In this document: positions 1 through 64,000 of the stretch, one piece after another | How positions within the stretch are numbered: position 1 is the stretch's first letter | Layout of the letters: each line of letters opens with the position of its first letter | Origin: Escherichia coli | GTDB lineage: Bacteria > Pseudomonadota > Gammaproteobacteria > Enterobacterales > Enterobacteriaceae | Strand: one strand, 5' to 3' | DNA: 64,000 bases | Assembly: GCF_024502345.1 (NCBI RefSeq) | Contig: NZ_JALDNN010000001.1 | Translations under genes and position numbers: made by a program | Notes under the pieces: model-generated | What the model was told of the DNA's origin: nothing | The model's database searches: none | What the model saw: the letters and a program-made list of their open reading frames with translations, nothing else

Positions 1-417
1 AGCGGCGGGATCTTCCACGATCTCTACTGCGTGTGGGGCGGTACGGATAAAATCGTCCCGGTGGATGTTTATATCCCTGGCTGCCCGCCAACGCCTGCTG
101 CCACGCTGTACGGCTTTGCAATGGCGCTCGGCCTGCTGGAGCAAAAAATTCACGCCCGTGGGCCGGGTGAGCAGGATGAACAACCGGCGGAGATCCTGCA
201 TGGCGATATGGTGCAGCCGCTGCGTGTGAAAGTGGATCGCGAAGCACGTCGACTGGCGGGTTATCGTTACGGTCGTCAGATTGCCGATGATTACCTTACA
301 CAGTTAGGGCAGGGCGAAGAACAGGTTGCACGCTGGCTGGAAGCGGAAAACGATCCGCGTCTGAACGAGATTGTCAGCCATCTGAATCATGTTGTTGAAG
401 AGGCGCGTATCCGATGA
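1..417 (+). CDS. hycG: Hydrogenase 3 small subunit HycG, 3-prime part (5-prime end outside window)
   Basis: Frame 1 is open from base 1 to the TGA at 415-417; translation matches the HycG C-terminus; followed by hycH and hycI. Confidence 0.85.
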
Positions 418-824
418 GTGAAAAGGTGGTGTTCAGTCAACTGAGCCGTAAATTTATTGATGAGAACGATGCCACGCCCGCCGAGGCGCAGCAGGTGGTC
501 TATTACAGCCTGGCGATTGGTCACCACCTTGGGGTTATCGATTGCCTGGAAGCGGCGCTCACCTGCCCGTGGGATGAATATCTGGCATGGATTGCCACTC
601 TGGAGGCGGGCAGCGAAGCCCGCCGCAAAATGGAAGGTGTGCCGAAATATGGTGAGATCGTCATCGACATTAACCATGTGCCGATGCTGGCCAATGCATT
701 CGATAAAGCCCGGGCAGCGCAAACTTCGCAGCAGAAGGAATGGAGTACAATGCTGTTAAGTATGCTGCATGATATTCATCAGGAAAACGCCATCTATTTG
801 ATGGTGAGGAGACTGCGTGACTGA
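414..824 (+). CDS. hycH: Formate hydrogenlyase maturation protein HycH
   Basis: 136-aa ORF overlapping the hycG stop, recognised as HycH. Confidence 0.85.
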
Positions 825-1287
825 CGTTTTACTCTGTGTTGGCAATAGCATGATGGGTGATGATGGCGCAGGCCCGCTGCTGGCGGAAAAGTGCGCCGCC
901 GCGCCGAAAGGCAACTGGGTGGTGATTGACGGCGGTAGTGCACCGGAAAACGACATCGTCGCCATCCGTGAACTGCGCCCTACGCGGTTACTGATTGTTG
1001 ACGCTACTGATATGGGGCTAAACCCCGGCGAAATCCGCATCATCGACCCGGATGATATCGCCGAGATGTTTATGATGACTACCCATAACATGCCGTTGAA
1101 CTACCTTATCGATCAGTTGAAAGAAGATATTGGCGAAGTGATTTTCCTCGGCATCCAGCCGGATATCGTCGGCTTTTACTACCCGATGACCCAGCCGATT
1201 AAAGATGCGGTTGAAACCGTTTATCAACGTCTGGAAGGCTGGGAAGGGAACGGCGGTTTCGCGCAGTTAGCGGTGGAAGAAGAGTAG
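817..1287 (+). CDS. hycI: Hydrogenase 3 maturation endopeptidase HycI
   Basis: 156-aa ORF recognised as HycI; operon context. Confidence 0.85.
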   Translation: MTDVLLCVGNSMMGDDGAGPLLAEKCAAAPKGNWVVIDGGSAPENDIVAIRELRPTRLLIVDATDMGLNPGEIRIIDPDDIAEMFMMTTHNMPLNYLIDQLKEDIGEVIFLGIQPDIVGFYYPMTQPIKDAVETVYQRLEGWEGNGGFAQLAVEEE

Positions 1288-1329
1288 TTTTTCAGTAAGG
1301 AATCAGGACAGGGATGTTCTTGATGAGGG

Positions 1330-1556
1330 AATCAGAACTGATAGCAAACGCCAGATTGCCCGATGCGCTGCGCTTATCGGGCCTACCTGGTTCGTGCGAC
1401 ACTAGGCCCGATAAGGCATTCATCACGCCGCATCCGGCGCGGTTACTAACTGATGCCAAACGCCAAATTGCCCGATACGCTACGCTTATCGGGCCTACCT
1501 GGTTCGTGCGACATGTAGGCCGGATAAGGCGTTCACGCCGCATCCGGCATGGTTAC
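1330..1556. repeat. REP/BIME palindromic element cluster
   Basis: Repeated GCC(G/T)GATGCGGCGTGAACGCCTTATCCGGCCTAC-type palindromes between convergent hycI and ascB. Confidence 0.7.
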
Positions 1557-4447
<2,891 letters not shown>

Positions 4448-4703
4448 CGGATTTTATCCTGTTATCAGTAGGGTAGATGTAGTTGTTATCAGTCGACGTG
4501 ACGGAAAAATGCCGATGCTGAAACGGAATTAAGAAACCGGTTTCACAAAATCATGAATAGTTGTCACCAAATAAGCAAGAGAGTTAATTGTTCATTTTTT
4601 ATATTTGTGAAACCGGTCACCTGAATATTTTTCCCGCCAATTGCGCAAGGACAATCGGTAAACGGTGCAGTACACTGCGTTGATTGCGTGTAAAGGGATG
4701 AAA

Positions 4704-5717
4704 ATGATGACGACGATGCTGGAAGTGGCGAAGCGCGCCGGGGTTTCAAAAGCGACCGTTTCCCGCGTGCTTTCAGGTAATGGCTACGTCAGCCAGGAGA
4801 CTAAAGATCGCGTGTTTCAGGCGGTAGAAGAGAGCGGTTACCGTCCAAACTTGCTGGCGCGCAATCTGTCGGCGAAGAGTACTCAGACGCTGGGGCTGGT
4901 AGTGACCAACACGCTTTACCACGGCATTTATTTTAGTGAATTACTCTTTCATGCCGCGCGAATGGCGGAAGAGAAAGGGCGGCAGTTGCTATTGGCAGAT
5001 GGTAAACACAGCGCCGAAGAAGAGCGCCAGGCGATTCAGTATCTGCTGGATTTGCGCTGCGACGCCATTATGATTTACCCGCGTTTTTTAAGCGTGGATG
5101 AGATCGATGACATTATTGACGCGCACAGTCAGCCGATAATGGTGCTTAATCGCCGCCTGCGCAAAAATAGCAGCCATAGCGTCTGGTGCGATCATAAACA
5201 GACCAGCTTTAATGCCGTGGCAGAGTTGATAAACGCCGGGCATCAGGAGATTGCTTTCCTTACCGGCTCGATGGATTCCCCCACCAGCATTGAACGTCTT
5301 GCCGGGTATAAAGACGCGCTGGCGCAGCATGGTATTGCGCTCAATGAAAAACTTATCGCTAACGGTAAATGGACGCCTGCCAGCGGGGCCGAAGGGGTAG
5401 AAATGTTGCTCGAACGTGGGGCTAAATTTAGCGCGTTAGTTGCCAGTAACGACGATATGGCGATAGGTGCGATGAAAGCGTTACACGAGCGCGGCGTAGC
5501 GGTGCCAGAGCAGGTGTCAGTTATCGGATTCGATGATATCGCAATTGCCCCCTATATCGTTCCGGCGCTCTCCAGCGTAAAAATTCCGGTGACTGAGATG
5601 ATTCAGGAAATTATTGGACGGCTGATTTTTATGCTCGATGGCGGGGATTTCTCACCGCCGAAAACCTTCAGCGGAAAACTGATCTGCCGCGACTCACTCA
5701 TTGCTCTTTCGCGATAA
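4704..5717 (+). CDS. ascG: LacI-family repressor AscG
   Basis: ORF 4665-5717; N-terminal HTH (MLEVAKRAGVSKATVSRVL); start ambiguous between Met codons at 4704 and 4707. Confidence 0.8.
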   Translation: MMTTMLEVAKRAGVSKATVSRVLSGNGYVSQETKDRVFQAVEESGYRPNLLARNLSAKSTQTLGLVVTNTLYHGIYFSELLFHAARMAEEKGRQLLLADGKHSAEEERQAIQYLLDLRCDAIMIYPRFLSVDEIDDIIDAHSQPIMVLNRRLRKNSSHSVWCDHKQTSFNAVAELINAGHQEIAFLTGSMDSPTSIERLAGYKDALAQHGIALNEKLIANGKWTPASGAEGVEMLLERGAKFSALVASNDDMAIGAMKALHERGVAVPEQVSVIGFDDIAIAPYIVPALSSVKIPVTEMIQEIIGRLIFMLDGGDFSPPKTFSGKLICRDSLIALSR

Positions 5718-5730
5718 ACATTGTCATCAC

Positions 5731-5766
5731 ATGTCATCGTCACTAGTGTCGATGACATCTTTTTTC
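5731..5766 (+). terminator. Rho-independent terminator downstream of ascG
   Basis: 28-bp near-perfect palindrome ATGTCATCGTCACTAGTGTCGATGACAT followed by a T-run. Confidence 0.6.
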
Positions 5767-5865
5767 CTGCATTACAGAAATTAATTTCCTTAAATAACAG
5801 CAAATTAAAAACTGGCATGATTTGTGAATGTATCGGCGCATTAACTGTCATTGCTGGAGAATTTG

Positions 5866-6393
5866 ATGAACCGTTTCATCATTGCTGACGCGAGTAAATG
5901 TATTGGTTGCCGTACCTGTGAAGTGGCGTGCGTGGTTTCTCATCAGGAAAATCAGGACTGTGCATCGCTGACCCCGGAAACATTTTTACCGCGTATCCAT
6001 GTCATTAAAGGTGTGAACATTTCCACGGCGACAGTTTGCCGTCAGTGTGAAGATGCACCGTGCGCTAACGTCTGCCCGAATGGTGCTATCAGCCGTGATA
6101 AAGGGTTTGTTCATGTGATGCAGGAACGTTGCATTGGTTGCAAAACCTGCGTTGTGGCTTGCCCGTATGGCGCGATGGAAGTGGTGGTACGTCCGGTGAT
6201 TCGCAACAGCGGCGCGGGGCTGAATGTACGGGCTGACAAAGCCGAAGCCAATAAATGCGACCTGTGCAACCATCGTGAAGACGGCCCGGCGTGTATGGCG
6301 GCTTGCCCGACCCATGCGCTAATTTGTGTCGATCGCAATAAACTTGAACAACTGAGCGCAGAAAAACGCCGCCGTACGGCGCTGATGTTCTAA
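5866..6393 (+). CDS. hydN: Fe-S electron-transport protein HydN
   Basis: ORF 5851-6393 with multiple CxxCxxCxxxCP ferredoxin motifs; start set at [12 protein letters not shown]. Confidence 0.85.
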
Positions 6394-6545
6394 AAATCTT
6401 ACAGAACTGTTCTGGCATCAAAGGAATTCCCGGAAATATTCGTAGAATACGGAGCGGGCGGTATCGCCGACCTGTGACTGCCGGATGCGACGCTGTCGTG
6501 TCCGGCTGGACGGGTTACGCAATTCATGATGGCGGGAATAACTCA

Positions 6546-8798
6546 ATGGCAAAAAACACATCTTGCGGTGTCCAACTGCGTATTCGTGGCAAAGTGCAGG
6601 GCGTCGGTTTTCGTCCGTTTGTCTGGCAGCTGGCACAGCAATTAAATCTTCACGGCGATGTCTGTAATGACGGCGATGGCGTAGAAGTCCGGCTGCGGGA
6701 AGACCCGGAAACGTTTCTTGTTCAATTGCATCAGCACTGCCCGCCGCTGGCGCGTATTGATAGCGTCGAGCGTGAGCCGTACATCTGGTCACAACTGCCC
6801 ACTGAGTTCACCATCCGCCAGAGCGCGGGAGGTGCCATGAATACGCAAATTGTTCCCGATGCCGCTACTTGCCCTGCTTGCCTTGCCGAAATGAATACCC
6901 CAGGCGAGCGGCGTTATCGTTATCCGTTTATCAACTGTACCCACTGCGGCCCGCGTTTCACCATTATTCGCGCCATGCCTTACGACCGCCCGTTTACCGT
7001 AATGGCGGCGTTTCCGCTGTGTCCAGCCTGTGATAAAGAGTACCGCGACCCGCTCGATCGTCGCTTCCACGCCCAGCCGGTGGCCTGCCCGGAGTGTGGC
7101 CCACATCTTGAATGGGTAAGTCATGGTGAACATGCGGAACAAGAGGCGGCATTACAGGCGGCTATCGCACAGTTAAAAATGGGCAACATTGTCGCCATCA
7201 AAGGGATTGGCGGATTTCATCTTGCCTGCGATGCACGTAACAGTAACGCGGTGGCGACACTTCGGGCGCGCAAACATCGCCCGGCGAAACCGCTGGCGGT
7301 CATGTTGCCAGTGGCTGACGGTTTACCAGACGCTGCGCGCCAGTTGCTTACCACGCCCGCTGCGCCGATTGTGCTGGTGGATAAAAAATACGTACCTGAG
7401 CTTTGTGATGATATCGCCCCTGGCCTTAACGAAGTCGGAGTGATGTTGCCTGCGAACCCGCTCCAGCATTTGCTGTTACAGGAACTGCAATGCCCTCTGG
7501 TGATGACCTCCGGCAACCTGAGCGGTAAACCACCGGCTATCAGCAACGAACAGGCGCTGGCGGATTTGCAGGGCATTGCCGACGGATTCTTGATACATAA
7601 CCGCGACATCGTGCAGCGGATGGATGATTCGGTGGTGCGCGAAAGCGGCGAAATGCTGCGCCGTTCGCGGGGGTATGTGCCGGATGCGCTGGCTTTGCCT
7701 CCGGGCTTTAAAAATGTTCCGCCTGTGCTGTGTCTCGGCGCGGATCTGAAAAATACCTTCTGCCTGGTGCGCGGTGAACAAGCGGTGTTGAGCCAGCATC
7801 TGGGCGATTTAAGTGACGATGGCATCCAGATGCAGTGGCGCGAAGCGTTACGCCTGATGCAAAACATCTACGATTTCACCCCGCAATACGTTGTGCATGA
7901 CGCGCATCCGGGCTATGTCTCCAGCCAGTGGGCGCGCGAAATGAATCTGCCGACACAAACGGTGCTTCATCATCATGCTCATGCGGCGGCGTGTCTGGCA
8001 GAGCATCAGTGGCCGCTGGATGGCGGTGATGTCATTGCGTTGACGCTCGACGGTATCGGTATGGGGGAGAACGGCGCTTTGTGGGGCGGCGAGTGCCTGC
8101 GGGTGAACTATCGCGAATGCCAGCACCTGGGCGGCTTGCCTGCAGTGGCGCTTCCGGGTGGCGATTTGGCGGCGAAGCAGCCGTGGCGAAACCTGCTGGC
8201 GCAGTGCCTGCGCTTTGTGCCGGAGTGGCAGAATTACTCTGAAACGGCAAGTGTGCAACAGCAAAACTGGAGCGTGCTGGCGCGGGCTATTGAGCGTGGA
8301 ATTAACGCGCCGCTGGCGTCATCGTGTGGGCGTTTGTTCGATGCTGTGGCGGCGGGACTGGGCTGTGCGCCAGCCACGTTAAGTTATGAAGGTGAAGCGG
8401 CTTGTGCTCTGGAGGCGCTCGCAGCCTCATGTGACGGAGTGACGCATCCGGTGACGATACCGCTGGTGGACAATCAACTGGATCTCGCCACTTTCTGGCA
8501 GCAGTGGCTGAACTGGCAGGCTTCGGTTAATCAACGCGCGTGGGCGTTTCATGATGCGCTGGCGCAGGGTTTTGCCGCGTTGATGCGTGAGCAGGCCACG
8601 ATGCGTGGTATCACTACGCTGGTATTTAGCGGCGGGGTTATTCATAACCGTTTGCTGCGTGCACGTCTGGCGCATTATCTCGCTGATTTCACATTGCTCT
8701 TTCCACAGAGTTTACCGGCGGGTGATGGCGGTTTGTCTTTGGGGCAGGGGGTTATTGCTGCGGCGCGTTGGTTAGCGGGTGAAGTCCAGAACGGATAA
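6546..8798 (+). CDS. hypF: Carbamoyltransferase HypF (hydrogenase maturation)
   Basis: ORF 6474-8798; start set at [24 protein letters not shown] (acylphosphatase domain), then Zn-finger CxxC pairs; 750 aa. Confidence 0.85.
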
Positions 8799-8819
8799 AA
8801 CGTGTTGCATCTGAACACC

Positions 8820-9120
8820 ATTATTGCCGGATGCGGCATAAACGCCTTATCCGGCCTACACATGCGTCCCCGTAGGTCGGATAAGACGCGCCAGCGTCGC
8901 ATCCGACATTTTGGGCACAGTAGCTGTATGTGACATGAACGCATTATGTGACCAACACATGCGCTCCCCGTAGGTCGGATAAGACGCGTCAGCGTCGCAT
9001 CCGACATTTTGGGCACAGTAGCTGTATGTGACATGAACGCATTATGTGACCAACACATGCGCTCCCCCGTAGGTCGGATAAGACGCGCCAGCGTCGCATC
9101 CGACATTTTAGGCACAGTAG
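8820..9120. repeat. REP-containing tandem repeat array (about 98-bp unit, about 3 copies)
   Basis: The unit GTAGGTCGGATAAGACGCG...CGCATCCGACATTTTGGGCACAGTAGCTGTATGTGACATGAACGCATTATGTGACCAACACATGCGCTCCCC recurs starting at 8872, 8970 and 9069. Confidence 0.8.
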
Positions 9121-9125
9121 CCCAC

Positions 9126-10259
9126 CTACACCGTCAACATTTTCAACAATCCAAATGCCTCTTTCATCCGATCCTCACTGACCACAAAGGCGCGAAGCTG
9201 GTCAGCATCGTCAACGCCGCGCGCCACCATTCCCTGGCGTTCGGTATTAATTTGCCAGCGTAAATCCTGACGCTGGGTTTCGCCTGCCAGATGCAGCGGT
9301 AATTCCGGCGTTTTGATTTTCACCAGCATCGCCGGGAGTTTCAGTGGCGTGTTATTGCCGAGAAGATTTTTTGCCAGCACCATCGCGCTAAGTTGAATCG
9401 GCTGGAGGAACGGCAATACCTGACCGTTAATTTCCGCGCAATCGCCCAGCGCGTAAATATCGGTATTACTGGTTTGCAGATAACTATCGACGCAAACGCT
9501 GCGATTAATCGTCAGCCCGGCGCGTCGTGCCAGGGCGGTTTCCGGGCGCAGTCCGGTGGCGGCAATTACCGCATCCACTTCGATGCTACGCTGGCGGTCC
9601 AGCGTTGCCAGAATGCCAGAATCCGTTTTTTCCAGCCCCTGTAACTGAGATTTCAACAGCAGATGAACGCCCATCTCCGTCAACCGATGCTGCAAGCGGC
9701 TGCTTACTTCCGGTGGCATTAACGACGCCAGAATACTGGCAGCGTTGTCGATTAGCGTGACCGCTTTGCCTGCACGACAAAAATCCATCGCCAGTTCGCT
9801 ACCAATCAAACCACCGCCAACAATCAACACGCGTCGGGCATCCCGCAGTTGCGTTTCACAGGCGCGATACTCTTGCTGACTATTTAACGTCAGCATTAAC
9901 TCACGCCCAGGCACAGGCGGGACAAAGGCACTGGCACCGGTTGCCAGTACTAGCTTGTCGTATTGCCACTGATTATTCTGGCTTTTCACCACACGGGCTT
10001 CGGCATCGATATCCGTCACCCAGGTTTGTGGAAACAGGTGCAGATTAAACTGCTCGGCAAATTCACCCGCCGTCTGGCGGGTAAGGTCATCGGCACGTTG
10101 CCCCTGACTGATAACATGGCTGAGGTCAGGTTTGTTGTACTCATCCATGCTGTCGGCGGCAATCAGGGTTAATGGAATAGTGGCGTCCTGTTTGCGAATA
10201 TTTTTCACCAGTTGGCGGGCGGCGAAGCCCGAACCGATGATCACAATGCCGTTACTCAT
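9126..10259 (-). CDS. norW: NADH:flavorubredoxin reductase NorW
   Basis: 377-aa FAD/NAD(P)-binding ORF (GSGFAA Rossmann motif), overlapping the norV stop. Confidence 0.9.
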
Positions 10260-11695
10260 TTTGCCTCCGATGCCAGTTCGTCAAAGACGTCTTTGCCGAG
10301 GGAGCATTCCGGGCAGAGGAAGTTATCCGGGACTTCACTCCACGGCGTTCCTGGCGCAACGTCCTGCATTGGCTCGCCTTTTGCCGGATCGTAAATCCAC
10401 TGGCAGACGCTGCACTGCATTCGTGGGCCGAGGTCAGCCGTCGTCGTGGCAGAGGTTTCTTCTTTAACTACCGTATTCACCGTGCTCTGCGGCAGCGGCG
10501 CGAGCGCCCACTGACGGGCGATTTCGCGACCGTGTTCACGGCATAACTCCAGAGCGTCCTGGTCTGGTCGCCATTTGGCTTTCAGGCTGAGCGACATTTC
10601 GAAACCCGCATCCTGCAGGCGCGTGGAAAGGCGATCCACCGCACCGCCGCTCCAGCCGTGAGAGCCGAAAGCACTGGCGCGTTTGTTACGGAAGCGTAAT
10701 CCGGTCATCTCCTCCACCAGCCCGGCGATTTTCGGCATCATCACGTTATTCATCGTCGAAGTGCCGACCAGCACGCCTTTTGAGCGGAAGACATTGGTCA
10801 GGATTTCGTTTTTATCGCTTCGGGCGACGTTGAAAATTTTCACCGCCACGCGTGGGTCGGTTTCCGCAATCCCCTGGGCGATAGCGTCAGCCATCATGCG
10901 GGTGTTATTCGACATGGTGTCGTAGAAAATGGTGATTCTGTCTTCCTGATAATCAGCGGCCCACTTCAGGTACAGCTCGACAATTTGCGTCGGGTTATCG
11001 CGCCAGACCACGCCGTGGGAGGTCGCTATCATATCGACTGGTAAGTTAAAGCCCAGGATCTCGGTAATTTTCGGCGTTACCAGGCGGCTGAACGGCGTCA
11101 GGATATTGGCGTAGTAACGCTGGCACTGCTCGAAAAGCTCCGTCTGATCCACTTCATCGTTGAACAGATGCTCGTCGCAGTAGTGCTGACCGAAAGCATC
11201 GTTACTGAACAGCACCGCGTCGCCTGTCAGGTAAGTCATCATGCTGTCCGGCCAGTGCAGCATTGGCGTTTCGACAAAAATGAGCTGTTTGCCGTTGCCG
11301 ATATCCAGCGTGTCACCAGTTTTCACCACATTAAAATTCCACTCCGGATGATGGTGATGACCATTTATCGAGTCGATAGCGTTGGCAGTACAGTAAATCG
11401 GCGTATCGGGAATTTGCGCCATCAGTTCGGTCAGCGCCCCAGCGTGGTCCTCTTCTGCATGGTTAATCACGATGTAATCGATATCCGCCAGATCGATTTC
11501 ATTACGCAGGTTCTGCACAAATTCGCGGCTGAATTTATGGTCGACGGTGTCGATCAGCACGTTTTTTTCTTCGCGGATGAGGTAGCTGTTGTAACTGCTG
11601 CCGCGCAGCGTTTTATATTCCGTACCGTGAAAATCACGCACTTCCCAGTCACGTTGACCAACCCAATGAATGTTATTTTTCACCACAATAGACAT
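10256..11695 (-). CDS. norV: Anaerobic nitric oxide reductase flavorubredoxin NorV
   Basis: 479-aa ORF with metallo-beta-lactamase-like, flavodoxin and C-terminal rubredoxin (CxxC...CPxC) regions. Confidence 0.9.
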
Positions 11696-11740
11696 AGCAA
11701 CCTCAATTTATTCAGCGTGTTCTAAAAAGATGTCTTGCTA

Positions 11741-11758
11741 ATTGCAGATTACGTGCCA
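11741..11758 (-). promoter_or_regulatory. sigma54 (-24/-12) promoter of norVW
   Basis: Reverse complement reads TGGCAC-GTAAT-CTGCA, matching the TGGCAC-N5-TTGCA consensus about 45 bp upstream of the norV start. Confidence 0.75.
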
Positions 11759-11813
11759 GTTTTTTATCTGATTGTTTTTACTCTATAAATAAAATTATGC
11801 TCATTAATGAGTA

Positions 11814-11869
11814 GTCAAAATGACTATCAATCAAATGGTCGATATGACAATATCTATAGTCAAATTGAC
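11814..11869. promoter_or_regulatory. Three NorR enhancer-binding sites (GT-N7-AC)
   Basis: GTCAAAATGAC (11814-11824), GTCGATATGAC (11838-11848), GTCAAATTGAC (11859-11869) in the norR-norV divergent region. Confidence 0.75.
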
Positions 11870-11881
11870 AGTGAGGCAAAG

Positions 11882-13396
11882 ATGAGTTTTTCCGTTGATG
11901 TGCTGGCGAATATCGCCATCGAATTGCAGCGTGGGATTGGTCATCAGGATCGTTTTCAGCGCCTGATCACCACGCTACGTCAGGTGCTGGAGTGCGATGC
12001 GTCTGCGTTGCTACGTTACGATTCGCGGCAGTTTATTCCGCTTGCCATCGACGGTCTGGCAAAGGATGTACTCGGTAGACGCTTTGCGCTGGAAGGGCAT
12101 CCACGGCTGGAAGCGATTGCCCGCGCCGGGGATGTGGTGCGCTTTCCCGCAGACAGCGAATTGCCCGATCCCTATGACGGTTTGATTCCTGGGCAGGAGA
12201 GTCTGAAGGTTCACGCCTGCGTTGGTCTGCCATTGTTTGCCGGGCAAAACCTGATCGGCGCACTGACGCTCGACGGGATGCAGCCCGATCAGTTCGATGT
12301 TTTCAGCGACGAAGAGCTACGGCTGATTGCTGCGCTGGCGGCGGGAGCGTTAAGCAATGCGTTGCTGATTGAACAACTGGAAAGCCAGAATATGATGCCA
12401 GGCGATGCCACGCCGTTTGAAGCGGTGAAACAGACGCAGATGATTGGCTTGTCCCCTGGCATGACGCAACTGAAAAAAGAGATTGAGATTGTGGCGGCGT
12501 CCGATCTCAACGTCCTGATCAGCGGTGAGACGGGAACCGGTAAGGAGCTGGTGGCGAAAGCGATTCATGAAGCCTCGCCACGGGCGGTGAATCCGCTGGT
12601 CTATCTCAACTGTGCCGCACTGCCGGAAAGTGTGGCGGAAAGTGAGTTGTTCGGGCATGTGAAAGGAGCGTTTACTGGCGCTATCAGTAACCGCAGCGGG
12701 AAGTTTGAAATGGCGGATAACGGCACTCTGTTTCTGGATGAGATCGGCGAGTTGTCGTTGGCATTGCAGGCCAAGCTGCTGAGGGTGTTGCAGTATGGCG
12801 ATATTCAGCGCGTTGGCGATGACCGTAGTTTGCGGGTCGATGTGCGCGTGCTGGCGGCGACTAACCGCGACTTACGCGAAGAGGTGCTGGCAGGGCGATT
12901 TCGCGCTGACTTGTTTCATCGCCTGAGCGTGTTTCCACTTTCGGTGCCGCCGCTGCGTGAGCGGGGCGATGATGTCATTCTGCTGGCGGGGTATTTCTGC
13001 GAGCAGTGTCGTTTGCGGCTGGGGCTCTCCCGCGTGGTATTAAGTGCCGGAGCGCGAAATTTACTGCAACACTATCGTTTTCCGGGGAACGTGCGCGAAC
13101 TGGAACATGCTATTCATCGGGCGGTAGTGCTGGCGAGAGCCACCCGCAACGGCGATGAAGTGATTCTTGAGGCGCAACATTTTGCTTTTCCTGAGGTGAC
13201 GTTGCCGCCGCCAGAAGCGGCGGCGGTGCCCGTTGTTAAGCAAAACCTGCGTGAAGCGACAGAAGCGTTCCAGCGTGAAACCATTCGCCAGGCACTGGCA
13301 CAAAATCATCACAACTGGGCTGCCTGCGCGCGGATGCTGGAAACCGACGTCGCCAACCTGCATCGGCTGGCGAAACGTCTGGGATTGAAGGATTAA
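11882..13396 (+). CDS. norR: NO-responsive sigma54 activator NorR
   Basis: ORF 11807-13396; AAA+ sigma54-interaction motifs ([14 protein letters not shown]-like); start set at [12 protein letters not shown] so the NorR sites lie upstream; 504 aa. Confidence 0.85.
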
Positions 13397-14358
13397 ATAA
13401 TCCCGGCCTGATAGAAATCCTGCAGGTTAATTGCGCCGGTGAGTTTGCCGTTTTCATCCACCACCGGTGCGGCAGTGATTTTGCGCTTCATCAGGATCTC
13501 TTTGGCGTCGATGGCGCGACTTTGCGCCTGTAACGTGGTGCCGCCTGTCGTCATCGCTTCATTAACTGGCGTGGTGAGTGCCCCGCCGCCTACCAGCCAG
13601 CGACGTAAATCGCCGTCGGTAAAGACGCCTTGTACCTGTTGTTGAGCGTCACATACCGCCACCAGCCCCAGACCGGTGCGGCTGAGTTCCAGCATCGCAT
13701 CCATCACGCTGGCGGTTAACGCCACCTGTGGGATGGCATCGTCACGGCGCATCAGATGATGCACTTTATTCAGCAAGCGAGCGCCCAGTGCCCCGGCTGG
13801 GTGGGAGCGGGCAAAATCTTCTTCATTAAATCCGCGCGCCTGCATGACCGCCATCGCCAGCGCGTCACCCATCATCAGGGTATTGACGGTGCTGGAGGTC
13901 GGCGCAAGGTGCATCGGGCAGGCTTCGCGTTCTACGGAGATATCCAGCACCGCTTTTGCCGCCAGGCCCAGCGGTGACGTCGGTTTGCCGGTCATCGCCA
14001 GCAGCGCGATAGATTTATCTTCCAGACGCGGAATAATCAGATCCAGTTCCTTCGCGCCACCGGAGTAAGAGATAAACAGCATCACATCGCGGCTTTCAAT
14101 CATCCCCAGATCGCCGTGCAGTGCTTCTGCCGGATGGACAAAAAAAGCCGGTGTGCCGGTACTGGCAAGTGTTGCGGCGATTTTCTTACCAATGTGGCCC
14201 GATTTGCCAATTCCCGAAACCACCACTTTGCCTTCGCAGTGCAGGATGATATTGGCGGCGCGAACAAAATCATCGCCCAGACGTTCCGGTAAACGGCTTG
14301 CTTCCTGCAACTCCAGCATTAACGTCTGACGTCCCGCGTTCAGTAGTGCTTCACTCAT
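13393..14358 (-). CDS. gutQ: Arabinose-5-phosphate isomerase GutQ (SIS + CBS)
   Basis: 321-aa ORF recognised as GutQ; last gene of the sorbitol operon. Confidence 0.85.
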
Positions 14359-15124
14359 TGCTCTCTCCGGTTATGATCACATCGATCCCTTTCTCTTCCA
14401 GCGCCTGACGAAACGCCGGATCGATACCTGCGTCGGTAATCAGCTTATCGACGCTTTCAAGACTGCAAACTACGTTGGGGCTTTTACGGCCAAACTTTGA
14501 TGAGTCCGCCATCAAAATCACTTCGCGCGCGGCATTGCACATTGCCTTACTGACGGTATAAACCTCGTTGAAGGTGGTTACGCCCGCATTGAGATCGATG
14601 CCGTCGGTGCCCATAAACAATTTATCGAAACTGAAATGTTCGAAGGCATTCTCTGCCAGCTGTCCGTGAAATGAGGCCGATTTTTTACGAAACGTTCCGC
14701 CTGGCATCAGGATAGTTTGTTCGTTATCCAGTTCGGATAGCGCATTGACGATATGCAGGCTGTTGGTCATCACCGTGATGTTATTAAAGCGCGAGAGCAG
14801 GGGAACCATCTGCAAAACGGTACTGCCAGCATCAAGAATGATCGAATCGCCATCATGGATAAAACTAACGGCAGCTTCTGCAATCAGCTCTTTCTTGTGG
14901 GTGTTGATGAGTGTTTTATGATCGATAGGCGGATCGGATTCCTCTTTATTCAACACCACTCCGCCATAAGTACGAATGACGGTTCCGGCATGTTCCAGAA
15001 TGACCAGATCTTTGCGAATGGTTGTGCCTGTGGTGTCAAAGTATTGCGCCAATTCTTCAACCGAGCATTTACCCTGCTTTTGCAGATACTCCAGAATGGC
15101 GGCCTGACGCTGACGAGGTTTCAT
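14351..15124 (-). CDS. srlR: DeoR-family sorbitol operon repressor SrlR
   Basis: 257-aa ORF with N-terminal HTH; gut operon context. Confidence 0.85.
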
Positions 15125-15190
15125 GGGCGTGATTACCTGATTTAGGTTTCAAAATGATAACTTCGCAAGCAAGTAACATTCACAACGAAA

Positions 15191-15550
15191 TTATCCACGT
15201 TTCAGTTTAAGCGCCAATGATAGAGCATTCTGTGATAGTGGATCATGGGGAAAGATCACATCGGGCTGTAAATCACCCGCATGCATACCGGTAATTGCGG
15301 GAATTTTTTGCGGTCGGGCGAAGACGGTCAGTCCTTTCATAAACAAGGTGTCGACGATGCGCTGCTGATCGTCCAGCGCGATGGCGACCACGACCCGCGG
15401 TTTAAAGCGCCCGCTGGAACGGCCCACGCCAACCCGCCCTTGCTGGCATAGTGTGTCGAAGGCACGGTTAAAACGAGAAATTTGCCAGCCGCCTAAGGCC
15501 AGTTGCGCACACCAGGCGATAACGGCGACGGTGATGAGTGCGGATACCAT
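15191..15550 (-). CDS. gutM: Sorbitol operon activator GutM
   Basis: 119-aa ORF between srlD and srlR. Confidence 0.8.
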   Translation of the reverse strand: MVSALITVAVIAWCAQLALGGWQISRFNRAFDTLCQQGRVGVGRSSGRFKPRVVVAIALDDQQRIVDTLFMKGLTVFARPQKIPAITGMHAGDLQPDVIFPHDPLSQNALSLALKLKRG

Positions 15551-15654
15551 AACTTTTCCTTAATGTAGTGGCGGAAGTCCTGTATGCCTGATGAGCGTAG
15601 CGCATCAGGCATTCTATAGTCTCACGGAGATCCTTAATGGATCTCCGCTGTTGA

Positions 15655-16809
<1,155 letters not shown>

Positions 16810-16819
16810 GTTTCAGCCT

Positions 16820-18357
<1,538 letters not shown>

Positions 18358-18594
18358 TTATTGTTTTATTACCAAACGGCAACCTAATCTAATCAGATTG
18401 AAAGATTTAAAAGTGTTATTTTGATCGCAAAATGAAAGATAAATATTTTAATTTGAAAGTTTGAGTAAAAGGATAGCGAGGAGAATGAGTTGAGTTATGT
18501 AAAGTCCGTATCGGGCAGTGACTACCGCTTCCTTGTGCGGGGCGTGATGCTTTACCATACTTGCCCCTGGTTGAATCTGTTAAATGGACCCCTC

Positions 18595-19680
18595 ATGTTC
18601 AAGCGTCGTTATGTAACATTGCTTCCCCTTTTTGTGTTGCTTGCCGCCTGTAGCAGCAAGCCAAAACCTACTGAGACTGAAACGACCACCGGAACGCCGT
18701 CTGGCGGCTTCCTGCTTGAGCCGCAGCACAATGTGATGCAGATGGGCGGTGACTTCGCCAATAACCCGAATGCCCAGCAGTTCATCGACAAAATGGTGAA
18801 CAAACACGGTTTCGATCGTCAGCAGTTGCAGGAAATTCTGTCCCAGGCGAAGCGTCTGGATTCGGTACTGCGGCTGATGGATAACCAGGCACCAACGACA
18901 TCGGTGAAACCGCCATCAGGTCCGAACGGCGCATGGCTGCGTTATCGCAAAAAATTTATTACGCCGGACAACGTGCAGAACGGTGTGGTTTTCTGGAATC
19001 AGTATGAAGATGCGTTGAATCGCGCGTGGCAGGTGTATGGCGTACCGCCGGAAATTATCGTCGGGATTATCGGCGTTGAAACCCGCTGGGGGCGCGTGAT
19101 GGGGAAAACTCGCATCCTCGATGCGCTGGCAACGCTGTCATTTAACTACCCACGCCGCGCGGAGTATTTCTCTGGCGAGCTGGAAACCTTCCTGTTGATG
19201 GCGCGCGACGAGCAGGACGATCCGCTCAATCTGAAAGGTTCCTTTGCCGGGGCGATGGGCTACGGACAGTTTATGCCGTCGTCTTACAAACAATATGCAG
19301 TGGATTTCAGCGGCGATGGGCATATCAACCTGTGGGATCCGGTTGATGCGATCGGTAGCGTGGCGAATTATTTCAAAGCGCACGGCTGGGTGAAAGGCGA
19401 TCAGGTCGCGGTAATGGCAAACGGTCAGGCTCCAGGCTTGCCAAATGGCTTCAAAACCAGGTACAGCATTTCGCAGCTTGCCGCGGCAGGTTTAACGCCA
19501 CAGCAGCCGCTGGGCAACCATCAACAAGCCAGCCTGCTGCGTCTGGATGTTGGAACAGGTTACCAGTACTGGTACGGTCTGCCGAACTTCTACACCATTA
19601 CCCGTTATAACCACAGTACCCATTACGCAATGGCGGTCTGGCAGTTAGGACAAGCCGTGGCGCTGGCGCGCGTGCAGTAA
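18595..19680 (+). CDS. mltB: Membrane-bound lytic murein transglycosylase B
   Basis: ORF 18490-19680; start set at MFKRRYVTLLPLFVLLAACSS (lipoprotein signal with lipobox LAAC); 361 aa. Confidence 0.85.
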   Translation: MFKRRYVTLLPLFVLLAACSSKPKPTETETTTGTPSGGFLLEPQHNVMQMGGDFANNPNAQQFIDKMVNKHGFDRQQLQEILSQAKRLDSVLRLMDNQAPTTSVKPPSGPNGAWLRYRKKFITPDNVQNGVVFWNQYEDALNRAWQVYGVPPEIIVGIIGVETRWGRVMGKTRILDALATLSFNYPRRAEYFSGELETFLLMARDEQDDPLNLKGSFAGAMGYGQFMPSSYKQYAVDFSGDGHINLWDPVDAIGSVANYFKAHGWVKGDQVAVMANGQAPGLPNGFKTRYSISQLAAAGLTPQQPLGNHQQASLLRLDVGTGYQYWYGLPNFYTITRYNHSTHYAMAVWQLGQAVALARVQ

Positions 19681-19824
19681 CTATTTGCAAGAGGGGGGCG
19701 TGAGCTTCCCTCTGGCTAATCAGCTTTTTTCTGAATCCTCCTCGTAAAATTGCAACGCCAACACCATCTTCCTGACGAAAGTGCTATCTTGTCCGGCATA
19801 AATTTTTGACTGACAGAGGTTGTG

Positions 19825-20318
19825 ATGACTGACAGTGAACTGATGCAGTTAAGCGAACAGGTTGGGCAGGCGCTGAAAGCCCGTGGCGCAACCGTAACAA
19901 CTGCTGAGTCTTGTACCGGCGGTTGGGTAGCGAAAGTGATTACCGATATTGCCGGTAGCTCCGCCTGGTTTGAACGCGGATTTGTCACCTACAGTAACGA
20001 AGCCAAAGCGCAGATGATCGGCGTACGCGAAGAGACGCTGGCGCAGCATGGCGCGGTGAGCGAACCCGTCGTGGTGGAAATGGCGATAGGCGCCCTGAAA
20101 GCGGCTCGTGCTGATTACGCCGTGTCTATTAGTGGTATCGCCGGGCCGGATGGCGGCAGTGAAGAGAAGCCTGTCGGCACCGTCTGGTTTGCTTTTGCCA
20201 CTGCCCGCGGTGAAGGCATTACCCGGCGGGAATGCTTCAGCGGCGACCGTGATGCGGTGCGCCGTCAGGCTACTGCGTATGCATTGCAGACCTTGTGGCA
20301 ACAATTTCTACAAAACAC

Positions 20319-20322
<4 letters not shown>
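19825..20322 (+). CDS. pncC: NMN amidohydrolase PncC (CinA-like)
   Basis: ORF 19822-20322 recognised as YgaD/PncC immediately upstream of recA. Confidence 0.8.
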
Positions 20323-21463
<1,141 letters not shown>

Positions 21464-21490
21464 TCGTTCGTTATTGATGATAATAGATAA

Positions 21491-21623
21491 TGTGTGCACG
21501 GACGGTCCCCTCGCCCCTTTGGGGAGAGGGTTAGGGTGAGGGGAACAGGCCAGCACTGGCGTGAAAAATTACTCTCACCTCGATCCTCTAACGAATTGGG
21601 CCTGCGGGAACATTCTGCACACT
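21491..21623. repeat. GC-rich miniature palindromic repeat within the recA-recX spacer
   Basis: Terminal inverted motifs TGTGTGCAC (21491-21499) and CTGCACAC (21616-21623); internal imperfect palindrome CCCCTCGCCCCTTTGGGGAGAGGG and G-runs GGGTTAGGGTGAGGGG. Confidence 0.5.
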
Positions 21624-21657
21624 CATTGACTATTAAATCTGTTTATCAGCAAAACCT

Positions 21658-21687
21658 GGGTCGCATCTGCGGCCCTTTTGCTTTTTT
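21658..21687 (+). terminator. recA rho-independent terminator (attenuates readthrough into recX)
   Basis: Hairpin GGGTCGCATCTGCGGCCC followed by TTTTGCTTTTTT. Confidence 0.8.
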
Positions 21688-21705
21688 AAGTTGTAAGGAT
21701 ATGCC

Positions 21706-22206
21706 ATGACAGAATCAACGTCCCGTCGCCCGGCATATGCTCGCCTGTTGGATCGTGCGGTACGCATTCTGGCGGTGCGCGATCACAGTGAGCAAGAACT
21801 GCGACGTAAACTCGCGGCACCGATTATGGGCAAAAATGGCCCAGAAGAGATTGATGCTACGGCAGAAGATTACGAGCGCGTTATTGCCTGGTGCCATGAA
21901 CATGGCTATCTCGATGACAGCCGATTTGTGGCGCGCTTTATCGCCAGCCGTAGCAGCAAAGGTTATGGACCTGCGCGTATTCGCCAGGAACTGAATCAGA
22001 AAGGTATTTCCCGCGAAGCGACAGAAAAAGCGATGCGTGAATGTGACATCGACTGGTGCGCACTGGCGCGCGATCAGGCGACGCGAAAATATGGTGAACC
22101 TTTGCCAACTGTCTTTTCAGAAAAAGTTAAGATCCAGCGTTTTCTGCTCTATCGTGGCTATCTGATGGAAGATATCCAGGATATTTGGCGAAATTTTGCC
22201 GACTGA
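21706..22206 (+). CDS. recX: RecA regulator RecX
   Basis: 166-aa ORF downstream of recA recognised as RecX (OraA). Confidence 0.9.
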
Positions 22207-22333
22207 ACGCATACGGTATTTTACTTCCCAGTCAAGAAAACTTATCTTATTCCCACTTTTCAGTTACCAGCCCGGCGGTTAAGACACGCTGGAGCTGGTG
22301 GCGATATTTCGTTAGCTTGATTTCAGGATAATT

Positions 22334-24964
22334 ATGAGCAAGAGCACCGCTGAGATCCGTCAGGCGTTTCTCGACTTTTTCCATAGTAAGGGACATCAGG
22401 TAGTTGCCAGCAGCTCCCTGGTACCCCATAACGACCCAACTTTGTTGTTTACCAACGCCGGGATGAACCAGTTCAAGGATGTGTTCCTTGGGCTCGACAA
22501 GCGTAATTATTCCCGCGCTACCACTTCCCAACGCTGCGTGCGTGCGGGTGGTAAACACAACGACCTGGAAAACGTCGGTTACACCGCGCGTCACCATACC
22601 TTCTTCGAAATGCTGGGCAACTTCAGCTTCGGCGACTATTTCAAACACGATGCCATTCAGTTTGCATGGGAACTGCTGACCAGCGAAAAATGGTTTGCCC
22701 TGCCGAAAGAGCGTCTGTGGGTTACCGTCTATGAAAGCGACGACGAAGCCTACGAAATCTGGGAAAAAGAAGTAGGGATCCCGCGCGAACGTATTATTCG
22801 CATCGGCGATAACAAAGGTGCGCCATACGCATCTGACAACTTCTGGCAGATGGGTGACACTGGTCCGTGCGGCCCGTGCACCGAAATCTTCTACGATCAC
22901 GGCGACCACATTTGGGGTGGCCCTCCGGGAAGTCCGGAAGAAGACGGCGACCGCTACATTGAGATCTGGAACATCGTCTTCATGCAGTTCAACCGCCAGG
23001 CCGATGGCACGATGGAACCGCTGCCGAAGCCGTCTGTAGATACCGGTATGGGTCTGGAGCGTATTGCTGCGGTGCTGCAACACGTTAACTCTAACTATGA
23101 CATCGACCTGTTCCGCACGTTGATCCAGGCGGTAGCGAAAGTCACTGGCGCAACCGATCTGAGCAATAAATCGCTGCGCGTAATCGCTGACCACATTCGT
23201 TCTTGTGCGTTCCTGATCGCGGATGGCGTAATGCCGTCCAATGAAAACCGTGGTTATGTACTGCGTCGTATCATTCGTCGCGCAGTGCGTCACGGTAATA
23301 TGCTCGGCGCGAAAGAAACCTTCTTCTACAAACTGGTTGGTCCGCTGATCGACGTTATGGGCTCTGCGGGTGAAGACCTGAAACGCCAGCAGGCGCAGGT
23401 TGAGCAGGTGCTGAAGACTGAAGAAGAGCAGTTTGCTCGTACTCTGGAGCGCGGTCTGGCGTTGCTGGATGAAGAGCTGGCAAAACTTTCTGGTGATACG
23501 CTGGATGGTGAAACTGCTTTCCGTCTGTACGACACCTATGGCTTCCCGGTTGACCTGACGGCTGATGTTTGTCGTGAGCGCAACATCAAAGTTGACGAAG
23601 CTGGTTTTGAAGCAGCAATGGAAGAGCAGCGTCGTCGGGCGCGCGAAGCCAGCGGCTTTGGTGCCGATTACAACGCAATGATCCGTGTTGACAGTGCATC
23701 TGAATTTAAAGGCTATGACCATCTGGAACTGAACGGCAAAGTGACCGCGCTGTTTGTTGATGGTAAAGCGGTTGATGCCATCAATGCAGGCCAGGAAGCT
23801 GTGGTCGTGCTGGATCAAACGCCATTCTATGCGGAATCCGGCGGTCAGGTTGGTGATAAAGGCGAACTGAAAGGCGCTAACTTCTCCTTCGTGGTGGAAG
23901 ATACGCAGAAATACGGCCAGGCGATTGGTCACATCGGTAAACTTGCTGCGGGTTCTCTGAAAGTGGGCGACGCTGTGCAGGCTGATGTTGATGAGGCTCG
24001 TCGCGCCCGTATTCGTCTGAATCACTCCGCAACGCACCTGATGCACGCTGCGCTGCGCCAGGTTCTGGGTACTCATGTATCGCAGAAAGGTTCACTGGTT
24101 AACGACAAGGTGCTGCGCTTCGACTTCTCACACAACGAAGCGATGAAACCAGAAGAGATTCGTGCGGTCGAAGACCTGGTGAACGCACAGATTCGTCGCA
24201 ATTTGCCGATCGAAACCAACATCATGGATCTCGAAGCGGCGAAAGCGAAAGGTGCGATGGCGCTGTTCGGCGAGAAGTATGATGAGCGCGTACGCGTGCT
24301 GAGCATGGGCGATTTCTCCACCGAGCTGTGTGGCGGTACTCACGCCAGCCGCACTGGTGATATTGGTCTGTTCCGCATCATCTCTGAATCGGGTACTGCT
24401 GCAGGCGTTCGTCGTATCGAAGCGGTAACCGGAGAAGGTGCTATCGCCACCGTTCATGCAGACAGCGATCGCTTAAGCGAAGTCGCACATCTGCTGAAAG
24501 GCGATAGCAATAATCTGGCTGATAAAGTGCGCTCAGTACTGGAACGTACGCGTCAGTTAGAAAAAGAACTACAACAGCTTAAAGAACAAGCTGCCGCACA
24601 GGAGAGCGCAAATCTTTCCAGTAAGGCAATTGATGTTAATGGTGTTAAGCTGTTGGTTAGCGAGCTTAGCGGTGTTGAGCCGAAAATGTTGCGTACCATG
24701 GTTGACGATTTAAAAAATCAGCTGGGGTCGACAATTATCGTGCTGGCAACGGTAGCCGAAGGTAAGGTTTCTCTGATTGCAGGCGTATCTAAGGACGTCA
24801 CAGATCGTGTGAAAGCAGGGGAACTGATTGGTATGGTCGCTCAGCAGGTGGGCGGCAAGGGTGGTGGACGTCCTGACATGGCGCAAGCCGGTGGTACGGA
24901 TGCTGCGGCCTTACCTGCAGCGTTAGCCAGTGTGAAAGGCTGGGTCAGCGCGAAATTGCAATAA
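22334..24964 (+). CDS. alaS: Alanine--tRNA ligase AlaS
   Basis: 876-aa ORF starting [24 protein letters not shown], the class II AlaRS N-terminus; the 609-aa antisense ORF is rejected. Confidence 0.97.
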
Positions 24965-25198
24965 TATAAGCGTCAGGCAATGCCGTGGACTCGCTTCACG
25001 GCATTCGCATTAACGCTATCGACAACGATAAAGTCAGGTTGAAGTTGTGTATATCGGCTAAACTTAGGTTTAACAGAATGTAATGCCATGACTGCTTAGA
25101 TGTAATGTGTTTGTCATTGCTTACTTTTTGGCGTTATATGATGGATAATGCCGGGATACAGAGAGACCCGACTCTTTTAATCTTTCAAGGAGCAAAGA

Positions 25199-25384
25199 AT
25201 GCTGATTCTGACTCGTCGAGTTGGTGAGACCCTCATGATTGGGGATGAGGTCACCGTGACAGTTTTAGGGGTAAAGGGCAACCAGGTACGTATTGGCGTA
25301 AATGCCCCGAAGGAAGTTTCTGTTCACCGTGAAGAGATCTACCAGCGTATCCAGGCTGAAAAATCCCAGCAGTCCAGTTACTAA
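25199..25384 (+). CDS. csrA: Carbon storage regulator CsrA
   Basis: 61-aa [51 protein letters not shown]... is canonical CsrA. Confidence 0.97.
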
Positions 25385-25699
25385 TCTTTCCGCGTCTCAT
25401 CTTTATCGGTGAGACGCACCCTCAAAATTTCTCCTTCACTCTATAGTCTTTTCGCTTTACTCCCGTTCATTCAACTTAAGTCTCCATTTTTTTACATTAC
25501 TGCTATCTGTCAGACCTCCGTTTTTCTGTTGATAAAACACTCTTTTTGACGTTTTTACAGACTAATTGAGCGTGAAGTGTGCAAACGATAAAAGTGTGGG
25601 AAAAATTGTTTGACTTATAAGTCTCAGAAAGTAATATGTGCGCCACGCAGCGACGATGAGCGATAAACAAGTTCTTCGAAGCACTCGTAAGAGGCGTGT

Positions 25700-25792
25700 G
25701 GTGAGGTGGCCGAGAGGCTGAAGGCGCTCCCCTGCTAAGGGAGTATGCGGTCAAAAGCTGCATCCGGGGTTCGAATCCCCGCCTCACCGCCA
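25700..25792 (+). tRNA. serV: tRNA-Ser (anticodon GCU)
   Basis: 93-nt cloverleaf GGTGAGGTGGCCGAGAGG...CGCCTCACCGCCA with long variable arm and anticodon loop CCTGCTAAG. Confidence 0.9.
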
Positions 25793-25795
25793 TTT

Positions 25796-25872
25796 GCATC
25801 CGTAGCTCAGCTGGATAGAGTACTCGGCTACGAACCGAGCGGTCGGAGGTTCGAATCCTCCCGGATGCACCA
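25796..25872 (+). tRNA. argV: tRNA-Arg (anticodon ACG)
   Basis: 77-nt GCATCCGTAGCTCAGCTGGATAGAGTACTCGGCTACGAACCGAGCGGTCGGAGGTTCGAATCCTCCCGGATGCACCA. Confidence 0.9.
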
Positions 25873-26007
25873 TATTCTCCGTAACCTTCAGCGATGAAGG
25901 TATGGAAGAGGTGGCGGTACTAACCGCAGGCACCAGGGAGAATAACGTTGCTTTAGCAACGGCCCGAAGGGCGAGCCGCAAGGCGAGTAATCCTCCCGGA
26001 TGCACCA
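25873..26007 (+). repeat. Structured spacer element ending in a tRNA-Arg 3-prime-end mimic (copy 1)
   Basis: 135-nt unit starting TATTCTCCG with four short hairpins and ending GAGTAATCCTCCCGGATGCACCA, duplicating the 3-prime terminus of the upstream tRNA-Arg. Confidence 0.7.
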
Positions 26008-26071
26008 TCTCTTACTTGATACGGCTTTAGTAGCGGTATCAAAAAATCTGCAGTAAAGTAAGTTTCCCGAT

Positions 26072-26148
26072 GCATCCGTAGCTCAGCTGGATAGAGTACT
26101 CGGCTACGAACCGAGCGGTCGGAGGTTCGAATCCTCCCGGATGCACCA
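26072..26148 (+). tRNA. argY: tRNA-Arg (anticodon ACG)
   Basis: Identical 77-nt tRNA-Arg sequence, second copy. Confidence 0.9.
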
Positions 26149-26210
26149 TCTCTTACTTGATATGGCTTTAGTAGCGGTATCAATATCAGCAGTAAAATAA
26201 ATTTCCCGAT

Positions 26211-26287
26211 GCATCCGTAGCTCAGCTGGATAGAGTACTCGGCTACGAACCGAGCGGTCGGAGGTTCGAATCCTCCCGGATGCACCA
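26211..26287 (+). tRNA. argZ: tRNA-Arg (anticodon ACG)
   Basis: Identical 77-nt tRNA-Arg sequence, third copy. Confidence 0.9.
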
Positions 26288-26422
26288 TATTCTCCGAAAT
26301 CTTCAGCAATGAAGATATCGAAGAGGTAGCGGAATTAACCGCAGGCACCAGGGAGGATAACGTTGCGCCAGCAACGGCCCGAAGGGCGAGCCGCAAGGCG
26401 AGTAATCCTCCCGGATGCACCA
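26288..26422 (+). repeat. Structured spacer element ending in a tRNA-Arg 3-prime-end mimic (copy 2)
   Basis: Same 135-nt unit after argZ with a few substitutions. Confidence 0.7.
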
Positions 26423-26485
26423 TCTCTTACTTGATATGGCTTTAGTAGCGATATCAATATCAGCAGTAAAATAAATTTTCCCGAT

Positions 26486-26562
26486 GCATCCGTAGCTCAG
26501 CTGGATAGAGTACTCGGCTACGAACCGAGCGGTCGGAGGTTCGAATCCTCCCGGATGCACCA
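26486..26562 (+). tRNA. argQ: tRNA-Arg (anticodon ACG)
   Basis: Identical 77-nt tRNA-Arg sequence, fourth copy. Confidence 0.9.
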
Positions 26563-26695
26563 TATTCTCCGAAATCTTCAGCAATGAAGATATCGAAGAG
26601 GTAGCGGAATTAACCGCAGGCACCAGGAAGGATAACGTTGCTTTAGCAACGGCCCGAAGGGCGAACGCCAGTGAGTCATCCTCCCGGATGCACCA
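26563..26695 (+). repeat. Structured spacer element ending in a tRNA-Arg 3-prime-end mimic (copy 3)
   Basis: Same unit after argQ; ends GTGAGTCATCCTCCCGGATGCACCA although no tRNA follows. Confidence 0.7.
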
Positions 26696-26842
26696 TCTTC
26701 TCCAAAAAATTTCCTTCAAAAATATCTCATTTTTAAATAACTACTTTATCCATTTCCTGAATTTTCTTCTCCTTCGCCATCAGCGACAAAATCAAGCAAT
26801 TACGCTAAAGTAGCGTCATATTTTTCGACTTGCGAGAAGACC

Positions 26843-27409
26843 ATGTACGAGCGTTATGCAGGTTTAATTTTTGATATGGATGGCACAATCCTGGATACGG
26901 AGCCTACGCACCGTAAAGCGTGGCGCGAAGTATTAGGGCACTACGGTCTTCAGTACGATGTTCAGGCGATGATTGCGCTTAATGGATCGCCCACCTGGCG
27001 TATTACTCAGGCAATTATTGAGCTGAATCAGGCCGATCTCGACCCGCATGCGTTAGCGCGTGAAAAAACAGAAGCAGTAAGAAGTATGCTGCTGGATAGT
27101 GTCGAGCCGCTTCCTCTTGTTGAAGTGGTGAAAAGTTGGCATGGACGTCGGTCAATGGCGGTAGGAACGGGGAGTGAAAGCGCCATCGCTGAGGCATTGC
27201 TGGCTCACCTGGGATTACGCCGTTATTTTGACGCCGTCGTCGCTGCCGATCACGTCAAACACCATAAACCCGCGCCAGACACATTTTTGTTGTGCGCGCA
27301 GCGTATGGGCGTGCAACCGACGCAGTGTGTGGTCTTTGAAGATGCCGATTTCGGTATTCAGGCGGCCCGTGCAGCAGGCATGGACGCTGTGGATGTTCGC
27401 TTGCTGTGA
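26843..27409 (+). CDS. yqaB: HAD-family sugar phosphatase YqaB
   Basis: 188-aa ORF with HAD motif I FDMDGT. Confidence 0.85.
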   Translation: MYERYAGLIFDMDGTILDTEPTHRKAWREVLGHYGLQYDVQAMIALNGSPTWRITQAIIELNQADLDPHALAREKTEAVRSMLLDSVEPLPLVEVVKSWHGRRSMAVGTGSESAIAEALLAHLGLRRYFDAVVAADHVKHHKPAPDTFLLCAQRMGVQPTQCVVFEDADFGIQAARAAGMDAVDVRLL

Positions 27410-27834
27410 GTGAAGCGTTATCGCTTTTCTCGTTGTTTGCCAGTAGTTTTCTCAGCGCTACACTATTACCCGGCAACTCCGAAGTCGTGCTGGTGGCAAT
27501 GTTGCTTTCCGGGATCAGTCATCCCTGGGTTTTAGTTTTAACAGCAACAATGGGTAATAGCCTTGGAGGGTTAACTAACGTTATCCTTGGGCGTTTCTTT
27601 CCATTGCGTAAAACATCGCGCTGGCAAGAGAAAGCTACCGGCTGGCTGAAACGCTATGGTGCAGTCACGCTATTATTAAGCTGGATGCCCGTGGTTGGCG
27701 ATTTACTGTGTCTGTTAGCGGGATGGATGCGCATCTCCTGGGGGCCGGTAATCTTTTTTTTGTGCCTTGGTAAAGCGTTACGCTATGTTGCAGTTGCAGC
27801 AGCGACCGTTCAGGGCATGATGTGGTGGCACTAA
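27406..27834 (+). CDS. yqaA: DedA/SNARE-associated family inner membrane protein YqaA
   Basis: 142-aa hydrophobic ORF overlapping the yqaB stop. Confidence 0.8.
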   Translation: MSEALSLFSLFASSFLSATLLPGNSEVVLVAMLLSGISHPWVLVLTATMGNSLGGLTNVILGRFFPLRKTSRWQEKATGWLKRYGAVTLLLSWMPVVGDLLCLLAGWMRISWGPVIFFLCLGKALRYVAVAAATVQGMMWWH

Positions 27835-27879
27835 TTGTAGGCCTGCACATATGGTCACCATTACAGTTATGCTAATTAA

Positions 27880-29463
<1,584 letters not shown>

Positions 29464-29471
29464 CAGAAAAG

Positions 29472-29544
29472 AAAAAGGCCACTCGTGAGTGGCCAAAATT
29501 TCATCTCTGAATTCAGGGATGATGATAACAAATGCGCGTCTTTC
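29472..29544 (-). ncRNA. micA: Hfq-dependent sRNA MicA (SraD)
   Basis: Reverse complement reads GAAAGACGCGCATTTGTTATCATCATCCCTGAATTCAGAGATGAAATTTTGGCCACTCACGAGTGGCCTTTTT, matching MicA as I recall it, with its terminator hairpin. Confidence 0.9.
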
Positions 29545-29612
29545 ATATACTCAGACTCGCCTGGGAAGAAAGAGTTCAGAAAATTTTTAAAAAAATTACC
29601 GGAGGTGGCTAA

Positions 29613-30128
29613 ATGCCGTTGTTAGATAGCTTCACAGTCGATCATACCCGGATGGAAGCGCCTGCAGTTCGGGTGGCGAAAACAATGAACACCCCGCATG
29701 GCGACGCAATCACCGTGTTCGATCTGCGCTTCTGCGTGCCGAACAAAGAAGTGATGCCAGAAAGAGGGATCCATACCCTGGAGCACCTGTTTGCTGGTTT
29801 TATGCGTAACCATCTTAACGGTAATGGTGTAGAGATTATCGATATCTCGCCAATGGGCTGCCGCACCGGTTTTTATATGAGTCTGATTGGTACGCCAGAT
29901 GAGCAGCGTGTTGCTGATGCCTGGAAAGCGGCAATGGAAGACGTGCTGAAAGTGCAGGATCAGAATCAGATCCCGGAACTGAACGTCTACCAGTGTGGCA
30001 CTTACCAGATGCACTCGTTGCAGGAAGCACAGGATATTGCGCGTAGCATTCTGGAACGTGACGTGCGCATCAACAGCAACGAAGAACTGGCGCTGCCGAA
30101 AGAGAAGTTGCAGGAACTGCACATTTAG
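29613..30128 (+). CDS. luxS: S-ribosylhomocysteine lyase LuxS
   Basis: 171-aa [26 protein letters not shown]... with the HTLEH metal-binding motif. Confidence 0.95.
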
Positions 30129-30154
30129 TCAGTAAACTATCTTCACAATTAATT

Positions 30155-30185
30155 GAAAAAAGCCAGTTCAAATGAACTGGCTTAG
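30155..30185. terminator. Bidirectional terminator between luxS and emrB
   Basis: Perfect 10-bp stem AGCCAGTTCA/TGAACTGGCT flanked by an A-run, giving a T-run on the emrB strand. Confidence 0.7.
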
Positions 30186-30191
30186 TTGTAC

Positions 30192-31730
30192 TTAGTGCGC
30201 ACCGCCTCCGCCGCCACCTGCGCCAAAGGGCGGTTTAGCAAACCACACCAGCCCCAGCAAGACGAGGAATATCCCGGCTGACATCCAGAAGATCTCATTT
30301 GCGGAAATAATCAGCCCCTGATTGGTGATCTGTTGGGCAATCCAGCCTGATGCCTGCTGTTGTGTCATCCCAAGCCCTTCCAGTTGACTGTACATCGCCT
30401 GGGCGTTTGGGTTAAACGGGTTTACCGACTCGGTTAACTGCGCATGGTGCATCGACTCGCGGTTGGTCCACATGGTCGTGGTTATCGACGTGCCGATAGA
30501 CCCCGCCAGCGTACGCGTAAAGTTGGAGAGGCTCGATGCCGCCGCCAGTCGTTCCGGTGGCAAACCAGACAGCGTAATGGTGGTCAGCGGCATAAAGAAG
30601 CAGGCCACCGCAAACCCCTGGATAAACTGCGGCCAGGCCGACGCGCCAAAATCCATGCCCGGTTCAAAGGTATAGGCACGCCAGTAGAAGCAGACGGCAT
30701 ACATAATAAAGCTGAAGGTTACCAGCCGCCGCATATCCAGTTTATGCGCGAAGCGGCCGATAATCGGCGACAGTATCACTGGAATAATCCCTACCGGCGC
30801 AGAGGCCAAACCTGCCCAGGTCGCCGTGTAACCGTAGACCTCCTGCAACAACTGCGGCAGCAGAACAATCGCGCCGAAGTAGAGCATATACGCGAGGCTG
30901 ATACACAAACAGCCGATGGTGAAGTTGCGCGACTTAAACAACGACAGATCGACTATCGGGTTATCGTCGGTCAGCTCCCAGACAATCAGGAAGCAGATAG
31001 CCACCACCGCCACCACGGTAAGGATGATAATTTCCTGTGATGAAAACCAGTCCAGCTCTTTACCGCGGTCGAGCATAATCTGCAGGCTGCCGATACCAAT
31101 AACCAGCAGTGCCAGCCCCACGGCATCAATCCGCCGCCGTTCGGTGCGGGTTTCACGTCCGCGCAGGGTTTGCAGGGTCATCAACACCACCGCCACGCCA
31201 ATCGGCACGTTGATGAAGAATATCCAGCCCCAGTGGTAATTATCGCTGATATACCCGCCGAGGATTGGGCCGCAAATTGGCGCGACAATCACCGTCATCG
31301 ACCACAACGCCAGCGCGATTGAGCGTTTGGCTGGCGGGTAATTATTCAGCAATAGACTTTGCGAAAGCGGGATCAACGGCCCGGCGACAATCCCCTGAAT
31401 CACGCGGAAGAAGATCAGCATATTCAGGCTGCTGGAGACACCACACGCCCACGACGCAATAGCAAAGGCGATGGTTGACCAGAGGAACAGTTTCACTTCC
31501 CCGACGCGCTTTGCCAGCCAGCCGGTAAGCGGGATCGAGATGGCATTCGCCACCCCGAAAGAAGTGATTACCCACGTTCCCTGGCTGAGCGATGAGCCCA
31601 GATTCCCGGCGATAGTGGGGATCGCCACGTTAGCAATGGTGGAGTCCAGCACCTGCATGAATGTCGCTAGTGACAGCGCAATCGTCATAATGACCAGTTG
31701 CGCGCCTTCCAGCGGTTTTTGCTGTTGCAT
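30192..31730 (-). CDS. emrB: MFS multidrug efflux pump EmrB
   Basis: ORF 30192-31739; start set at MQQQKPLEGAQLVIMTIALSLATF; 14-TMS MFS. Confidence 0.9.
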   Translation of the reverse strand: MQQQKPLEGAQLVIMTIALSLATFMQVLDSTIANVAIPTIAGNLGSSLSQGTWVITSFGVANAISIPLTGWLAKRVGEVKLFLWSTIAFAIASWACGVSSSLNMLIFFRVIQGIVAGPLIPLSQSLLLNNYPPAKRSIALALWSMTVIVAPICGPILGGYISDNYHWGWIFFINVPIGVAVVLMTLQTLRGRETRTERRRIDAVGLALLVIGIGSLQIMLDRGKELDWFSSQEIIILTVVAVVAICFLIVWELTDDNPIVDLSLFKSRNFTIGCLCISLAYMLYFGAIVLLPQLLQEVYGYTATWAGLASAPVGIIPVILSPIIGRFAHKLDMRRLVTFSFIMYAVCFYWRAYTFEPGMDFGASAWPQFIQGFAVACFFMPLTTITLSGLPPERLAAASSLSNFTRTLAGSIGTSITTTMWTNRESMHHAQLTESVNPFNPNAQAMYSQLEGLGMTQQQASGWIAQQITNQGLIISANEIFWMSAGIFLVLLGLVWFAKPPFGAGGGGGGAH

Positions 31731-31746
31731 CACACGCACCTCTGGA

Positions 31747-32919
31747 TTAGCCAGCGTTAGCTTTTACGATATCGTCGATCAGTTTATTGACAGGTGCCAG
31801 GCTGATTTCACGCGCGGTACTTACCGCAACCGGTGTGGAACGTACTTTATTTGCCAGTACCTGACCGTCACGGTTAGTGGTATTGACGCTCACCAGCGTG
31901 GACAAACCGATACGCAGCGGATATTGCTCCAGCTGTTTCTGGTCCAGTTCGATACGCACAGGCAGACGCTGAACGACTTTGATCCAGTTACCGGTCGCAT
32001 TTTGCGCTGGAAGCAGTGAGAACGCGCTACCTGTGCCCATATCCAGACCAACCACTTTACCGGTGTATTTCACATCATCGCCGTAAATATCGGTGGTGAT
32101 AGTGACCGGCTGACCGATACGCATATTGGCAATCTGCGTCTCTTTAAAGTTGGCATCCACCCACATATTGATGGCTGGAACGACCGCCATCAGCGGCGTC
32201 GTTGGGCTAATTTGCGCCCCAGGCTGTACCGCGCGGCGGGAGACATAACCGGTCATCGGACTGACAATACGAGTACGCTCCAGCGCCAGCCAGGCGTTAC
32301 GTACTTCGGTGGCAGCCTGTTGCACGGCAGGCTGATCTTCCAGTTTAGTCCCCAGAATCATCGCCTGATTGGCATTGTATTGTTGAATCGCGACGTCCAG
32401 TTGCGCCTGGGCACTGGTAACGGCGTCGCGGGCGTGTTGCAGCTCTTCGCGACCAATCAGGTTGGCATTGCCCAGCGGCACACGGCGGTTGTAGTCGCTT
32501 TGTGCTTTCGCGAGGGCGATTTTTTGCACCTCAATATTCGCCTGCAACTGTTTGCTGTTAATCATCAGCTGGTGGGTTTGGCGAACGCTGGAAGCCAGTG
32601 CAGTTTTGGCTTTTTCAAACGCCTGGCGAGCATCTGTCGGGTCGAGAGTGACCAGCACGTCGCCTTCTTTTACAAAATCGGTGTTATCGGCCCAGACTTT
32701 CGTCACGCTGCCAGACACCTGAGACATAATTTGAATTTGATTCCCTGCCACGTATGCGTCATCGGTTTCTTCGAAGTGACGCAGTACCAAAAACCAATAA
32801 ATCCCTATCGCTACGGCAATAATTATAAAGAGCAAGGTGAGAAGGAGGAGCAGACGCTTACGTTTGCCGCTCTTCTTTACCGGTTGCTGCGGGGTTTGAG
32901 TCTCCGCATTTGCGCTCAT
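31747..32919 (-). CDS. emrA: Multidrug efflux membrane fusion protein EmrA
   Basis: ORF 31747-32931; start set at MSANAETQTPQQPVKKSGKRKR; HlyD-like. Confidence 0.9.
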   Translation of the reverse strand: MSANAETQTPQQPVKKSGKRKRLLLLLTLLFIIIAVAIGIYWFLVLRHFEETDDAYVAGNQIQIMSQVSGSVTKVWADNTDFVKEGDVLVTLDPTDARQAFEKAKTALASSVRQTHQLMINSKQLQANIEVQKIALAKAQSDYNRRVPLGNANLIGREELQHARDAVTSAQAQLDVAIQQYNANQAMILGTKLEDQPAVQQAATEVRNAWLALERTRIVSPMTGYVSRRAVQPGAQISPTTPLMAVVPAINMWVDANFKETQIANMRIGQPVTITTDIYGDDVKYTGKVVGLDMGTGSAFSLLPAQNATGNWIKVVQRLPVRIELDQKQLEQYPLRIGLSTLVSVNTTNRDGQVLANKVRSTPVAVSTAREISLAPVNKLIDDIVKANAG

Positions 32920-33045
32920 ATTGTTCTCCACGATCTTCTTAACTCATCGGCTGAGCCGACCTGCTTGCCAAAAAGGCCAGCATGTTGCGATGCTGGCCAG
33001 TCATTTTTTCTTTTATAAATCTGGATTTTTGAGCGAGATGACGCG

Positions 33046-33576
33046 TTAGCTCATCGCTTCGAGAACCACACCGTCTTGTTCCATCTGGTCGAGACGGGAG
33101 AGCAATTTGCGGGTGATTTGCTCGAGCTGATCTTTTTCTGTTGTGCTGAGCGCGGACCAGAGTTGATGCAGGCAGTTATGCTGCGGTGGTAAAACCTCGC
33201 GCAAAAACTCGTGACCTTTTTCCGTTAATTGCAGATGCAGGCAGCGGCGATCGTTATCGCTTTCACGACGTTCGATCCAACCGCGTTTTTCCAGTTCATC
33301 GGCAATACGCGTCGCGTTGGTACGGGATGATCCAAGAGCACAACTTAATTCAGAAGGCTGAATACTGTGGTTTTCCTGAGACTCCAGCGTAATCAACGCC
33401 ATAAACAACGTCTCGTTAATCCCCTGAGCCTTCAGCATTTTATTGCGGTTCTCCAGCAGCTTGCTTTGCATGTGCATGCAAAGACGAGTCAGAAGGATCT
33501 CCTGATAAGGAAAATCTTCGTGGCGGCTGGCGCGAAATTTTAGCATTTGTTCAATGGGCGTAAACGAACTATCCAT
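33046..33576 (-). CDS. mprA: MarR-family repressor MprA (EmrR)
   Basis: 176-aa MarR-type ORF upstream of emrAB. Confidence 0.9.
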
Positions 33577-33666
33577 TTGGGTATGACCTCATTAATTTCA
33601 GCCGATATAGTAACGACAGTGACAAATAAAGTAAATGTATTGTTTTAGAAAAATGATTCTTGTGGG

Positions 33667-34002
33667 TTATATAATCGCCATCACTTTCCAGGCGAGCCCA
33701 TAGGCCAGCGCACTAAGCAGTGTTGGGATGATAATGCTGCGTGTTTTATAGAAACTGGCACCCAGTACCGCGAAGCCGACCAGCGTGGGCACGAAACGGC
33801 GTGTATCGTGCATCACTTCTGGTGCGGTAGAGACAACCAGCAGAGCGCATATCGAGGCGATGCCAATGGTGTCGAGCAAAATACCTACCGCGCCACGTTT
33901 GGTTGGGCGGGCATTACCCACACGCAGGCGCAGCGGCAAATAGCGGAAGCAATAATTCGCCGCGCCAACCAGTAACCCAAGCAGCAGAACCTCATAGCTC
34001 AT
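33667..34002 (-). CDS. ygaH: Branched-chain amino acid exporter small subunit YgaH (AzlD-like)
   Basis: 111-aa membrane ORF overlapping ygaZ. Confidence 0.8.
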
Positions 34003-34729
34003 CGGGCGCTCCTTGCCAGAATGCCTGGATTAACGCAGTGAGGCAGCCACAGACAATGCCTGCCAGAATGGCGACGGGAATAGAAAATAGCGTTACGCCT
34101 GCAAGGGCACCAACTAACGCTGCGGTAACGCAAAGAGATTGTTTGCGCTGGAAAGAGGCGAGCAGGAAACTCATAAAGAGTGCCGGAAGCATAAAACCTA
34201 ATGCTGCTTCAACGGCGGGATAACCTTGCAGCAAGCCGCTGCCGGAGAATGCCCCTATTACCGTACCAAATACCCACGATGACCATGAACTGAAGGCAAT
34301 GCCGATCATCCAGTTCTCGCTCCAGCGGCGATTATTGCGTACCAGTTTTGCGGTGGCGGCGGCAAAAACCTCATCCGTCAGGCCAAACGCCCATAGCGCG
34401 GTTTTCGATTTTTGCAGACGCTGAATAATACGGCTACGCAGTGACGGGCCATACAAAACATGGCGAACATCCATTGCCATGACGGTCAGTGCAGCAACCC
34501 ACAAACTACTCCCTGCTGCCAGCATCGCGGTAATGACGAACTGGCTCGCGCCTGCATAAATGATGCAGGAGAAAAAAACGCTTTCGAGAGGAGAGAATCC
34601 CAGACGGGTCGCATTCAGACCGAACGCAAAGGCCACCGGAATATAACTAATAACAATCGGTAAACTGTCTTTGCATCCTTCCATGAAGGTCGCCGAACCA
34701 GGAGCAGGCTGTGGAGTAGGGCTTTCCAT
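33992..34729 (-). CDS. ygaZ: Branched-chain amino acid exporter large subunit YgaZ (AzlC-like)
   Basis: 245-aa membrane ORF. Confidence 0.8.
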
Positions 34730-34852
34730 AGAGTGTACGCTTAACGATTGTTAATATTATAAATAGACTGAATGAATATCTTAACCTTATCAGACTGATG
34801 GGCTTCTTAACACCCTTATAAGTGTAAAGCCACGAAAACGGTTGCTGATTGC

Positions 34853-36037
34853 TTAATTTGCGGCTTCCTGACGATGAAAACCTCGCCACCAGACCAGTAA
34901 GTTAACCAGGGCAATCGTCGCGCCAGCCAGACAAACGCCAGCCCAACCGCCATGTTGCCAGGCTGAGGCTGAAATTAGCGAACCGGCGGCACCGCCAATA
35001 AAGTAGCTGGTCATGTAACCTGCGGTCAGGCGATTACGCGCATCAGGATGTATTCGATAAATTACCGTCTGGTTAGTGATATGCACGCCCTGTACGGTGA
35101 GGTCCAGCACCAGAATGCCGATAATCAACGCCAGTACGGAAGTGTGACCAAACCAGATTGCCAGCCATGAAAGTAACAGCAGAAGCAGACCGAATGTTGT
35201 GGTGTGGTGCGATTTGCCCTTGTCGGCAAAACCGCCCGCCGGACGAGCGCCCAACGCTCCGGCAGCTCCCGCAAGTCCAAACAGACCAATTACGCCATCG
35301 CTGTAGTTAAAAGGTGGAGCGGCAAGCAAAAAGGCCATCGAGGTCCAGAGAATGCTGAAGTTGGCAAAAGTCAGGCAGCCCAGCAATGCGCGGGTGCGCA
35401 GGATCTTATCGTTGATAAACATGCTGAAAACGGAACCCAACAACTGTGGGTAGTTGAGGTGGGTTTCTGATTTCATTTGTGGCAGACCACGCCATAATGC
35501 TAGCGCCATCAGAGCCATTAACACCGAGGCAACCCAAAAGACGGTGCGCCAGCCGCCGAGGTTTGCCAGTAACCCGGCAACGGTTCGTGCCAGCAATATC
35601 CCCAACAGCAGACCGCTCATAATGGTGCCAACCACTTTGCCGCATTTATCCGGTGAAGCCAGCGTCGCTGCCAGCGGAACCAGAATTTGTGCCACGACTG
35701 AGAATAAACCGGTTAATGCCGTACCGAGGATCATCATCGCCAGTGACTGACTGCTGGCAGTGATTAACATACCGCCCGCTGCCAGTAAGGTCATCGAGAC
35801 AATCAGGCGGCGGCGTTCAAACATATCACCGAGGGGAACAAGAAACAGTAGACCTGCGGCATAGCCCAACTGCGCGGCGGTAACAATAAAGCCCGCCGAA
35901 CTGGCGGAGAGGGAAAAGTTACGCGCAATAGTGTCGAGCAGCGGTTGGGCGTAATAGTTGCTGGCGACCGCCAGACCGGTGGCGATCGACATCAGCACGA
36001 TCAGCGCCGGGCTAAGCTCATGAGTGGGTTTAGTCAT
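34853..36037 (-). CDS. ygaY: MFS transporter YgaY (apparently intact)
   Basis: Uninterrupted 394-aa 12-TMS MFS ORF. Confidence 0.75.
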   Translation of the reverse strand: MTKPTHELSPALIVLMSIATGLAVASNYYAQPLLDTIARNFSLSASSAGFIVTAAQLGYAAGLLFLVPLGDMFERRRLIVSMTLLAAGGMLITASSQSLAMMILGTALTGLFSVVAQILVPLAATLASPDKCGKVVGTIMSGLLLGILLARTVAGLLANLGGWRTVFWVASVLMALMALALWRGLPQMKSETHLNYPQLLGSVFSMFINDKILRTRALLGCLTFANFSILWTSMAFLLAAPPFNYSDGVIGLFGLAGAAGALGARPAGGFADKGKSHHTTTFGLLLLLLSWLAIWFGHTSVLALIIGILVLDLTVQGVHITNQTVIYRIHPDARNRLTAGYMTSYFIGGAAGSLISASAWQHGGWAGVCLAGATIALVNLLVWWRGFHRQEAAN

Positions 36038-36129
36038 TATTTTTGTTTATCAGGTGATGATTAAGCTGGAAATCAATAATAGCGGATGTTTATGAATGGG
36101 GGCGAAAGATAGCTTGTTGAAATGTGCGG

Positions 36130-36225
36130 TGTGGTTTGTAGGCATGATAAGACGCGCCAGCGTCGCATCAGGCATTGTGTACAGAGCGGCGGATGCGGCG
36201 AAAACGCCTTATCCGCCCGAATAAA
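36130..36225. repeat. REP palindromic element
   Basis: TGTAGGCATGATAAGACGCGCCAGCGTCGCATCAGGCA...GGCGGATGCGGCGAAAACGCCTTATCCGCC between ygaY and proX. Confidence 0.7.
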
Positions 36226-36227
36226 AA

Positions 36228-37220
36228 TTACTTATGCGCTGCCAGCGCCTCATTCACCCAGCCATCGAACTGCTGCTGGTGGGCTTTGATCCAGCCATCA
36301 ACGTGGCCCTGAATATCGCCTTCTGAGGCTTTGCCGTCATGCATAATGGCGTTCTGGGCGTTAATATCTGCCACTGGCAACTGCATAATGGCAAACAGTT
36401 TCGCTGCTGCCGGGTTTTTCTCGGCCCAGGCTTTATTGGCAACGATATGCATGGTGCTGACCGGGAAGCCGTAATTCGCGCCATTCGGCAGTTTGGTATC
36501 GGCATTTTTATCGCCCGGCAGTGCAGAGAACGGCACCTGCAACCAGACCACATCTTTCCCTGGCTTCAGCTCATTACTCACCCAGTACGGCGTCCAGGTG
36601 TAGTAAAACACCGGTTTGCCCTCTTTGTAGCGACTGATGGTGTCAGCCATCATCGCTGCGTAGTTCCCCTGATTATGCGTCACGGTGTTGGTCAGTTCAT
36701 ACGCAGCAAGCTGGTGGTTGATCGCACCTTCGCAGCCCCAGCCTGGGTTACAACCGGTTAAATCCGCTTTGCCATCACCGTTGGTATCGAACAGTTTGGC
36801 GATCTTCGGATCTTTCAGTTGTGCGATGTTGGTGATTTTGTACTGGTCGGCGGTTTTCTTATCGATCAGGTAACCCTGTGCCGCGCCGTTAACAAATACT
36901 CCTTCACGATAAAATTTCTTATCGCCACCGGCAGCTTCGTACATGTTGTCATGCAGTGGCGTCCAGTTCACGGCGGTGAAGGTTGCATCGCCGGAAGCAA
37001 GCGAGGTGTAGCCAACGTTGTAATCTACTTCGCTGGGTTTGTTGACGGTATAGCCTAATTTCTCCAGCGCACGGCTGACCAGCAGCGTCTGGAAGGTTTC
37101 TTCGGTGATGGTGCTTTGAACTGGATTAACAGTAATGCCTTTGCCCGGCAGATCGGCAGCAAAAGTTTGTGTAGAGATAAGCGTGGCAAACGCTGTCGCA
37201 AAAAGTACGCTATGTCGCAT
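36228..37220 (-). CDS. proX: Glycine betaine/proline ABC transporter periplasmic binding protein ProX
   Basis: ORF 36228-37268; start set at [21 protein letters not shown] (signal peptide); 330 aa. Confidence 0.9.
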
Positions 37221-37276
37221 TGTTATTCCTTTTTTTGGCAGGGTGATATGCCCGGCGTCACCGGGCAAGTGCAGAG

Positions 37277-38341
37277 TTACTTAATGAATGGGCGGGTCAG
37301 CAGACCGACAGGGCCAGTGGTGTACCAGCGACGGTTGCCGCGACTGCGTGAGTCGCGCCCAACGGCCTGCGTCAGGCGATCGAGGATAATGGCGAGGATC
37401 ACAATCCCGACGCCGCCAACGGTGGCAAGCCCCATATCCAGACGACCGATACCGCGAAGTACCATCTGACCCAGCCCGCCGACGGCAATCATCGAGGCGA
37501 TGACCACCATAGAAAGGGCCAGCATCAGCGTCTGGTTAACGCCCGCCATAATGGTCGGCATCGCCAGCGGTAACTGAACTTTGAACAGCATCTGGCGCGG
37601 GCTGGCACCGAATGAGCGCGAGGCTTCAATCAGATCCGCCGGAACCTGGTTAATCCCCAGAATGGTCAGACGGATAATCGGCGGCAGAGCAAAGATGATC
37701 GTCACCACCACGCCCGGCACGTTACCGATACCAAATAGCATGACGATTGGCACCAGATAAACAAACGCTGGAGTGGTCTGCATGGCATCAAGCAGTGGAC
37801 GAATAATTTTCGCCGCTCGCGGACTTCTCGCCAGCCAGATCCCCAACGGCAAACCGATGACGATACAGAACAGCAGGGCGGTTAACACCAGCGCCAGAGT
37901 CACCATTGCCTGCGACCAGGCACCGATTGCGCCGATGGCAATCAGCGAAACCAGCGTCGCCACACCCATTCCGACCCCGGAAATCTGCCAGGCGATGAGA
38001 GCGAAAACGATAATCGCCACCGGTGCGGGCATACCCAGCAGCAATTGCTGGAAACCGTTGAGGATATAATCAACCGGAACGCGCACGCCCTGGAAGACGG
38101 GACGGAAATGGGTAACGACCCAGTCGATCCCTTCAGTGACCCAACTGTCGAGCGGGATCAGCGTTTTATGGAACGGATCGAGAATATTAAAATGCTCGAC
38201 GTTTGGCGCAGGCGTACTGGTCAGCCAGTCAGCATCACCGCCGTCAGTCGGTGCAGTCGTCGGTGTACCCCAGGCGTCTGCGGATTGCGCGGCACTGTCC
38301 GCCGCTGGCGTGGTATCCCACGGATTATTTTGATCAGCCAT
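37277..38341 (-). CDS. proW: Glycine betaine/proline ABC transporter permease ProW
   Basis: 354-aa membrane ORF. Confidence 0.9.
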
Positions 38342-39536
38342 TATTTACCCCCTCACGATCTAAAGCGCGCAGCAGCATTCCTTTCGAAATGATGCCGACA
38401 TACTGTTGGTCCTCGTCGACCACGGGCACTGCACAGGGTGCCTGTCCGACATGAGAGAGCAACTCGCTAAGAGGCGTTTGTGCATCGACTGCTAACGGCG
38501 CATCAATCAGCGCCGCATCAAGACCTTGCTGCTGCGTTAACGCGGTTTTAAGCGAATCGATGGAGACTGCGCCGACAAACTTATTACCGCGTTCGATAAC
38601 GTAGCCATATTCACGATCTTCATCCTGCAATAATTTCAGTGCCGAACGTGGGCCGAAGCCAGGAGTTTTACGAATTAAGCCGTTCGGTGTACGACGGGCA
38701 ATATCTTTCGCACTGAATACCTGACTAATATCGACGCCACGGAAGAAGGTACGGACATAATCATTCGCCGGATTATTGAGAATTTCATCCGGTGTGCCGA
38801 CTTGTACCACTTCACCATTTTGCATAATGGCAATTCGGTCGCCAATACGCATGGCTTCATCGAGATCGTGGGAAATAAAGACAATGGTGCGCTGATGTTT
38901 CGCCTGTAATTTTACCAGTTCATCCTGCATCTCGGTGCGAATTAATGGATCGAGCGCCGAGAAGGCTTCGTCCATTAATAATATATCCGGATTAATCGCT
39001 AACGCGCGGGCTAATCCCACACGTTGACGCATCCCGCCAGAGAGTTCATCCGGGTAGCTGTGGGCATAATTTTCCAGCCCGACCTGACGCAGTGCATCAA
39101 GGGCTTTTTCCCGGCGTTCTTCGGCATTAATTCCGGCCAATTCCATACCGAACGCAGTATTGTCCAGCACGGTCATATGCGGCATTAAGGCAAAGGACTG
39201 GAAGACCATCGCAATCTTTTTTCTGCGCACCTCACGGAGTTCGGCGTCGGATATTTTGGCAATATCCACACCATCAATCAGCACTTGCCCGCGGGTGGGT
39301 TCAATCAGGCGATTGAGAAGGCGTACCATTGTGGATTTACCCGAACCGGATAATCCCATGATGACAAATATCTCGCCTTCTTCAATGGCCAGACTGGCGT
39401 CTTTTACGCCAAGCGATAGCCCAGTTTTTTCCAGAATTTGTTCTTTTGAAAGTCCTTGTTCGATATATTTGAAAGCTCGCTGTGGATGCTCACCAAATAT
39501 TTTATAAAGATTTTTAATTTCTAATTTAATTGCCAT
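38334..39536 (-). CDS. proV: Glycine betaine/proline ABC transporter ATPase ProV
   Basis: 400-aa ORF with Walker [10 protein letters not shown] and C-terminal CBS domains. Confidence 0.9.
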
Positions 39537-39891
39537 GCAATAGAAAGATTCCTGTTATTTGTTTATGTCGATACATTACCCAATGGAAATAGTCACTTTT
39601 TTCTACCCTAACATACTGAGAATCTGAGGCAACCCCTGAGGGCAAATGTGGCATGAATATTGATGTGAGCAAATCGCCGGAATTTCCCATGATATAAGGG
39701 CTGAGAGCAAATCGAGAAAAGTTGATATTTTTTGTCAAAGATAGCGAAAAAACGCCTGAATATTGTGGTTTCAGGCGAATAATGCAACAGAGTATCAGTG
39801 TAGATCACCACAAAATATTTGCGTGATAAAAAGCTATTTGGCGGGAATTATTTCCCTGTCGCGGGTAGTGATATTTTTGAAAATAACACCC

Positions 39892-40860
<969 letters not shown>

Positions 40861-41281
40861 TTAAAGTGCACAGGAGACGCAGCCTTCAATTTCAGTGCCT
40901 TACAGCGCCATCTGACGCAGGCGAATGTAATAGAGCGTTTTGATACCTTTGCGCCAGGCGTAAATCTGCGCTTTGTTGATATCGCGAGTGGTGGCGGTAT
41001 CGGGGAAAAACAGCGTCAGCGACAAACCCTGATCGACATGGCGAGTCGCTTCCGCGTAGGTGTCGATGATCTTTTCTGCGCCGATTTCGTAAGCATCCTG
41101 ATACAGCGCCAGATTTTCGTTAGTCATAAACGGGGCAGGGTAGTAAACGCGTCCTGTTTTGCCCTCTTTGCGTATCTCTACTTTCGCCACAATCGGATGA
41201 ATACTCGACGTAGCATGTGATGTAGCCCCCTGAAACACCGGACAGTAGCTGTATCTCCAGATAAGAGATAGGCTTGAATAT

Positions 41282-41677
41282 ATGTCTAACACTAACGCCA
41301 ATTTTGAGATGACCGGGATCCTGTTAGGGCAAGAAGTCCGTAAACGTAAAACTCCTCAGGAGAAGATCGCCATTATCCAGCAGACGATGGAGCCGGGTAT
41401 GAATGTCTCCCATGTCGCCCGCCTGCATGGTATCCAGCCCAGCCTGCTGTTTAAGTGGAAGAAGCAATATCAGGAAGGCAGCCTCACCGCCGTTGCGGCT
41501 GGAGAGGAAGTCGTTCCTGCTTCTGAGCTTACTGCTGCTCTGAAGCAGGTCCGGGAGCTTCAGCGCCTTCTGGGCAAGAAAACGATGGAAGTTGAGATCC
41601 TGAAAGAAGCCGTGGAGTACGGTCAGTCGCGAAAATGGATAGCGCACGCGCCCTTGTTGCCAAAGGACGGGGAATAG
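41282..41677 (+). CDS. IS2-group OrfA (InsC-like HTH protein)
   Basis: 131-aa ORF sharing long blocks with IS2 InsC as I recall it ([65 protein letters not shown]). Confidence 0.85.
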
Positions 41678-42516
41678 CCATGGTCAGCCGGACCATGGGC
41701 GTGTCGCGTGCGCAACTGTCACTGCGGATTAACCGTTCTGCCGACTGGCAGGACAGGCGCTGTAACCGGCGTAATGAAGAAGCAGACGCAGAAATACTGT
41801 CGGCTATCCTCAACATTATCAGCGATATGCCGAGTTATGGTTATCGACGCGTGTGGGGCATCCTGCGCAAGCAACGTCGCACAGAGGGACAGCCACCTGT
41901 GAATGCCAAACGGCTTTACAGGATAATGAGCGAGCATAACCTGTTGTTGTTGCATCACAAACCAGAGCGACCGAAGCGTGAACATAAGGGCAAGATAGCG
42001 GTGGCAGAAAGCGATATGCGCTGGTGTTCAGATGGCTTCGAGTTCGGCTGCGACAACGGCGAAAAACTGCGGGTAACGTTCGCGCTGGACTGCTGCGACC
42101 GTGAGGCCATAGACTGGGCAGCAAGCACGGGAGGCTATGACAGTTCGACCGTGCAGGATGTGATGCTGAGGTCGGTGGAAAAGCGCTTCGGCGACAGGTT
42201 GCCCGACACAGCGGTGCAGTGGCTGACGGATAACGGTTCAGCGTATACCGCGTATGAAACGCGGAGGTTCGCGAGAGAGCTGAATCTGGAGCCCTGCACA
42301 ACAGCGGTGAGCAGCCCGCAGAGTAATGGCATGGCCGAACGGTTCGTGAAAACGATGAAAGAAGACTATATCGCGTTCATGCCAAAACCGGATGTGAGAA
42401 CAGCACTGCGAAACCTTGCAGTAGCGTTCACGCATTACAATGAAAACCACCCGCACAGCGCGCTGGGATATCACTCCCCGAGGGAATACCGGCGGCAGCG
42501 GACATCGTTAACTTAA
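41635..42516 (+). CDS. IS2-group OrfB transposase (DDE; InsD-like)
   Basis: 293-aa ORF in the -1 frame overlapping orfA; blocks [48 protein letters not shown] match IS2 InsD as I recall it. Confidence 0.85.
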
Positions 42517-44329
42517 GATACAAAAGCTGTTCGGAGATGGAGGGTCAAGATCATACTCGACGTAGCATGGTTGATATAAGAGATAGAACCGGTTGGCGGC
42601 ACCGCCTGAAGATTCTGGTTGTAAATGCCGTAGCGCATCACGTCGTCGCGCAGTTGCGCCCACATCTCACGGGTAGGTAACGTAATACCGCTGCGGGCAA
42701 ACAGTTCGCCAACTTTCGCCGTTTTCGGCTGCCAGTTACCTTGCAGATATTGGCTAAAATATTCACCACTGGCATAACGTGACTGTTTGAACCCGGCGAA
42801 GGTTTCACCGCGTTCGCGCGCCAGCAACATCGAGGTACGCAGTGCGTGCCAGGTGATGGCATAGAAATAGAGATTGGTGAAATCCAGTGCTTCCGGCGAA
42901 CCATAAGCGATGCCTTCTCGCGCCAGATAGCCGTGTAAATTCATCTGCCCCAGTCCGATGGCGTGTGAGGCGGCATTTCCGGCTTCGATGGACGGCACGC
43001 TGCGGATATGACTCATATCTGACACCGCCGTTAAACCGCGCACGGCAGTCTCTACCGTGCGGGCAAAATCGGGGGAATCCATGGTGTGCGCAATATTCAA
43101 CGAACCTAAATTGCAGGAAATATCATGGCCTGTACGGGCATAGTCGAGATTCTCGTCATACTCTGAGGCGCTGTTAACCTGCAAAATTTCTGAGCAGAGA
43201 TTACTCATATTTATGCGCCCGGCGATAGGGTTAGCACGGTTTACCGTGTCTTCATACATGATGTAGGGATAGCCGGACTCAAACTGGATTTCTGCCAGTC
43301 GCTGGAAGAAATCACGGGCGTTGAGGTATTTTTTGCGAATGCGTTCATCGGCAACCAGTTCGTCATAGTGTTGGCTGATGGCCACATCGGCAAACGGCTT
43401 GCCATAAACTCGCTCTACGTCATAAGGCGAAAACAGCGCCATCTGCGCATTCTCTTTTGCCAGATGGAAAGTGATATCCGGGATCACCACGCCCAGCGAC
43501 AGTGTTTTAATGCGGATTTTCTCGTCGGCATTTTCCCGTTTCGTATCGAGAAAACGCAGAATATCGGGATGATGGGCATGTAAATAGACTGCACCAGCCC
43601 CCTGACGAGCGCCGAGCTGGTTGGCATAGGAAAATGCGTCTTCCAGCATTTTCATCACCGGAATCACGCCAGAAGATTGATTTTCAATACGTTTAATTGG
43701 CGCGCCCGCTTCCCGCAGATTCGACAGCAAAAATGCCACGCCGCCGCCGCGTTTCGACAGTTGCAGTGCGGAATTTACCGCCCGGCCAATCGACTCCATA
43801 TTGTCTTCAATACGCAGCAAAAAACAGGAAACCAGTTCGCCGCGCTGCTGCTTACCACAGTTGAGGAATGTCGGTGTTGCAGGCTGAAAGCGTCCTGACA
43901 GCATCTCATCGGTCAGTTGCGTCGCCAGTGTTTCATCGCCTTGTGCCAGCGTTAGCGCCACCATCGTGACTCGATCGGCAAAATCTTCCAGATAACGCTT
44001 ACCGTCGAATGTCTTCAACGTATAGCTGGTGTAAAACTTCCATGCTCCGAGGAATGTCTGAAAACGAAAACCGCTGGCGTGTGCGTGGGCAAACAGCGTA
44101 ATGACAAAATCGCGAGAGTAGCGGTTGAGGACGTTTTCATCATAGTAACCTTCGTTGACCAGCCAGTTCAGGCGCTGCTGCTGGCTACTGAAGGTCACAC
44201 TGTTCGGACGCACATGTGTCGCCATAAAGGCGTCAACGGCCTGGCGATCTTTATCGAACTGAATGCGACCTGCGCTATCGTAAAGGTTAAGCATCGCATT
44301 CAGCGCGTGGTAATCCATCGTTTCCTGCG

Positions 44330-44740
44330 TCAGGCGTTCTGCGGTTGTCGTTGCCAAAATTCGGTTACTCCTTTACGAACGTTTTCGATATCGCTTTGCG
44401 TACCCATGAGTTCAAAGCGGTACAGCCACGGCACGCCGCATTTCCGGGCTATCACATCTCCGGCGCGGCCATACGCCTCACCAAAGTTGCGATTACCCGA
44501 AGCAATAACGCCGCGAAGCAACGCCCGGTTGTGCTCGTCGTTTAAAAAGCGAATTACCTGTCGTGGCACCGCGCCAGCCGTACCGCCGCCGCCGTAAGAG
44601 GGCACGATCAGGATGTAAGGCTCGTCTACCTGAATCCGTTCCCGCTCATTGAGCGGGATGCGCACCGCGGGCAGACCTAAACGTTCGATAAAACGCTGCG
44701 TGTTTTCGGAGCTGCTGGAGAAGTAGACGAGCTGGCTCAT
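44330..44740 (-). CDS. nrdI: Flavodoxin-like RNR accessory protein NrdI
   Basis: 136-aa [28 protein letters not shown]... Confidence 0.9.
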
Positions 44741-44982
44741 GCACTGGCCGCGTGTGGCGCTGGATGCAGACGGTTAATCATGTCCGGACGGAAACCAGAC
44801 CAGCTAAGATCGCCAGCAATCACTACCGGCAACTGACGAAAGCCCTGAGCACGCAACGCTTCTGCCGCTTCAGGAACGCGATCGACATTAATCATTTCAA
44901 AATCAAAGCCCCGGTTTTCCATCGCCCGTTTGGTGGCGTGGCACTGAACGCAATCGTTACGAGTGTAAATAGTAATGCGCAT
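44737..44982 (-). CDS. nrdH: Glutaredoxin-like protein NrdH
   Basis: 81-aa ORF with CVQC redox motif. Confidence 0.9.
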
Positions 44983-45165
44983 GATTCGTATTTCCGTTTA
45001 AAATGAAGATACGGCGCGATGATACGCGTCGGGTTGTCTCTCTGTTGATACAGAGATACTAGATGTAGTTGAAAAAAGATTCAACCACACAATATATAGC
45101 AAATAGTGGTCGAAAGTACCCTGGGTATGAGCGTGACGGGGTAGGGGGATTTTTGTGATTCACCA

Positions 45166-45200
45166 GGCAAAAAGAAACCCCGAAGACAGGCTTCGGGGTC
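45166..45200 (-). terminator. ygaM rho-independent terminator
   Basis: On the minus strand CCCCGAAG-ACAGG-CTTCGGGG followed by TTTCTTTTT. Confidence 0.65.
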
Positions 45201-45229
45201 AAAGACGCGTATTTATTATCATTTTTGCA

Positions 45230-45559
45230 CTACGATTTGCGCATGCTTAACAGTGCGCCGATAAAAATACCTACCGCAGCTGCTGTACCCACGCTACACC
45301 AGGGTCTTTCACGAACAAAAGAATCCGCGCAGCCAACGGCATCGCGTGCGGCTTGCTGGACGCGAGTACGACCATGCATTCGCGCCCTGGTTTCTTTCAG
45401 CAATGCCTGAGCTTTACTGCGTGCGGCTTCAGCTTCCCCTTTGGCGTCGCTGCCCCAGGACTTCAATACAGATTCGAGGCTGTCAGCTAATTGATTGACA
45501 TCATTCTGGATATCCTGCACGCCATCATCAACGTCGTTGCGGTTCGGTCGGTTAAACAT
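45230..45559 (-). CDS. ygaM: ElaB/YgaM-family (DUF883) membrane-anchored stress protein
   Basis: ORF 45230-45571; start tentatively set at MFNRPNRNDVDDGVQDIQNDV. Confidence 0.75.
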   Translation of the reverse strand: MFNRPNRNDVDDGVQDIQNDVNQLADSLESVLKSWGSDAKGEAEAARSKAQALLKETRARMHGRTRVQQAARDAVGCADSFVRERPWCSVGTAAAVGIFIGALLSMRKS

Positions 45560-45710
45560 ATGATCCCCCATTAGAATTCGATGTAATTTTCAGTGTAGAC
45601 CATAATTTTCTTAACTGAGGTTCATCGCGGCTTTATGGACTTTTCTGAAAGCGTTGTGAATGCGCAATCAGGTAAGGTAGGCCCGCGGTTGATAATAACG
45701 AGGATCAAAT

Positions 45711-46055
45711 ATGTATTTACGACCAGACGAGGTGGCGCGCGTACTTGAAAAAGTCGGTTTTACTGTCGATGTGGTAACCCAGAAAGCGTATGGTTACCGC
45801 CGTGGGGAAAATTATGTCTATGTTAATCGCGAAGCGCGAATGGGACGTACCGCTCTGGTAATTCATCCAACATTAAAAGAACGCAGTTCGACACTGGCTG
45901 AACCCGCTTCCGATATTAAAACTTGCGATCATTACCAGCAATTTCCGCTCTATTTAGCAGGCGAGCGACACGAGCATTACGGTATCCCGCATGGCTTTAG
46001 TTCGCGTGTTGCGCTTGAACGTTATTTGAATGGTTTATTTGGCGAAGCCAGTTAA
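45711..46055 (+). CDS. ygaC: Uncharacterized protein YgaC
   Basis: 114-aa ORF; conserved neighbour of alaE/stpA. Confidence 0.7.
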
Positions 46056-46091
46056 AGACGCGACTGGCGATGCCAGTCGCGAAAAGAAGAG

Positions 46092-46541
46092 TCAGGCTTT
46101 TACCTGCTGGTAACGGCTGACTTTAAACAGTCGGCGGCAATAATCGAGGAAGTAGCCATAAACCGCCCCCATCAACATCGAAACAACGATGTTTGAACTG
46201 ACCGCCGCCATAATCTGATGCCAGTCTGCGCCCACCACTAACAAGATCGCCACATACACCGGTGACTGGAACGTCACATAAGCCAGGATATCCGCCAGAT
46301 TTTTTATCCAGCCCGACGGGCTAACTTTGCGTGCCGCGCGCATAAACAGATCACGGTACATACCGTATGGCCATGCAATTAAGATGTTCACCGGAATCGC
46401 TACCAATCTGGAATAAAAAGACTGTTCGAAGCTCATTCCGGAGAGGAAAACTTCAATACACATGTTCACGACAGAACAGTAAACAACCATCGCGAACGTA
46501 TCTGCAACTGCATGACGCAAGCGTGACTGCGGTGAGAACAT
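46092..46541 (-). CDS. alaE: L-alanine exporter AlaE (YgaW)
   Basis: 149-aa membrane ORF. Confidence 0.8.
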
Positions 46542-47208
46542 GCTAATGCTCCTTAATAAAAGCGTAATGGGATGTTAATGGAGATGAAAACAGTGGATCT
46601 CATTGCCATCTGCATTTTCGCATAGCGTATATCGCTGGCTATGACTAATCAATTAGTGAAAAATTTTTATTTAGTCAGTTTTTGTAGATAAAATATTCCG
46701 TAACGGCTCGTTTTTTGTACATTGTGGATTTTTACATGCCGATATGATTTATTTTCAATTAAATCAATTAGATATGACCTTTCCTTTAATTTCACTAATG
46801 AAAGTTTGGGGGTGAGGTAACGCTATAAGCGTAGAGAATTCGGTGTATGTCGTGACCGTGTCATTTACAGTATTTTTTATGCCAGAAAATGTACATTAAC
46901 AGCAGAAAGCACCAGTGAGGGGTGTTTTCTTTTATTCTGTTATATTGCATTTTTATTCACTTCGGTTTTGTCAGGCTTGCGGAATTAGCGAGCAGAGAGC
47001 GCCGTTCTGTTCACCAATAATCTAAATTACTCATCAAAATGGCTAATATATAATCTTGAAATTATTCTGAGAGTTTCAGAAAATAACAGCTGAAATAATC
47101 TCGCGCAGGACTGTAAATAGATTAAATTTTGTGGAAATATAATAAGTGATCGCTTACACTACGCGACGAAATACTTTTTTGTTTTGGCGTTAAAAGGTTT
47201 TCTTTATT

Positions 47209-47613
47209 ATGTCCGTAATGTTACAAAGTTTAAATAACATTCGCACTCTCCGTGCGATGGCTCGCGAATTCTCCATTGACGTTCTTGAAGAAATGCTCGA
47301 AAAATTCAGGGTTGTCACTAAAGAAAGACGTGAAGAAGAAGAACAGCAGCAGCGTGAACTGGCTGAGCGTCAGGAAAAAATTAGCACTTGGCTGGAGCTG
47401 ATGAAGGCTGACGGAATTAACCCGGAAGAGTTATTAGGTAATAGCTCTGCTGCTGCACCACGCGCTGGTAAAAAACGCCAGCCGCGTCCGGCGAAATATA
47501 AATTCACCGATGTTAACGGTGAAACTAAAACCTGGACCGGTCAGGGCCGTACACCGAAGCCAATTGCTCAGGCGCTGGCAGAAGGTAAATCTCTCGACGA
47601 TTTCCTGATCTAA
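47209..47613 (+). CDS. stpA: H-NS paralog nucleoid protein StpA
   Basis: 134-aa [36 protein letters not shown]... ; long AT-rich upstream region. Confidence 0.95.
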
Positions 47614-47659
47614 TTACGGAGGCCGGATGTCGCTGCTAGGGCGCGTCCGGCGTCGCTTC

Positions 47660-48184
47660 TCAAGCTCGTTGGTTCCACGGCATCTTATCTAACAACCTTG
47701 CCATTCCACAAAAACCGCTGATTCCTGCAAACAGTAACCCGGCACCAACAAAGCCACTTAATAAGAAGAAACCGCTATTTACGGTATAACCCAGTACAAC
47801 GCCGATTAATATTAAACCACCCGCAGCGATCTGCACCTGGCGCATTAACGGCAAGGGTTGAGATTTATTTACCGCTACTGGCAATCCAGCTCTTTTCCAG
47901 CCATCAATCCCATCTTCGAGTAAAAATATTTCTGCGGGGGCGGCAATCGCTGCTAATTTATCGGCGTTATTACTGGTGCGTTTACCTGCCTGGCAGTGGA
48001 ATATAATTTGCTCGCGACGTAATTTAGGTGGAAGACCTGACTGTTCCAGCACGGATAATGGAGCCAGATCTGCTTCAGGAATATGTTCACGAAGATATTC
48101 ATCAGCGTCACGAATATCGATTAACTTTGCGCCGCGTGCGATTAATTCTTGTGCATCATGCGGCGAAATGGTTGTCAAAGCCAT
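47660..48184 (-). CDS. ygaP: Rhodanese-domain inner membrane protein YgaP
   Basis: 174-aa ORF with rhodanese active-site Cys (FHCQAGKR) and C-terminal TM segments. Confidence 0.8.
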
Positions 48185-48193
48185 AGTGACTCC

Positions 48194-48493
48194 TTACGGA
48201 CAATAGACATTTTTCAGGGTGGCGATAATGGCATTTACCGCCTCATTTTTAATGGAATATAGAATGCGTTGGGCATCCCGTTGGCTGTCGATAAGCCCTT
48301 CGTCCCGCATACGAGCGAGATGCTGTGATGTCGCAGAGGCACTCAGTCCGGTAATGCGCGTCAGCTCTCCCGCCCTAGTGCCGGGGGAACCGCTAAGCAT
48401 GCACAGAATCAGCAATCGTTTAGGATGGCTCATTGCTTTCAATAAGGCCACTGCCTGTTCGGCACTGGCCTGTAATTGCGCGAGTTCAGTCAT
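48194..48493 (-). CDS. ygaV: ArsR/SmtB-family transcriptional regulator YgaV
   Basis: 99-aa winged-HTH ORF upstream of ygaP. Confidence 0.8.
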   Translation of the reverse strand: MTELAQLQASAEQAVALLKAMSHPKRLLILCMLSGSPGTRAGELTRITGLSASATSQHLARMRDEGLIDSQRDAQRILYSIKNEAVNAIIATLKNVYCP

Positions 48494-48675
48494 ATTTATT
48501 TAAGTATTTTCTAAATTAAGTAAACTCTAAACTAAAAATGCAACATATACCAGCCTCAGCAGCGTAAATGAGAGTAAAAGCGTAAGCTGAAACTGGCAGG
48601 CTCCGCTAAAATTACTACGCTTAAGAGATAAAATCTCTTTTTAAACAATGAGTAATTTTCTTATAGGGAGTACAT

Positions 48676-48834
48676 ATGGGTTTCTGGAGAATCGTCATCA
48701 CCATCATTCTGCCGCCGCTCGGCGTGCTGCTCGGTAAAGGGTTCGGTTGGGCGTTCATTATTAATATTCTGCTGACACTGCTTGGGTATATCCCCGGTTT
48801 GATTCACGCGTTCTGGGTGCAAACCCGCGATTAA
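48676..48834 (+). CDS. yqaE: Pmp3/UPF0057-family small membrane protein YqaE
   Basis: 52-aa ORF MGFWRIVITIILPPLGVLLGKGFGWAFIINILLTLLGYIPGLIHAFWVQTRD, below the ORF-track cutoff; RBS GGGAG 6 nt upstream. Confidence 0.85.
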   Translation: MGFWRIVITIILPPLGVLLGKGFGWAFIINILLTLLGYIPGLIHAFWVQTRD

Positions 48835-48917
48835 ACCTGTGCTCACCCCCGCGGCGTTAACGCGCCGCGTTCCTCTGCTACACTTTCTGAGTGTTTCCGT
48901 TAACGAATGAGGTAGCT

Positions 48918-49367
48918 ATGGGTCTGTTCAATTTTGTGAAAGATGCCGGAGAAAAACTCTGGGACGCGGTTACAGGTCAGCACGATAAAGACGATCAGGC
49001 GAAGAAGGTGCAGGAGCATCTGAGCAAAACCGGTATACCTGATGCCGATAAAGTGAACATTCAAATTGCCGACGGCAAAGCGACGGTCACTGGTGACGGC
49101 CTGAGTCAGGAGGCGAAGGAGAAAATCCTTGTTGCGGTGGGGAATATTTCCGGTATTGCCAGTGTTGATGATCAGGTGAAAACGGCGACACCAGCCACTG
49201 CCAGCCAGTTTTATACCGTTAAGTCTGGCGACACTCTGAGTGCCATTTCCAAACAGGTCTACGGTAACGCTAATCTGTACAATAAAATCTTCGAAGCGAA
49301 TAAACCGATGCTAAAAAGCCCGGATAAAATTTATCCGGGGCAAGTGTTGCGTATTCCGGAAGAGTAG
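48918..49367 (+). CDS. kbp: BON/LysM-domain potassium-binding protein Kbp (YgaU)
   Basis: ORF 48891-49367; start set at [16 protein letters not shown]; C-terminal LysM ([18 protein letters not shown]). Confidence 0.85.
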
Positions 49368-50030
49368 TTAATTGCCAGCCATCGCCTGCTGGATAATGGG
49401 AATTGGCGTCAGTAAATGCTGGCGCATTAACTCACTGGCGCGCGCGGTATCTCGCGCCAGTACCGCCGCAGTCAGGGTCTGGTGCTGATCGTGTTTATCC
49501 TCCAGCATTTCCACCGAAAGCACCGTTCGCCGCAGCCAGATAAATCGATAGCGCGCCGCCAGATCAAACAACCGTTCACGCATTTGCAGCAAATAGTGAG
49601 AACCACAGCCCGCCACAATTGCTGTATGAAACGCCTGATGACGCAGATCCCACTCATCAAGCATTTTCTCGCTGGCGTCACAGGCTTCCAGCTTACTGAG
49701 CAGATGCGCTTTTGCGAGAACGTCTGCCTCCCATTCATCGCCACCGCGGGCAATCGCCAGACTGACCAGCATCGCTTCCATATTGGCGCGGGCGTCGAAA
49801 ATATCGAGCAGCTCCTGCTCTGACATAGACGCCACCCGATACCCTTTTTGATTCACCACCGTGACCAGCCGTTCCGCCACCAGTTGAGAAAGTGCTTCCC
49901 GCAACGGCCCAACGCCAAGTGCATAACGCGATGTCAGCAAACTCATCCGTAATTTTTCATCCGGTTGAAAATTACCGCGAATAATATCGTTCTTCAGCCA
50001 GCGATAGCCATCCAGAGACGTAATGGTCAT
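49368..50030 (-). CDS. csiR: GntR-family regulator CsiR
   Basis: ORF 49368-50048; start tentatively at MTITSLDGYRWL. Confidence 0.8.
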   Translation of the reverse strand: MTITSLDGYRWLKNDIIRGNFQPDEKLRMSLLTSRYALGVGPLREALSQLVAERLVTVVNQKGYRVASMSEQELLDIFDARANMEAMLVSLAIARGGDEWEADVLAKAHLLSKLEACDASEKMLDEWDLRHQAFHTAIVAGCGSHYLLQMRERLFDLAARYRFIWLRRTVLSVEMLEDKHDQHQTLTAAVLARDTARASELMRQHLLTPIPIIQQAMAGN

Positions 50031-50050
50031 GGTGTGACTCCTGATCATTA

Positions 50051-51451
50051 TCAGCGCGTATTATGAACGGGTGTTTTTTGCCACAATACCAGCTTTTTCC
50101 AGCGAGCCATAATTGGCACGGTACAGATAATCCCTATCGCTAATAAGCCGGTGGAGATCACTTCTAACTGTTGCGCCGGACGGAATAGCATCACTACCAA
50201 CACAAAGGTAATAAAGCCGATGACCAGCCAGGTGAGCCAAGGATAAAGCCACATTCGCAAGCGAATTTCGCTTCCTTCTGCTCGCAGAATTTTGCGCATC
50301 CGCAACTGTGAAACGGCGATGACTAAATAAACCAGCAGGGCGATAGCGCCGGAGCTGTCGATCAGAAATTTAAATACCTTCGCAGGCGCGTAATAGTTCA
50401 CCACCACCGTTAAGAATGCCGCGCCGGTGGAGAGTAACACCGCCACGTACGGGGTTTTACTGCGGTTGATTTTACCCATTACCGCAGGCGCATCTCCGCG
50501 ACGGCTTAAGGAGTAGAGCATCCTGGAAGCGGTATACAGAGCCGAGTTCAGGCAACTGGTTACGGAAAGTAATATCACGCAGTCCATGATCAATTTCGCA
50601 TGGGGAATATTGAGCAATTCCAGTACCGAGCGATAAGAACCGACGGCTTTTAGTCCGGGCATATTCCACGGAATTAATGCCACGACGACAAAAATAGAAC
50701 ATAAATAGAAGATAGAAATACGCCAGATAACCGAGTTGGTGGCGCGGACAATATGTTTTTCCGGCGTGTCGGATTCCGCGGCGGCAATGGTGACAATTTC
50801 TGCGCCCATAAACGAGAACATGGTGATCAACATCGCGCTTAATACCGCACCGAAGCCGTTGGGCATAAAGCCGCCGCTATCCCACAATCTTGAGATCCCG
50901 CTCACGTCGGCATACGGGTAAAAACCGCTAATTGCGACTGCACCAAGGAAAATAAAGGCCAGGATAGCGATGACTTTGCACAGCGCCAGCCAGAACTCAA
51001 ATTCGCCGTAGTTTTTAACGCTTAATAAATTACTGCCAGTTAAGGCAAGGGTAATGACGAGGGAAAATAACCAGATGGGAATGCCTGGAACCCACGAGTG
51101 CAGGATCATGGCGGCGATGTTGGCTTCCAGCGGGATAACCAGTACCCAAAACCACCAGTACAACCAGCCGATGGTATAACCCGCCCAACGACCAATAGCT
51201 TTATCGGCATAGGTGGAAAACGAACCGGTATCGGGCGTGGCAACCGCCATTTCCGCCAACATCCGCATAATCATAACCACCAGTAGCCCGGCGAACAGAT
51301 AGGCCAGTAATACCGCCGGGCCCGCTTCGGCGATGGCGACGCTGGAACCGACAAACAGACTTGCGCCGATAACACCGGCAATAGACAACATGGTGACGTG
51401 GCGTGATTTCAGCCCGCCGCCTAACTCATGTGGTTGCGATGATTGCCCCAT
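50051..51451 (-). CDS. gabP: GABA permease GabP (APC family)
   Basis: ORF 50051-51514; start set at MGQSSQPHELGGGLKSRHVTM; 466 aa. Confidence 0.9.
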   Translation of the reverse strand: MGQSSQPHELGGGLKSRHVTMLSIAGVIGASLFVGSSVAIAEAGPAVLLAYLFAGLLVVMIMRMLAEMAVATPDTGSFSTYADKAIGRWAGYTIGWLYWWFWVLVIPLEANIAAMILHSWVPGIPIWLFSLVITLALTGSNLLSVKNYGEFEFWLALCKVIAILAFIFLGAVAISGFYPYADVSGISRLWDSGGFMPNGFGAVLSAMLITMFSFMGAEIVTIAAAESDTPEKHIVRATNSVIWRISIFYLCSIFVVVALIPWNMPGLKAVGSYRSVLELLNIPHAKLIMDCVILLSVTSCLNSALYTASRMLYSLSRRGDAPAVMGKINRSKTPYVAVLLSTGAAFLTVVVNYYAPAKVFKFLIDSSGAIALLVYLVIAVSQLRMRKILRAEGSEIRLRMWLYPWLTWLVIGFITFVLVVMLFRPAQQLEVISTGLLAIGIICTVPIMARWKKLVLWQKTPVHNTR

Positions 51452-51539
51452 CCTGAATCCTCTCGAAAGTGTGTCACTTGGGAGAGCGCCCCGACATTTC
51501 CCGCGTCGGGTCACGCGTTTAATTGTTATTGATTCTTTT

Positions 51540-51950
51540 TGCCGGAGAGCGGCTCCGCCTTATCCGGCCGACATAGATTTATTCCTGTTCACGTACAGAT
51601 TGTCGGATGCGGCGTAAACGCCTTATCCGACCTGGATCCCCGTAGGCCGGACAAGACGCGCAGCGTCGCCTCCGGCATGGGTGCGCCGATTGTCGGATGC
51701 GGCGCAAACGCCTTATCCGACCTACATTTCCGTAGGCCGGACAAGACGCGTAAGCGTCGCCTCCGGCATGGTGCGCCGAATGTCGGATGCGGCGTTAACG
51801 CCTTATCCAACCTACACTCTCGTAGGCCGGACAAGACGCGCAGCGTCGCCTCCGGCATGGTGCGCCGATTGTCGGATGCGGCGTTAACGCCTTATCCGAC
51901 CTACACTCTCGTAGGCCGGACAAGACGCGCAGCGTCGCCTCCGGCATGGG
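51540..51950. repeat. REP/BIME tandem cluster (about 5 units) between gabT and gabP
   Basis: Repeated TGTCGGATGCGGCG(T/C)AAACGCCTTATCCGACCTAC...CGTAGGCCGGACAAGACGCGCAGCGTCGCCTCCGGCATGG units. Confidence 0.8.
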
Positions 51951-51957
51951 GGCGGTG

Positions 51958-53238
51958 CTACTGCTTCGCCTCAGCAAAACACTGGCCGATGATCTCCAGA
52001 CCCTGACGGATCTGAGCGTCTTCAATGGTGAGCGGTACAAGGATGCGCAGCACGTTGTAATACGGGCCGCAGGAGAGAAGAATCAGGCCCTTATCGCGGG
52101 CGCGCGCCACGATCTCGGCGGTGAGTTTTGCGTCCGGTTTGCTGTGATCGCCATCTTCAAACAGCTCGATGGCGATCATCGCCCCCAGACCGCGTACGTC
52201 GCCGATCTCCGTGTGTTTTTCGGCGATCGCCAGCAATCCGTCTTTCAGCTTCTGCCCCAGATCGTTGGCTTTCTGCAGCAGATTTTCCTGCTCGAACACC
52301 TTCAACACTTCCAGCGCCGCCACGCAGGCAATCGGATTACCGGCATAGGTGCCGCCCAGCCCGCCTGGAGCGACGGCATCCATCACTTCCGCGCGCCCGG
52401 TGACGCCCGCCAGCGGGAAACCGCCTGCGATCGATTTCGCAAACGTGGTGAGATCCGGCGCCACGCCCATTTGCTCCATCGCAAACAGCGTGCCGGTACG
52501 CCCTGCGCCGCTCTGCACTTCATCGGCAATCAGCATGATCCCGTGCTCGTCACACAGCGTGCGTAAACGCTGCATAAAAGCAGGCGTCGCGGCGTAGAAA
52601 CCGCCTTCGCCCTGAACCGGCTCAATCACGATGGCGGCGATATCTTCCGGCGCAGCGTCATTTTTAAAAATTCGGTGAATGCTAGCGATAGCGTCATCTT
52701 CACTGATGCCGTGCAGCGGGCAAGGATAAAGCGCGCGATAAACGTGCCCAGGCATCAGCCCCATGCCCGCAGAGTACGGATTCACCTTGCCGGTCAGCGC
52801 CAGCGTGTAATGCGTGCGCCCGTGGTACGCGCCGCTAAAGGCGATAGTTCCGCTACGTTTGGTGGCGGCGCGGGCGATTTTCACCGCGTTTTCCACCGCT
52901 TCGGAACCGGTCGTAACCAGCAGCGTTTTCTTGGCGAAATCGCCTGGCACCTTCTGATTCATAATCTCGCACAGCTCCAGATACGGCTCGTAGGCCAGCA
53001 CCTGGAAGCAGGTGTGCGACAGTTTTTTCAACTGCGCTTCCACTGCCGCAACCACTTTCGGATGCAGGTGCCCGGTATTGAGCACCGCAATGCCGCCCGC
53101 GAAATCAAGATACTCACGGCCTTCAACGTCCCACACCCGGCAGTTTTCCGCGCGATCAGCGAAAATGGGGTGAATTTGCCCAACGCCACGAGGAATTGCC
53201 TGACTGCGGCGCTGCATTAACTCTTTATTGCTGCTCAT
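51958..53238 (-). CDS. gabT: 4-aminobutyrate aminotransferase GabT
   Basis: 426-aa PLP class III aminotransferase ORF. Confidence 0.9.
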   Translation of the reverse strand: MSSNKELMQRRSQAIPRGVGQIHPIFADRAENCRVWDVEGREYLDFAGGIAVLNTGHLHPKVVAAVEAQLKKLSHTCFQVLAYEPYLELCEIMNQKVPGDFAKKTLLVTTGSEAVENAVKIARAATKRSGTIAFSGAYHGRTHYTLALTGKVNPYSAGMGLMPGHVYRALYPCPLHGISEDDAIASIHRIFKNDAAPEDIAAIVIEPVQGEGGFYAATPAFMQRLRTLCDEHGIMLIADEVQSGAGRTGTLFAMEQMGVAPDLTTFAKSIAGGFPLAGVTGRAEVMDAVAPGGLGGTYAGNPIACVAALEVLKVFEQENLLQKANDLGQKLKDGLLAIAEKHTEIGDVRGLGAMIAIELFEDGDHSKPDAKLTAEIVARARDKGLILLSCGPYYNVLRILVPLTIEDAQIRQGLEIIGQCFAEAKQ

Positions 53239-53251
53239 TCGCGTTCTCCAG

Positions 53252-54700
53252 TTAAAGACCGATGCACATATATTTGATTTCTAAGTAATCTTCGATGCCA
53301 TACTTCGAACCTTCACGACCCAGACCCGAGGCTTTAATGCCGCCGAACGGGGCCACTTCATTGGAAATAATCCCGGTATTGATGCCGACGATGCCGTACT
53401 CCAGCGCCTCGCCCACGCGGAAGACGCGACTTAAATCACGGGCATAGAAATAGGCGGCAAGGCCAAACTCGGTGTCATTGGCTTGCGCGATCACATCGGC
53501 TTCATCTTTAAAACGGAACAGCGGGGCGAGGGGGCCGAAGGTCTCTTCTTTCGACACTTTGGCGTTGGCCGGCACGTCCACCAGAATGGTGGGCTGGAAG
53601 AAGTTACCGCCGCGTTCGTGTGCTTTACCACCGCAAACCACGCGTGCGCCTTTCTCCAGCGCATCGGCAATATGCTCTTCTACTTTTGCTACTGCTTTTT
53701 CATCAATCAGCGGCCCGATAGTGACGCCTTTCTCCAGCCCGTCACCGATGTGCAGTTTGCTCACCGCCTGCTGCAATTTTTCGGCAAAGCGGTCATACAC
53801 GCCGTCCTGCACGTATAAACGGTTGGCGCAGACGCAGGTTTGCCCGGCGTTGCGGAATTTCGAGGCCAGTGCGCCTTCCACGGCTTTATCGAGATCGGCA
53901 TCGTCAAAGACGATAAACGGCGCGTTGCCGCCCAGCTCCAGCGACACTTTTTTGATGTCTTTCGCGCACTGTTCCATTAACTGGCGGCCAATTCCGGTCG
54001 AACCGGTAAACGACAGCTTGCGCACCAGCGGATTGCTGGTCAGTTCGTTACCCACCGCGCCCGCCGAACCGGTGACCACGTTAAATACACCAGCCGGAAT
54101 GCCCGCGCGGATCGCCAGTTCTGCCAGCGCCAGCGCAGAGAACGGCGTCTGACTGGCGGGCTTCAGCACCATCGTGCAGCCTGCCGCCAGCGCCGGACCG
54201 GCTTTGCGGGTAATCATCGCCGCCGGGAAGTTCCACGGCGTGATAGCCGCGGTGACGCCAATCGGCTGCTTGATAACAATCAGGCGTTTATCGGCCTGAT
54301 GACCGGGAATGGTGTCGCCATAAATACGTTTGCCTTCTTCGGCAAACCACTCAATAAAGGAGGCGGCGTAGCTGATTTCGCCTTTCGCTTCTGCCAGTGG
54401 TTTGCCCTGTTCGAGGGTCATCAGGCGCGCTAAATCGTCCTGATGCTCCATCATCAAATTGAACCAGTTGCGCAGAATGTTGGCGCGTTCTTTGGCGGTG
54501 AGCGCACGCCAGGCGGGCAGGGCGCGGTTGGCGGCGTCGATAGCAGCGCGGGTTTCATCAGCGCCCATTTTGGGTACGCTACCCAGCTTGTCGCCGTTCG
54601 CCGGATTGGTGACGTCGATGACCTCGCCATTGTTGGCGTCCAGCCATTCCCCGTTAATCAACGCCTGCTGGCGGAATAAGTTACTGTCGTTAAGTTTCAT
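53252..54700 (-). CDS. gabD: Succinate-semialdehyde dehydrogenase GabD
   Basis: 482-aa aldehyde dehydrogenase ORF. Confidence 0.9.
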   Translation of the reverse strand: MKLNDSNLFRQQALINGEWLDANNGEVIDVTNPANGDKLGSVPKMGADETRAAIDAANRALPAWRALTAKERANILRNWFNLMMEHQDDLARLMTLEQGKPLAEAKGEISYAASFIEWFAEEGKRIYGDTIPGHQADKRLIVIKQPIGVTAAITPWNFPAAMITRKAGPALAAGCTMVLKPASQTPFSALALAELAIRAGIPAGVFNVVTGSAGAVGNELTSNPLVRKLSFTGSTGIGRQLMEQCAKDIKKVSLELGGNAPFIVFDDADLDKAVEGALASKFRNAGQTCVCANRLYVQDGVYDRFAEKLQQAVSKLHIGDGLEKGVTIGPLIDEKAVAKVEEHIADALEKGARVVCGGKAHERGGNFFQPTILVDVPANAKVSKEETFGPLAPLFRFKDEADVIAQANDTEFGLAAYFYARDLSRVFRVGEALEYGIVGINTGIISNEVAPFGGIKASGLGREGSKYGIEDYLEIKYMCIGL

Positions 54701-54722
54701 CGCTACATCCTGTTTTCAAAGG

Positions 54723-55991
54723 TTATTGATTAAATGCGGCGTGTAAGGCATCCACACTACGTGCCGCTCGCAGCGTGCGTCCGGGGTTACTCTGGCTTGC
54801 CAACAGCGTTTGTACCTTGCTGACAATATGCGCACCAATAGGAATTGCTGATGTCGCTGCCGGGGAGGGCGCATTGCAGGTGTGGATCGTGCGCGGGGTG
54901 GTGACAAACAGAAAATCGTCAATCAGCTTGCCGTCCGGCGATACCGCCTGCGCCCGCACACCGGCGGGCCAGGGCTGGAGATCGCTTAACGAAAGCCGGG
55001 GACAATACTTTTGCACCAGCCGCAGATAGCCGCTTTTGCACAGCGAGTTTTTCATCTCGCCCAGTCCTGAGCGTAGATGGTTTTGCAGCACCCGGCGAAT
55101 CCCCGACGAGCCCAAAATCTCCAGCGTGTCGCTAAATGAGAAGTCGCGCTTGCGATAGCCTTCGCGTTTGAACGCCAGCACTGCGTTTGGCCCAACGGTG
55201 ACGCTACCGTCGATCATGCGGGTGAGATGAACGCCTAAAAACGGCATTGCCGGGTCGGGGATGGGGTAAATCAGGTGGTTAACAATCTGGTTATGCTCCG
55301 GCGCCAGGCGGAAATACTCGCCACGGAACGGGCAGATAATAAAGCCCGGTTCGAGGCCGAGCATTTTCACCAGCCGGTCAGCCATCAGCCCGGAACAGCT
55401 AATCAGCGTTGACGCTTCGTATTCGCCACCCTGATGGGTACGTATCACCACGCCGTTTTTATGCTCACTAAGGCCGCTGACTTCGGCGTTATAGATAATC
55501 TCGCCGCCTCTGGCCTGGAAGATTTTTGCCATCGCCGCCGTGACTTCGCGGTAGCTGACAATGCCGCTGGACGGCACAAAAATACCGCCAAGCCCGGTGA
55601 TATTCGGTTCGCGCTCGCGCAGTTCATCGGCGTTTAACCACTCGCGCTCGATACCGTTCGCGGCCGTGCGTTCCCATAAGGCGCGCATCCGTTCCATTTC
55701 GAGTTCAGACGTGGCGACCAGCATCTTGCCGCAGTTGTCGTAGCGAATGCCGTTTTGATCGCAAAAGGCTTTGGTGGCGCGGTTTCCCGCCAGGCAAAAC
55801 TGCGCCTTCAGACTGCCGGGCGTGTAATAAACCCCGGCATGGATCACGCCGCTGTTGTGGCCCGTCTGGTGACAGGCCGGGCCGGACTCTTTTTCCAGCA
55901 ACGCAATGCGGGCATCCGGGTAGACATCAATCAGTTGCATGGCGGTCGACATGCCGATGATGCCACCGCCAATAATCACAAAATCATACAT
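54723..55991 (-). CDS. lhgO: L-2-hydroxyglutarate oxidase/dehydrogenase LhgO (YgaF)
   Basis: 422-aa FAD-dependent ORF with N-terminal GGGIIG dinucleotide motif. Confidence 0.85.
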   Translation of the reverse strand: MYDFVIIGGGIIGMSTAMQLIDVYPDARIALLEKESGPACHQTGHNSGVIHAGVYYTPGSLKAQFCLAGNRATKAFCDQNGIRYDNCGKMLVATSELEMERMRALWERTAANGIEREWLNADELREREPNITGLGGIFVPSSGIVSYREVTAAMAKIFQARGGEIIYNAEVSGLSEHKNGVVIRTHQGGEYEASTLISCSGLMADRLVKMLGLEPGFIICPFRGEYFRLAPEHNQIVNHLIYPIPDPAMPFLGVHLTRMIDGSVTVGPNAVLAFKREGYRKRDFSFSDTLEILGSSGIRRVLQNHLRSGLGEMKNSLCKSGYLRLVQKYCPRLSLSDLQPWPAGVRAQAVSPDGKLIDDFLFVTTPRTIHTCNAPSPAATSAIPIGAHIVSKVQTLLASQSNPGRTLRAARSVDALHAAFNQ

Positions 55992-56009
55992 CCGCTCAAT
56001 TCCTTTGCG

Positions 56010-57101
<1,092 letters not shown>

Positions 57102-57323
57102 CTATTGTGATCAAAAACAACAAATTAGTAACATTTAACGTAGGGTATTAAGGCAAAGTGAGACAGGAAATGAATAACTAAAGCAACAGGTTAGGGGGGA
57201 ATTACCATCAGAGAACAGATTATCTGGTCGATAAAAAACGGTAAATGGCTTCACTGCAAAATGACCGTCAGTAAACTAAACATATTATCTGCCCCGTTTT
57301 AGCGGGGCAGATATAACATTAAA

Positions 57324-59012
57324 TTACAAATAGAGATAGTTCAGCGGTTCTCCTGTTTTCCCTAAAAGAAGAGCGCTACGCCCAGGAATATTGATATTTA
57401 GAGTTCCGCCTCTAAGCATAAATGCTTTACCAGGGGGGATAATTTTTCGGGTATTATTAATAATAATGTTAACGCTATTACTCCCCATGTTTTTATATTT
57501 TCCAGGTTGCAATTTGTTAGGCCAGGCACCTTCAACTTCTTCGTTTCCTTTATTTATTATAACTAGTCCATCATGAGGAGAGTGATTAATGTTCACCGAA
57601 TCCCCACGACTAAAGGCCAGAACGTTTTTAGTTGCAAATACACCCTCAAATGCGCTCCATATTCCTGCTTTATCTATATATAATGCGTGGAATTCATTGT
57701 AGAGCTGCTGATAGGTAGAGCAACCTTTATTAAGCCACGCCTCACCGCCGACACGCGTCGACCCATCATAATTTTTAATTTCAGTCGTTGATTTTAATAC
57801 TTGGCCATCCCAGTAAACTAAAGGCCTGCTGAACGGGAGAGCGGCCATATATGCCATTGCTAATTGTTCATCTTGTTGATGGTTAAATAGAAAGTCATTG
57901 AAAAGATTGCCATTGTTAGGAAAAACGTGGTTAATGTTAATCAATATCCGTCTTTTTGATGGGATGCTTGAGATTGTTGAACCCGGTTTTGATGCAAGGG
58001 TTTGGAGATCGCCACCAAATGAAAAAGCTTTTATCGTCTTCATGAGCAATGAAAAATCAATGGCGCTTAAATCATCTCTTTCATAAAGCAGCGATGACAT
58101 TTGTTGTTCATCCAACTGACAAGTTACCAGATATTCCATGTAATTCATAACGGCTTTTTCATGATATTTTGGGTTAAATAAGTTAGTATTGTGTAATCGC
58201 TCATTATAATTTTTAAGCGGTGGGGTTATTGATCTTTCTATTTGTTCATGTTTTGAGTGTTTTGCCGCATCATAACGTAAACCTCGTACGCCATATTTTC
58301 GCATTTCACGAACGTATTGATTTTGCAGCATAATAACCTGGTCACTTTTGGGGGTTGTTTTAGGCATTCCATTTAAACGCTTTTCTTTTAATGCATGGAG
58401 GTTTTCCCATTCATCCTTAGAAATATTATCTTTACTTGCTTCGAAGTCTTTTGCAGTGAGATGTATATCTTCTGGATGGATTTGTTTACGTTCTTTTGTT
58501 ACTGGATCTATAGTAAATGGAATCAAAACCTGACCTTGCCAATAGCCAGGGATACCACCTTCTATATCTTTACTGATCTTCGCTCGTATATCAGCAGAGG
58601 GATAATCCAGGTCATTTTTACCACTACCCCCGATTCCCATAAAGTTAAAGGTATAATCAGGAATGATATCGATACCAAATTTTTTAGCATCTTTAACCAA
58701 TGCGATAAAATCCTGCAAATCTCCCATTGGATTATGGATGGTACAAAGATCTTCGGGTTGATAAGCGTGAAACCAGTAACCTTTTTCTTCTTCGGGAGTT
58801 TCTGGTCCGTCGGCGCGGAAAGTTGTCACTGGAGGGATTTGTATATACCCATAATGGCAACGTGCAAACTCAGACATATTTTCCCTGATTTGCTGGTAGG
58901 TGGCATTAAAAGCATGAAGAATCGCTTCGCCAGGTTTTTTGGGGGTGATGATTTCACATTGTGATTTCTGAACAGCAGTAAGGGATTTACGCTCAAGTGT
59001 TTGCCGTAGATG
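57324..59012 (-). pseudogene. ygaQ: GH13 (alpha-amylase-like) protein YgaQ, 5-prime-truncated by IS3
   Basis: 517-aa ORF with alpha-amylase region II-like motif GLRYDAAKH; the frame stays open upstream of the first Met as far as the IS3 end at 59013; AT-rich. Confidence 0.7.
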
Positions 59013-59077
59013 TGATCTTACCCAGCAATAGTGGACACGCGGCTAAGTGAGTAAACTCTCAGTCAGAGGTGACTCAC

Positions 59078-59377
59078 ATGACAAAAACAGTATCAACCAG
59101 TAAAAAACCCCGTAAACAGCATTCGCCTGAATTTCGCAGTGAAGCCCTGAAGCTTGCTGAACGCATCGGTGTTACTGCCGCAGCCCGTGAACTCAGCCTG
59201 TATGAATCACAGCTCTACAACTGGCGCAGTAAACAGCAAAATCAGCAGACGTCTTCTGAACGTGAACTGGAGATGTCTACCGAGATTGCACGTCTCAAAC
59301 GCCAGCTGGCAGAACGGGATGAAGAGCTGGCTATCCTCCAAAAGGCCGCGACATACTTCGCGAAGCGCCTGAAATGA
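59078..59377 (+). CDS. insE: IS3 OrfA (InsE)
   Basis: [50 protein letters not shown]... Confidence 0.9.
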
Positions 59378-60240
59378 AGTATGTCTTTATTGAAAAACAT
59401 CAGGCTGAGTTCAGCATCAAAGCAATGTGCCGCGTGCTCCGGGTGGCCCGCAGCGGCTGGTATACGTGGTGTCAGCGGCGGACAAGGATAAGCACGCGTC
59501 AGCAGTTCCGCCAACACTGCGACAGCGTTGTCCTCGCGGCTTTTACCCGGTCAAAACAGCGTTACGGTGCCCCACGCCTGACGGATGAACTGCGTGCTCA
59601 GGGTTACCCCTTTAACGTAAAAACCGTGGCGGCAAGCCTGCGCCGTCAGGGACTGAGGGCAAAGGCCTCCCGGAAGTTCAGCCCGGTCAGCTACCGCGCA
59701 CACGGCCTGCCTGTGTCAGAAAATCTGTTGGAGCAGGATTTTTACGCCAGTGGCCCGAACCAGAAGTGGGCAGGAGACATCACGTACTTACGTACAGATG
59801 AAGGCTGGCTGTATCTGGCAGTGGTCATTGACCTGTGGTCACGTGCCGTTATTGGCTGGTCAATGTCGCCACGCATGACGGCGCAACTGGCCTGCGATGC
59901 CCTGCAGATGGCGCTGTGGCGGCGTAAGAGGCCCCGGAACGTTATCGTTCACACGGACCGTGGAGGCCAGTACTGTTCAGCAGATTATCAGGCGCAACTG
60001 AAGCGGCATAATCTGCGTGGAAGTATGAGCGCAAAAGGTTGCTGCTACGATAATGCCTGCGTGGAAAGCTTCTTTCATTCGCTGAAAGTGGAATGTATCC
60101 ATGGAGAACACTTTATCAGCCGGGAAATAATGCGGGCAACGGTGTTTAATTATATCGAATGTGATTACAATCGGTGGCGGCGGCACAGTTGGTGTGGCGG
60201 CCTCAGTCCGGAACAATTTGAAAACCAGAACCTCGCTTAG
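59374..60240 (+). CDS. insF: IS3 OrfB transposase (InsF; DDE)
   Basis: 288-aa ORF overlapping insE in the -1 frame. Confidence 0.9.
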
Positions 60241-60324
60241 GCCTGTGTCCATATTACGTGGGTAGGATCATAATGCTTTGGTTGCTGGCGTATCTGACAG
60301 CTTCTTCGGCGTGAAGGTCGTTGT

Positions 60325-61381
60325 GGCTTTGTTGAATAAATCAGATTTCGGGTAAGTCTCCCCCGTAGCGGGTTGTGTTTTCAGGCAATACGCACGCTTT
60401 CAGGCATACCTGCTTTCGTCATTTTGTTCAGCGCTCGTACCAGGGCCATAGCCTCTGCAACCTGACCATCGTAGTCACGCAGTGTCAGTGAACCCCCGAA
60501 CAGCTGTTTTACCCGGTACATCGCCGTTTCCGCTATCGAGCGACGGTTGTAATCTGTTGTCCATTTCCACCGCGCATTACTCCCGGTCATTCGCTGATTA
60601 GCCACTGCACGGTTACGGTCTGCATATTCACCGGGCCAGTAACCCGCACCTTTTCGGGGAGGGATAAGCGCGCTGATTTTCTTACGCCGCAGTTCATCGT
60701 GACATAGCCGGGTATCGTAAGCGCCATCGGCGGCGGCTGACCTGATTTTCCGGTGGGTTTGCCGGATTAACCCGGGGAAGGCCTCTGAGTCCGTAACGTT
60801 GTTCAGCGACAGGTCAGCGCAGATGATTTCATGTGTTTTACTGTCAACGGCGAGATGCAGCTTACGCCAGATACGGCGGCGTTCCTGGCCATGCTTTTTG
60901 ACTTTCCACTCGCCTTCACCGAAGACCTTCAGCCCGGTGGAATCAATTACCAGGTGTGCGATTTCACCCCGGGTGGGCGTTTTGAAACTGACATTAACCG
61001 ACTTTGCCCGCCTGCTGACACAGCTGTAATCCGGGCAGCGTAGCGGAACGTTCATCAGAGAAAAAATGGAATCAATAAAGCCCTGCGCAGCGCGCAGGGT
61101 CAGCCTGAATACGCGTTTAATGACCAGCACAGTCGTGATGGCAAGGTCAGAATAGCGCTGAGGTCTGCCTCGTGAAGAAGGTGTTGCTGACTCATACCAG
61201 GCCTGAATAGCTTCATCATCCAGCCAGAAAGTTATGGAGCCACGGTTGATGAGGGCTTTATTGTAGGTGGGCCAGTTGGTGATTTTGAACTTTTGCTTTG
61301 CCACGGAACGGTCTGCGTTGTCGGGAAGATACGTGATCTGATCCTTCAACTCAGCAAAAGTTCGATTTATTCAACAAAGCC
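60325..61381 (-). mobile_element. IS903-group (IS5 family) insertion sequence, copy 1 (1057 bp)
   Basis: Terminal inverted repeats GGCTTTGTTGAATAAATC at 60325-60342 and 61364-61381; internal 322-aa transposase ORF. Confidence 0.85.
60381..61349 (-). CDS. IS903-group transposase
   Basis: 322-aa ORF ending ...LVRALNKMTKAGMPESVRIA, recognised as IS903/IS102-type Tnp. Confidence 0.85.
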   Translation of the reverse strand: MKDQITYLPDNADRSVAKQKFKITNWPTYNKALINRGSITFWLDDEAIQAWYESATPSSRGRPQRYSDLAITTVLVIKRVFRLTLRAAQGFIDSIFSLMNVPLRCPDYSCVSRRAKSVNVSFKTPTRGEIAHLVIDSTGLKVFGEGEWKVKKHGQERRRIWRKLHLAVDSKTHEIICADLSLNNVTDSEAFPGLIRQTHRKIRSAAADGAYDTRLCHDELRRKKISALIPPRKGAGYWPGEYADRNRAVANQRMTGSNARWKWTTDYNRRSIAETAMYRVKQLFGGSLTLRDYDGQVAEAMALVRALNKMTKAGMPESVRIA

Positions 61382-61480
61382 TGTCCCCATTTGTAAATGG
61401 CTATGCTTAGTCCACATAGGTTAATGGTGTGATTATTAATTCTTTAACTAAATCAAGATAGTTAATGCATCATGGGAGAG

Positions 61481-61900
61481 TTATGCGGCAATAACTTTGC
61501 ATTTTTGAGACGAAACATAGTCACTCCACCATTGCATGAGAACCACCCGTTCAGTGAGATACTCTGCACGATTGTAGGCTGCAATTATTTCATCTTTCTT
61601 CGAGTGGGCAAGGGCGGCTTCTAAGACATCAGTCCTAAACTTGCCAGACTCCTCAGCAGCCGTTCTAGCAATGGATCGCATACCGTGAGCTACAAGCTCA
61701 CCTCCGAAACCCATACGGATTATGGCCGCATTAGCTGTTTGTTCATGCATGTGATTGAGTGGAGCTTTGATACTGGGGAACACCCACTCTCTATGCCCGC
61801 TGATGACTTTCATTAAATCCAAAACTCGCAAAGCTTCTTTGCTCAGTGGAACTTTGTGAGGCTTCTTCATTTTCATAAACTCCGCCGGGATGTTCCACAT
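61481..61900 (-). pseudogene. P4-type tyrosine integrase, C-terminal remnant A
   Basis: 139-aa ORF with catalytic-domain residues (...LVAHGMRSIARTAAEESG...EAALAHSKKDEIIAAYNRAEYLTERVVLMQWW); an in-frame stop two codons upstream of the Met shows N-terminal truncation. Confidence 0.7.
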
Positions 61901-62062
61901 GCCAGTTTCAATATCAATAGCCGCCTTTCGACGGTGTAGTGGGGAGAGTATTGCTTACAAACGTAATGAAATTGTTTGAGTAGCTAGGCTACTGCATAGG
62001 ATTATTTTGTTCTGTTAATATATCCGTTAATATAGATAGATTGATCCAATTGAGTTTAAGGA

Positions 62063-63772
62063 ATGAGTATGTTTCAGATATCAGCTGGAGTGTTCTTTGA
62101 TTTAGATAAAATAGAAAAACACGATGGCGCATTTGTTTTTTATTCAAATGTTGATGTGTCTTTCTCGGTGGAAAACACCTCCCCTCTTTTTAAAGCAAAT
62201 AAAATAAGTCATGATGGTATAAACTGTTATGTGGTAAACTATACTCTCCTGACCGAAAAACCAGAACGAATTGAAGCTGGAGTCGTAGTTAGGGCTGGTG
62301 ATGAGGATTATAGGCAACAATTTATTTTATTATGGGAATTCTATTTTGATTGTGTGGCTAGAGTAGAAAAAGAATCGGTTAAAAAAATATGTGCATTATC
62401 AAATTTTAATAAACATCACTCAAAAATTGCGCTTGAAGTTGCCCCATATTTAGTGGAGATTAACCGAAGAGTTTCATTTGATGATGTCTCTGGGTTTTCT
62501 GCTTTTATTAAAGATGTAGTGAATCTAAATAGATCTGCCTTTAAATCTTTAATGGCAGCGTTAAAAATAATTAGTGATTCAAAAGAATCATTGTCAACCA
62601 ACTTTGACCTGACTTATTCCATGTTAGTCTATGCCTTGGAGTCTTTGTCTCAAAGAAATGATAACTATAAGTCTGATTGGGATGACTACGATCAAAAAAC
62701 CAGAGGTGAATTAGAGTCTGTATTTGAGCATATGCCTGGTGAGGATGTTTGTAAAATTAAATCAATACTTATTGAAGGCAAACAATTCAGATTACAAAAA
62801 AGGTTCAAAGATTTTATACTGAAAAATCTTGAAGAAAATTATTTCAATGAAACAGAGAGATATCCAATCCGCTATAGCTTCCTTAGTAGAGCTTTAGATA
62901 ATTTATACAAAATCAGGTCTTCTTTTGTCCATGAGCTTAAGCCACTTGATGCAATGATCTCGAAAGCCTACAATCCTGTTGGTGATTGTCTGGTTCTTTT
63001 TGGCGAACCTCACTTCAGTTACTCTGGATTGCTTCGACTTCTTCGCCATGTGATAATAAATTTTTGCCGTAAAAACTACAGTCAAAAAAGAGAGTATGTT
63101 AATTGGGTGATGGAAACATCGGGTGTAATGGTTGCAGAGATATCTGCACAATATTGGCTCTGGAATGCAGACGGATTTACAGCTAAAAGTATAGCGAAGT
63201 GGTTTAGTGAATACCTAAATATGTTAAATTTAGGCGAAGTCACTGATTTGCAGTCTATCATGGACAAAATTGAGATAATCTATGACCAATCCAAAAAAGA
63301 ATATAAAAATGGGTTGTTGTATTTTTATTTCTTATATAACTTAATGCATAATGGAAATAAGGGTGAATGGCTTGAGTTTGCGAACAAGCGAAGTTCTATA
63401 CTTGTTTGTGATATATATTGGTATTCATGCTCTCCATATTTATATAAATCATTTACTAATGTTTCAAATGGTATTGCTGATATAAAAACATTGAGAAACT
63501 TTTTGTCTTGTTTTAACGAATATGATAAAAATAAATTTAAGCCAAATCGTTTAAATCTCCCTGCAATGACCGAAGTAATTATGTTGGCTTGCGCAGCAAA
63601 TTCATTCTTCAGAATTGGAATGTATCAAGACTATGTTTTAATGGGCAATAGAGCGATGAGAGAAATTGCTTCAGTAAAAGATGTATTTTATTATATAAAA
63701 GAACGATTAAGTAATTCACAACTTATTGAATTGGACGAGTGCTTGAGATTGTATAGAAAAAAAGGGGGCTAA
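62063..63772 (+). CDS. Hypothetical protein, 569 aa, AT-rich orphan
   Basis: Complete ORF; RBS AAGGA at 62058-62062 favours the second ATG at 62069; clearly A+T-rich relative to core genes; no family recognised; R-S-S-F-V-H at residues 285-290. Confidence 0.7.
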   Translation: MSMFQISAGVFFDLDKIEKHDGAFVFYSNVDVSFSVENTSPLFKANKISHDGINCYVVNYTLLTEKPERIEAGVVVRAGDEDYRQQFILLWEFYFDCVARVEKESVKKICALSNFNKHHSKIALEVAPYLVEINRRVSFDDVSGFSAFIKDVVNLNRSAFKSLMAALKIISDSKESLSTNFDLTYSMLVYALESLSQRNDNYKSDWDDYDQKTRGELESVFEHMPGEDVCKIKSILIEGKQFRLQKRFKDFILKNLEENYFNETERYPIRYSFLSRALDNLYKIRSSFVHELKPLDAMISKAYNPVGDCLVLFGEPHFSYSGLLRLLRHVIINFCRKNYSQKREYVNWVMETSGVMVAEISAQYWLWNADGFTAKSIAKWFSEYLNMLNLGEVTDLQSIMDKIEIIYDQSKKEYKNGLLYFYFLYNLMHNGNKGEWLEFANKRSSILVCDIYWYSCSPYLYKSFTNVSNGIADIKTLRNFLSCFNEYDKNKFKPNRLNLPAMTEVIMLACAANSFFRIGMYQDYVLMGNRAMREIASVKDVFYYIKERLSNSQLIELDECLRLYRKKGG

Positions 63773-63786
63773 CCCCTTTTATTTTT
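63757..63786. terminator. Bidirectional rho-independent terminator
   Basis: AAAAAAAGGGGG-CTAA-CCCCTTTTTATTTTT overlapping the convergent stop codons of the 569-aa ORF and integrase remnant B. Confidence 0.7.
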
Positions 63787-63932
63787 AACGTATTCTCCCC
63801 ACCAATCCATCAATTCAATTCGCTGCACGAGATAAGTAGAACGATTGTATGCTTTTCTAACTTCATTTTTATCACTGTGGGCTAAGGCAGACTCGATAAC
63901 ATCAGGATTTAATCCAGCTTCATTCATGGCTG
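63769..63932 (-). pseudogene. P4-type tyrosine integrase, C-terminal remnant B, truncated by IS903 copy 2
   Basis: Reverse-strand translation ...AMNEAGLNPDVIESALAHSDKNEVRKAYNRSTYLVQRIELMDWWGEYVKNKRG-stop; about 54 codons; related to but distinct from remnant A. Confidence 0.65.
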
Positions 63933-64000
63933 GGCTTTGTTGAATAAATCGAACTTTTGCTGAGTTGAAGGATCAGATCACGTATCTTCCCGACAACGCA
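63933..64000 (+). mobile_element. IS903-group insertion sequence, copy 2 (partial, runs off window), inverted relative to copy 1
   Basis: 63933-64000 is the exact reverse complement of 61314-61381 (the transposase-proximal end of copy 1). Confidence 0.85.

Follow-up and report, generated by a model that had tools for sequence, protein, structure and literature searches.

A BIME-2-type REP array with a decayed y REP and strain-variable copy number between the convergent genes hypF and norW of Escherichia coli

In the Escherichia coli DNA analysed here, a stretch of 64,000 nt that we call the window and to which all coordinates refer, the spacer between the convergent genes hypF and norW holds a tandem repeat. 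This raises the questions of what the repeated unit consists of, how its copy number changes and what the array might do for the two transcripts that meet in it. The original prediction described a tandem array of a roughly 98-bp REP-containing unit at 8820-9120, repeated nearly perfectly about three times and made up of a REP palindrome and a non-palindromic tail. It also took copy number to be variable and proposed a run of Tandem Repeats Finder and a comparison of strains. The arrangement, the unit length, the number of copies and the palindrome all agree with what we report below, and the coordinates are correct within a few bases, the actual repeat structure beginning at an intact y-type REP (8826) and ending at about 9122.

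Extent and anatomy of the array

Tandem Repeats Finder returned one tandem array, at 8837-9121, with a period of 98, 2.9 copies, 94% matches, 1% indels and a score of 498. Three in-register copies, found by a gapless repeat search, start at 8867, 8965 and 9064 (spacing of 98 and 99 nt), and the first two share 99% identity across 98 nt. The match of the third copy covers its z2-type REP and about 16 nt of linker, and then meets the norW stop codon. The palindrome GTAGGTCGGATAAGACGCG...CGCATCCGACAT occurs three times, at 8872-8909, 8970-9007 and 9069-9106. The REP core GTAGGYCGGATAAG has 15 matches in the 64-kb window versus 0.01 expected from shuffles, and the hypF-norW spacer as a whole folds far better than shuffled sequence (z -7.1 and -4.9). 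The parts of the locus, in order, are these:

6474..8798, plus strand: hypF (carbamoyltransferase HypF), with HypF domains (Pfam); stop codon TAA at 8796-8798
8789..8812, no strand assigned: weak, REP-like remnant CGGATAAAACGTGTTGCATCTG that runs across the hypF stop and supplies the second hairpin of a naRNA4 match below threshold
8826..8859, minus strand: intact y-type REP (Y0) GCCGGATGCGGCATAAACGCCTTATCCGGCCTAC, with GTAG on the minus strand; hairpin of -19.5 kcal/mol, z -5.1
8860..8871, no strand assigned: 12-nt linker ACATGCGTCCCC, from the CTAC of Y0 to the GTAG of the first z2
8872..8909, plus strand: z2-type REP copy 1, with GTAG and a hairpin of 12/12 stem pairs and an AA/GC internal mismatch; -22.9 kcal/mol on either strand
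8910..8969, no strand assigned: tail 1, 60 nt, comprising a linker (8910-8922), the decayed y REP or Y' (8923-8956, CTAC changed to CAAC) and a linker (8957-8969)
8970..9007, plus strand: z2-type REP copy 2, with one loop difference (C to T at 8989)
9008..9068, no strand assigned: tail 2, 61 nt, identical to tail 1 but for one extra C; decayed y REP at 9021-9054
9069..9106, plus strand: z2-type REP copy 3
9107..9125, no strand assigned: truncated linker TTTAGGCACAGTAGC..., homologous to the starts of the tails; end of the array
9126..10259, minus strand: norW (NADH:flavorubredoxin reductase), with Pyr_redox_2 and Rbx_binding domains of the NorW type; stop codon TAG at 9126-9128

We note that the hypF open reading frame is listed from its first possible start (6474), and that the RefSeq homologue of 2253 nt would place the start at about 6546. 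The array is extragenic, lying between the stop codons of hypF (8798) and norW (9126), and all three z2 copies in the window have 12 of 12 stem pairs. The z2 stem lies 21 nt from the norW stop, and the distance from REP to the hypF stop is 27 nt. The RefSeq annotation of near-identical E. coli genomes has no feature between hypF and norW, the K-12 RefSeq table lists no REP feature there, and our literature search found no paper on the REP array at this locus.

The hypF stop codon sits within the REP-like remnant CGGATAAAACGTGTTGCATCTG, and the hypF coding sequence appears to terminate inside an old REP. Elsewhere in the window, a small REP cluster lies at 1373-1528, and positions 25700-26700 hold a tandem array of five tRNA genes (Tandem Repeats Finder periods of 139 and 275).

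Decay of the y REP and turnover of units

The description of the tail as non-palindromic was right in that its hairpin has been lost, but the tail is not unrelated sequence. It consists of a decayed y-type REP and linkers, and 46 nt of each tail (8923-8968 and 9021-9066) align in register with the intact y REP and its linker (8826-8871) at 74% identity. To compare units across alleles, we aligned 16 of them from seven E. coli strains (the window, VCSW8, FDAARGOS_943, 88-3493, 2012C-4606, CT30 and 4/4) together with two canonical units of the array at 51.6 kb, between gabT and gabP, for a total of 18 units. The tail core aligns column for column with the y REP, both in Y0 and in the canonical y+z2 units of the gabT-gabP array. 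Any doubt about this homology is removed by other alleles, in which the left arm of the decayed y is more REP-like (GGCGGATGCGAC vs GCCGGATGCGGC). The 98-nt unit is a BIME doublet, composed of an intact z2 REP and a dead y REP, rather than a REP plus an unrelated tail.

Decay of the y REP is seen in its motif, its pairing and its predicted fold. Only 7-8 of 11 stem positions in Y' still pair by register, and CAAC now stands in place of CTAC (which reads GTAG on the opposite strand). The two copies fold at the level of shuffled sequence (-7.6 and -4.1 kcal/mol, z 0.04 and +1.8); Y0 folds at -19.5 kcal/mol (z -5.1), and z2 reaches its -22.9 kcal/mol with z of -4.6 and -4.4 on the two strands. 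Most of what separates unit 0 from unit 1 falls in y, where 10 of 34 positions differ compared with 2 of 64 elsewhere (Fisher p = 3.5e-4). The same derived y changes are shared by all alleles that we compared, the divergent CT30 and 4/4 types among them, and therefore y decayed once, long ago. Since the extra units all carry this same decayed y, units were gained and lost after the decay, and local amplification therefore needs no intact REP doublet.

The left arm of the decayed y in the window (8923-8934 and 9021-9032) reads GCTGTATGTGAC vs the commoner GCTGGATGCGAC. Through the two differences from GCTGGATGCGAC, the left arm in the window has become a direct copy of the right arm TATGTGAC, a change that may have been templated or may have arisen by chance. 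At 99% identity or more, the tail type of the window occurs in only 27 of 5,426 genomes.

Copy number varies among E. coli genomes from none to five z2 REPs, as had been expected for an array of this kind. Our survey covered 5,426 complete E. coli genomes, with allele frequencies that come from summary counts and subtraction and are rough. The locus, searched with a 901-nt query, is present in 5,425 of these, FDAARGOS_943 being the closest. Record spans were about 900 nt (three z2), 799 nt (two), 701 nt (one) or 639 nt. Approximately 14% of genomes have a REP-less alternative spacer or a similar class (770 of 5,425 match the query over less than 80% of its length), about 52% are K-12-like, with a single z2 (by subtraction), and about 34% have two or more. 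Three or more z2, as in the window, occur in at most 142 genomes (2.6%), and the three-z2 span was found in 15 of the best 60 records.

The 60-nt tail was found in 1,854 genomes (34%), at 1,996 places, with a maximum of four per genome and none on plasmids. It was not seen elsewhere as an independent element, and the four places checked by coordinates all lie between hypF and norW. VCSW8 has four tails, all at this locus, and five z2 REPs, the maximum found. The record span of four copies occurs in E9, bR_120_Kylling and GMM060 (sequence-confirmed for E9), and E6 has three tail places, implying four z2 copies. Genomes with four and five copies were read from record spans; the ranking given by a synthetic 7-unit query was confounded, several query units being joined on one subject unit. 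When one genome per bacterial species was scanned, the tail was found only in Escherichia sp. E1V33, in a three-copy array.

At the lower end of the range, K-12 has a single z2 in a spacer of 127 nt, followed by the terminal-type linker TTTTAGGC. We infer that the single z2 of K-12 fits a loss of units by z2-z2 exchange rather than a primitive single-copy state. The 639-nt class (GMF054; L008 288-364, corresponding to window 8770-9125) has an unrelated 77-nt spacer, and the last ~10 codons of hypF are different. In the REP-less allele of GMF054, GGCGGATGTGGCGTAAC looks like a leftover half of a y REP, and CCCTCGCCC/GGGCGAGGG make up a GC-rich hairpin.

Traces of exchange are also visible within the units. 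In the alignment of 18 units, 97.7% of the cells of the z2 helix are paired. Units 2 and 3 of VCSW8 carry one compensatory change in z2, from C-G to U-A (GACGC/GCGTC to GATGC/GCATC), and one VCSW8 unit has the old left arm but the new right arm. This pairing pattern could come from selection on the hairpin or from homogenisation within the palindrome. The window and FDAARGOS_943 show 2 differences over 4500-9021, and diverge by 1-3% from 9022, inside tail 2, to about 20,500. The first four of these differences (9022-9029) make tail 2 identical to tail 1. Because divergence sets in at 9022, within tail 2, the edge of a recombination tract lies inside the array; what looks like a tract of ~11.5 kb extends from 9022 to ~20500, across norW, norV, norR and the srl genes. 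The edge represents one case, and it may be due to conversion inside the array, to unequal exchange or to the import of an allele.

Most plausibly, the 98-nt direct repeats would be gained and lost through replication slippage or unequal exchange, as is established for short tandem repeats. Alternatively, RAYT (TnpA_REP) could act in trans on the intact z2 REPs, as these keep the GTAG and the stem mismatch that TnpA_REP requires in vitro, and models of RAYT-mediated BIME amplification exist (PMC3333891).

Possible roles at two converging 3' ends

The reading that best accounts for the locus, to which we assign a probability of about 0.8, is that of a BIME-2-type array whose copies turn over by slippage or exchange and whose hairpins form a bidirectional barrier in the 3' untranslated region. 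The convergent transcripts hydN-hypF (plus strand) and norVW (minus strand) both carry the array in their 3' untranslated region, and the z2 hairpin is equally stable on both strands. By analogy with a studied REP array, and in line with what has been proposed for REPs in convergent spacers, the array would most likely act as a partial, largely Rho-dependent, bidirectional transcription barrier and as a block to 3'-to-5' exonucleases, and in this way may curb read-through from hypF and norW and the decay of their transcripts by 3' exonucleases. The studied array is REP325, a partial Rho-dependent terminator and mRNA stabiliser (Harris et al., bioRxiv 10.64898/2026.03.23.713779). The same work places about 60% of E. 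coli REPs between convergent genes, with higher expression of such pairs, and nearly 40% of convergent-gene REPs coincide with mapped bidirectional terminators (bioRxiv 10.64898/2026.03.23.713779). Counting against the stabiliser part of the proposed role, terminal REPs had no general effect on mRNA half-life (Harris et al., bioRxiv 10.64898/2026.03.23.713779). Extra copies would provide more hairpins but probably change little, and are likely near-neutral; with ~14% of genomes REP-less and ~52% holding a single z2, extra z2 copies are dispensable and may be neutral.

We considered other signals that the array could contain. A scan of the array found no sigma-70 promoter-like site and no intrinsic-terminator-like site, and an intrinsic terminator at the z2 hairpins was rejected, as only ATTTT follows the stem on the plus strand. 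A sigma-54 promoter look-alike, TTGGGCAC..., has an unfit GG-N10-GC spacing, judged by eye only. Control of translation by the REPs is not expected either: Liang, Rudd and Deutscher reportedly found in 2015 that the translation-coupled effect requires a REP no more than 15 nt from the stop codon, compared with 21 nt for norW and 27 nt for hypF.

The strongest competitor, which we consider less probable than a barrier but a serious contender, is that the array is a neutral or selfish by-product of REP/BIME proliferation and local slippage, has no host role and is harmless in a convergent spacer. A copy number of 0-5 and a REP-less allele in ~14% of genomes are what this reading would lead one to expect, as is the finding that each amplified unit has one intact and one decayed REP. 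In addition, the tail diverges faster than its surroundings in B2-type alleles, at ~85% identity compared with ~93% over the 901-nt locus query (array included). Neutrality accounts less well for a z2 hairpin that is 97.7% paired and has one compensatory change while y decays, although gene conversion could mimic this pattern without selection. It also has to be set against the genome-wide correlation between REPs in convergent spacers and higher expression (bioRxiv 10.64898/2026.03.23.713779).

A role at the level of DNA seems unlikely. Here the array would be a strong site of gyrase binding and cleavage that relieves positive supercoils between the converging transcription units. Convergent transcription does concentrate positive supercoiling, and gyrase cleavage sites are over-represented in BIME-2, independently of transcription (PMC6379681). 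However, the REPs that gyrase cuts are far more often of the y type than of the z2 type (PMC6379681), and at this locus the only intact y is Y0 (8826-8859). The amplified y copies are dead, so that extra units should add little affinity.

More speculative, and in our view decidedly improbable, is the idea that the array works as a strain-variable dial. Selection would have kept the z2 hairpins only, with y allowed or driven to decay, and hairpin number (0-5) would set termination, stabilisation and mutual insulation of hydN-hypF and norVW. The array may in addition be a preferred crossover point, an idea that arises because the edge of the ~11.5-kb tract that separates the window from FDAARGOS_943 falls inside it. 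If a dial of this kind were true, strains would differ heritably in hydrogenase maturation or nitric-oxide detoxification.

We hold it very unlikely that the units are genes for structured small RNAs resembling naRNA4, a nucleoid-associated RNA. The naRNA4 family (Rfam RF02564) matches every unit on the minus strand, with 48.6, 45.6, 43.5 and 36 bits, but all four matches are below the gathering score of 59.5, and no Rfam family reached its threshold in any hypF-norW unit. The Rfam model was built on the y+z2 doublet of REP325. In its alignments to the two full units, the z2 hairpin falls on the second hairpin of the model with all pairs intact and the y hairpin is flagged as broken, which explains the sub-threshold scores. 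An sRNA gene was therefore rejected, there being only these matches and no promoter-like site; moreover, REP325/naRNA4 itself had no measurable effect on nucleoid compaction (Harris et al., bioRxiv 10.64898/2026.03.23.713779). As a separate observation, the window contains the MicA sRNA gene at 29473-29544 (83.9 bits).

Finally, a CRISPR-like array or a protein-coding repeat can be dismissed despite the regularly spaced palindrome and a 146-aa open reading frame (8675-9115, minus strand) that spans the array: the 60-61-nt "spacers" are copies of each other, identical but for one extra C, as the original prediction had argued in setting CRISPR aside, the annotation of a near-identical genome shows no cas genes within 12 kb, a period of 98 cannot be divided by 3, and the open reading frames over the array (146, 43 and 84 aa) have no Pfam match and are absent from the RefSeq annotation.

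Classification and comparison with known arrays

The array is a BIME-2-type REP array of the ordinary E. coli BIME kind, where BIME-2-type refers to its REP types, order and copy variation, and takes in both BIME-2 proper and the atypical BIMEs that differ in their combinations of REPs and of the S, s, l and r linker motifs. REPs and BIMEs are an already known class, with descriptions going back to the 1980s-90s. In BIME-2 elements, the z2+y doublet is repeated several times in tandem, and the copies are well conserved within a locus and variable in number between strains (Ton-Hoang et al., PMC3333891). At hypF-norW, the z2 REPs have the inner GACGC/GCGTC stem, the tandem copies are multiple and vary in number among strains (2.9 here, 1-5 z2 in others), the position is extragenic, and linkers within the array are 12-14 nt long. 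With regard to the alternation of y and z2, an intact inverted y (8826-8859) precedes the first z2 only, and the repeated units hold the homologous decayed y.

Beyond annotation, we give the array little weight, as its class is long known and strain variation is documented behaviour. What is added here is the dissection of one locus, with its unit of z2 and dead y, and a rough census of alleles over 5,426 genomes. The one-sided decay of y is the only feature that is mildly unusual, and units continued to be gained and lost after it. Amplification without an intact doublet is a small piece of evidence on how BIMEs grow, by RAYT or by slippage and unequal exchange.

The suggestion that the array could be REPtron-type was not borne out. 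A REPtron is a gene for RAYT (TnpA_REP, a Y1 transposase) bordered by REP/BIME copies (PMC3333891). No transposase gene is annotated within 12 kb on either side in a near-identical genome, where the genes are hyc, asc, hydN, hypF, norWVR, gutQ, srl, mltB, pncC and recA, and a REPtron is ruled out on this basis. The likeness to REPIN/RAYT systems is partial. Y0 and the first z2 form an inverted doublet that is predicted to fold as one long REPIN-like hairpin (-44.7 kcal/mol, z -5.4), and z2 keeps GTAG and the stem mismatch. Unlike REPINs, however, the amplified units are not intact doublets: the repeated Y' + z2 units fold as the z2 hairpin only, with no long hairpin of the REPIN type, and a RAYT gene is absent nearby. 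Atypical BIMEs (the Bachellier/Gilson classification, summarised in PMC3333891) resemble the array in being multi-copy and in their non-standard combinations of REPs and linkers, but the departure at hypF-norW is the decay of one REP and not a chimera.

Within the window, the closest comparison is the gabT-gabP array (51598-51949), which has the same order of y, linker, z2 and linker, can be aligned column by column and is length-polymorphic. In contrast to the hypF-norW array, both of its REPs are intact, its period is 90 with 3.9 copies, and three of its units pass the naRNA4 gathering score (67-72 bits), whereas no hypF-norW unit does. A gabT-gabP query is 100% identical to FDAARGOS_943 over 951 nt and spans ~680 or ~754 nt in other E. 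coli. A single y+z2 BIME, at 36141-36218, also passes the naRNA4 gathering score (73.5 bits).

REP325 of K-12, between yjdM and yjdN, shares with the hypF-norW array the tandem, head-to-tail arrangement of inverted y/z2 doublets, short linkers, an extragenic position at gene 3' ends and a strain-dependent copy number (PMC3333891). The periods are similar (100 in REP325 and 98 here), and the z2 core is identical at 23 of 24 nt. REP325 has 5.8 copies of y, an 11-nt linker, z2 and a 17-nt spacer, compared with z2, a 14-nt linker, y' and a 13-nt linker at hypF-norW. REP325 comprises 6 doublets and lies between co-directional genes, whereas the hypF-norW array has 3 copies and lies between convergent genes. 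Unlike REP325, the amplified hypF-norW units have lost the y hairpin and its CTAC/GTAG motif, and the array therefore amounts in effect to z2 hairpins repeated directly in one orientation.

Follow-up and report, generated by a model that had tools for sequence, protein, structure and literature searches.

A composite BoxC repeat lengthens the recA-recX spacer in part of Escherichia coli

BoxC, a repeat family of E. coli, was reportedly first noted beside envM/fabI by Bergler et al. in 1992 and is said to have been surveyed by Bachellier et al. in 1996-1999. One published list gives the family a unit length of 56 bp and 32 copies (PMC2267715). Holder et al. 2015 equate TMECO, the 'E. coli triplex motif', with the earlier BoxC and with the PIT element of Maher's group (PMC4666352). 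The PIT (Hoyne, Maher et al. 2000) and TMECO (PMC4666352) papers describe only the 34-37-nt motif, for which no conserved flanks were reported, and a palindromic arrangement of type-A and inverted type-B motifs has been described at five K-12 sites (Holder et al., PMC4666352). The consensus TMECO oligonucleotide forms an intrastrand purine-motif triplex in vitro, which was not detected in duplex DNA or in vivo (Holder et al., PMC4666352). BIME-1/RIP elements, each a REP pair with an IHF site, are small palindromic intergenic repeats at the 3' ends of transcription units, and REPs differ from BoxC in having a mobilising enzyme, RAYT/TnpA-REP (PMC3333891). ERIC/IRU elements are enterobacterial and MITE-like, and form a long hairpin when transcribed. 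REP325, a repeat in a 3'UTR, acts as both a terminator and a stabiliser between co-transcribed genes (bioRxiv 10.64898/2026.03.23.713779). Here we compare these systems with a repeat located between recA and recX.

In the window (the whole 64-kb stretch of DNA that was analysed), the recA stop codon and the recX start codon are 242 bp apart by ORFs and coordinates, as the original prediction claimed. The spacer of a K-12-type genome is 68 bp, as the original prediction also stated. In the pairwise alignment to K-12, recA, the terminator and recX match, and 190 bp of the window stand in place of 16 bp, the 16-mer CTTGTTTGATACACAA, giving a net difference of +174 bp. The extra DNA is flanked by the recA stop codon on one side and by the conserved recA terminator on the other. 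The recA annotation is carried by the matching RefSeq genomes, and the BoxC element falls within the recA 3' untranslated region. The terminator scan and the K-12 alignment also agree with the order proposed earlier, in which the native terminator sits at the recX-proximal end with the element upstream of it. This terminator is identical in K-12, and an equivalent hairpin followed by a T-tract is found at 79 Enterobacteriaceae loci. Upstream of recA, positions 20323-20342 read TACTGTATGAGCATACAGTA, the canonical recA SOS (LexA) box, so the recA promoter region looks K-12-like. A 71-codon ORF with a GTG start (21494-21709) crosses the repeat and the terminator and is missing from the short allele; it is presumably spurious. 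The features of the region are listed in Table 1.

Table 1. Features of the recA-recX region, with positions in the window.
Feature	Position	Strand	Basis and remarks
recA CDS	20402-21463	+	ORF and translation; start ATGGCTATCGACGAAAAC at 20402; stop TAA 21461-21463
Composite BoxC palindromic repeat, 186 bp	21470-21655	.	Insertion lengthening the spacer; missing from K-12-type genomes; paralog alignment; fold
Left terminal motif TTGATGATAA	21474-21483	+	Diverged version of the family end (C)TGATGACAAAG; consensus from A2 and 19-copy alignments
BoxC/PIT/TMECO type-A core	21508-21543	+	CCCTCGCCC-CTTTG-GGGAGAGGG-TTA-GGGTGAGGG-G
Palindrome apex GCCAGCACTGGC	21549-21560	.	Kept in full-length paralogs
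Decayed second BoxC, inverted type-B relic CTCTCACCTCGATCCTCTAACGAATTGGGCCTGCGGG	21572-21608	-	Aligns with the intact inverted CCCTCACCCCGACCCTCTCCCTGAAAGGGCGAGGGGG of the paralogs
Right terminal motif GTTTATCAGCAAAACCT	21641-21657	+	Family consensus GTTTGTCAGCAATCTC; A2 and family alignments
Native recA intrinsic terminator GGGTCGCATCTGCGGCCC, then T-tract TTTTGCTTTTTT	21658-21687	+	7-bp stem, 4-nt loop; terminator scan
recX CDS	21706-22206	+	ORF; ATG at 21706; recX annotation in matching genomes

By its sequence, the insertion is a single BoxC repeat of E. coli, alias PIT, TMECO or 'E. coli triplex motif'. A regular-expression search with the TMECO pattern (CCCTCNCCC N3-6 GGGNGAGGG N3 GGGNGAGGG) matched 21508-21542 on the + strand. 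The 36-mer core is identical to MG1655 TMECO nos. 7, 11 and 15 (three of the 23 MG1655 copies), which are of type 'A mm'; it is thus an exact match of type A (TTA loop) with one mismatched triplet. The K-12 fabI-ycjD copy of BoxC also aligns with it. This 36-nt core occurs once in the window and had no match in 100 shuffles of the window. At least 6 paralogs align with the element over about 175 bp, outer ends included, among them those at yggL-yggN, yijF-gldA, gcvP-ygfF, sstT-alx and fepB-entC. We looked for a core mismatch to BoxC/TMECO and for a lack of paralogs; the core matches and paralogs exist.

The element is already known, both as a member of a named family and as an exact catalogued copy. 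TMECO no. 238 of E. coli 55989 (3,033,667-3,033,632; Holder et al. Supplementary Table S8) is the same locus, lying between recX (end 3,033,469) and recA (start 3,033,712), and the 242-bp recA-recX spacer of 55989 is identical to that of the window. The names recA and recX were not found in the supplement of that paper, whose authors did not name the flanking genes (PMC4666352).

The prediction of an inserted, dispersed repeat missing from the K-12 site was borne out by the alignment, the paralogs and the genome-wide copies. In the genome-wide search, E. coli genomes had a median of 15 family matches each, and the highest number in one genome was 26. The recA-recX copy and all 17 paralogs examined are intergenic, and no second copy of the element was found in the 64-kb window. 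Plasmid-borne matches were only 28 of 70158. One plasmid, NZ_CP074792.1 (E. coli 94_0962, 154.7 kb), carries a BoxC core at 1627-1664 as a 38-nt match with 100% identity.

Like BoxC, the window copy is intergenic, multi-copy and G+C-rich, with the same core and imperfect dyad symmetry. However, it is not a bare 50-56-bp unit but a composite of about 186 bp that has outer inverted ends and contains a second BoxC in decayed form. It also departs from the PIT/TMECO description in its surroundings, since the motif is embedded in a conserved unit of about 175-186 bp that the paralogs have in common. The left half of the family unit consists, in order, of the outer end (C)TGATGACAAAG, a conserved leader AAAAAGTGCTCGGACAGTCCCC and a type-A BoxC. 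The right half consists of the apex AACAGGCCAGCACTGGCGCGAATATTTA, an inverted type-B BoxC and the outer end GTTTGTCAGCAATCTC.

The predicted RNA fold of 21470-21660 is one long imperfect hairpin of 64 pairs with an energy of -74.4 kcal/mol, in which the outermost pair is 21470-21655 and the innermost 21552-21557. Its z-score against shuffles is -5.6, and the strong secondary structure expected of the element is thus recovered, as a predicted fold. The module limits first given, 21491-21623, are too narrow for this 186-bp palindrome. The description as GC-rich holds for those limits, at 58% G+C, but not for the whole element, at 48%. Terminal inverted repeats are present: TTGATGATAA pairs with TTATCAGCAA (21643-21652), and the arms 21481-21510 and 21606-21635 are 70% complementary. 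As to the motifs named earlier, CCCCTCGCCCCTTTGGGGAGAGGG is present at 21507-21530 and the left motif TGTGTGCAC at 21491-21499, whereas the right-hand motif GTGCACAC is absent. The actual sequence at 21615-21622 is CTGCACAC, and the perfect inverted pair is therefore only GTGTGCA/TGCACAC.

The layout is that of the type-A plus inverted type-B palindrome, but the type-B partner has decayed and lies outside the pattern, with no TMECO match on the minus strand of 21572-21608. The hairpin of the recA-recX copy (-74 kcal/mol) is correspondingly weaker than those of intact paralogs (-84 to -90 kcal/mol). The final 10 nt of the right terminal motif are common to the right end of a REP-pair insertion at the same site in E. 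albertii.

The element is an ordinary strain polymorphism. The long allele is present in 1634 of 5426 complete E. coli genomes (30%) at 99-100% identity, a proportion that mirrors what has been sequenced and not natural frequencies. All the other E. coli genomes sampled at the spacer carry the short allele, and the REP-pair allele of E. albertii type was found in none of the 5426. Long-allele strains include 55989 and B7A. Strain names (55989, B7A and bovine STEC) and the TMECO counts per strain suggest that they belong mainly to phylogroup B1. This polymorphism accounts for length variation beside recA, which is both a widely used marker and an SOS gene. The K-12 spacer should therefore not be taken as 'the' E. 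coli spacer, and the long allele tags a large subset of the species.

We then surveyed the recA-recX regions of 79 Enterobacteriaceae species representatives. The spacer is 66-73 bp in 50 of the 79, each with an equivalent terminator hairpin, and on this sequence comparison the outgroups show that the short spacer is the ancestral state. E. whittamii and one other Escherichia representative carry the K-12 spacer sequence almost exactly. The 242-bp allele of the window recurs in Escherichia sp. E1V33, where the right arm is decayed in the same form. The spacer of Escherichia sp. MOD1-EC7003 (NZ_PTRE01000025.1, L009:179-1200) is 1022 bp; its left junction is that of the window and is followed by a truncated BoxC relic. 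After the relic come five tandem units of about 174 bp, each comprising a recA-terminator-like hairpin and a REP-IHF-like-REP (RIP) segment, with a T-tract on the last hairpin only. In this array, a terminator stem together with a RIP has been amplified in tandem between two SOS genes.

The age of the BoxC insertion is such that E. coli and two cryptic Escherichia lineages have it in common, by descent or exchange. When the window is compared with E1V33, differences are found at 5 of 190 positions in the element, at 21 of 167 third positions in recX and at 17 of 300 third positions in recA. As judged from these sequences, the low divergence of the element could reflect constraint or a more recent exchange.

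Other lineages have filled the same gap differently. In E. albertii NBRC 107761 (L011:963-1200), the spacer is 238 bp, and both a K-12-like 16-mer and a degenerate terminator-stem copy are retained in it. After the degenerate hairpin comes a RIP-like REP pair that ends in ...CTTTGTCAGCAAAACCT directly before the real terminator; the BoxC element of the window terminates on the right with the same sequence as this pair, CAGCAAAACCT. Silvania confinis (L023:1006-1200) carries an ERIC/IRU element between the recA stop codon and the terminator, and partial ERIC-like sequence is present in the gap at two further loci (L067 and L070). ERIC resembles the BoxC element in size, in hairpin formation and in its choice of this gap, but no match longer than 7 nt exists between the element and the S. 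confinis copy. REP-like palindromes occupy the gap in Citrobacter species and Salmonella arizonae, and another palindrome does so in a Kluyvera species. The variety of repeats across taxa thus shows that small palindromic repeats have landed again and again in the gap between stop codon and terminator. The wider point is a modest one about the turnover of intergenic repeats, with BoxC, REP/RIP and ERIC collected by one gap in different lineages.

We consider it quite probable that the insertion is a BoxC copy, acquired ancestrally, that persists as a selfish or neutral passenger in the recA 3'UTR and has at most a small effect on the recA/recX ratio. The data show what the element is and what its history has been. 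It arrived in the gap, downstream of the stop codon and ahead of the terminator, in an ancestor that some E. coli have in common with two or more cryptic Escherichia lineages, and the long and short alleles now segregate as a pair. It appears to have no coding capacity and to add no promoter. We infer that it is transcribed within the recA 3'UTR and that its RNA folds into a self-contained long hairpin, which should disturb neither the terminator hairpin nor the ribosome-binding region of recX. In this reading, the site tolerates palindromic repeats and acquires them time and again, and any effect on the recA/recX ratio would be small. The neutrality of the copy is likewise inferred, and signs of constraint are lacking: the right BoxC has decayed, the MOD1-EC7003 copy is truncated, and ERIC, REP and other palindromes occupy the same gap elsewhere. 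All three observations speak against a conserved function, whereas the low divergence of the element from that of E1V33 is a hint in the other direction.

A regulatory role was the functional part of the original prediction. The hairpin would alter recA mRNA stability or readthrough into recX and so shift the RecX/RecA ratio during SOS. We regard this as unlikely. The element is indeed part of the recA-recX co-transcript and precedes the terminator, readthrough of which accounts for about 10% of recX transcription (PMC3542578); the predicted hairpin of the element is strong (-74 kcal/mol), and its sequence differs relatively little between E. coli and Escherichia sp. E1V33. REP325, a repeat hairpin similarly placed between co-transcribed genes, offers a model for tuning the ratio of upstream to downstream expression (bioRxiv 10.64898/2026.03.23.713779), and REP hairpins at similar places in a 3'UTR can attenuate readthrough and stabilise upstream mRNA. 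However, the function was shown for REP325 only, and PIT/BoxC motifs had no promoter or terminator activity in earlier experiments (per Holder et al. 2015, PMC4666352).

The features of the spacer also point away from regulation. The hairpin of the element ends in ...CAGCAAAACCT with no U-tract behind it, and the terminator scan of the spacer found no second terminator, picking up only the native one. The transcript up to the T-tract was folded with a partition-function model, which describes equilibrium and not kinetic folding; whichever allele was used, long or short, every pair of the terminator stem had a probability near 1.0. A scan of 21300-22400 found no sigma-70-like promoter, and the element therefore adds no obvious recX promoter. 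Rfam covariance models gave no match in 20000-23000 on either strand at E <=1. Moreover, as noted above, the window copy has one decayed arm, and the copy of MOD1-EC7003 is truncated. With about 10% of recX transcription arising by readthrough and with the REP325 precedent, a modest effect on recX readthrough would be possible by analogy, and we do not favour it. The long and short alleles form a natural pair for asking whether a large palindrome in the 3'UTR alters recX readthrough.

The long allele might instead be ancestral in E. coli, with the 68-bp K-12 spacer as a deletion derivative. This is quite unlikely, since most Enterobacteriaceae have spacers of about 68 bp and the K-12 sequence recurs nearly exactly in E. 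whittamii and in another Escherichia representative. The long allele or its relic does occur in two non-coli Escherichia lineages, and the K-12 16-mer CTTGTTTGATACACAA loosely resembles the ends of the element, but E. albertii keeps this 16-mer upstream of its own, different insertion. BoxC palindromes are also known to collapse by internal deletion elsewhere. At sstT-alx in ST131 (L101), the palindrome has collapsed to a simple hairpin, CCCCTCGCCCCTTTTGGGGAGAGGG, and collapse of the same kind was described by Holder et al. (PMC4666352). At the same locus in E. coli HS (L100:21-838), about 420 bp of unrelated, G+C-rich and partly palindromic sequence replaces the BoxC palindrome.

An effect at the DNA level is very unlikely. 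It would require the G-rich strand, when single-stranded, to form an intrastrand triplex (H-DNA-like) that stalls replication or repair and makes the spacer a rearrangement hot spot. The stable triplex of the TMECO oligonucleotide in vitro speaks for this, as do the greater variation of TMECO loci than of control loci between strains (Holder et al., PMC4666352) and the spread of spacer lengths across Escherichia (68, 238, 242 and 1022 bp). Double-stranded TMECO, on the other hand, gave no triplex signal, and DMS footprinting gave no protection in vivo (Holder et al., PMC4666352). Insertion and loss of repeats explain the variability equally well, and BoxC-free spacers in other genera vary too. 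The long allele itself is stable, because it is 99-100% identical in 1634 genomes. A classical MITE, moved by cut-and-paste by a transposase that recognises terminal inverted repeats, is highly improbable: imperfect terminal inverted repeats, a size below 200 bp, multiple copies and presence/absence polymorphism would all fit, but there is no target-site duplication, the alternative state at yggL-yggN, yijF-gldA and recA-recX is a REP pair in the same slot and not an empty site, plasmid matches are only 28/70158, and the family has no association with transposons, phages or plasmids (Holder et al., PMC4666352).

Of the wording 'inserted repeat or MITE', the first half stands and the second, in its strict sense, does not. 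None of the plausible pairs of ends is bordered by direct repeats of >=4 bp. The junction is not that of a clean insertion either, as the 16 bp of the short allele were replaced and not duplicated. The lack of a duplication, the replaced junction and the alternative REP-pair alleles make 'MITE' a loose description. We know of no cognate transposase for BoxC.

The spread of the BoxC passenger may be linked to the mechanism that spreads BIMEs. Like BIME-1/RIP, the element is a small palindromic repeat between genes, uses the slot that a REP pair fills in E. albertii recA-recX and in K-12 yggL-yggN and yijF-gldA, and shares outermost ends of the GATGACAAA / TTTGTCA type. Unlike BIME-1/RIP, it has no REP (PU) core pattern in 21470-21655; the cores are unrelated, and the similarity is confined to the terminal 10 nt. 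At yggL-yggN (L002:380-600 vs L086:216-400), 65 of 5426 genomes carry a BoxC allele and K-12 carries a BIME (REP pair), and the two alleles have identical outer ends, GATGACAAA ... TTTGTTATCAATCT. At yijF-gldA (L003:390-600 vs L087:190-450), the BoxC allele is present in 641 of 5426 genomes and a RIP-like REP pair in K-12. Hybrid mosaics are also found in K-12. The fimH-gntP region (L099) contains, in order, GATGACAAAG, a type-A BoxC and a REP, and in pstB-pstA (L096) the BoxC leader is directly preceded by a REP.

Composite BoxC and REP pairs (BIME-1/RIP) might then be interchangeable cores within common outer ends (GATGACAAA ... TTTGTCA[T/G]CA), installed or swapped by one shared mechanism that prefers the gap just ahead of a terminator hairpin, such as the one between recA and recX. 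We offer this tentatively and think it doubtful; it is proposed because three loci show BoxC and a REP pair as alternative alleles or orthologous fillings, and because hybrids exist. If true, BoxC would be a member of the BIME mosaic system and not a separate 'triplex' repeat, and the 'genomic instability' at TMECO loci would be recast as repeat turnover. BoxC insertions at BIME sites were reportedly described already by Bachellier et al. in 1997, so only the part concerning shared ends and a shared mechanism would be new.

The window also holds REP/BIME clusters of its own, at 51520-51950, 1330-1560, 8826-9104 and 36161-36200. The largest, at 51.5-51.9 kb, comprises about five REP pairs. The cluster at 1330-1560 has the flank CTGAT(A/G)(G/C)CAAACGCCA(G/A)ATTGCC, which resembles the RIP flank GATGACAAACGCAAAATT.

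Follow-up and report, generated by a model that had tools for sequence, protein, structure and literature searches.

RtT RNAs (rttR; Rfam RF00391) are the 178-bp repeats of the Escherichia coli tyrT-tyrV operon, described by Bosl and Kersten in 1991 according to the later paper that cites them (PMC3318445). The rtT repeat is a listed VNTR in Salmonella (PMC2658671), and CaCoFold assigned a tandem G-A motif to RtT (PMC7657543). The rttR annotation ends at the CCA of a copy of the tRNA 3' end. Regulatory RNAs also arise, reportedly, from tRNA spacers, namely the 3'ETS of glyW-cysT-leuZ and the ITS of metZWV, as Lalaouna et al. are said to have found in 2015. Direct repeats next to tRNA genes may have another origin: Williams reportedly described in 2002 the attL/attR repeats left by T-loop-class integrases that target tRNA genes. 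REP/BIME-type structured intergenic repeats, in turn, stop 3' exonucleases after Rho-dependent termination or endonuclease cuts.

We analysed three repeated elements, called units 1 to 3, within the serV-argVYZQ array of a 64,000-nt stretch of E. coli DNA (the window). No discussion of the arg spacers was present in the literature searched, and there is, in the most closely studied of bacterial genomes, an annotation gap at this place: the K-12 RefSeq and the E. coli RefSeq records examined list nothing in these spacers. The array comprised four identical 77-nt tRNA-Arg(ACG) genes and one tRNA-Ser, as identified by ARAGORN and Rfam, and its features were as follows.

25610..25637 (+): candidate promoter 5' of serV, TTGACT-16-TAATAT (consensus scan only)
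25700..25792 (+): serV, tRNA-Ser(GCU) (ARAGORN, Rfam)
25796..25872 (+): argV, tRNA-Arg(ACG) (ARAGORN, Rfam)
25873..26007 (+): unit 1, 135 nt, short-form RtT-like element (alignment, folding, Rfam RtT 29-32.6 bits)
25930..25943 (+): predicted anti-strand of unit 1, GCACCAGGGAGAAT, complementary to the tRNA-end copy or, alternatively, to the 5' leader UAUUCUCC (MFE folds, pair counts)
25946..25987 (+): conserved RtT core of unit 1, CGTTGC-N4-GCAACG, GCCC-GAA-GGGC and CGAG-hairpin-CGAG (Rfam consensus alignment, family covariation)
25989..26007 (+): tRNA-Arg 3'-end copy of unit 1, 19 nt, tRNA positions 58-76 including CCA
26008..26071 (+): spacer S1, which shares its sequence family (repeat family D3) with the trailer after the genuine argY 3' end
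26072..26148 (+): argY, tRNA-Arg(ACG) (ARAGORN, Rfam)
26149..26210 (+): spacer S2 between argY and argZ, 62 nt, without a unit
26211..26287 (+): argZ, tRNA-Arg(ACG) (ARAGORN, Rfam)
26288..26422 (+): unit 2, 135 nt (alignment, folding, K-12 Term-seq)
26404..26422 (+): tRNA-Arg 3'-end copy of unit 2, 19 nt
26423..26485 (+): spacer S3, sequence family shared with S1 and S2
26486..26562 (+): argQ, tRNA-Arg(ACG) (ARAGORN, Rfam)
26563..26695 (+): unit 3, 133 nt, terminal unit, a 3' external spacer (alignment, folding, K-12 Term-seq)
26678..26695 (+): tRNA-Arg 3'-end copy of unit 3, 18 nt
26696..26843 (+): C-rich, G-poor tract from unit 3 to the yqaB ATG (composition)

The TTGACT-16-TAATAT site likely marks the start of the serV-argVYZQ transcript, judging by its match to the consensus. 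The units began at the first base past the CCA of argV, argZ and argQ in the same orientation as the tRNA genes, and the blocks formed by a tRNA 3' end plus its spacer were 76-97% identical to each other. Alignment of the units over 135 columns gave 95% mean column identity with the shared start TATTCTCCG. A 17-nt core word occurred three times in the window where 0.22 occurrences were expected, and the folding z-scores were -4.6, -6.9 and -4.5 for units 1 to 3, with 0 of 200 shuffles folding equally well; hence the repetition of the unit is not a product of chance. An earlier note on this DNA, made from the letters alone, had described structured elements of 133-135 nt after argV, argZ and argQ and none after argY, and both the alignment and the short argY-argZ spacer bear this out. 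It had also claimed about 20 nt of identity with the tRNA-Arg 3' end at the end of each unit, the third included, and we measured 19, 19 and 18 nt, CCA comprised. The four hairpins that it named are present, except that the loop of CGTTGC/GCAACG has 4 nt instead of 3; it missed the stem-loop GCC-GCAA-GGC, a fifth one with CGAG on each side, and a predicted long-range helix between GCACCAGGGAGGAT, at unit positions 58-71, and the tRNA-end copy ATCCTCCCGGATGC. The antisense ORFs of the region, which the note had set aside, are indeed artefacts because they traverse tRNA genes and repeat an antisense-tRNA peptide. A 42-aa ORF in unit 1 was discarded as a gene, its ATG being lost in units 2 and 3.

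The Arg type carries a 57-nt 5' domain of its own with two hairpins, which stay paired with differing sequences in Escherichia, Klebsiella and Enterobacter. Compensatory changes within the Arg type were present in hairpin 2 and in the last hairpin, and none were found in the long-range helix or in the alternative leader helix. As 90% of the cells are paired in the leader:anti-strand helix and 97% in the anti-strand:copy helix, both are compatible with the Arg-type alignment, and an attempt to choose one of them by covariation failed.

From comparison of sequences and predicted folds, we place the units in the RtT class of tRNA-operon spacer RNAs, as a divergent, short-form, tRNA-Arg(ACG)-linked subfamily. 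Like the RtT repeats, they lie directly 3' of a tRNA gene on the same strand, terminate in the final 18-19 nt of the preceding tRNA with its CCA, have an upstream strand complementary to this copy, and occur in tandem in variable number. Both share the core AACGUUGC-loop-GCAACG-GCCC-GNA-GGGC-GA-hairpin-GAGU(A/C)AU, and in the cmscan alignment the 3' half of the unit follows the RtT consensus at nearly every base of model positions about 67-130. The conserved core hairpins and the helix flanked by tandem G-A were found in the Arg units, and BLAST matched them to annotated Salmonella 'RtT RNA'. Covariation across types supports the structure: CGTTGC/GCAACG changes to CGTCGC/GCGACG, 27 variants have C:G and 5 have T:A as the pair within GGGx...GAyT (2 being discordant), and the inner hairpins have more than 20 different self-complementary versions.

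The Rfam RtT model matched all three units over its full length with 29, 26.9 and 22 bits (local E = 4e-5 to 0.18), and with 32.6 bits when a unit was searched alone. Neither the window units nor the Klebsiella Arg units had an Rfam match at the curated gathering score of RF00391, 45 bits; scores by type were 133-137 bits for Tyr, about 99 for Pro, 77-81 for Lys and 22-33 for Arg. The Arg units fall below the threshold because about 45 nt of the family centre are missing. The absent central segment spans model positions about 24-66 (UGAGAA, a T-arm-like hairpin, UUCGA and CUCGAGCG...AGCGAGA), so that GGGAGGAU joins AACGUUGC directly, and, in contrast with RtT, the Arg units have their own 5' domain. 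On account of the score and of this missing centre, the units lie outside RtT as strictly defined by Rfam. They also differ in having no tpr-like ORF: the tpr frame (RQRPEGR) was considered as a peptide gene and rejected, being stop-closed or without a start in the Arg units.

The structured core, of roughly 45-70 nt, was found behind at least six stable-RNA genes, those for tRNA-Tyr, tRNA-Pro, tRNA-Lys, tRNA-Arg(ACG), tRNA-Arg(CCG) and 5S rRNA, with a weaker copy linked to tRNA-Glu. In the Tyr, Pro and Lys units of other genera, what comes after the core is, with few exceptions, the terminal 18-19 nt of the tRNA that precedes the unit. With most hosts the unit ends in most or all of an 18-19-nt copy of the host RNA's 3' end, which varies along with the host tRNA, and most also have a complementary anti-strand; the Arg(CCG) and tRNA-Glu copies match just the first 11 and 8 nt of the host tRNA end. 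The genome-wide core pattern scan, which yields many chance matches in G+C-rich genomes, showed conservation in at least several orders of Gammaproteobacteria among the matches listed. The Rfam RtT model thus overlooks an Arg-linked subfamily and a 5S-linked variant.

This association with the host 3' end could mean that RtT-type modules are more than passive spacers: a dedicated DNA- or RNA-mediated route might carry copies of the core from one stable-RNA gene to another and pick up the host 3' end in doing so, or the anti-strand and the copy might form a selected device for control of 3'-end processing or for mimicry of the host RNA. If the rule reflected an active mechanism, it would offer a handle on the function of RtT RNA. 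We regard this proposal as unlikely. When host-specific complementarity was tested strictly, it stood out in Tyr and in most Arg units, whereas in Pro it was weak and in Lys it was absent.

Transcription data from E. coli K-12 bear on the fate of the units. Term-seq 3' ends map at 2817684 and 2817959, that is, at unit position 100, with about 1e5 reads, and a further one at 2818012, in one condition, at unit position 47 (PMC7815308; base 51 of a listed string marks the 3' end, as checked against serV). In window coordinates, the ends in unit 2 correspond to 26387 (position 100) and 26334 (position 47, the loop of hairpin 2) and that in unit 3 to 26662 (position 100), the latter in all three growth conditions. 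Position 100 is the foot of the GCCC-GAA-GGGC hairpin. In abundance, these spacer RNA 3' ends are comparable to the listed ends of many mRNAs. K-12 3' ends also lie at CCA+4 for argY, for tyrT and for the tRNA-Tyr-end copy of the tyrT-tyrV spacer. The dominant mapped Arg end at position 100, not at CCA, distinguishes the Arg units from RtT in a list that keeps the strongest peak per 100 bp only, handles repeats poorly, and neither shows nor excludes CCA-ended species.

A Rho-dependent termination region was reported in K-12 at 2817550 with a Rho score of 39.8 (Adams et al. 2021, supplementary file 2; PMC7815308). It corresponds to about window 26796, some 100 nt beyond unit 3, in a tract with 25.7% C and 4.8% G in its first 105 nt; no intrinsic terminator was found after unit 3, where there is merely a weak stem at 26802-26816. 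The tyrT operon is known to end at a Rho-dependent terminator situated in its repeats, and the Arg operon likewise ends Rho-dependently in K-12, just past the last unit. Given the 3' ends inside units 2 and 3 and the Rho region past unit 3, the units are co-transcribed spacers, probably trimmed along with the tRNAs. The earlier note had offered a processed transcribed spacer as its second choice, and the RtT-class kinship together with the abundant 3' ends in units 2 and 3 favours that choice.

Accordance of these observations with a short RtT-class subfamily that is co-transcribed, processed and varied in copy number by recombination makes this, in our judgement, the probable explanation of the locus as a whole. 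The units are transcribed within a serV-argVYZQ precursor, and the enzymes that release the tRNAs would also excise them. We infer that 3'-to-5' exonucleases would then digest the units as far as two strong hairpins, CGTTGC/GCAACG and GCCC/GGGC, whose barrier would leave an RNA with its 3' end at unit position 100. Were the 5' end at the tRNA CCA, this RNA would have 100 nt and a compact predicted fold, with the 5' leader UAUUCUCC pairing with GGGAGGAUA; the modelled 1-100 product gave folding z = -4.0 to -5.3. The released RNA might have a physiological role. The last unit is the 3' external spacer, beyond which transcription continues into the C-rich, G-poor tract until stopped by Rho. REP/BIME repeats resemble the Arg units as G+C-rich hairpins where RNA 3' ends collect, but have no sequence kinship with them, and the Arg units are bound to genes for stable RNAs, whose 3' ends they reproduce. 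By analogy, the product would resemble the 3'ETS-leuZ-type RNAs as a by-product of tRNA-operon processing that persists as a discrete RNA; the Arg units differ in being far more structured and repeated, and neither Hfq association nor sRNA pairing was found for them in the Hfq CLASH supplements, which contain no argV/Y/Z/Q entries.

The anti-strand and the tRNA-end copy might instead form a tRNA mimic, a minihelix of 12 bp (acceptor plus T-stem) that carries discriminator A and CCA and would be read by RNase P, the CCA-adding enzyme or the ribosome/RelA, and thus an uncharged-tRNA decoy linked to the stringent response, as once proposed for RtT. In an ungapped model, 12 of 14 positions pair (mismatches 4:69 and 6:67) and the helix would end in ACCA; of the 12 positions of its 5' strand GCACCAGGGAGG, 10 agree with the 5' strands of the tRNA-Arg acceptor and T-stem joined in series. 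Units of the Tyr, Pro and Arg(CCG) types have a closing strand that corresponds to the T-stem of the host, the 5S-linked unit has GGCAGTT opposite AACTGCC, and the annotation of rttR up to the CCA of the copy would suit a mimic as well. However, RNAs with the dominant K-12 3' end, position 100, have lost the copy, the leader helix competes, the minihelix never covaries in the Arg type, and Lys-type units have no obvious closing strand. Position 57, where the -1 site of RNase P is predicted, has no 3' end in the Term-seq list, which is filtered per 100 bp. A cut by RNase P at the 5' end of the minihelix was considered for the 2818012 end and is unsupported because this end maps to position 47. 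On balance, a mimic seems very unlikely.

The note had preferred to read the units as footprints of site-specific integration, each one the remnant of a small element inserted in the 3' part of tRNA-Arg, with the intact tRNA as attL and the displaced 3' end as attR. On either side of the insert, as in tRNA att repeats, stands the same stretch of tRNA, T loop to CCA, in direct orientation, which is the usual extent of att sites for T-loop-class integrases, and there is presence/absence polymorphism. Yet only 116 nt separate the repeats, with no conserved ORF between units, and no integrase, other element gene or remnant was found there; the Arg units differ from att repeats in lacking integrase, cargo and phage homology. 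The duplicated block, moreover, covers the whole 62-64-nt trailer, beyond an att core, and the element is chromosomal, tandem and syntenic across genera. The same core lies 3' of 5S rRNA, and in the Tyr and Pro types it interrupts T-arm-like sequence, sitting within a split T-arm and not adjoining an intact att-like block. The core pattern had 0 matches in the 2.9 million viral contigs of IMG/VR. The one record matched by BLAST in the phage collection, OR850888.1, was rejected as the Salmonella proK region, misfiled chromosome, and so were the matches in the plasmid collection, which were all in non-mobilizable records, the records inspected being chromosome filed as plasmid. With its short insert, no conserved ORF and no phage kinship in the collections searched, an integration origin, as the note had it, is extremely improbable.

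Unit numbers varied widely. Across 5,426 complete E. coli genomes there were 0-6 copies per genome: the 5' half of the unit was found in 5,356 (1-6 copies) and about 70 had none. The presence/absence polymorphism that the note had proposed to look for thus exists, also between genera, which differ in array make-up. About 98.5% of E. coli genomes have the terminal unit; some arrays retain it alone, and one sampled array, that of RIVM_C037134, has no terminal unit. Since units are dispensable in some strains and the terminal ones are decaying in Salmonella, any function is weak or redundant.

Such figures could also be expected if the units were neutral relics, decaying by-products of tandem duplication of a tRNA and its trailer in which pseudo-tRNA remnants spread by unequal crossing-over, owe their transcription solely to their place in a tRNA operon, and yield an RNA with no role. 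Units are lost at single tRNAs in E. coli, the terminal units of Salmonella carry deletions as well as mutations in the tRNA-end copy, and E. coli strain WB61 has one tRNA gene and a hybrid of spacer and half-unit. The Pro- and Lys-linked RtT units sit 3' of an intrinsic-terminator hairpin; as this hairpin, too, occurs in duplicate, duplication at the DNA level is indicated. Decay without constraint would nevertheless leave unexplained the folding far below shuffles, the near-constant terminal unit, the 5' hairpin pairing kept through sequence change in the three genera, and a core retained across at least five host RNAs with many compensatory changes in several gammaproteobacterial orders among the matches listed. 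We therefore consider a purely neutral origin doubtful and retain the processed RtT-class spacer. The copy-number range fits recombination between repeated tRNA ends: the 19-nt tRNA-end copies and the identical 77-nt tRNA genes would be substrates for unequal crossing-over and repeat-mediated deletion, and thereby produce variable numbers of both units and tRNA-Arg genes. This would account for the strain differences in tRNA-Arg(ACG) gene number, which matters for studies of codon usage and tRNA supply and for assembly of this repeat; the E. coli arrays sampled had from 1 to 5 such genes.

The window contains the tRNA operon serV-argV-argY-argZ-argQ, with yqaB downstream, and its array is 97.7% identical to that of E. 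coli K-12 with the layout unchanged. The tRNA genes (ARAGORN and Rfam) and the spacer units are distributed as follows:

25700-25792, tRNA-Ser gene
25796-25872, first of four identical tRNA-Arg(ACG) genes
25873-26007, unit 1, 135 nt, 3' of argV
26072-26148, second tRNA-Arg(ACG) gene
26211-26287, third tRNA-Arg(ACG) gene
26288-26422, unit 2, 135 nt, 3' of argZ
26486-26562, fourth tRNA-Arg(ACG) gene
26563-26695, unit 3, 133 nt, 3' of argQ

The earlier note had described a repeated unit ending in a duplicate of the tRNA terminus after argV, argZ and argQ, not argY; this was confirmed and lies far beyond chance. Mean column identity among the three aligned units was 95%, and the tRNA-Arg 3' end (T loop to CCA) is duplicated exactly over 19 nt in units 1 and 2 and over 18 nt in unit 3. 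On the 3' side of argY there is a 62-nt spacer only, which is the spacer (62-64 nt) also found behind the tRNA-end copies of units 1 and 2; these spacers form one repeat family, D3, with 76-97% identity. Because the copies in units 1 and 2 lead into the same spacer as the real argY end, the array consists of two kinds of block: tRNA plus spacer (139 bp) and tRNA plus unit plus spacer (275 bp).

At a relaxed threshold, the Rfam model of RtT (RF00391), the spacer repeat RNA of the tyrT operon, matched all three units end to end with 29, 26.9 and 22 bits, and unit 1 searched alone gave 32.6 bits (E = 4e-5); the RtT gathering score is 45 bits. The RtT consensus aligned nearly base for base with the 3' half of the unit, the main mismatch being the last 19 nt, which correspond to the tRNA-Tyr end in RtT and to the tRNA-Arg end here. 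BLAST also matched the unit to a stretch of Salmonella DNA that bears the annotation 'RtT RNA' and lies 3' of tRNA-Pro. Full-length Tyr, Pro and Lys forms scored 77-137 bits, above the Rfam threshold; the Klebsiella Arg form and a 5S-rRNA-linked form fell below it. Judging by the alignment, the Arg form is a deletion variant of RtT in which GGGAGGAU abuts AACGUUGC, with about 45 nt of RtT absent (UGAGAA, a T-arm-like hairpin, UUCGA and CUCGAGCG...AGCGAGA) and a 5' domain of its own, 57 nt long. RtT has been in the literature since 1991 (PMC3318445) and has an Rfam entry; the Arg-linked short form had no annotation in the K-12 RefSeq or other RefSeq E. coli records examined, and no discussion of it was found in the literature searched.

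Follow-up is merited by a wider pattern, i.e., a core (the shared hairpin segment of RtT) joined to a copy of the 3' end of the upstream stable RNA, 5S rRNA included. The K-12 tyrT locus and a core-word scan of one genome per species served as sources. Among the matches listed, the core stood behind tRNA-Tyr, tRNA-Pro(CGG), tRNA-Lys(UUU) and tRNA-Arg(ACG) in Escherichia, Salmonella, Citrobacter, Klebsiella, Enterobacter, Superficieibacter, Rahnella and Acerihabitans, and 18-19 nt from the 3' end of the adjacent upstream tRNA nearly always came next. Enterobacter sp. BIGb0383 (L069, ~5484; L-numbers denote sampled comparison loci with local coordinates) has a variant tRNA-Tyr 3' end (…CCCCCGCCACCA) and the same change in its RtT-unit copy, a coincidence of sequence that indicates concerted evolution or recent duplication. 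Outside Enterobacterales, full-length RtT-like units were found in two genomes:

L097 3320-3760, reverse strand, Marinobacterium lutimaris, tRNA-Arg(CCG) host; copy matches the first 11 nt only
L103 3750-4260, Aliiglaciecola sp., tRNA-Glu host; copy matches the first 8 nt only

The interval between 5S rRNA and tRNA-Thr holds an RtT-like core in Superficieibacter electus (L056 80-231) and also in E. albertii (L039), closing with a copy of the 5S 3' end and trailer (AACTGCCAGGCATCAAATTAAG) and preceded by the complementary GGCAGTT; this 5S-linked core, missed by Rfam at the gathering score, occurred in 580 of the 5,426 complete E. coli genomes. At the Pro- and Lys-linked loci an intrinsic-terminator-like hairpin lies directly 3' of the tRNA, with the RtT unit downstream of it. 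The hairpin recurs behind the tRNA-end copy (L007 1240-1300 and 1577-1620; L076, L047, L071), and therefore the duplicated block there comprises the tRNA 3' end plus terminator.

The predicted folds of the units had energies of -47 to -60 kcal/mol (z-scores -4.5 to -6.9), with two 5' hairpins (CUUCA-GNRA-UGAAG and GCGG-N6-CCGC), the core hairpins CGUUGC-N4-GCAACG and GCCC-GAA-GGGC, and a fifth hairpin bracketed by CGAG...CGAG. A long-range helix that the earlier note had missed is also predicted, between GCACCAGGGAGGAU (positions 58-71) and the tRNA-end copy AUCCUCCCGGAUGC, with 12 of 14 positions paired in an ungapped register and the predicted geometry of an acceptor stem on a T stem, ACCA at the end. 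In a competing predicted pairing the 5' leader UAUUCUCC binds GGGAGGAUA; for several genera, and for the 1-100 fragment, this gives the fold of lowest energy. The leader region and its partner are at 25873-25880 and 25937-25944, with equivalent sites in the other two units. Directly 3' of each tRNA CCA, the leader UAUUCUCC is similar to the start of the tRNA-end copy (UAAUCCUCC), and the two compete for one purine strand; the pyrimidine partner of Enterobacter sp. Bisph1 is now located behind the first hairpin.

The Arg-type comparison comprised 18 units drawn from six genera. Compensatory changes occurred in hairpin 2 and in the last hairpin, the first hairpin kept its pairing despite quite different sequences between genera, and the core hairpins and long-range helix were invariant. 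Pooled over all types, about 38 distinct core variants yielded the change CGTTGC/GCAACG to CGTCGC/GCGACG, more than 20 different self-complementary inner hairpin sequences, and a GGGx...GAyT pair that was C:G in 27 variants, T:A in 5 and discordant in 2. These signals fit a published CaCoFold result for RtT, a tandem G-A motif (PMC7657543). In Arg(ACG), Tyr, Pro and Arg(CCG) units, the strand that faces the copy agrees with the host sequence, and AACTGCC is faced by GGCAGTT in the 5S form; Lys units show no clear match of this sort. Purely neutral relics would hardly show such conservation and covariation of the core, although individual copies may be of that kind.

The Arg-specific 5' half was found in 5,356 of the 5,426 complete E. 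coli genomes, chromosomal in every case, with 1-6 copies (median 3). Among the E. coli arrays sampled were types with five tRNAs of which the first four, at least, each had a unit, types with five tRNAs and the terminal unit alone, and one with three tRNAs and no terminal unit. E. coli WB61 (L005 1940-2051) carries a single tRNA-Arg(ACG) gene with a hybrid spacer/half-unit, in which the normal spacer runs into the 3' half of a terminal unit, the junction falling inside the loop of the core hairpin; it apparently arose by deletion of three tRNA genes. Klebsiella, Enterobacter, Superficieibacter and Salmonella each showed a different array arrangement. Recombination between 77-nt tRNA genes and deletion between 19-nt repeats would produce such variation. 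The first arg spacer of K. pneumoniae (150 nt) contains an unrelated sequence, and half-units (5' leader plus two hairpins) stand behind tRNA-end copies (L009 1578-1673, 1882-1945), so that the repeat phase is unlike that of E. coli. Terminal Arg-type units of Salmonella enterica are decaying (L130 1774-1900, L131 1487-1620), with mutated copies (…GGATGCGTCA, …GGATACGTCA) and, in serovar Senftenberg, a partly deleted core. rtT has been listed as a 175-bp VNTR between Salmonella Paratyphi A strains (PMC2658671).

The earlier note had offered two readings of the units, footprints of integration or processed spacers. The former was not supported: no gene was found between the repeats, searches of phage collections and IMG/VR with the unit or core gave no genuine match, and the duplicated block spans the entire trailer. 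Nor was a conserved peptide found to be encoded by the units. The record OR850888.1, 'Salmonella phage S.Kent 1-2-1' (UNVERIFIED_ORG), proved to be DNA from the proK region of the Salmonella chromosome and contains an RtT unit (L134 1268-1520), whose tRNA-Pro-end copy stops at ...CACCGAC and is followed by unrelated sequence.

RtT RNAs were among the expressed features in Klebsiella RNA-seq (PMC4147364). For E. coli MG1655 we used a curated Term-seq list (Adams et al. 2021, PMC7815308), together with K-12 gene coordinates and a string format verified on serV; it retains one peak, the strongest, in every 100 bp and may therefore omit weaker ends at the Arg copies. The 3' ends in the array were:

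K-12 2817684 (window 26662), unit 3 position 100, final C of GCCC-GAA-GGGC; 'orphan', all three growth conditions, ~1e5 reads
K-12 2817959 (window 26387), unit 2 position 100; 'orphan', two conditions, ~1e5 reads
K-12 2818012 (window 26334), unit 2 position 47, hairpin 2 loop; one condition
K-12 2818194 (window 26152), argY CCA + 4 nt

In the tyrT-tyrV spacer unit, an end at K-12 1287359 (-) lies 4 nt past the CCA of the tRNA-Tyr-end copy, a distance also seen at the real tRNAs tyrT and argY; therefore, a copy with its trailer can direct tRNA-like 3' cleavage. The units possibly act as a tRNA mimic, but the mapped 3' ends lend no support to this; a sponge role for the arg-unit RNA would be hypothetical, and an Hfq CLASH data set contained no entry for the arg genes. 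A Rho-dependent termination region at K-12 2817550 (Rho score 39.8, bicyclomycin experiment; PMC7815308) lies 234 nt beyond argQ and ~100 nt beyond unit 3, and the yqaB ATG follows 47 nt later. The matching window tract, 26696-26800, has 25.7% C and 4.8% G, and no intrinsic terminator was found 3' of unit 3 in the window.

The units are most likely transcribed spacers of RtT class, internal in the case of units 1 and 2 and 3' external in that of unit 3. They are co-transcribed with the tRNAs and would be freed by an endonuclease, presumably RNase E given general knowledge of tRNA maturation, cutting a few bases past the CCA; exonucleases would then shorten them as far as the two strong core hairpins. 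Should the RNA begin at the tRNA CCA, the product would be 100 nt long with a predicted compact fold. The terminal unit lies ahead of the operon's Rho-dependent terminator, and in the tyrT operon a Rho-dependent terminator likewise follows the repeat unit.

Elsewhere in the window, Rfam identified the MicA sRNA and four naRNA4 elements (29473-29544, 36141-36218 and 51645-51901, all on the negative strand); the naRNA4 elements are REP-type, three of the four in tandem.

Follow-up and report, generated by a model that had tools for sequence, protein, structure and literature searches.

An intact ygaY gene in Escherichia coli, the exceptional K-12 pseudogene and a private Arg132-to-Cys change

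Among the described relatives of the product of ygaY is YnfM, the only characterised member of its transporter family. According to PMC5417439, TCDB places YgaY (UniProt P76628) at 2.A.1.36.3, in the family named Acriflavin-sensitivity (YnfM), and enters its function as 'Unknown'; YnfM stands in the same family as 2.A.1.36.1. YnfM was demonstrated to export glutarate from E. coli BL21 in a CCCP-sensitive manner, and in Corynebacterium it is employed for the export of dicarboxylates (PMC12622518). In K-12, ygaY is b2681 (NC_000913.3, 2808316..2809493, 1178 bp) and is flagged as a pseudogene; the same locus in a second MG1655 assembly carries the PGAP label 'MFS transporter, frameshifted', and P76628 is a conceptually repaired translation. 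That the gene is intact elsewhere and a pseudogene in K-12 is thus already known and is contained in the reference annotations. Experimental work has used the locus accordingly. For example, the ygaY deletion serves as a pseudogene (neutral) control in Price et al., metabolic engineering papers use ygaY as a neutral integration site, and Rashid et al. (bioRxiv 10.1101/2023.07.10.548347) write of 'the crypticity of ygaY'.

Here, we analysed ygaY in a stretch of 64,000 nucleotides from an E. coli genome (assembly GCF_024502345.1, contig NZ_JALDNN010000001.1), which is called the window below. The gene and its immediate surroundings are as follows.

36228..37220, minus strand: proX, the last gene of proVWX, upstream of ygaY (993 nt; one amino acid differs from K-12)
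36141..36218, minus strand: REP/BIME-type repeat in the 190-bp spacer between proX and ygaY (Rfam naRNA4, 73.5 bits, gathering score 59.5)
34853..36037, minus strand: ygaY CDS, MFS transporter (TCDB 2.A.1.36.3, YnfM family), from the ORF listing, Pfam, the match to annotated CDSs and the structural model
33992..34729, minus strand: ygaZ, valine exporter subunit, downstream of ygaY, from the ORF listing and the comparison with K-12
33667..34002, minus strand: ygaH, after ygaZ, from the ORF listing

The first-pass annotation of this DNA had described an uninterrupted frame of 394 amino acids near ygaZH and emrAB, and both parts of that description hold. In the ORF listing as well as in the raw sequence, ygaY is a single open reading frame of 394 codons with an ATG start and without any in-frame stop. 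On the minus strand the genes run in the order nrdF, proV, proW, proX, ygaY, ygaZ, ygaH, emrR, emrA and emrB, with luxS further on, and the order around ygaY matches that of K-12 and other E. coli strains. An internal frameshift masked in the ORF listing can be excluded, as the gene is collinear across all 1185 nt with the intact CDSs annotated in other strains; PGAP gives an intact 'MFS transporter' CDS of the same 1185 bp in FDAARGOS_943, W, O157:H7 PV15-279 and 2021CK-00607. The window gene also belongs to the Escherichia ygaY orthologue group by position (between proX and ygaZ), by identity (90-99.9% at the nucleotide level, as the best match in each of 5418 genomes) and by frame (free of stops and indels, with positions 35777-35783 retained). 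It is a real gene and not a chance ORF.

Compared with K-12, the window gene differs by a single indel, which is the lesion of the pseudogene.

35777..35783, minus strand: 7 bp, GGCAGCG (CGCTGCC on the plus strand), present in the window and absent from K-12 (gene nt 255-261, codons 85-87)

The loss of these 7 bp shifts the K-12 frame at codon 85 and brings a stop at codon 88. In the intact gene, GGCAGCG is flanked on both sides by GGC, a microhomology that makes the deletion consistent with an origin by slippage. Besides the indel, the two alleles are separated by 52 substitutions (95% nucleotide identity), and when the K-12 frame is repaired, the proteins differ outside the deleted codons only by T5N, C132R and N209S (window to K-12). 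The K-12 gene is orthologous, with the same proX-ygaY-ygaZ synteny; it has lost the 7 bp and has Arg132, whereas the window gene has kept them and has Cys132. The earlier statement that ygaY is disrupted in K-12 was therefore right: the pairwise alignment proposed as its check identified the deletion, in agreement with the pseudogene flag and the 'frameshifted' label, and the possibility that the K-12 gene is actually intact is excluded.

The intact allele is the rule in the species. Among 5426 complete E. coli genomes, ygaY was matched in 5418 (at least 80% of the gene in 5413) and unmatched in 8. When 40 rows evenly spaced down the ranking were inspected, 35 were matches of 1185 bp, one was of 1182 bp, three were of the K-12 type (1178 bp) and one was a truncated remnant. 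Using a 54-nt probe for the deletion junction at E<=1e-15, a threshold needed because the GGC microhomology lets words of 30-36 nt match intact alleles, we found the K-12 deletion in exactly 353 of the 5426 genomes, all at 100% identity. The 60 deletion-bearing genomes that were listed, out of the 353, all belong to K-12 or to laboratory derivatives; these matches included MG1655, C600, DH5alpha, DH1, J53, NCM3722, HMS174, RR1 and evolved MG1655 lines. A near-full-length ygaY without the K-12 lesion is accordingly present in about 5060 of the 5426 complete genomes (93%). An assembly labelled E. fergusonii also has an intact ygaY CDS in the same synteny as E. coli.

The intact alleles resemble that of the window closely. 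The proteins WP_060616190.1 (FDAARGOS_943), WP_000165714.1 (O157:H7) and WP_000165722.1 (W) share with it the length of 394 aa, the start, the stop and the neighbouring genes, and intact alleles of other E. coli are 94.6-99.9% identical to it in nucleotide sequence. The nearest, FDAARGOS_943, is one base away (Arg132; 99.9% identity), and the other intact alleles differ from the window protein by 3-7 residues. In FDAARGOS_943, the proX-ygaY spacer is interrupted by an IS3 element, which the window lacks. A separate loss of ygaY was seen in PCP06021, an E. coli isolate from Galapagos seawater, in which a deletion (4001-4463 of its locus) has taken out ygaZ entirely, together with the remainder of ygaY and the first part of ygaH, so that the first 159 bp of ygaY are fused to ygaH; the ygaH CDS measures 312 nt in this strain and 336 nt in others.

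Since every lineage sampled (O157:H7, W, a urinary isolate, the assembly labelled E. fergusonii) has the intact gene and the deletion occurs in only 353 of the 5426 genomes, those listed being K-12 or laboratory derivatives, the view that intact ygaY is ancestral and K-12 the exception is supported. The first-pass annotation had proposed that this strain may retain the ancestral functional transporter. The word ancestral stands. The suggestion that this strain is special does not, as about 93% of complete genomes are alike in this respect. The word functional is supported at the level of the species by selection, and it is weakened in this strain by the private Cys132 that is considered below.

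For the estimation of selection, dN/dS was calculated by the Nei-Gojobori method with six intact ygaY alleles and the K-12 allele with its gap masked. In every informative pair, the repaired K-12 allele included, dN/dS was 0.008-0.068, with dS reaching up to 0.31 (0.18 between the window and K-12); for the window allele compared with others, dN/dS was 0.02-0.07. This shows that the YgaY protein is under strong purifying selection across E. coli, and the low ratio therefore supports 'ancestral and functional' for the species. Non-synonymous changes are not in excess in the K-12 allele, so that its inactivation is recent. The divergence between the window and K-12 is unevenly distributed. Most of it falls in some 2.2 kb (approximately 34956-37150; 2-6% per 200 bp), made up of two-thirds of proX, at its 3' end, and the greater part of ygaY; in the final ~100 bp of ygaY it drops abruptly to 0, and across ygaZ, ygaH, emrR and emrA it is 0-1%. 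Such a pattern suggests a recombination mosaic that has a breakpoint within ygaY.

The family assignment was examined by profile, structure and motif. YgaY matched Pfam MFS_1 (PF07690) with E=7.3e-39 and 134.1 bits against a gathering cut-off of 33.4, which places it in that family, and Sugar_tr and MFS_4 gave weaker matches. The AlphaFold2 model, made with 112 diverse homologues, is all-helical (mean pLDDT 95.3, pTM 0.93), and Foldseek aligned it over 380-394 columns with 12-helix MFS structures, namely SotB (6KKK), MdfA (6EUQ/4ZP0), NorA (8TTF) and YajR (3WDO), at TM-scores of 0.72-0.83. Taken with the model, these matches support twelve helices in two six-helix bundles. The earlier statement of 12 transmembrane segments is thus borne out by full-length superposition onto 12-TM structures at a TM-score of about 0.8, and the count rests on this superposition, as DSSP fuses TM11 and TM12 (331-393) and a crude Kyte-Doolittle scan, which missed the Gly-rich TM8 and TM11, gave 10 segments. 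In addition, motif A of the superfamily, which resembles G-x-x-x-D-R/K-x-G-R-R/K, is present.

35804..35836, minus strand: MFS motif A in the TM2-TM3 cytoplasmic loop, P68-L-G70-D71-M-F-E-R75-R76-R77-L, recognised by its conservation in homologues

Among the homologues, P68 of this motif is invariant, G70 is conserved in 92% and D71 in 98-99%, and R75 and R76 are mostly R or K; outside it, R151 (TM5), D272 and R336 are nearly invariant.

Within the superfamily, YgaY falls in the YnfM family. YgaY is 26% identical to K-12 YnfM over 376 aa (BLASTP, E=7e-21), in line with its place in 2.A.1.36, and both are 12-TM MFS proteins. YnfM is nevertheless a distant paralogue, and its gene adjoins the LysR-type regulator gene ynfL, unlike ygaY. 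None of the NCBIfam equivalog or subfamily models reached its cut-off with YgaY, and so no name narrower than 'MFS transporter' is justified.

Membership of the DHA1 (12-spanner drug:H+ antiporter) group was considered and is not supported by profile or motif. The antiporter motif C is G-x-x-x-G-P-x-x-G-G in TM5. In YgaY, TM5 reads S141-G-LLL-G146-ILLAR151-TVA-G155 and has no Gly-Pro, and the best DHA1-type profiles (for example TIGR00710 Bcr/CflA, NF008314, EmrD and the SotB-type PRK03545) scored 52-62 bits against cut-offs of 200-400. The DHA1 drug:H+ antiporters SotB, MdfA and NorA are the top structural matches (TM-score 0.79-0.83), a result that shows resemblance and not membership; they are like YgaY in fold, and motif A is found in YgaY, but sequence identity is just 15-18% and the motif C signature is missing. 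When solved structures were searched by sequence, only weak matches were obtained (GlcP at 1e-7, EmrD and Qdr2). Taken together, we consider it very probable that ygaY of the window is an ordinary wild-type allele of an Escherichia core gene for a 12-helix secondary transporter of the YnfM family in the MFS, with K-12 as the exceptional case.

As to what the protein does, YgaY is likely a proton-coupled exporter. Its mechanism would be the MFS rocker-switch, with the proton gradient as driving force, and the exported substrate would most probably be a small organic metabolite, which may be an anion. This reading draws on three points: YnfM, the characterised family-mate, is a proton-dependent glutarate/dicarboxylate exporter, the nearest structures are those of DHA1 H+ antiporters, and Arg151 in TM5 is membrane-embedded and nearly invariant. 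Against a reading of the antiporter type, the canonical motif C is missing (G142-LLL-G146-ILLAR in TM5). Genomic context gives no functional hint, because the neighbourhoods of the homologues P0019, P0020 and P0021 (49-57% identity) are unrelated and no partner genes are shared among them.

An intact frame is no guarantee of a working protein, and the allele of the window, with a private replacement of Arg132 by Cys, slightly weakens the word 'functional'.

35642..35644, minus strand: codon 132, TGC (Cys) in the window and CGC (Arg) in other alleles (gene nt 394, C to T, window position 35644)

The first alternative to an ordinary working allele is therefore that the frame is intact and the protein impaired, Cys132 being a cryptic missense change that abolishes or alters function; we regard this as rather unlikely. 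Several observations speak for it. First, nt 394 is the sole difference from the nearest allele, that of FDAARGOS_943 (no synonymous and one non-synonymous change), and Arg132 is found in 6/6 other alleles compared, including those of K-12, O157, W, 2021CK-00607 and the assembly labelled E. fergusonii. Second, with a 55-nt probe centred on the SNP, the Cys132 codon was found in none of the complete E. coli genomes and the Arg132 codon of the control probe in 3073; any 28-nt seed of these probes must span the SNP, and the absence covers those genomes where such a probe was able to detect the allele. The exact Cys132 protein (WP_256632729.1/MCQ7033795.1) is recorded from one contig. Third, in 112 homologues of 33-55% identity, column 132 holds Arg in 86 (77% of these diverse sequences), Gln in 9, Ser in 6, Thr in 3, Lys in 3, Ala in 2, Gly in 1, Ile in 1 and Cys in 0, and the residue adjoins G133 and G137, each of which is more than 90% conserved. 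In the AlphaFold2 model, residue 132 begins the helix 129-161 (TM5), and from the MFS topology with motif A in loop 2-3 we infer that it lies on the cytoplasmic side.

A comparison with sugar porters may point in the same direction. In these proteins, a 'P-x-x-x-R-G' stretch after TM4 holds the Arg of a cytoplasmic salt-bridge network, and loss of this Arg is deleterious. The 'P-x-x-R-G-x-x-x-G' stretch after TM4 of YgaY may correspond to it, and in a phmmer alignment to GlcP (4LDS), residue 132 falls one residue off the RG of 'PTEYRGSLG'. However, that is the sole alignment obtained, a weak match with an offset of one residue, so that the equivalence is a tentative one. Column 132 moreover tolerates non-basic residues (Gln, Ser, Thr, Ala, Gly and Ile in about 20% of the homologues), and the T at nt 394 might be a sequencing or assembly error. 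The change is a non-conservative one at a mostly, though not strictly, conserved basic site. It may have no effect, it may make the allele hypomorphic, or it may be an error of sequencing.

A more specific scheme joins the proposed transport activity to the surroundings of the gene and to the private change. In it, YgaY would export an organic anion, or a metabolite related to osmotic stress, by proton coupling and would be expressed on osmotic shock via read-through from proVWX, and Cys132 would be a natural hypomorph or a variant with altered gating, at the cytoplasmic junction of TM4 and TM5; as a whole, we hold this scheme to be improbable.

The remaining alternative concerns expression. 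It states that the ORF is intact and yet silent, having no promoter or ribosome-binding site of its own and lying in H-NS/StpA-bound chromatin downstream of proVWX, which we consider very unlikely. On the same reading ygaY would matter mainly as DNA, as the anchor of a repressive DRE-ygaY bridge, and this part is just as hard to credit. If true, it would account for the loss of coding capacity in K-12 at no cost. In its favour, the consensus scan found no sigma-70 promoter on the minus strand in the 190 bp upstream of ygaY (36038-36227), and inspection of the sequence gave no obvious Shine-Dalgarno between the REP-type repeat and the ATG; the scan is a crude consensus search, which weak or non-sigma-70 promoters escape. 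The same scan placed a promoter-like site of ygaZ at 34784..34756. In K-12, Rashid et al. (bioRxiv 10.1101/2023.07.10.548347) reported low ygaY transcripts that rose after osmotic shock, above all without StpA (11-fold in an stpA deletion mutant), a rise which they explain by proVWX being no longer insulated from the genes beside it, together with an H-NS-mediated DRE-ygaY bridge, and the ygaY locus of K-12 may be bound by H-NS. The use of ygaY deletion mutants as neutral controls fits as well, but neutrality was observed in K-12, whose copy of the gene is non-functional in any case. Against a silent ORF, a dN/dS of 0.01-0.07 at dS up to 0.3 reveals long-term selection on the protein, which is not expected of a frame that is never expressed.

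Some other features of the window were recorded in the course of this work. About 5 kb from ygaY, nrdE, encoding the class Ib ribonucleotide reductase alpha subunit, is split by an IS3-family element of about 1.34 kb (approximately 41216-42554).

42513-44357 and 40900-41301, minus strand: the two nrdE fragments, split by the IS
41282-41677, plus strand: orfA of the IS3-family element, inside nrdE
41635-42516, plus strand: orfB of the same element, inside nrdE

When the IS with flanks of about 115-145 bp was searched, this insertion was found in no complete E. coli genome, the best coverage of 84% representing the IS alone. The insertion is therefore apparently particular to this strain, in which it probably inactivates nrdHIEF. 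Rfam naRNA4 (CssrE) matched the window again at 51645-51901 on the minus strand, in three tandem copies of the REP/BIME type about 15 kb from the copy in the proX-ygaY spacer. A cluster of five tRNA genes, four of them with identical scores, lies at 25700-26559 on the plus strand, a position that fits serV-argVYZQ. The MicA sRNA adjoins luxS at 29473-29544 on the minus strand. Both the tRNA cluster and MicA are ordinary E. coli features.

In conclusion, ygaY of this strain follows the norm of the species, and the replacement of Arg132 by Cys is the only point that is specific to it. K-12 is a natural ygaY null, and annotation and phenotype data based on K-12 are uninformative on the function of YgaY. 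The selection seen across the species (dN/dS ~0.03) means that the YgaY protein matters in natural E. coli.

Follow-up and report, generated by a model that had tools for sequence, protein, structure and literature searches.

The window analysed here, a stretch of 64,000 nucleotides of Escherichia coli DNA, carries an nrdE gene split by an insertion sequence (IS) whose two ends are bordered by a long direct repeat. IS3-family elements, to which this IS appeared to belong, are usually described with target duplications of 3-5 bp. The first-pass annotation of the locus had recorded a 17-bp perfect repeat and had taken its length as a sign of a non-canonical insertion or of junction processing. 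The question raised by this locus is whether the long repeat is a peculiarity of one event in nrdE or the usual product of the element concerned.

The direct repeat is a 16-bp target-site duplication

The 17-mer ATACTCGACGTAGCATG is present in exactly two copies in the window, at positions 41201-41217 and 42553-42569, and no other match to it was found in the window at up to 2 mismatches, nor any (0 matches) in 100 shuffles. Both copies lie in the nrdE reading frame and are translated as HATSSI, which bears out the observation that the same HATSS peptide occurs in both nrdE fragments. The ends of the element were mapped by the point at which homology stops among independent copies, and every independent copy ends ...GGTCAAGATCA, irrespective of the flank. 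The A at 42553 is therefore the last base of the element and not target DNA, and the A at 41201 is a chance match to this final A. Since the A at 42553 belongs to the element, the true duplication is 16 bp rather than 17 bp; thus, both copies of the reported repeat were confirmed and its length was corrected by one base. The two copies of the duplication are as follows.

41202..41217, no strand: left copy of the target-site duplication, TACTCGACGTAGCATG, nrdE nt 1789-1804, codons 597-602
42554..42569, no strand: right copy of the target-site duplication, 16 bp, TACTCGACGTAGCATG

The comparison of both junctions with an uninterrupted nrdE and the screening of genomes for the empty site, which had been proposed as checks, were both carried out. 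When the two flanks were joined with a single copy of the repeat, they gave one continuous nrdE match in 5,419 of 5,426 complete E. coli genomes. Because intact nrdE has the repeat only once in these 5,419 genomes, the insertion created the duplication, and the view of the repeat as duplicated target DNA is upheld. The mapped IS ends leave 16 bp, and not 3-5 bp, as the duplicated sequence. With the element and one repeat copy removed, nrdE is colinear with the reference gene, from which it differs at 26 of 2145 nt.

The inserted element is assigned to ISEcl1

Many E. coli chromosomes, and plasmids of enterobacteria, contain copies that match the element end to end at 100% identity, the plasmid copies doing so over element positions 1-1336. 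As many as 15 copies occur in one strain, E. coli 873.10. Matches were obtained at 371 places in complete E. coli genomes, none of which has the same nrdE-element junction, and at 3,078 places in PLSDB plasmids; the phage collection gave no match. Over 232 aa, its OrfB shows 100% identity with a protein fragment that NCBI names 'IS3-like element ISEcl1 family transposase'. ISEcl1 is the ISfinder name of an element first described in Enterobacter cloacae, and the ISfinder naming convention is >95% nucleotide or 98% protein identity. As the identity is 100% over 232 aa and the length of 1336 bp is that published, the near-identity to ISEcl1 lies above this threshold, and from the NCBI-named fragment and the published length we assign the element to ISEcl1. 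PMC5001619 (Table 2) and PMC8805313 both give this length, and PMC10425158 cites AF342826 as the reference accession. The first-pass annotation had missed that this IS already has a name. Another name, ISEcl2 (the qnrS1-associated IS), was considered and discarded, since no qnrS1 adjoins the plasmid copy and the sequence of the published ISEcl2 primer is missing, although this primer may lie outside the IS. A 98.4% variant is found on Klebsiella IncFIB plasmids, where it adjoins IS1 in the module that its authors call IS1X1-ISEcl1. The parts of the element are listed below.

41218..42553, plus strand: ISEcl1, complete 1336-bp copy, IS3 family, IS2 group, 5'-TG...CA-3', delimited by the homology limits in independent copies
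41218..41256, plus strand: left terminal repeat (IRL), imperfect, about 39 bp, tip TGATGTAGCCCCC, from the two-end alignment and conserved among copies
41282..41677, plus strand: orfA, 131 aa from the first ATG, predicted HTH regulator/transposase N-terminal part (NCBIfam IS2 TnpA, 201 bits)
41632..41635, plus strand: A-run of the predicted -1 programmed frameshift between orfA and orfB (slip on AAAA)
41635..42516, plus strand: orfB, 293 aa, predicted DDE (rve) catalytic part of the transposase (NCBIfam profiles; Pfam on homologues)
42516..42553, plus strand: right terminal repeat (IRR), imperfect, about 38 bp, tip GGGTCAAGATCA, from the two-end alignment

In the alignment of IRL with IRR about 26 of 42 positions could be aligned, and the 5'-TG...CA-3' tips are as in the IS3 family. 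The orfA and orfB frames overlap in the -1 frame, which is the IS3-family organisation. The annotated OrfAB fusion of 402 aa reads ...QS(R/P)K before and MDS... after the frame change, which places the slip on the AAAA, and the RefSeq annotation of copies carries the term 'programmed frameshift'. The RefSeq models start orfA at the ATG at 41309. OrfB scores 199 bits against NCBIfam NF033516 'IS3 family transposase', above the cut-off of 160, and its close homologues carry precomputed Pfam PF00665/PF13683 (rve) assignments; in the PDB it gave a weak match to an integrase core and no close solved structure. The best-scoring specific NCBIfam models are those of IS2, although both scores are below the cut-off (TnpA, 201 bits versus 229; TnpB, 416 bits versus 597), and OrfB is 64% identical to that of IS2. 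The element is thus best classed as an IS2-group relative and not IS2 itself, as had been proposed. It is filed in the IS3 family on transposase homology and organisation, although its duplication here, 16 bp, departs from the family hallmark of 3-5 bp.

Duplications of 15-16 bp are canonical for the ISEcl1 lineage

The duplication lengths were determined for 43 independent (unique) complete copies, drawn from ISEcl1 and from relatives with OrfB identities as low as about 73%. The duplication was 15 bp in 20 copies, 16 bp in 9 and 5 bp in 1, and 13 copies had none; lengths of 6-14 bp or above 16 bp were seen in 0 of the 43. The 29 copies with 15-16 bp lie in varied hosts and targets, the hosts of the census including E. 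coli, Klebsiella, Citrobacter, Shigella, Pantoea, Yersinia and Sodalis as well as prophage contigs, and relatives with 76%, 75% and 73% OrfB identity also gave 15-16 bp. The long repeats begin exactly at the TG...CA termini and are also found in finished long-read genomes and many independent assemblies. A duplication of 15-16 bp is the canonical outcome for the ISEcl1 lineage, and with 29 of 43 independent copies behaving in this way the idea of a non-canonical insertion or junction processing at nrdE is not supported. Outside this group, a relative with 67% identity (protein P0120, ends TAGATTAG...AATCCA) and IS2 make 5-bp duplications and have left ends starting with TA.

The single 5-bp duplication was made by a 98%-identical copy and was confirmed against the empty site; it is the only verified 5-bp event. 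A further case, L024, is a possible second one, and the search for its empty site was unsuccessful. We attribute the 13 copies without duplication to inter-copy recombination, nested insertions and decay; no recombinant flank pairs that would explain them were found, in a search in which right ends were under-sampled.

The target-site logo of the duplications showed no shared motif and no protein-binding consensus. Since there is no common target motif, the repeats are not a recognition sequence. The duplications are slightly AT-rich (63%, versus 58% in the flanks). Between the two lengths, the AT content was 66% for the 15-bp and 58% for the 16-bp duplications, a difference that was not significant (p=0.25), though in the direction predicted by the helical-phase model described below, under which 15 bp would be favoured over 16 bp at A/T-rich targets, and A/T-tract-like motifs were present in 10 of 20 and 1 of 9, respectively, which was not significant either (p=0.096).

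Earlier descriptions of the duplication length differ from these values: a published table lists ISEcl1 with 'DR 5' (PMC10425158), which is the generic value of its group, and "14-bp DRs" are mentioned in passing elsewhere (PMC10913469). Full-text searches returned nothing relevant on 15- or 16-bp repeats in the IS3 family, on target duplication in the IS2 group or on the terminal-repeat sequence, and the ISEc48 and Tn6306 papers do not give repeat lengths. The clade-wide 15-16 bp trait thus looks undescribed in the searchable literature, to which the search was confined.

Proposed mechanism and alternative explanations

The reading that we favour, with a probability of roughly 85%, is an ordinary transposition of ISEcl1 into nrdE that duplicated 16 bp, the stagger of this clade being about one helical turn larger than that of IS2. 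Like other IS3-family elements, ISEcl1 would move by copy-out-paste-in via a circle with abutted ends, whose two 3'-OH ends would be joined to the two strands of the target at offset positions, the repair of this stagger giving the duplication. One helical turn added to the IS2 value (5 + 10.5 = 15.5) would be observed as 15 or 16 bp. The attacked phosphates would then keep their rotational relation on the target helix and lie about 35 Angstrom further apart, as expected if the active sites of the transpososome were spaced more widely, and the rare 5-bp events would represent the in-phase alternative. We infer this helical-phase geometry from the arithmetic and from the missing intermediate lengths.

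The spacer in IS2 minicircles is 1-2 bp. For the ISEcl1 clade, an abutted junction IRR-G-IRL was found in a single case, on a chimeric-looking metagenome contig; because its spacer is 1 bp, as in IS2 minicircles, transposition appears to begin as in IS2, the target stagger being the one point that would differ. No abutted-end junctions were found in viral contigs or in the retrieved loci, and no ISEcl1 circle junction reads were detected in a published study (PMC5001619). The transposases of the 15-16-bp and 5-bp clades are 64-67% identical and collinear, with no domain gained or lost and an indel of 1-2 residues in the linker (which lies at OrfB residues about 100-112); besides this small indel, five invariant differences discriminate the clades in a set of six sequences, which is too small for interpretation. 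More tentatively, and at somewhat less than even odds, ISEcl1 and its relatives (ISEc48-like elements and others, with at least about 73% OrfB identity) may form an unrecognised subgroup of the IS3 family that attacks its target one helical turn wider than IS2 (15-16 versus 5 bp, with rare 5-bp events).

Three other explanations were weighed. The first, in whose favour nothing was found, is that nrdE already contained the repeat or acquired it through recombination or an assembly artefact; it can practically be dismissed, as intact nrdE carries the sequence once in the 5,419 genomes, the 17-mer is confined to the two junctions in the window, and the same phenomenon recurs in the long-read genomes and independent assemblies mentioned above. 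It is also very improbable that this site alone underwent an aberrant event, whether a non-canonical insertion or an insertion with the usual 3-5 bp and later processing of the junction. The duplication length customary in the IS3 family, the tabled 'DR 5' and the one ISEcl1-type copy with a true 5-bp duplication would agree with such an event, but the same 15-16 bp appear in 29 independent insertions in unrelated targets and hosts, and the repeats begin exactly at the mapped termini.

The third alternative, which we regard as unlikely, is that the target is strongly distorted (bent or unwound, possibly with the help of a DNA-bending protein of the host), so that positions separated by 15-16 bp reach active sites spaced as in IS2. 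The collinearity of the transposases, which show no evident gross change of architecture, and the mild AT-richness of the duplications are consistent with it, and other DDE transpososomes are known to bend their targets strongly. However, the target sites yielded neither a motif nor a protein-binding consensus, and bending 15 bp until the ends meet is judged to be sterically demanding.

Consequences for nrdE and significance of the long duplication

The genes of the class Ib ribonucleotide reductase operon nrdHIEF stand in the order nrdH-nrdI-nrdE-nrdF and adjoin proVWX, as RefSeq annotates the corresponding region of FDAARGOS_944. The parts of this operon in the window are as follows.

39892..40851, minus strand: nrdF, 319 aa, intact, 0 aa differences from the reference
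40861..41217, minus strand: nrdE 3' fragment, nt 1789-2145, with the conserved YY pair and the C-terminal CVSC tail
40900-40902, minus strand: premature stop E702* in the nrdE 3' fragment
42554..44357, minus strand: nrdE 5' fragment, nt 1-1804, which runs 13 codons into the element and then meets a stop
44330-44740, minus strand: nrdI, intact, protein identical to the reference
44737-44982, minus strand: nrdH, intact, protein identical to the reference

As initially described, nrdE is disrupted and nrdH, nrdI and nrdF are intact, their proteins being identical to those of the reference strain. The gene carries two lesions, the insertion at codons 597-602 and the independent nonsense mutation E702*, the latter of which had been overlooked. 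Through the insertion NrdE is predicted to lose its last ~113 residues. As NrdE is truncated and also carries E702*, the class Ib enzyme is expected to be non-functional; NrdEF, the Mn-dependent backup reductase of this genome, is thus predicted to be dead twice over, and this double inactivation suggests relaxed selection on NrdEF in this lineage. A polar effect on nrdF is possible, as transcription of the operon reaches this gene after the insertion.

Each IS family is taken to have its own fixed duplication length, by which annotation tools and curators delimit elements and recognise genuine insertions. The duplications of ISEcl1 are three times the IS3-family norm; therefore, a search set for 3-5 bp will overlook its true boundaries or take them for 'no DR'. 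This is of practical concern, as ISEcl1 is widespread and clinically relevant, flanking mcr-8, mcr-10 and blaIMI and occurring on more than 1,500 sequenced plasmids. Collinear transposases of about 65% identity that give 5 bp or 15-16 bp, with nothing between, offer a tractable means of studying how the distance between the two strand transfers is measured in a transpososome. If the proposed geometry is true, ISEcl1 and the 67%-identical, collinear 5-bp relative would be a natural matched pair for finding the determinants of duplication length in DDE transposases.

Comparison with known systems

From ISEcl1, as represented by the NCBI-named fragment and the published length, the present copy shows no detectable difference; it is the description that differs (DR 5 bp or 14-bp DRs, versus 15-16 bp as the rule in the copies analysed). 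It has in common with IS2 the orfA/orfB arrangement with a -1 frameshift on an A-run and imperfect terminal repeats, about 40 bp long, that have a GCCCC core; OrfB identity is 64%, and the single abutted-end junction found for the ISEcl1 clade, on the chimeric-looking contig, would match IS2 in its 1-bp spacer. It is unlike IS2 in that IS2 duplicates 5 bp, as is also well established, and ISEcl1 15-16 bp, and in that the left end is TA in IS2 and the canonical TG in ISEcl1.

The ISEc48-like elements of E. coli (73-77% OrfB identity), with ends TGAACCGG...AAGGACA or TGAGCTGG...AAGAACA, resemble ISEcl1 in their length of about 1333-1336 bp, their TG...CA ends and their 15-16 bp duplications at five independent sites, whereas they bear names of their own and their terminal repeats have diverged. 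NCBI applies the name ISEc48 to a protein of 77% identity, and the measured copies are tied to that name by similarity alone.

Duplications longer than one helical turn are also made by IS4 (11-13 bp) and by IS1634/IS1549 (tens to hundreds of bp). These elements belong to transposase families and architectures unrelated to that of ISEcl1, and the very long duplications vary widely, whereas those of ISEcl1 are held tightly at 15-16 bp.

Target duplication at the nrdE insertion

The 17-mer ATACTCGACGTAGCATG has two exact occurrences in the 64-kb window, at 41201-41217 and 42553-42569; no third match was found in the window with up to 2 mismatches allowed, and 100 shuffles gave 0 matches. Two overlapping + strand ORFs (41282-41677 and 41635-42516) lie between the repeat copies, and outside them a minus-strand gene is present as two fragments, the product of one reading ...INHATSS. 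An 817-nt empty-site query, comprising the left flank through one repeat copy and the right flank after the second copy, was compared with complete E. coli genomes and gave one continuous match to intact nrdE/nrdF in 5,419 of 5,426 genomes (best 99.8%). Since uninterrupted nrdE in these genomes carries the sequence once, the repeat was generated by the insertion, which agrees with the first-pass annotation, where the 17-mer at both edges of the insertion sequence was regarded as duplicated target. A junction-spanning nrdE::IS query retrieved no record at 80% or more coverage from complete E. coli genomes, and on this basis the insertion is private or rare.

Copies with 100% identity to the body of the element (41218-42552) occur in numerous chromosomes and plasmids of E. 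coli (285 records). When the flanks of independent copies were compared, the homology always started with TGATGTAGCCCCC and always ended with ...GGGTCAAGATCA, and plasmid copies matched at 100% across positions 1-1336. Because the terminal A is present in every independent copy whatever the flank, the A at 42553 is part of the element and matches that at 41201 by coincidence. The long repeat is thus real, but its true length is 16 bp rather than the 17 bp first assigned, and mapping of the ends did not reduce it to 3-5 bp. The terminal repeats are imperfect and about 40 bp long. The features are as follows.

41218-42553, + strand: ISEcl1, 1336 bp, with canonical TG...CA tips
41202-41217 and 42554-42569: target duplication, 16 bp, based on the mapped element ends
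41632-41635, + strand: AAAA run, -1 frameshift site, placed by the annotated fusion sequence

Identity of the element

NCBIfam searches grouped OrfA with IS2 TnpA (201 bits, cut-off 229) and OrfB with IS2 TnpB (416 bits, cut-off 597), in both cases under the cut-off, and the general IS3-family model was passed (199 against 160 bits). The RefSeq product name is just 'IS3 family transposase, programmed frameshift', and the annotated 402-aa OrfAB fusion joins ...QS(R/P)K to MDS.... One member of the 90%-identity protein cluster containing the OrfB of the window is named 'IS3-like element ISEcl1 family transposase' and is 100% identical to it over its 232 residues. ISEcl1 is published as an IS3-family element of 1336 bp (PMC5001619 Table 2; PMC8805313) belonging to the IS2 group (PMC10425158 Table 8). 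The alternative name ISEcl2 was not supported.

ISEcl1 itself is known and common; it is found at full length on 1,557 plasmids, with Klebsiella predominant, and is often cited in the literature beside mcr-8, mcr-10 and blaIMI. The conserved copy on Klebsiella IncFIB plasmids adjoins IS1, a module named IS1X1-ISEcl1 by its authors (PMC7319535). Many Klebsiella/Raoultella IncFIB plasmids carry a junction (L007:1637-1680; the same site in contigs L109-L113) that lacks a duplication and at which a single C separates the ISEcl1 right end from the left end of an IS2-type element (TAGACTGGCCCCCTGAATCTCCAGAC). Such a joining of heterologous ends suggests insertion targeted beside a related terminal repeat. 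In several E. coli/Klebsiella records (e.g. NZ_CP171637.1 1441376-1443876), ISEcl1 is split into two pieces that together span about 2.5 kb, and the annotation places an IS110-family transposase within this span; ISEcl1 thus seems to have been hit repeatedly by one kind of IS110-family element.

Duplication lengths in independent copies

In each of the first six independent copies examined, the flanking repeats were 15 or 16 bp long, and their sequences were unrelated. The sample was widened by a scan of viral contigs for the left terminal repeat and a scan of genomes, one per species, for a degenerate left end, and by adding the contexts of graded protein homologues and further plasmid copies. 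With each insertion site counted once, 43 complete copies, of ISEcl1 or of a relative, were obtained, from hosts including E. coli, Shigella, Klebsiella, Citrobacter, Pantoea, Yersinia, a Sodalis endosymbiont and prophage contigs, and from assemblies including finished genomes. The duplication was 15 bp in 20 copies (two with one mismatch), 16 bp in 9 and 5 bp in 1, and was missing from 13; none of the 43 had a duplication of 6-14 bp or of more than 16 bp. The duplicated target length is therefore a reproducible property of the lineage. The first-pass suggestion of an aberrant insertion or a junction-processing event did not hold, as 29 of 43 independent copies show 15-16 bp, and the insertion in the window is a routine ISEcl1 insertion.

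The copies without duplication comprise a single conserved plasmid site, at which ISEcl1 lies against an IS2-type end, decayed copies of 1221-1327 bp in the Sodalis genome, and a few rearranged sites; their duplications were presumably lost by later recombination or decay, and an under-sampled test on the census copies found no recombinant flank pairs. Candidatus Sodalis endolongispinus (L066-L085) harbours at least 20 ISEcl1-like copies with the tip TGATTTAGCCCC, many of them shortened (1221-1327 bp) and the majority without duplication, which looks like an IS expansion with subsequent decay.

Just one of the 43 copies has a short duplication, a prophage copy (L019:6167-7502), which differs from the window copy by 27 mismatches in 1336 bp (98% identical) and has ATGCC on both flanks. 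The empty site is present in an independent contig (L096, 3162-3192), where the left flank aligned to the junction and the right flank resumed with a 5-6 bp overlap. This 5-bp duplication is genuine, and an ISEcl1-type element can therefore occasionally make an IS2-like duplication. In another copy (L024:3279-4640), 23 bp of the right terminal repeat (CCGGAAATGGCGGGTCAAGATCA) are present again in tandem beyond the right end, and after them comes GATAC, with which the left flank also ends. It may be a second 5-bp case, and the structure could have arisen through a nested insertion close to the right end and later recombination, with an outer duplication of 5 bp; its empty site was looked for and not found.

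Boundary of the long-duplication clade

Copies 97% and 92% nucleotide-identical to the window element have 15-bp duplications. Relatives with 76% OrfB identity (ends TGAACCGG...AAGGACA) have 16, 16 and 15 bp at three sites, and one relative at 75% and one at 73% each have 15 bp with one mismatch; a protein at 77% OrfB identity is ISEc48 in NCBI naming. The duplication is 5 bp in a 67% relative that is also 1336 bp long (ends TAGATTAG...AATCCA), and two IS2 sites (TAGACTGG...AATCCA) likewise gave 5 bp, as expected for IS2. Since 15-16 bp is seen at 73% identity and above whereas the 67% relative and IS2 have 5 bp, the long duplication is the mark of one clade within the IS2 group. All members of this clade start with TG, whereas the 5-bp elements start with TA, the known left end of IS2. 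Two relatives at 84% and 70% identity (L044:1380-1420 and L051:2735-2760) are hybrid or nested; one begins within an IS2-like end and the other combines an ISEcl1-clade left end with an IS2-type right end (GGAAATATAGGGGCAAATCCA). These structures suggest that elements from the two clades have recombined.

Consequence for nrdE

The nrdE sequence reconstructed by taking out the element and one copy of the repeat has 26 differences in 2145 nt from its counterpart in strain FDAARGOS_944. Of its 714 codons, 597-602 contain the insertion site, and both the YY pair (...TLYYIRL...) and a CVSC tail are on the C-terminal fragment. Such a pair and tail are needed in class I reductases for radical transfer and re-reduction, and by analogy would be so in NrdE. 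Independently of the insertion, codon 702 is TAA, not GAA (E702*; 40900-40902, minus strand), which would cost NrdE its final 13 residues, EGTEIEGCVSCAL, and with them the C-terminal cysteine pair; two missense changes, S75N and C517G, also distinguish it from FDAARGOS_944. The earlier prediction of an inactive NrdEF is reasonable. The NrdH, NrdI and NrdF proteins show no difference from those of the reference; nrdF lies downstream of the insertion and its expression may be subject to polarity. The second lesion suggests that nrdE either already was or later became dispensable for this lineage.

Relation to published values and possible mechanism

No systematic statement of the ISEcl1 duplication length, and nothing relevant on IS3-family elements with 15- or 16-bp repeats, was found in the searchable literature, and ISfinder may catalogue a value. 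The duplication has been tabulated as 5 bp, the generic IS2-group value (PMC10425158), and one insertion was mentioned in passing as 'flanked by two 14-bp DRs' (PMC10913469). This is probably the same kind of duplication, with the element ends placed one base away from those used here. The lineage-wide duplication of 15-16 bp, which departs from the IS3-family norm and from the 5-bp relatives, appears not to have been described as such before.

IS3-family elements (IS911, IS2, IS3) transpose by copy-out-paste-in via a circle in which the ends abut, and the length of the duplication equals the stagger of the two strand-transfer points on the target. ISEcl1 would be expected to use the same route. 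A stagger of 15-16 bp could correspond to 5 bp plus one helical turn (10.5 bp), so that the attacked phosphates would keep their IS2-like rotational relation at about 35 Angstrom further apart; the observed lengths, 5, 15 and 16 bp without intermediates, agree with this proposal. It predicts that A/T-tract targets, with their shorter helical repeat, would favour 15 over 16 bp. Both AT content (66% in 15-bp against 58% in 16-bp duplications; Mann-Whitney p=0.25) and A/T-tract-like motifs (10/20 against 1/9; Fisher p=0.096) go in the predicted direction and are not significant, and the targets show no consensus beyond mild AT-richness (63% within duplications against 58% in flanks). Strong distortion of the target in place of a wider active-site spacing would yield the same stagger, and we consider it improbable; a search of the PDB found no close solved structure for the transposase. 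OrfB of the two clades is collinear and 64-67% identical with no domain gain or loss, the sole indel being 1-2 residues in the linker preceding the catalytic core.

Abutted ends (IRR-G-IRL, ...GGGTCAAGATCA-G-TGATGTAGCCCCC...) were seen once, in a metagenome contig (L098:960-2152) that may be chimeric, with AT-rich foreign DNA joined to mid-IS at about position 960; the junction may be that of a transposon circle or a tandem dimer. IS2 minicircles have a spacer of 1-2 bp, which the 1-bp spacer of this single case resembles, and by this analogy the likeness suggests that only the geometry of target attack differs between ISEcl1 and IS2.

Follow-up and report, generated by a model that had tools for sequence, protein, structure and literature searches.

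A four-unit BIME-2 array between gabT and gabP in Escherichia coli is an expanded allele of the K-12 element

The repeat array between gabT and gabP in this E. coli genome is a BIME-2 and represents an expanded form of the K-12 allele, which has one unit there. Nine REP palindromes lie within positions 51539-51949 of the window (the whole stretch of DNA analysed, 64 kb): eight are arranged in four tandem units, and one is a lone degenerate REP. This kind of element, its variability among strains and its intercistronic effects are already well described, and the four-unit array is of an ordinary kind, with a copy number that is rare. Taken as a whole, the reading that we find reasonably probable is of an expanded allele whose hairpins would form a barrier in gab mRNA, by analogy with REPs elsewhere, and whose copy number is close to neutral.

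Locus and operon context

The 901 bases around the array were 100% identical to strains FDAARGOS_943 and FDAARGOS_944, and the PGAP annotation used here is that of a genome 100% identical over the 901 bases compared. The flanks of the array were matched in 5425 of 5426 complete E. coli genomes. According to the ORF list, NCBIfam and PGAP, five genes are co-oriented on the minus strand in operon order: lhgO, gabD, gabT, gabP and csiR (Table 1). All five had NCBIfam equivalog scores far over the cut-offs, in agreement with PGAP; gabT, for example, scored 910 bits against NF005985, for which the cut-off is 713. The segment lhgO-gabD-gabT-gabP is the distal part of csiD-lhgO-gabDTP, described as a five-gene operon for K-12 (PMC6265302). 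The NCBIfam and PGAP assignments of the flanking genes agree with a preliminary description of this DNA, which had placed a repeat cluster inside the gab operon, separating gabT from gabP.

The gabT-gabP spacer covers 51452-51957 on the minus strand, a length of 506 bp. A 487-aa gabP ORF starting from GTG 51514 was rejected as an over-extension: the NF007566 alignment begins at its residue 22, and the true start is ATG 51451 (PGAP).

Table 1. Coordinates of the genes, repeats and leader features at the gab locus, in mRNA order.
Feature	Position	Strand	Evidence
lhgO	54723-55991	-	NCBIfam equivalog, PGAP
gabD	53252-54700	-	NCBIfam equivalog, PGAP
gabT (4-aminobutyrate transaminase), upstream gene	51958-53238	-	NCBIfam NF005985 equivalog, PGAP CDS
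gabT stop codon TAG	51960-51958	-	
12-nt gap CACCGCCCCCAT, gabT stop to first REP stem	51946-51957	-	sequence
Tandem BIME-2 array, four 89-91 bp units	51598-51949	-	Tandem Repeats Finder, REP parsing
REP 1, z2-type iREP GCCGGAGGCGACGCTGCGCGTCTTGTCCGGCCTAC	51911-51945	-	RNA hairpin, -20.3 kcal/mol
REP 2, y-type REP, GTAG intact	51871-51904	-	hairpin, -17.4 kcal/mol
naRNA4 (Rfam RF02564) match, head-to-head y-l-z2 pair, end to end	51825-51901	-	71.8 bits
REP 3, z2-type iREP	51822-51856	-	hairpin, -20.3 kcal/mol
REP 4, y-type REP, GTAGGTTGG variant	51782-51815	-	hairpin, -15.3 kcal/mol
naRNA4 (RF02564) match	51735-51812	-	71.6 bits
REP 5, z2-type iREP, 4-nt loop (CTTACG)	51732-51767	-	hairpin, -21.5 kcal/mol
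REP 6, y-type REP	51692-51725	-	hairpin, -17.4 kcal/mol
naRNA4 (RF02564) match	51645-51722	-	67.4 bits
REP 7, z2-type iREP	51642-51676	-	hairpin, -20.3 kcal/mol
REP 8, y-type REP, GTAG changed to CCAG	51602-51635	-	hairpin, -17.4 kcal/mol
AU-rich 29-nt linker AATCTGTACGTGAACAGGAATAAATCTAT, predicted unstructured	51573-51601	-	sequence; unpaired in per-hairpin folding
REP 9, solitary degenerate y-like REP GTCGGCCGGATAAGGCGGAGCCGCTCTCCGGC	51539-51572	-	hairpin, -16.3 kcal/mol
155-aa ORF	51539-52006	+	ORF list
89-aa ORF	51589-51858	-	ORF list
gabP leader, single-copy, outside repeat	51452-51527	-	alignment, pair counts, covariance model
Leader P1 hairpin, 8 bp	51488-51512	-	
Leader P2/P3 hairpin	51460-51486	-	3' arm is the Shine-Dalgarno GAGAGG
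Shine-Dalgarno GAGAGG	51459-51464	-	
gabP (GABA permease), downstream gene	50051-51451	-	NCBIfam NF007566, PGAP CDS, 466 aa
csiR	49368-50048	-	NCBIfam equivalog, PGAP

Anatomy of the array

REP/BIME repeats had been described previously at this position, and Tandem Repeats Finder, a half-site scan and RNA folding all found them there. Tandem Repeats Finder reported a single array with a period of 90, 3.9 copies, 92% matches and a score of 588. A repeat search gave four 89-nt copies with palindromic arms, spaced by 90, 90 and 89 nt. The REP half-site pattern GTAGGYCGGAYAAGRCG, allowing up to two mismatches, had 15 matches in the 64-kb window compared to 0.08 expected from shuffled sequence. These matches occupy four separate places, with nine of the 15 falling within 51556-51927; at the gab spacer, the place checked for overlap, the copies overlapped no CDS. 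The spacer folded in the mRNA sense to -270 kcal/mol, compared to -206 ± 6 kcal/mol for shuffled sequence (z = -10).

In mRNA order each unit consists of a z2-type iREP (sequence GCCGGAGGCGACGCTGCGCGTCTTGTCCGGCCTAC), a 6-nt tail-to-tail linker, a y-type REP (sequence GTAGGTCGGATAAGGCGTTAACGCCGCATCCGAC) and a 14-15-nt head-to-head linker. The preliminary description had counted about five units: the tandem REP array stands, and the count becomes four complete units with one solitary degenerate REP. Units 1 and 2 are 98% identical, suggesting a recent duplication; unit 3 is about 90% identical to these two, and unit 4 about 84%. REP 7 and REP 8 together make up the unit common to K-12. An AU-rich linker separates REP 8 from REP 9, and we infer that it is a candidate endonuclease entry site. 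Downstream of REP 9 come a second AU-rich stretch, the 76-nt leader and the gabP ATG. Two points were absent from the preliminary description: the 12-nt spacing between the gabT stop codon and the first hairpin, and a conserved leader hairpin upstream of gabP.

A scan for internal sigma-70 promoters found no promoter-like site in the array. A search for intrinsic terminators gave only one terminator-like stem, on the plus strand in the gabP leader, no more than expected by chance.

Identification as BIME-2

A REP is defined as an imperfect palindrome of about 35 nt, preceded by GTAG and with an AA/GC mismatch bulge in its stem (PMC3333891, PMC8266576). At the gab locus GTAG or its complement CTAC was present in seven of the nine copies, the exceptions being REP 8 (CCAG) and REP 9 (GTCG). 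All nine copies folded as stem-bulge-stem-loop, with energies from -15 to -21.5 kcal/mol. REPs are also high-copy, dispersed and extragenic; the 15 motif matches per 64 kb and the position of the locus between two CDSs agree with this.

BIME-2 elements combine inversely oriented y and z2 REPs with short linkers in tandem copies, well conserved within a locus, and have no long IHF-binding linker, unlike BIME-1; variation in tandem BIME number among strains is a described general property (PMC3333891). In the gab array, Z(iREP) and Y(REP) alternated strictly, four times. Alignment to the y-l-z2 covariance model from REP325 ran end to end at 67-72 bits, with REP325 serving as the reference for our y/z2 typing. 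The gab linkers measure 6 nt tail-to-tail and 14-15 nt head-to-head, and the latter resembles the 'l' of REP325. The copies within the array are well conserved (92% matches), and unit number differed among strains, from one to four in BIME-bearing E. coli and up to about 16 elsewhere. The IHF consensus WATCAANNNNTTR was absent from the gabT-gabP spacer. BIME-1 with IHF binding was ruled out as a classification: the spacer has neither an IHF consensus nor a long L linker.

The closest known counterpart is at the same site in K-12 MG1655. The K-12 gab BIME shares with the window its flanks, the 12-nt offset, the degenerate ninth REP and the gabP leader. Its unit, a z2 iREP and a y REP with a GGGGAT linker, the y REP being mutated to CCAG, also recurs in the window. 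K-12 has one unit in a 237-bp spacer, compared with four in the 506-bp spacer of the window; the additional three are on the gabT side and have GTAG intact.

REP325 of K-12, located between yjdM and yjdN, is likewise a tandem y/z2 array between co-oriented genes, in the mRNA sense. Its plan (y, 13 nt, z2, 17 nt) is that of the gab array, and the head-to-head linkers are related (AACGGTGCCGACT versus AATCGGCGCACCAT in the REP325/gab comparison). The two arrays differ in size and in detail: the six units of REP325 are 100 bp long and joined tail to tail by a 17-nt 'U' motif, while the four gab units are 90 bp long with a 6-nt linker. The y arms are GCCGGAT in REP325 and GTCGGAT in gab. The z2 arms are GCCTGATG...TTATCAGGC in REP325 and GCCGGAGG...TTGTCCGGC in gab; the z2 copies differ at 4-5 positions, one compensated pair included.

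Copy number in E. coli and related species

Copy number was surveyed in 5,426 complete E. coli genomes, in which the alleles fell at discrete lengths. Multi-unit alleles were counted from the best 60 of the 5,426 records and from an even sample of 60. One unit was found in the large majority of records. Four units were present in at least seven records, two of them identical to the window; three units in about 26 of the best 60; two units in at least five; and 1.5 units, in which the last y REP is fused to the ninth REP, in at least 16. In the even sample of 60 only the top record was multi-unit, corresponding to a frequency of about 1-3% at most. With relatives included, the allelic series of the gab spacer comprises 0, 0.5, 1, 1.5, 2, 3, 4 and about 16 units. 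The linkers of four-unit alleles follow the order a-a-b-c in the window and in L007 but c-c-b-a in L006, and four-unit alleles have therefore arisen or rearranged more than once.

REPs were missing from the gabT-gabP spacer of 1304 genomes (24%), and the BIME is thus dispensable in nature. Some Citrobacter, Pluralibacter and Shimwellia have REP-less spacers similar to the one in these E. coli genomes. The E. coli version also contains a hairpin-rich, MITE-like insertion of about 190 bp, whose ends are imperfect terminal inverted repeats; inside it are a terminator-like stem and a long palindrome (CCCTCTCCC/GGGAGAGGG). The REP-less allele still bears a long hairpin of another kind as well as this stem. 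Where a BIME was present, the spacing from the gabT stop to the first REP was 11-13 nt in all alleles examined.

A DNA-pattern scan of species-representative genomes found 37 loci with adjacent gabT and gabP. The ancestral spacer was likely about 120-160 nt long. Several Citrobacter species have a single y-like REP that matches REP 9 of E. coli in position and sequence, suggesting that REP 9 is old. Other REP pairs occupy the spacers of Salmonella arizonae and C. koseri, and no palindromic element was found in those of some Citrobacter, Pluralibacter, Shimwellia and Hafnia. Units of the z2-y type were present in E. albertii (two), E. whittamii (one) and Escherichia sp. E1V33 (three). In Escherichia sp. 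MOD1-EC7003, a member of a cryptic clade, 15.7 units of 95 bp fill a 1.6-kb spacer, and four units are therefore not the maximum. Palindromic elements have thus repeatedly settled and expanded in the gabT-gabP spacer.

These results bear on the main alternative, that the array is purely selfish or neutral: a permissive site at which size changes through RAYT or recombination, with no meaningful effect on gab. We regard this as possible, if on the doubtful side. It is consistent with the independent colonisation of the spacer by different palindromic elements, namely those of Citrobacter, Salmonella arizonae, C. koseri and Escherichia and the MITE-like insertion, and with a copy number that ranges from 0 to about 16 while multi-unit alleles are rare. 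The added units also retain the GTAG required by TnpA-REP (PMC3333891), whereas the old K-12-type y REP has CCAG. The persistence of the element argues the other way: about 76% of E. coli genomes, as well as E. albertii and E. whittamii, retain one unit or more, and the offset from the gabT stop is about 12 nt in every case. Judging from other REPs, nine stable transcribed hairpins would also be hard for exonucleases and ribosomes to ignore. For the extra units, the neutral alternative overlaps with the reading that we favour.

Predicted effects on gab expression

The favoured reading, an expanded BIME-2 with a hairpin barrier, draws on several described effects of REPs. In malEFG, an intercistronic REP structure halts PNPase and RNase II after an endonucleolytic cut, and the upstream cistron outlives the downstream one (PMC5927463). 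Trimming back to stable stem-loops, REPs among them, is described for Rho-terminated transcripts in PMC6061677, which also cites Espeli et al. 2001 for a link between BIMEs and Rho-dependent attenuation. As summarised in PMC12306157, a REP at most 15 nt downstream of a stop codon is reported to hold up ribosomes at termination and to reduce the output of the gene before it (Liang et al. 2015).

The gab array resembles malE-malF in that stable mRNA-sense hairpins lie between co-transcribed cistrons, directly 3' of the upstream one, where they could stop 3'-5' exonucleases. AU-rich single-stranded stretches flank the hairpins, an arrangement that fits an exonuclease-barrier design. The stabilisation of malE is experimentally proven, while its gabT counterpart is predicted by analogy. 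The mal case also has a clear stoichiometric rationale, the abundant product being a periplasmic binding protein; none is established for GabT versus GabP. For stop-proximal REPs, exemplified by nrdAB (Liang, Rudd and Deutscher 2015, as summarised in PMC12306157), the limit is 15 nt, and the first gab stem stands 12 nt from the gabT stop.

By these analogies, the nine hairpins in csiD-lhgO-gabDTP mRNA would stall PNPase and RNase II arriving from the 3' side. Once an endonuclease has cut gabP or the AU-rich linkers, or Rho has terminated transcription, the gabT-proximal RNA would outlive the gabP segment. The first hairpin may in turn hinder ribosome termination at gabT and lower the yield of GabT, and 506 nt of untranslated, structured RNA should weaken transcription-translation coupling into gabP. 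The composition of the gab spacer showed no clear C-over-G bias that would mark a Rho loading site, and no obvious C-rich, G-poor tract. Stabilisation of gabT mRNA and impeded GabT termination act in opposite directions, and the net effect on GabT:GabP is therefore not predictable. REP-mediated duplication or recombination, driven by the RAYT transposase or by unequal exchange, is the most likely origin of the three extra units. They probably contribute little beyond the effect of one unit, with copy number approximately neutral and not tuned.

The preliminary description had proposed that the cluster may set the GabT:GabP ratio and had suggested comparing copy number among strains. Such a role is plausible, malE-malF and BIME attenuation being a fair analogy. 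The comparison upheld variability in unit number and weakened the case for tuning, which is doubtful given that alleles span 0 to about 16 units, that the expanded ones are few and differ from one another, and that 24% of genomes are REP-less. The searchable text of Dar and Sorek 2018 (both papers), Adams 2021 and Sutormin 2019, supplements included, yielded no gabT or gabP expression values, half-lives or 3' ends; the gab operon is silent in exponential-phase data sets. The gab alleles, with their near-identical flanks, form a natural series for the dosage of REP hairpins in mRNA protection, Rho polarity and stop-proximal stalling.

Possible roles in DNA topology and nucleoid structure

A different explanation places the function in the DNA: the array would act as a strong gyrase site independent of transcription, or form a cruciform, and would relieve or insulate supercoiling in the strongly induced gab operon, with more units providing more sites. 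We consider this unlikely. In composition (y/z2, with four y REPs) and in its tandem arrangement the array is like the BIME-2 elements known as strong gyrase sites (Espeli and Boccard 1997; Sutormin et al. 2019). Gyrase cleavage is enriched in BIME-2 elements, chiefly at their y REPs, and its signal becomes stronger once transcription is blocked (PMC6379681). Cleavage affects only some BIME-2 elements, however, and the gab locus was not found in the searchable supplement text of PMC6379681. The gab y and z2 REPs are also sequence variants, the y arms being GTCGGAT and not the canonical GCCGGAT. The REP-less allele is common, moreover, and no phenotype has been tied to gyrase binding at gab.

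Much less probable still is that the array serves as a source of naRNA4-like RNAs, with three y-l-z2 units processed from the sigma-S-dependent gab transcript and helping HU to compact the nucleoid in stationary phase. In the mRNA sense, three matches to Rfam naRNA4 (RF02564) exceeded the gathering score of 59.5 bits, while the best match at the one-unit K-12 gab locus was 40 bits, under that score. REP325, from which naRNA4 derives, is arranged in the same way between co-oriented genes, and two hairpins are reported as a requirement for HU-dependent condensation (PMC4550694). The Rfam model, however, matched other BIMEs equally well: an unrelated BIME at 36141-36218 in the window scored 73.5 bits, higher than any gab match, and the model is therefore a generic BIME detector that reports sequence and not function. 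The gab matches were accordingly downgraded as proof of a specific sRNA gene. REP325 is the only array for which binding by HU and effects on the nucleoid have been demonstrated (PMC4550694), and an allele carried by just 0.1-0.7% or so of E. coli genomes is not a core nucleoid component.

We give equally little credence to a combined proposal, in which copy number would be a heritable, fast-mutating dial on the gabT:gabP mRNA ratio and on sigma-S-controlled naRNA4-like RNAs for HU-dependent compaction in stationary phase. Every unit gained would alter the mRNA ratio, and every new head-to-head junction would yield one more naRNA4-like two-hairpin RNA. If it were true, strains with 4-16 units would differ physiologically from one-unit and REP-less strains.

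Open reading frames across the repeats

The ORF list contains a 155-aa and an 89-aa ORF across the repeats, and the chance that these are real proteins is negligible: their translations are periodic over 30 residues, a consequence of the repeat period of about 90 nt; Pfam gave no match at or near its curated cut-offs (best E values 0.01-0.08, under gathering); PGAP places no CDS across the repeats in the genome identical here; and the ORFs are shortened or gone in one-unit and REP-less alleles. The 155-aa ORF also extends antisense into gabT. A coding reading of these two ORFs and of the 68-aa and 81-aa ORFs was rejected, and the earlier view of the 155-aa and 89-aa ORFs as artefacts of the repeats holds.

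A conserved leader hairpin upstream of gabP

The more useful by-product of the analysis was the invariant leader of gabP, a candidate translational control element for the GABA permease. The 76-nt leader was at least 95% identical in 5396 of the 5426 E. coli genomes, with one copy in each whatever the upstream allele, and it is also conserved in Citrobacter, Pluralibacter, Shimwellia and Hafnia. Compensatory double changes were seen at four pairs of the P1 hairpin, and its G-U pairs were sensible on the mRNA strand only. In the leader alignment 96.6% of cells were paired, compared to at most 60% when the partners were slid. The covariation score was 0.181 compared to 0.114 for shuffled alignments, and none of 500 shuffles reached 0.181.

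In the structural model, the second leader hairpin appears to sequester the gabP Shine-Dalgarno sequence. The leader is a better candidate than the BIME for setting GabP translation, and it may dominate GabP output whatever the BIME does. Rfam had no match to the gabP leader. A covariance model built from the leader alignment matched only upstream of gabP in the Enterobacterales gab loci examined.

gabP start codon and leader

A gabP GTG start at 51514, which yields the 487-aa frame in the ORF list, was rejected; family alignment and the PGAP annotation both place the start at ATG 51451, giving a protein of 466 aa. The spurious extension (51452-51514) overlaps a structured, single-copy and conserved leader directly upstream of gabP.

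Hairpin P1 of the leader has covarying pairs: covariation was seen in four of its eight pairs across Escherichia, Citrobacter, Pluralibacter, Shimwellia and Hafnia. The second hairpin appears to sequester the gabP Shine-Dalgarno sequence. The leader gave no match in Rfam. A leader element of ~65 nt was absent from S. enterica arizonae and diarizonae, C. koseri, C. amalonaticus and C. portucalensis, and in these species CAATAACAATAA was directly joined to the Shine-Dalgarno sequence. The leader may represent a previously undescribed element controlling translation of the GABA permease.

Location of features at gabT-gabP (L numbers denote loci from other genomes, in their own coordinates)
Feature	Location	Strand	Remarks
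Structured gabP leader	51452-51527	minus	
Leader hairpin P1	51488-51512	minus	
Leader second hairpin	51460-51486	minus	
Ninth REP	51539-51572		compared with spacers L010, L021, L024, L047, L071
REP-less allele	L003 453-762		E. coli PS1Thumoskin9; likewise L039, L029
Largest BIME allele	L118 1229-2718		Escherichia sp. MOD1-EC7003
'1.5-unit' allele	L127 253-518		E. coli Ecol_316

Alleles of the gabT-gabP spacer

The single REP of several Citrobacter species matched the degenerate ninth REP in both position and sequence (GGCGGAGCCGC loop), so the ninth REP is older than the Escherichia-specific z2-y units. Tandem units at this site reached 15.7 copies of 95 bp each in MOD1-EC7003, where the spacer, the largest allele seen, measures 1.6 kb. 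The '1.5-unit' allele was found in Ecol_316 and at least 15 further genomes. It has lost the AU-rich linker, and its ninth REP is fused with the y REP that belongs to the last unit; this allele looks like the product of REP-REP recombination.

Of 5426 E. coli genomes, 1304 (24%) had an alternative spacer without REPs. This allele consists of an AT-rich, ancestral-looking spacer with an insertion of ~190 bp, which ends in imperfect terminal inverted repeats (GAGGCGATCGACAAAGTTAAAAA ... TTTTAAGATTTTGTTGACCGCCTC) and contains a long palindrome (CCCTCTCCC/GGGAGAGGG) as well as a terminator-like stem. The 45-70-nt core occurs in a few dispersed copies per genome.

Other repeats and RNA genes in the window

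A second tandem BIME at 8837-9121 (2.9 copies of a 98-bp unit, 94% matches) carries z-type REPs with GTCGGAT arms; comparison with the FDAARGOS_943 annotation placed it in the hypF-norW region. A head-to-head REP pair at 36138-36221 scored 73.5 bits with the naRNA4 model of Rfam, exceeding the gab units, and in the same annotation an IS3-family element adjoins its position.

A tRNA cluster at 25700-26707, within tandem repeats of 133-275 bp, comprises one probable tRNA-Ser and four tRNAs with identical scores, which are tRNA-Arg according to the FDAARGOS_943 annotation. That annotation lists only three tRNA-Arg genes at this location; the two sequences are therefore not collinear throughout, despite 100% identity at the gab spacer. 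The sRNA MicA lies at 29473-29544.

Follow-up and report, generated by a model that had tools for sequence, protein, structure and literature searches.

IS3 is an element of about 1258 bp with TG...CA terminal inverted repeats and an orfA/orfB frameshift, and its simple insertion creates a 3-bp target-site duplication. According to work cited in PMC8860574 (refs 21 and 30, including Sekine et al. 1994), IS3 also makes adjacent deletions of various lengths, and the deletions by IS3 transposase observed in PMC8860574 had endpoint homologies of 6 bp or less. In a long-term evolution experiment, 14 of 14 duplication-less deletions at IS150, a member of the IS3 family, were adjacent deletions from pre-existing copies, and such deletions often extended over time (PMC11708052). 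The gene ygaQ has been treated as an H-NS-silenced, horizontally acquired gene (PMC7229825). In Escherichia coli K-12 W3110 it is split into a 110-aa ygaQ and ygaR, and the only published activity is that of a nuclease, from the N-terminal 110-aa K-12 fragment (PMC4725251).

We analysed a window of 64,000 nucleotides of E. coli DNA in which ygaQ abuts an IS3 copy. The features around this joint are as follows.

57324-59012, minus strand: ygaQ', what remains of a GH13-like gene of 750 codons (codons 189-750 and the stop)
58877-58879, minus strand: first in-frame ATG of ygaQ'; this codon is internal in the intact gene, where it encodes Met234, and does not mark the native start
59010-59012, no strand: ATG, left flank of IS3, with no copy on the right side
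59013-60270, plus strand: intact IS3, 1258 bp; orfA 59078-59377, orfB 59374-60240
60271-60273, plus strand: TAA, right flank of IS3, the first 3 bp of the island sliver
60271-60324, plus strand: 54-bp sliver of the ssrA island, kept between two IS-associated deletions
60325-61381, minus strand: IS903 copy 1 (IS5 family), 1057 bp; transposase ORF 60381-61349, minus strand
61382-61915, minus strand: 3' fragment of the ssrA-island integrase gene and downstream DNA; C-terminal 139 codons at 61481-61900

Like ygaQ/ygaR of K-12, the locus in the window is AT-rich and GH13-like and has its place between csiD and ileY. Unlike in W3110, the IS3 joint has physically removed the 5' quarter of the gene and, with it, all of the 110-aa part. 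The joint resembles the described adjacent deletions of IS3 in its intact element, variable loss at one end, lack of a duplication and little or no endpoint homology (PMC8860574). However, those events took place on plasmids with engineered transposase expression, whereas this is a natural chromosomal joint whose mechanism we infer. With the IS150 deletions it shares duplication-less joints and a pre-existing IS anchor, and their stepwise growth parallels the nested breakpoints found here (PMC11708052). IS150 is a different member of the family, and the order of events was given there by archived ancestors, which this locus lacks.

The ygaQ remnant

The original prediction was that ygaQ had lost its 5' end to IS3. 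On the minus strand, the open frame extends from the element boundary at 59012 to 57324 and comprises 562 codons and a stop. The closest relatives, FDAARGOS_944 and FDAARGOS_943, are 99.9% identical to the window up to that boundary and have an intact ygaQ of 750 codons. The last 1500 bp of ygaQ' show 99.87% identity to the gene of FDAARGOS_944 (L007 18325-20577, with window position 59012 corresponding to L007 20013). Between Met 58877 and IS3 lie 45 stop-free codons, a run expected from composition alone with a chance of about 4%. They are homologous to residues 189-233 of the intact 750-aa FDAARGOS_944 protein, which identifies the upstream open frame as real ygaQ. Alignment with the intact gene places the native start 188 codons beyond the IS3 boundary and not at Met 58877, so ygaQ is truncated at its 5' end, as predicted. 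At this locus, the window lacks ygaQ codons 1-188 (the first quarter), the start codon, the promoter and the neighbouring tRNA gene ileY, and no tRNA-Ile was found anywhere in the window.

The ygaQ remnant is a dead gene fragment. No promoter-like site was found in 58700-59300, and no fusion ORF spans the ygaQ-IS3 joint. Expression of the remnant from IS3 was considered and ruled out, as an in-frame stop occurs at about the eleventh codon inside IS3 and neither a start codon ahead of Met234 nor a promoter-like site is present. The intragenic promoter fragment 'ygaQ 1.1' of K-12 corresponds to 58050-58199 of the window. In many strains ygaQ is a pseudogene interrupted by internal stops. We recommend that the window's 517-codon ORF, which starts at 58877, be annotated as a 5'-truncated pseudogene and not as a gene. 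The strain is without the whole N-terminal part of YgaQ, the sole part with published activity (PMC4725251), and the ileY copy of AUA-decoding tRNA-Ile is missing from this position as well.

The remnant has a GC content of 38.8%, compared with 56.9% for gabT-csiD and 51.5% for the whole window, which bears out the earlier description of ygaQ as AT-rich; the suggestion that it is acquired DNA agrees with this composition and with the literature (PMC7229825). The earlier remark that GLRYDAAKH resembles alpha-amylase region II also holds, since the motif aligns with GFRYDAAKH of Bacillus subtilis alpha-amylase and with GLRWDAAKH among solved amylases, and carries the region II pattern G-x-R-x-D-x-x-K-H with the nucleophile Asp. 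Like the GH13 alpha-amylases (Bacillus subtilis; PDB 1BAG, 1UA7, 3DC0), YgaQ has an alignable barrel N-terminus (ILHAFN...IQ.PP), the region II sequence G.RYDAAKH and a C-terminal all-beta domain (Pfam Alpha-amylase_C PF02806, residues 649-738, E = 2.6e-5). Unlike them, it is very divergent, has an extra N-terminal region of about 215 aa and has no known substrate. Solved amylases align with the barrel from residue ~215-218 onward, and PDB amylases match residues 215-320 at E = 1e-7 to 5e-7. Profile scores lend weak support to the placement of YgaQ in GH13: Pfam Alpha-amylase PF00128 matches residues 264-519 of the intact protein (E = 5e-4, score 19.9), and NCBIfam amylase models score 16-22 bits against cut-offs of 749-1269. 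In the window remnant the putative region IV lacks its His-Asp pair through a D551V change (NINHV versus NINHD in the relative); NINHD was assigned to region IV by pattern alone, as the solved-structure alignments stop short of the motif.

The IS3 copy and its flanks

The IS3 in the window starts with TGATCTTACCC and ends with GGGTAGGATCA. Its terminal inverted repeats are imperfect (28 of 40 positions match), and orfB starts at 59374, before orfA ends at 59377. Thirteen other E. coli IS3 copies have exactly the same termini and align end to end with 99.8-100% identity; the copy in TW10590 is identical and is annotated with an intact programmed-frameshift transposase. The locus has at least three or four IS3 alleles. 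That of the window differs from the 26561-type IS3 at positions 200 and 1214, where it has G200 and C1214 in common with the LR-64-1 copy, to which it corresponds along the full length; the copies of LR-64-1 and APEC_AN-25 are each one SNP away.

No 3-bp repeat surrounds this element, as had been noted originally: ATG at 59010-59012 faces TAA at 60271-60273. Simple IS3 insertions served as a positive control: the four sampled in the region all had perfect 3-bp duplications (TAT, TTC, GAT and TAA). Re-evaluation of the IS3 ends recovered no duplication. Moving the ends is ruled out by the 13 copies that end identically and by the sequence TAATGC, which is native to the island and directly follows AAACG in the IS3-free locus L012. 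The missing duplication thus reflects lost DNA and not mis-set ends; it bears on the history of this IS3 copy, not on its identity as IS3. At the joint, just 1 bp is common to ygaQ and the IS3 end.

The right flank consists of exactly 54 bp, as originally measured, and IS903 copy 1 starts at 60325. A sequence search traced this spacer to island DNA 42 bp downstream of the parB stop codon in strains bearing the ssrA island, with 100% matches in eight of the compared loci (L003-L006 and L009-L012; e.g. L004 9465-9518, and 56667-56720 of the 26561 composite). The island encodes an integrase and a relaxase. An annotated 'IS3 family transposase' relic overlapping the 54-mer (L012 14579-14690) was considered as a possible cause of the clustering of right breakpoints; tblastn with IS3 OrfA/OrfB and blastn with IS3 gave nothing meaningful against the spacer that carries this relic.

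In strains without the joint, the two IS3 flanks are collinear, in the same orientation and apart, with the ygaQ 5' part, ileY and island DNA between them. Their separation is at least 1.2 kb and reaches ~32 kb (left and right flanks at 23296 and 56667 in the 26561 composite, and at 6113 and 9465 in L004). Collinear but separated flanks, together with the absence of the intervening DNA, support the earlier proposal of an IS-mediated deletion or rearrangement.

The right junction (IS3 followed by TAATGC...) is common to LR-64-1 (NZ_AP027588.1) and APEC_AN-25 (NZ_CM130024.1) over 154 of 154 bases. In both, however, the left breakpoint lies 1.77 kb further left, at a point equivalent to window 57239 in the csiD-ygaQ intergenic region, so that ygaQ is wholly gone. 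Besides the junction and the near-identical IS3, they have the same integrase fragment as the window; unlike the window, they keep parB-parB-recombinase-integrase, lack IS903 and differ by ~4.3% in the gab backbone. Left of IS3 the window shows 99.97% identity to FDAARGOS_944 against only ~95.7% to LR-64-1, whereas right of IS3 it is 100% identical to LR-64-1. The window, LR-64-1 and APEC_AN-25 have the right IS3 junction by common descent.

The ygaQ-IS3 junction of the window (CAAGTGTTTGCCGTAGATG followed by TGATCTTACCC) occurs in none of 5,426 complete E. coli genomes, and none of them has IS3 at the ygaQ ATG site, where a simple insertion would be defined on its other side by GGGTAGGATCA followed by ATGTTCTGGATTG. 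A simple insertion at the TAA site, defined by CACTTAAACGTAA followed by TGATCTTACCC, was likewise found in 0 of 5,426, and neither flank site has a duplication-bearing precursor among these genomes.

Routes to the joint

The loss of DNA very probably occurred by one of the two known IS3-associated routes, adjacent deletion or recombination between two IS3 copies. We give even chances to a transposase-mediated adjacent deletion, which is slightly favoured over two-copy recombination. For this route we infer that the transposase was the agent of loss and that events ran in the following order. The integrative island that lies between ileY and ssrA would already have contained IS3, and the right end of the element would have been fixed beside the 54-bp sequence that follows parB. 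Starting from the left end, the IS3 transposase would then have carried out at least one intramolecular adjacent deletion, reaching ygaQ codon 188/189 and removing the promoter, the N-terminal 188 codons, a 559-bp spacer, ileY and any island or ypjC/ypjA DNA remaining between. IS3 would have stayed in place with its right flank; since only this flank was kept, the original 3-bp duplication would have been destroyed. One fixed IS3 end with a variable other end, as seen between the window and LR-64-1/APEC_AN-25, is the signature of adjacent deletion. Also in favour of this route are the duplication-less IS3 copies of seven further genomes (below), the absence of IS3 at the ygaQ ATG site and of a simple insertion at the TAA site from 5,426 genomes, and the published adjacent deletions of IS3 and IS150. 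An island with an integrase and a relaxase can carry an internal IS3 junction into different backbones without recombination in IS3.

Against an adjacent deletion, the backbone haplotype switches exactly at IS3, a pattern that a crossover inside the element would also give. A precursor with a TAA-duplicated IS3 at the TAA site, as this route proposes, is also absent from the 5,426 genomes. One-step adjacent deletion and local hopping followed by recombination have the same sequence outcome.

A contender of rather less than even probability is homologous recombination between two direct IS3 repeats, one in ygaQ with an ATG duplication and one by the 54-bp sequence with a TAA duplication, either within one chromosome or after uptake of LR-64-1-like DNA with one crossover inside IS3. 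All DNA between the copies would be deleted or replaced, leaving one IS3 with hybrid flanks, which is the exact product seen, with a haplotype switch precisely at IS3. Recombination between IS copies is a standard cause of missing duplications (PMC11708052), and simple IS3 insertions do occur in the interval, in four of the 14 sampled genomes and in the integrase gene of strain 2452. However, an extra, unobserved insertion is needed, with IS3 at the ygaQ site in 0 of 5,426 genomes and ygaQ intact in the two nearest relatives, and no hybrid endpoint matches a known simple insertion site. The LR-64-1-like G200 and C1214 would, in addition, require a crossover in the first 200 bp or a resident copy of the same allele. 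The several IS3 alleles at the locus point to frequent IS3 insertions here, as recombination between two copies needs.

Mis-joining of contigs through the repeated IS3, giving chimeric flanks, is highly unlikely. IS3 is multicopy, with a median of four matching places per genome for the junction query and five for a query also containing IS903 and ygaQ, and the ygaQ-IS3 junction is unique to the window sequence. However, both flanks derive from the same local interval in the right order and orientation, the right junction exists independently in two complete genomes, and similar joints are common at the locus.

Even less probable is a one-step event in which IS3 entered a double-strand break as the deletion formed, without staggered cuts by the transposase. 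This has been hypothesized for some IS5 and IS481 elements and would place a duplication-less IS at the centre of a deletion (PMC11708052). However, LR-64-1/APEC_AN-25 have IS3 and its right flank in common with the window by descent but another left breakpoint, so that IS3 was at the right junction before at least one left-side event. A simple insertion upstream of a complete short ygaQ that begins at Met 58877, its duplication since erased by a point mutation, is refuted. It has only an ATG with a nearby AGGGA in its favour, against intact homologues of 750 aa that align through the 45 upstream codons, island rather than ygaQ DNA right of IS3, and a missing ileY.

Recurrence at the locus and the island remnant

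Duplication-less IS3 copies with collinear DNA on both sides were found here in seven further sampled genomes, at seven other breakpoint pairs. In all, the 14 sampled genomes and the window have nine distinct pairs, and the endpoints of those seven all differ from the four sites of simple insertion for which flanks were extracted. A single ancestral IS3 (the copy with a GAT duplication that strain 26561 has in its ankyrin gene) is ruled out as the sole source by the presence of at least three or four alleles. Strain 2452 was also rejected as the precursor of the integrase breakpoint of PigCaeca_2, its IS3 lying ~63 bp away at another site.

These counts tentatively suggest, as a possibility short of even chances, that the ygaQ-ileY-ssrA interval is a recurrent, lineage-independent hotspot of IS3 deletion, where resident copies erode outward on both sides. 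Islands integrated at ssrA may then be stripped repeatedly, with loss of ileY and ygaQ, in many E. coli lineages. If so, the question arises whether loss of AT-rich, H-NS-bound DNA is selected; and if the endpoints are true transposase products, the natural series would give an in vivo spectrum of IS3 adjacent deletions. The joint itself is ordinary, well-understood bacterial genome erosion, a known phenomenon that brings no new principle. It offers a clean natural example of IS3 and IS903 wearing down integrated islands, and its value is chiefly for annotation and strain history.

IS903 copy 1 shows the same deletion-joint signature as the adjacent IS3. It has 18-bp terminal inverted repeats at both ends and lacks the 9-bp target-site duplication (GGTCGTTGT versus TGTCCCCAT). 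In the 26561 composite, its flanking sequences lie at 56720 and 60283, and the element replaces 3,562 bp that contain parB, parB and the recombinase gene. An inversion between the two inverted IS903 copies was rejected as the cause of the missing duplication: neither flank is the reverse complement of the other, and the DNA between the copies runs collinear with that of the reference islands.

The combined IS3-54mer-IS903 arrangement was found in no genome, nor were the IS903-int' joint and the joint at 61916. The ygaQ-IS3, 54-mer-IS903, IS903-int' and 61916 joints, absent from the 5,426 complete E. coli genomes, are thus precise lineage markers; they make up four of the five novel joints in this 5-kb stretch, the fifth being the left junction of IS903 copy 2 (63933). 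For a 569-aa ORF, Pfam, PHROGs and NCBIfam gave no function, and PADLOC gave a weak match only. LR-64-1 and APEC_AN-25 have an integrase fragment 100% identical to that of the window, which matches the NCBIfam integrase domain PRK09692 (E = 9e-48).

Truncation of ygaQ at the IS3 end

The elements on both sides of the joint lie as follows.

Features at and to the right of the IS3 joint (window positions)
57324-59012, minus strand: ygaQ remnant, 562 codons without a stop between 59012 and its stop codon (57324)
59013-60270, orfA and orfB on the plus strand: IS3, 1258 bp, beginning TGATCTTACCC and finishing GGGTAGGATCA
60271-60324: spacer
60325-61381: IS903 copy 1, no 9-bp duplication (GGTCGTTGT vs TGTCCCCAT)
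61481-61900, minus strand: island integrase, 3' fragment (C-terminal 139 codons)
62063-63772, plus strand: 569-aa ORF, 33% GC; in the ATCC 8739 P4-like satellite it lies between psu and int
63933-64000 (part within the window): IS903 copy 2, inverted relative to copy 1, 68/68 bases matching the reverse complement of the right end of copy 1

The ygaQ frame was seen to stay open up to IS3 and was taken to have lost its 5' end there. Forty-five of its 562 codons lie upstream of the first ATG (58877), and the chance of such a stop-free run from composition alone is ~4%, so homology must decide whether they are coding. The gene is annotated as intact in FDAARGOS_944 and its sibling FDAARGOS_943 (2253 bp, 750 codons), and alignment to it confirmed the loss. 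Position 59012 corresponds to 20013 of the FDAARGOS_944 locus, where the CDS ends at 20577; therefore, 564 bp (188 codons), the native start and the promoter are missing from the window. These 45 upstream codons encode residues 189-233 of intact YgaQ, so the homologue does not start at the Met at 58877 (Met234). These alignments establish that the truncation is real. In all strains whose locus is intact, the next feature is the ileY tRNA gene ~560 bp past ygaQ, and ARAGORN found no tRNA-Ile over the whole window; ileY has been deleted from its position beyond ygaQ. The five tRNA genes in the window (Ser and four Arg, 25700-26562) are unrelated to it.

The ygaQ remnant is a dead fragment. No in-frame ATG, GTG or TTG lies between the joint and Met234, an in-frame stop sits inside IS3 no more than a dozen codons from the joint (at about codon eleven), and no promoter-like site was found in 58700-59300. 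The alignment of the GH13 barrel to solved amylases begins at residue ~215, so a product starting at Met234 would miss the first barrel strand. The sole amino-acid difference from the FDAARGOS_944 protein, D551V (codon 551, window 57925), falls in the NINHD motif, which resembles region IV (His-Asp) of GH13; it would fit relaxed constraint on an already dead gene, or may be due to chance.

As originally described, ygaQ is AT-rich (38.8% GC vs 56.9% for gabT-csiD) and carries GLRYDAAKH, resembling alpha-amylase region II. Published work treats it as horizontally acquired and silenced by H-NS (PMC7229825); the K-12 intragenic promoter fragment of that study maps to 58050-58199. Profile and pairwise matches indicate a GH13 affiliation that is real but distant: E = 5e-4 with Pfam Alpha-amylase, 2.6e-5 with Alpha-amylase_C and ~4e-7 with Bacillus subtilis amylases over the barrel N-terminus, where their GFRYDAAKH aligns to the YgaQ motif. 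Scores against NCBIfam alpha-amylase models were far under the cut-offs. In many strains ygaQ is a pseudogene with internal stops. It is split in K-12 W3110; for the 110-aa N-terminal product of that strain, 5'-flap ssDNA nuclease activity was reported, with overexpression giving mitomycin C resistance (PMC4725251). Residues D25 and D27, mutated in that study (PMC4725251), are present in intact YgaQ, within the 188 codons absent from the window.

DNA lost at the IS3 joint

Over its whole length IS3 aligns with 13 copies taken from other E. coli genomes (99.8-100% identity), which puts its ends beyond doubt; its terminal inverted repeats are alike at 28/40 positions. The flanking triplets do differ as noted (ATG on the left vs TAA on the right). 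Resetting the ends cannot rescue a duplication, because the IS3-free island of ST540 reads ...CACTTAAACG directly followed by TAATGCTTTGG across the right-flank position; TAA is thus part of the native island, and moving the boundary yields no repeat. The four simple IS3 insertions of this interval serve as an internal positive control: each has a perfect 3-bp duplication (TAT, TTC, GAT, TAA).

The ends of both elements bear out the reported distance of exactly 54 bp between IS3 and IS903 copy 1. This spacer is 100% identical to DNA 42 bp downstream of a parB stop codon in other strains, this parB being part of an ssrA-integrated island. Strain 26561 has the integrative island in full, next to ypjA-ypjCB-ileY-ygaQ.

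Order of the strain 26561 island, from the ssrA end towards ileY
First: integrase, recombinase, two parB genes
Second: spacer of ~1.4 kb
Third: hsdM, hsdS, hsdR
Fourth: IS1 and ankyrin-repeat genes
Fifth: IS3 with GAT duplication
Sixth: relaxase and further genes

On the 26561 composite (reference coordinates from this strain), the left flank of the window ends at 23296 and the right flank starts at 56667 in the same orientation. The flanks are thus collinear but apart in strains without the joint, which supports the proposed IS-mediated deletion or rearrangement; IS3 here securely marks where DNA was lost and is no simple insertion. The size of the loss depends on the ancestor: 1.2 kb (through ileY) is the minimum, with ~2.1 kb against NT1F34 and ~32 kb against 26561. 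As a strain-specific case of a well-known process the joint offers little that is new; its use lies in annotation and in typing the lineage.

In the ST540 locus, the RefSeq annotation has an 'IS3 family transposase' fragment with a frameshift (14579-14690, equivalent to DNA around window 60271-60294) that overlaps the start of the 54-mer; no similarity of this fragment to IS3 itself was found. Three IS3 right breakpoints (composite 56530, 56616, 56667) lie within 140 bp of it. IS1 copies in strain 2452, ST540 and JS316 also erode the island, disrupting ypjA and hsdS and adjoining ileY-proximal DNA, so several IS families contribute to the decay of the interval.

Routes to the IS3 joint

Among 5,426 complete E. 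coli genomes, not one has the ygaQ-IS3 junction. The junction of IS3 with the 54-mer is exact (154/154 bases) in LR-64-1 and APEC_AN-25, whose IS3 differs from ours by one SNP and which alone have an integrase fragment 100% identical to 61382-61919. However, their left breakpoint is at window 57239, so that all of ygaQ is gone whereas the window keeps a remnant, and their gab backbone diverges by ~4.3%. Seven more sampled genomes have duplication-less IS3 in the interval, each with its own breakpoint pair and collinear on both sides, counts that are not a frequency since the sample was biased by a ranking query containing IS3. Their left ends span composite 23432-24812, with one in DNA missing from the reference (locus L016); their right starts span 55001-56616, apart from that of PigCaeca_2 at 60600 (integrase gene) and that of TW10590 in DNA missing from the reference.

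Identity to FDAARGOS_944 is 99.97% over 50100-57239 and 99.9% over 53000-59012 (4 mismatches in 6013 bp). The gabT-csiD-ygaQ backbone (51700-59012) is a rare, divergent haplotype, 99.97% identical to FDAARGOS_944 and ~95.7-96.4% to four other strains compared; only three of ~5,400 genomes reach 99% identity. Just to its left, LR-64-1 and 26561 are 98.3% identical to the window (50100-51685).

Two established routes yield such a joint. In one, to which we give about even credence, the transposase of a resident IS3 would make an adjacent deletion. IS3 is known for such deletions, those seen with IS3 transposase having endpoints that shared at most 6 bp of homology (PMC8860574), and in the long-term evolution experiment 14/14 duplication-less IS150 deletions were adjacent deletions, often growing stepwise (PMC11708052). 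This route is favoured because the right junction is fixed and the left breakpoint variable, because no genome, nearest relatives included, has IS3 at the ygaQ site, and because the hybrid endpoints coincide with no known simple insertion site. The island's own integrase and relaxase also favour it, since an island-internal IS3 junction can thereby enter other backbones without a crossover in IS3.

In the other, two directly repeated IS3 copies would have recombined, possibly during uptake of foreign DNA. This is a serious but somewhat less probable possibility: the haplotype switches exactly at IS3, and IS3 inserts frequently in the interval, with several alleles present, but G200 and C1214, common to the IS3 of the window and LR-64-1 over its full length, argue weakly against an internal crossover. 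IS3 and its right flank are older than at least one left-side event, which disfavours a one-step capture of the element at a break (PMC11708052). Misassembly is unlikely given collinear flanks and a right junction independently observed in other genomes.

IS903 and the adjoining island DNA

The neighbourhood of the joint, with IS903 and the integrase fragment, displays the same process. In the reference island, 3,562 bp separate the flanks of IS903 copy 1; both parB genes and the recombinase have therefore been lost from the window. Two IS-anchored deletions thus lie 54 bp apart, and the sliver of that length is what remains between them; IS903 is known for adjacent deletions (PMC11708052). 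At 61916-61919 the integrase fragment meets DNA lying between psu and the integrase of the ATCC 8739 P4-like satellite at ssrA, which looks like a deletion across two islands in tandem at ssrA. The IS3-54-mer-IS903 arrangement, the junction of IS903 with the integrase fragment and the 61916 joint each occur in 0/5,426 genomes.

The satellite piece is cut at 63933 by the inverted IS903 copy 2. Between them the two copies enclose 2,551 bp, a layout like that of Tn903, with the far side of copy 2 outside the window. The psu-int position of P4 satellites is a known hotspot for anti-phage genes. The only match of the 569-aa ORF was a weak PADLOC hit to Cas13-ApeA (E = 7e-6, residues 150-275), with nothing in Pfam, PHROGs or NCBIfam, and we regard it as a candidate uncharacterised defence gene. 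It is now stranded between two IS903 copies, and the neighbouring integrases are both truncated.
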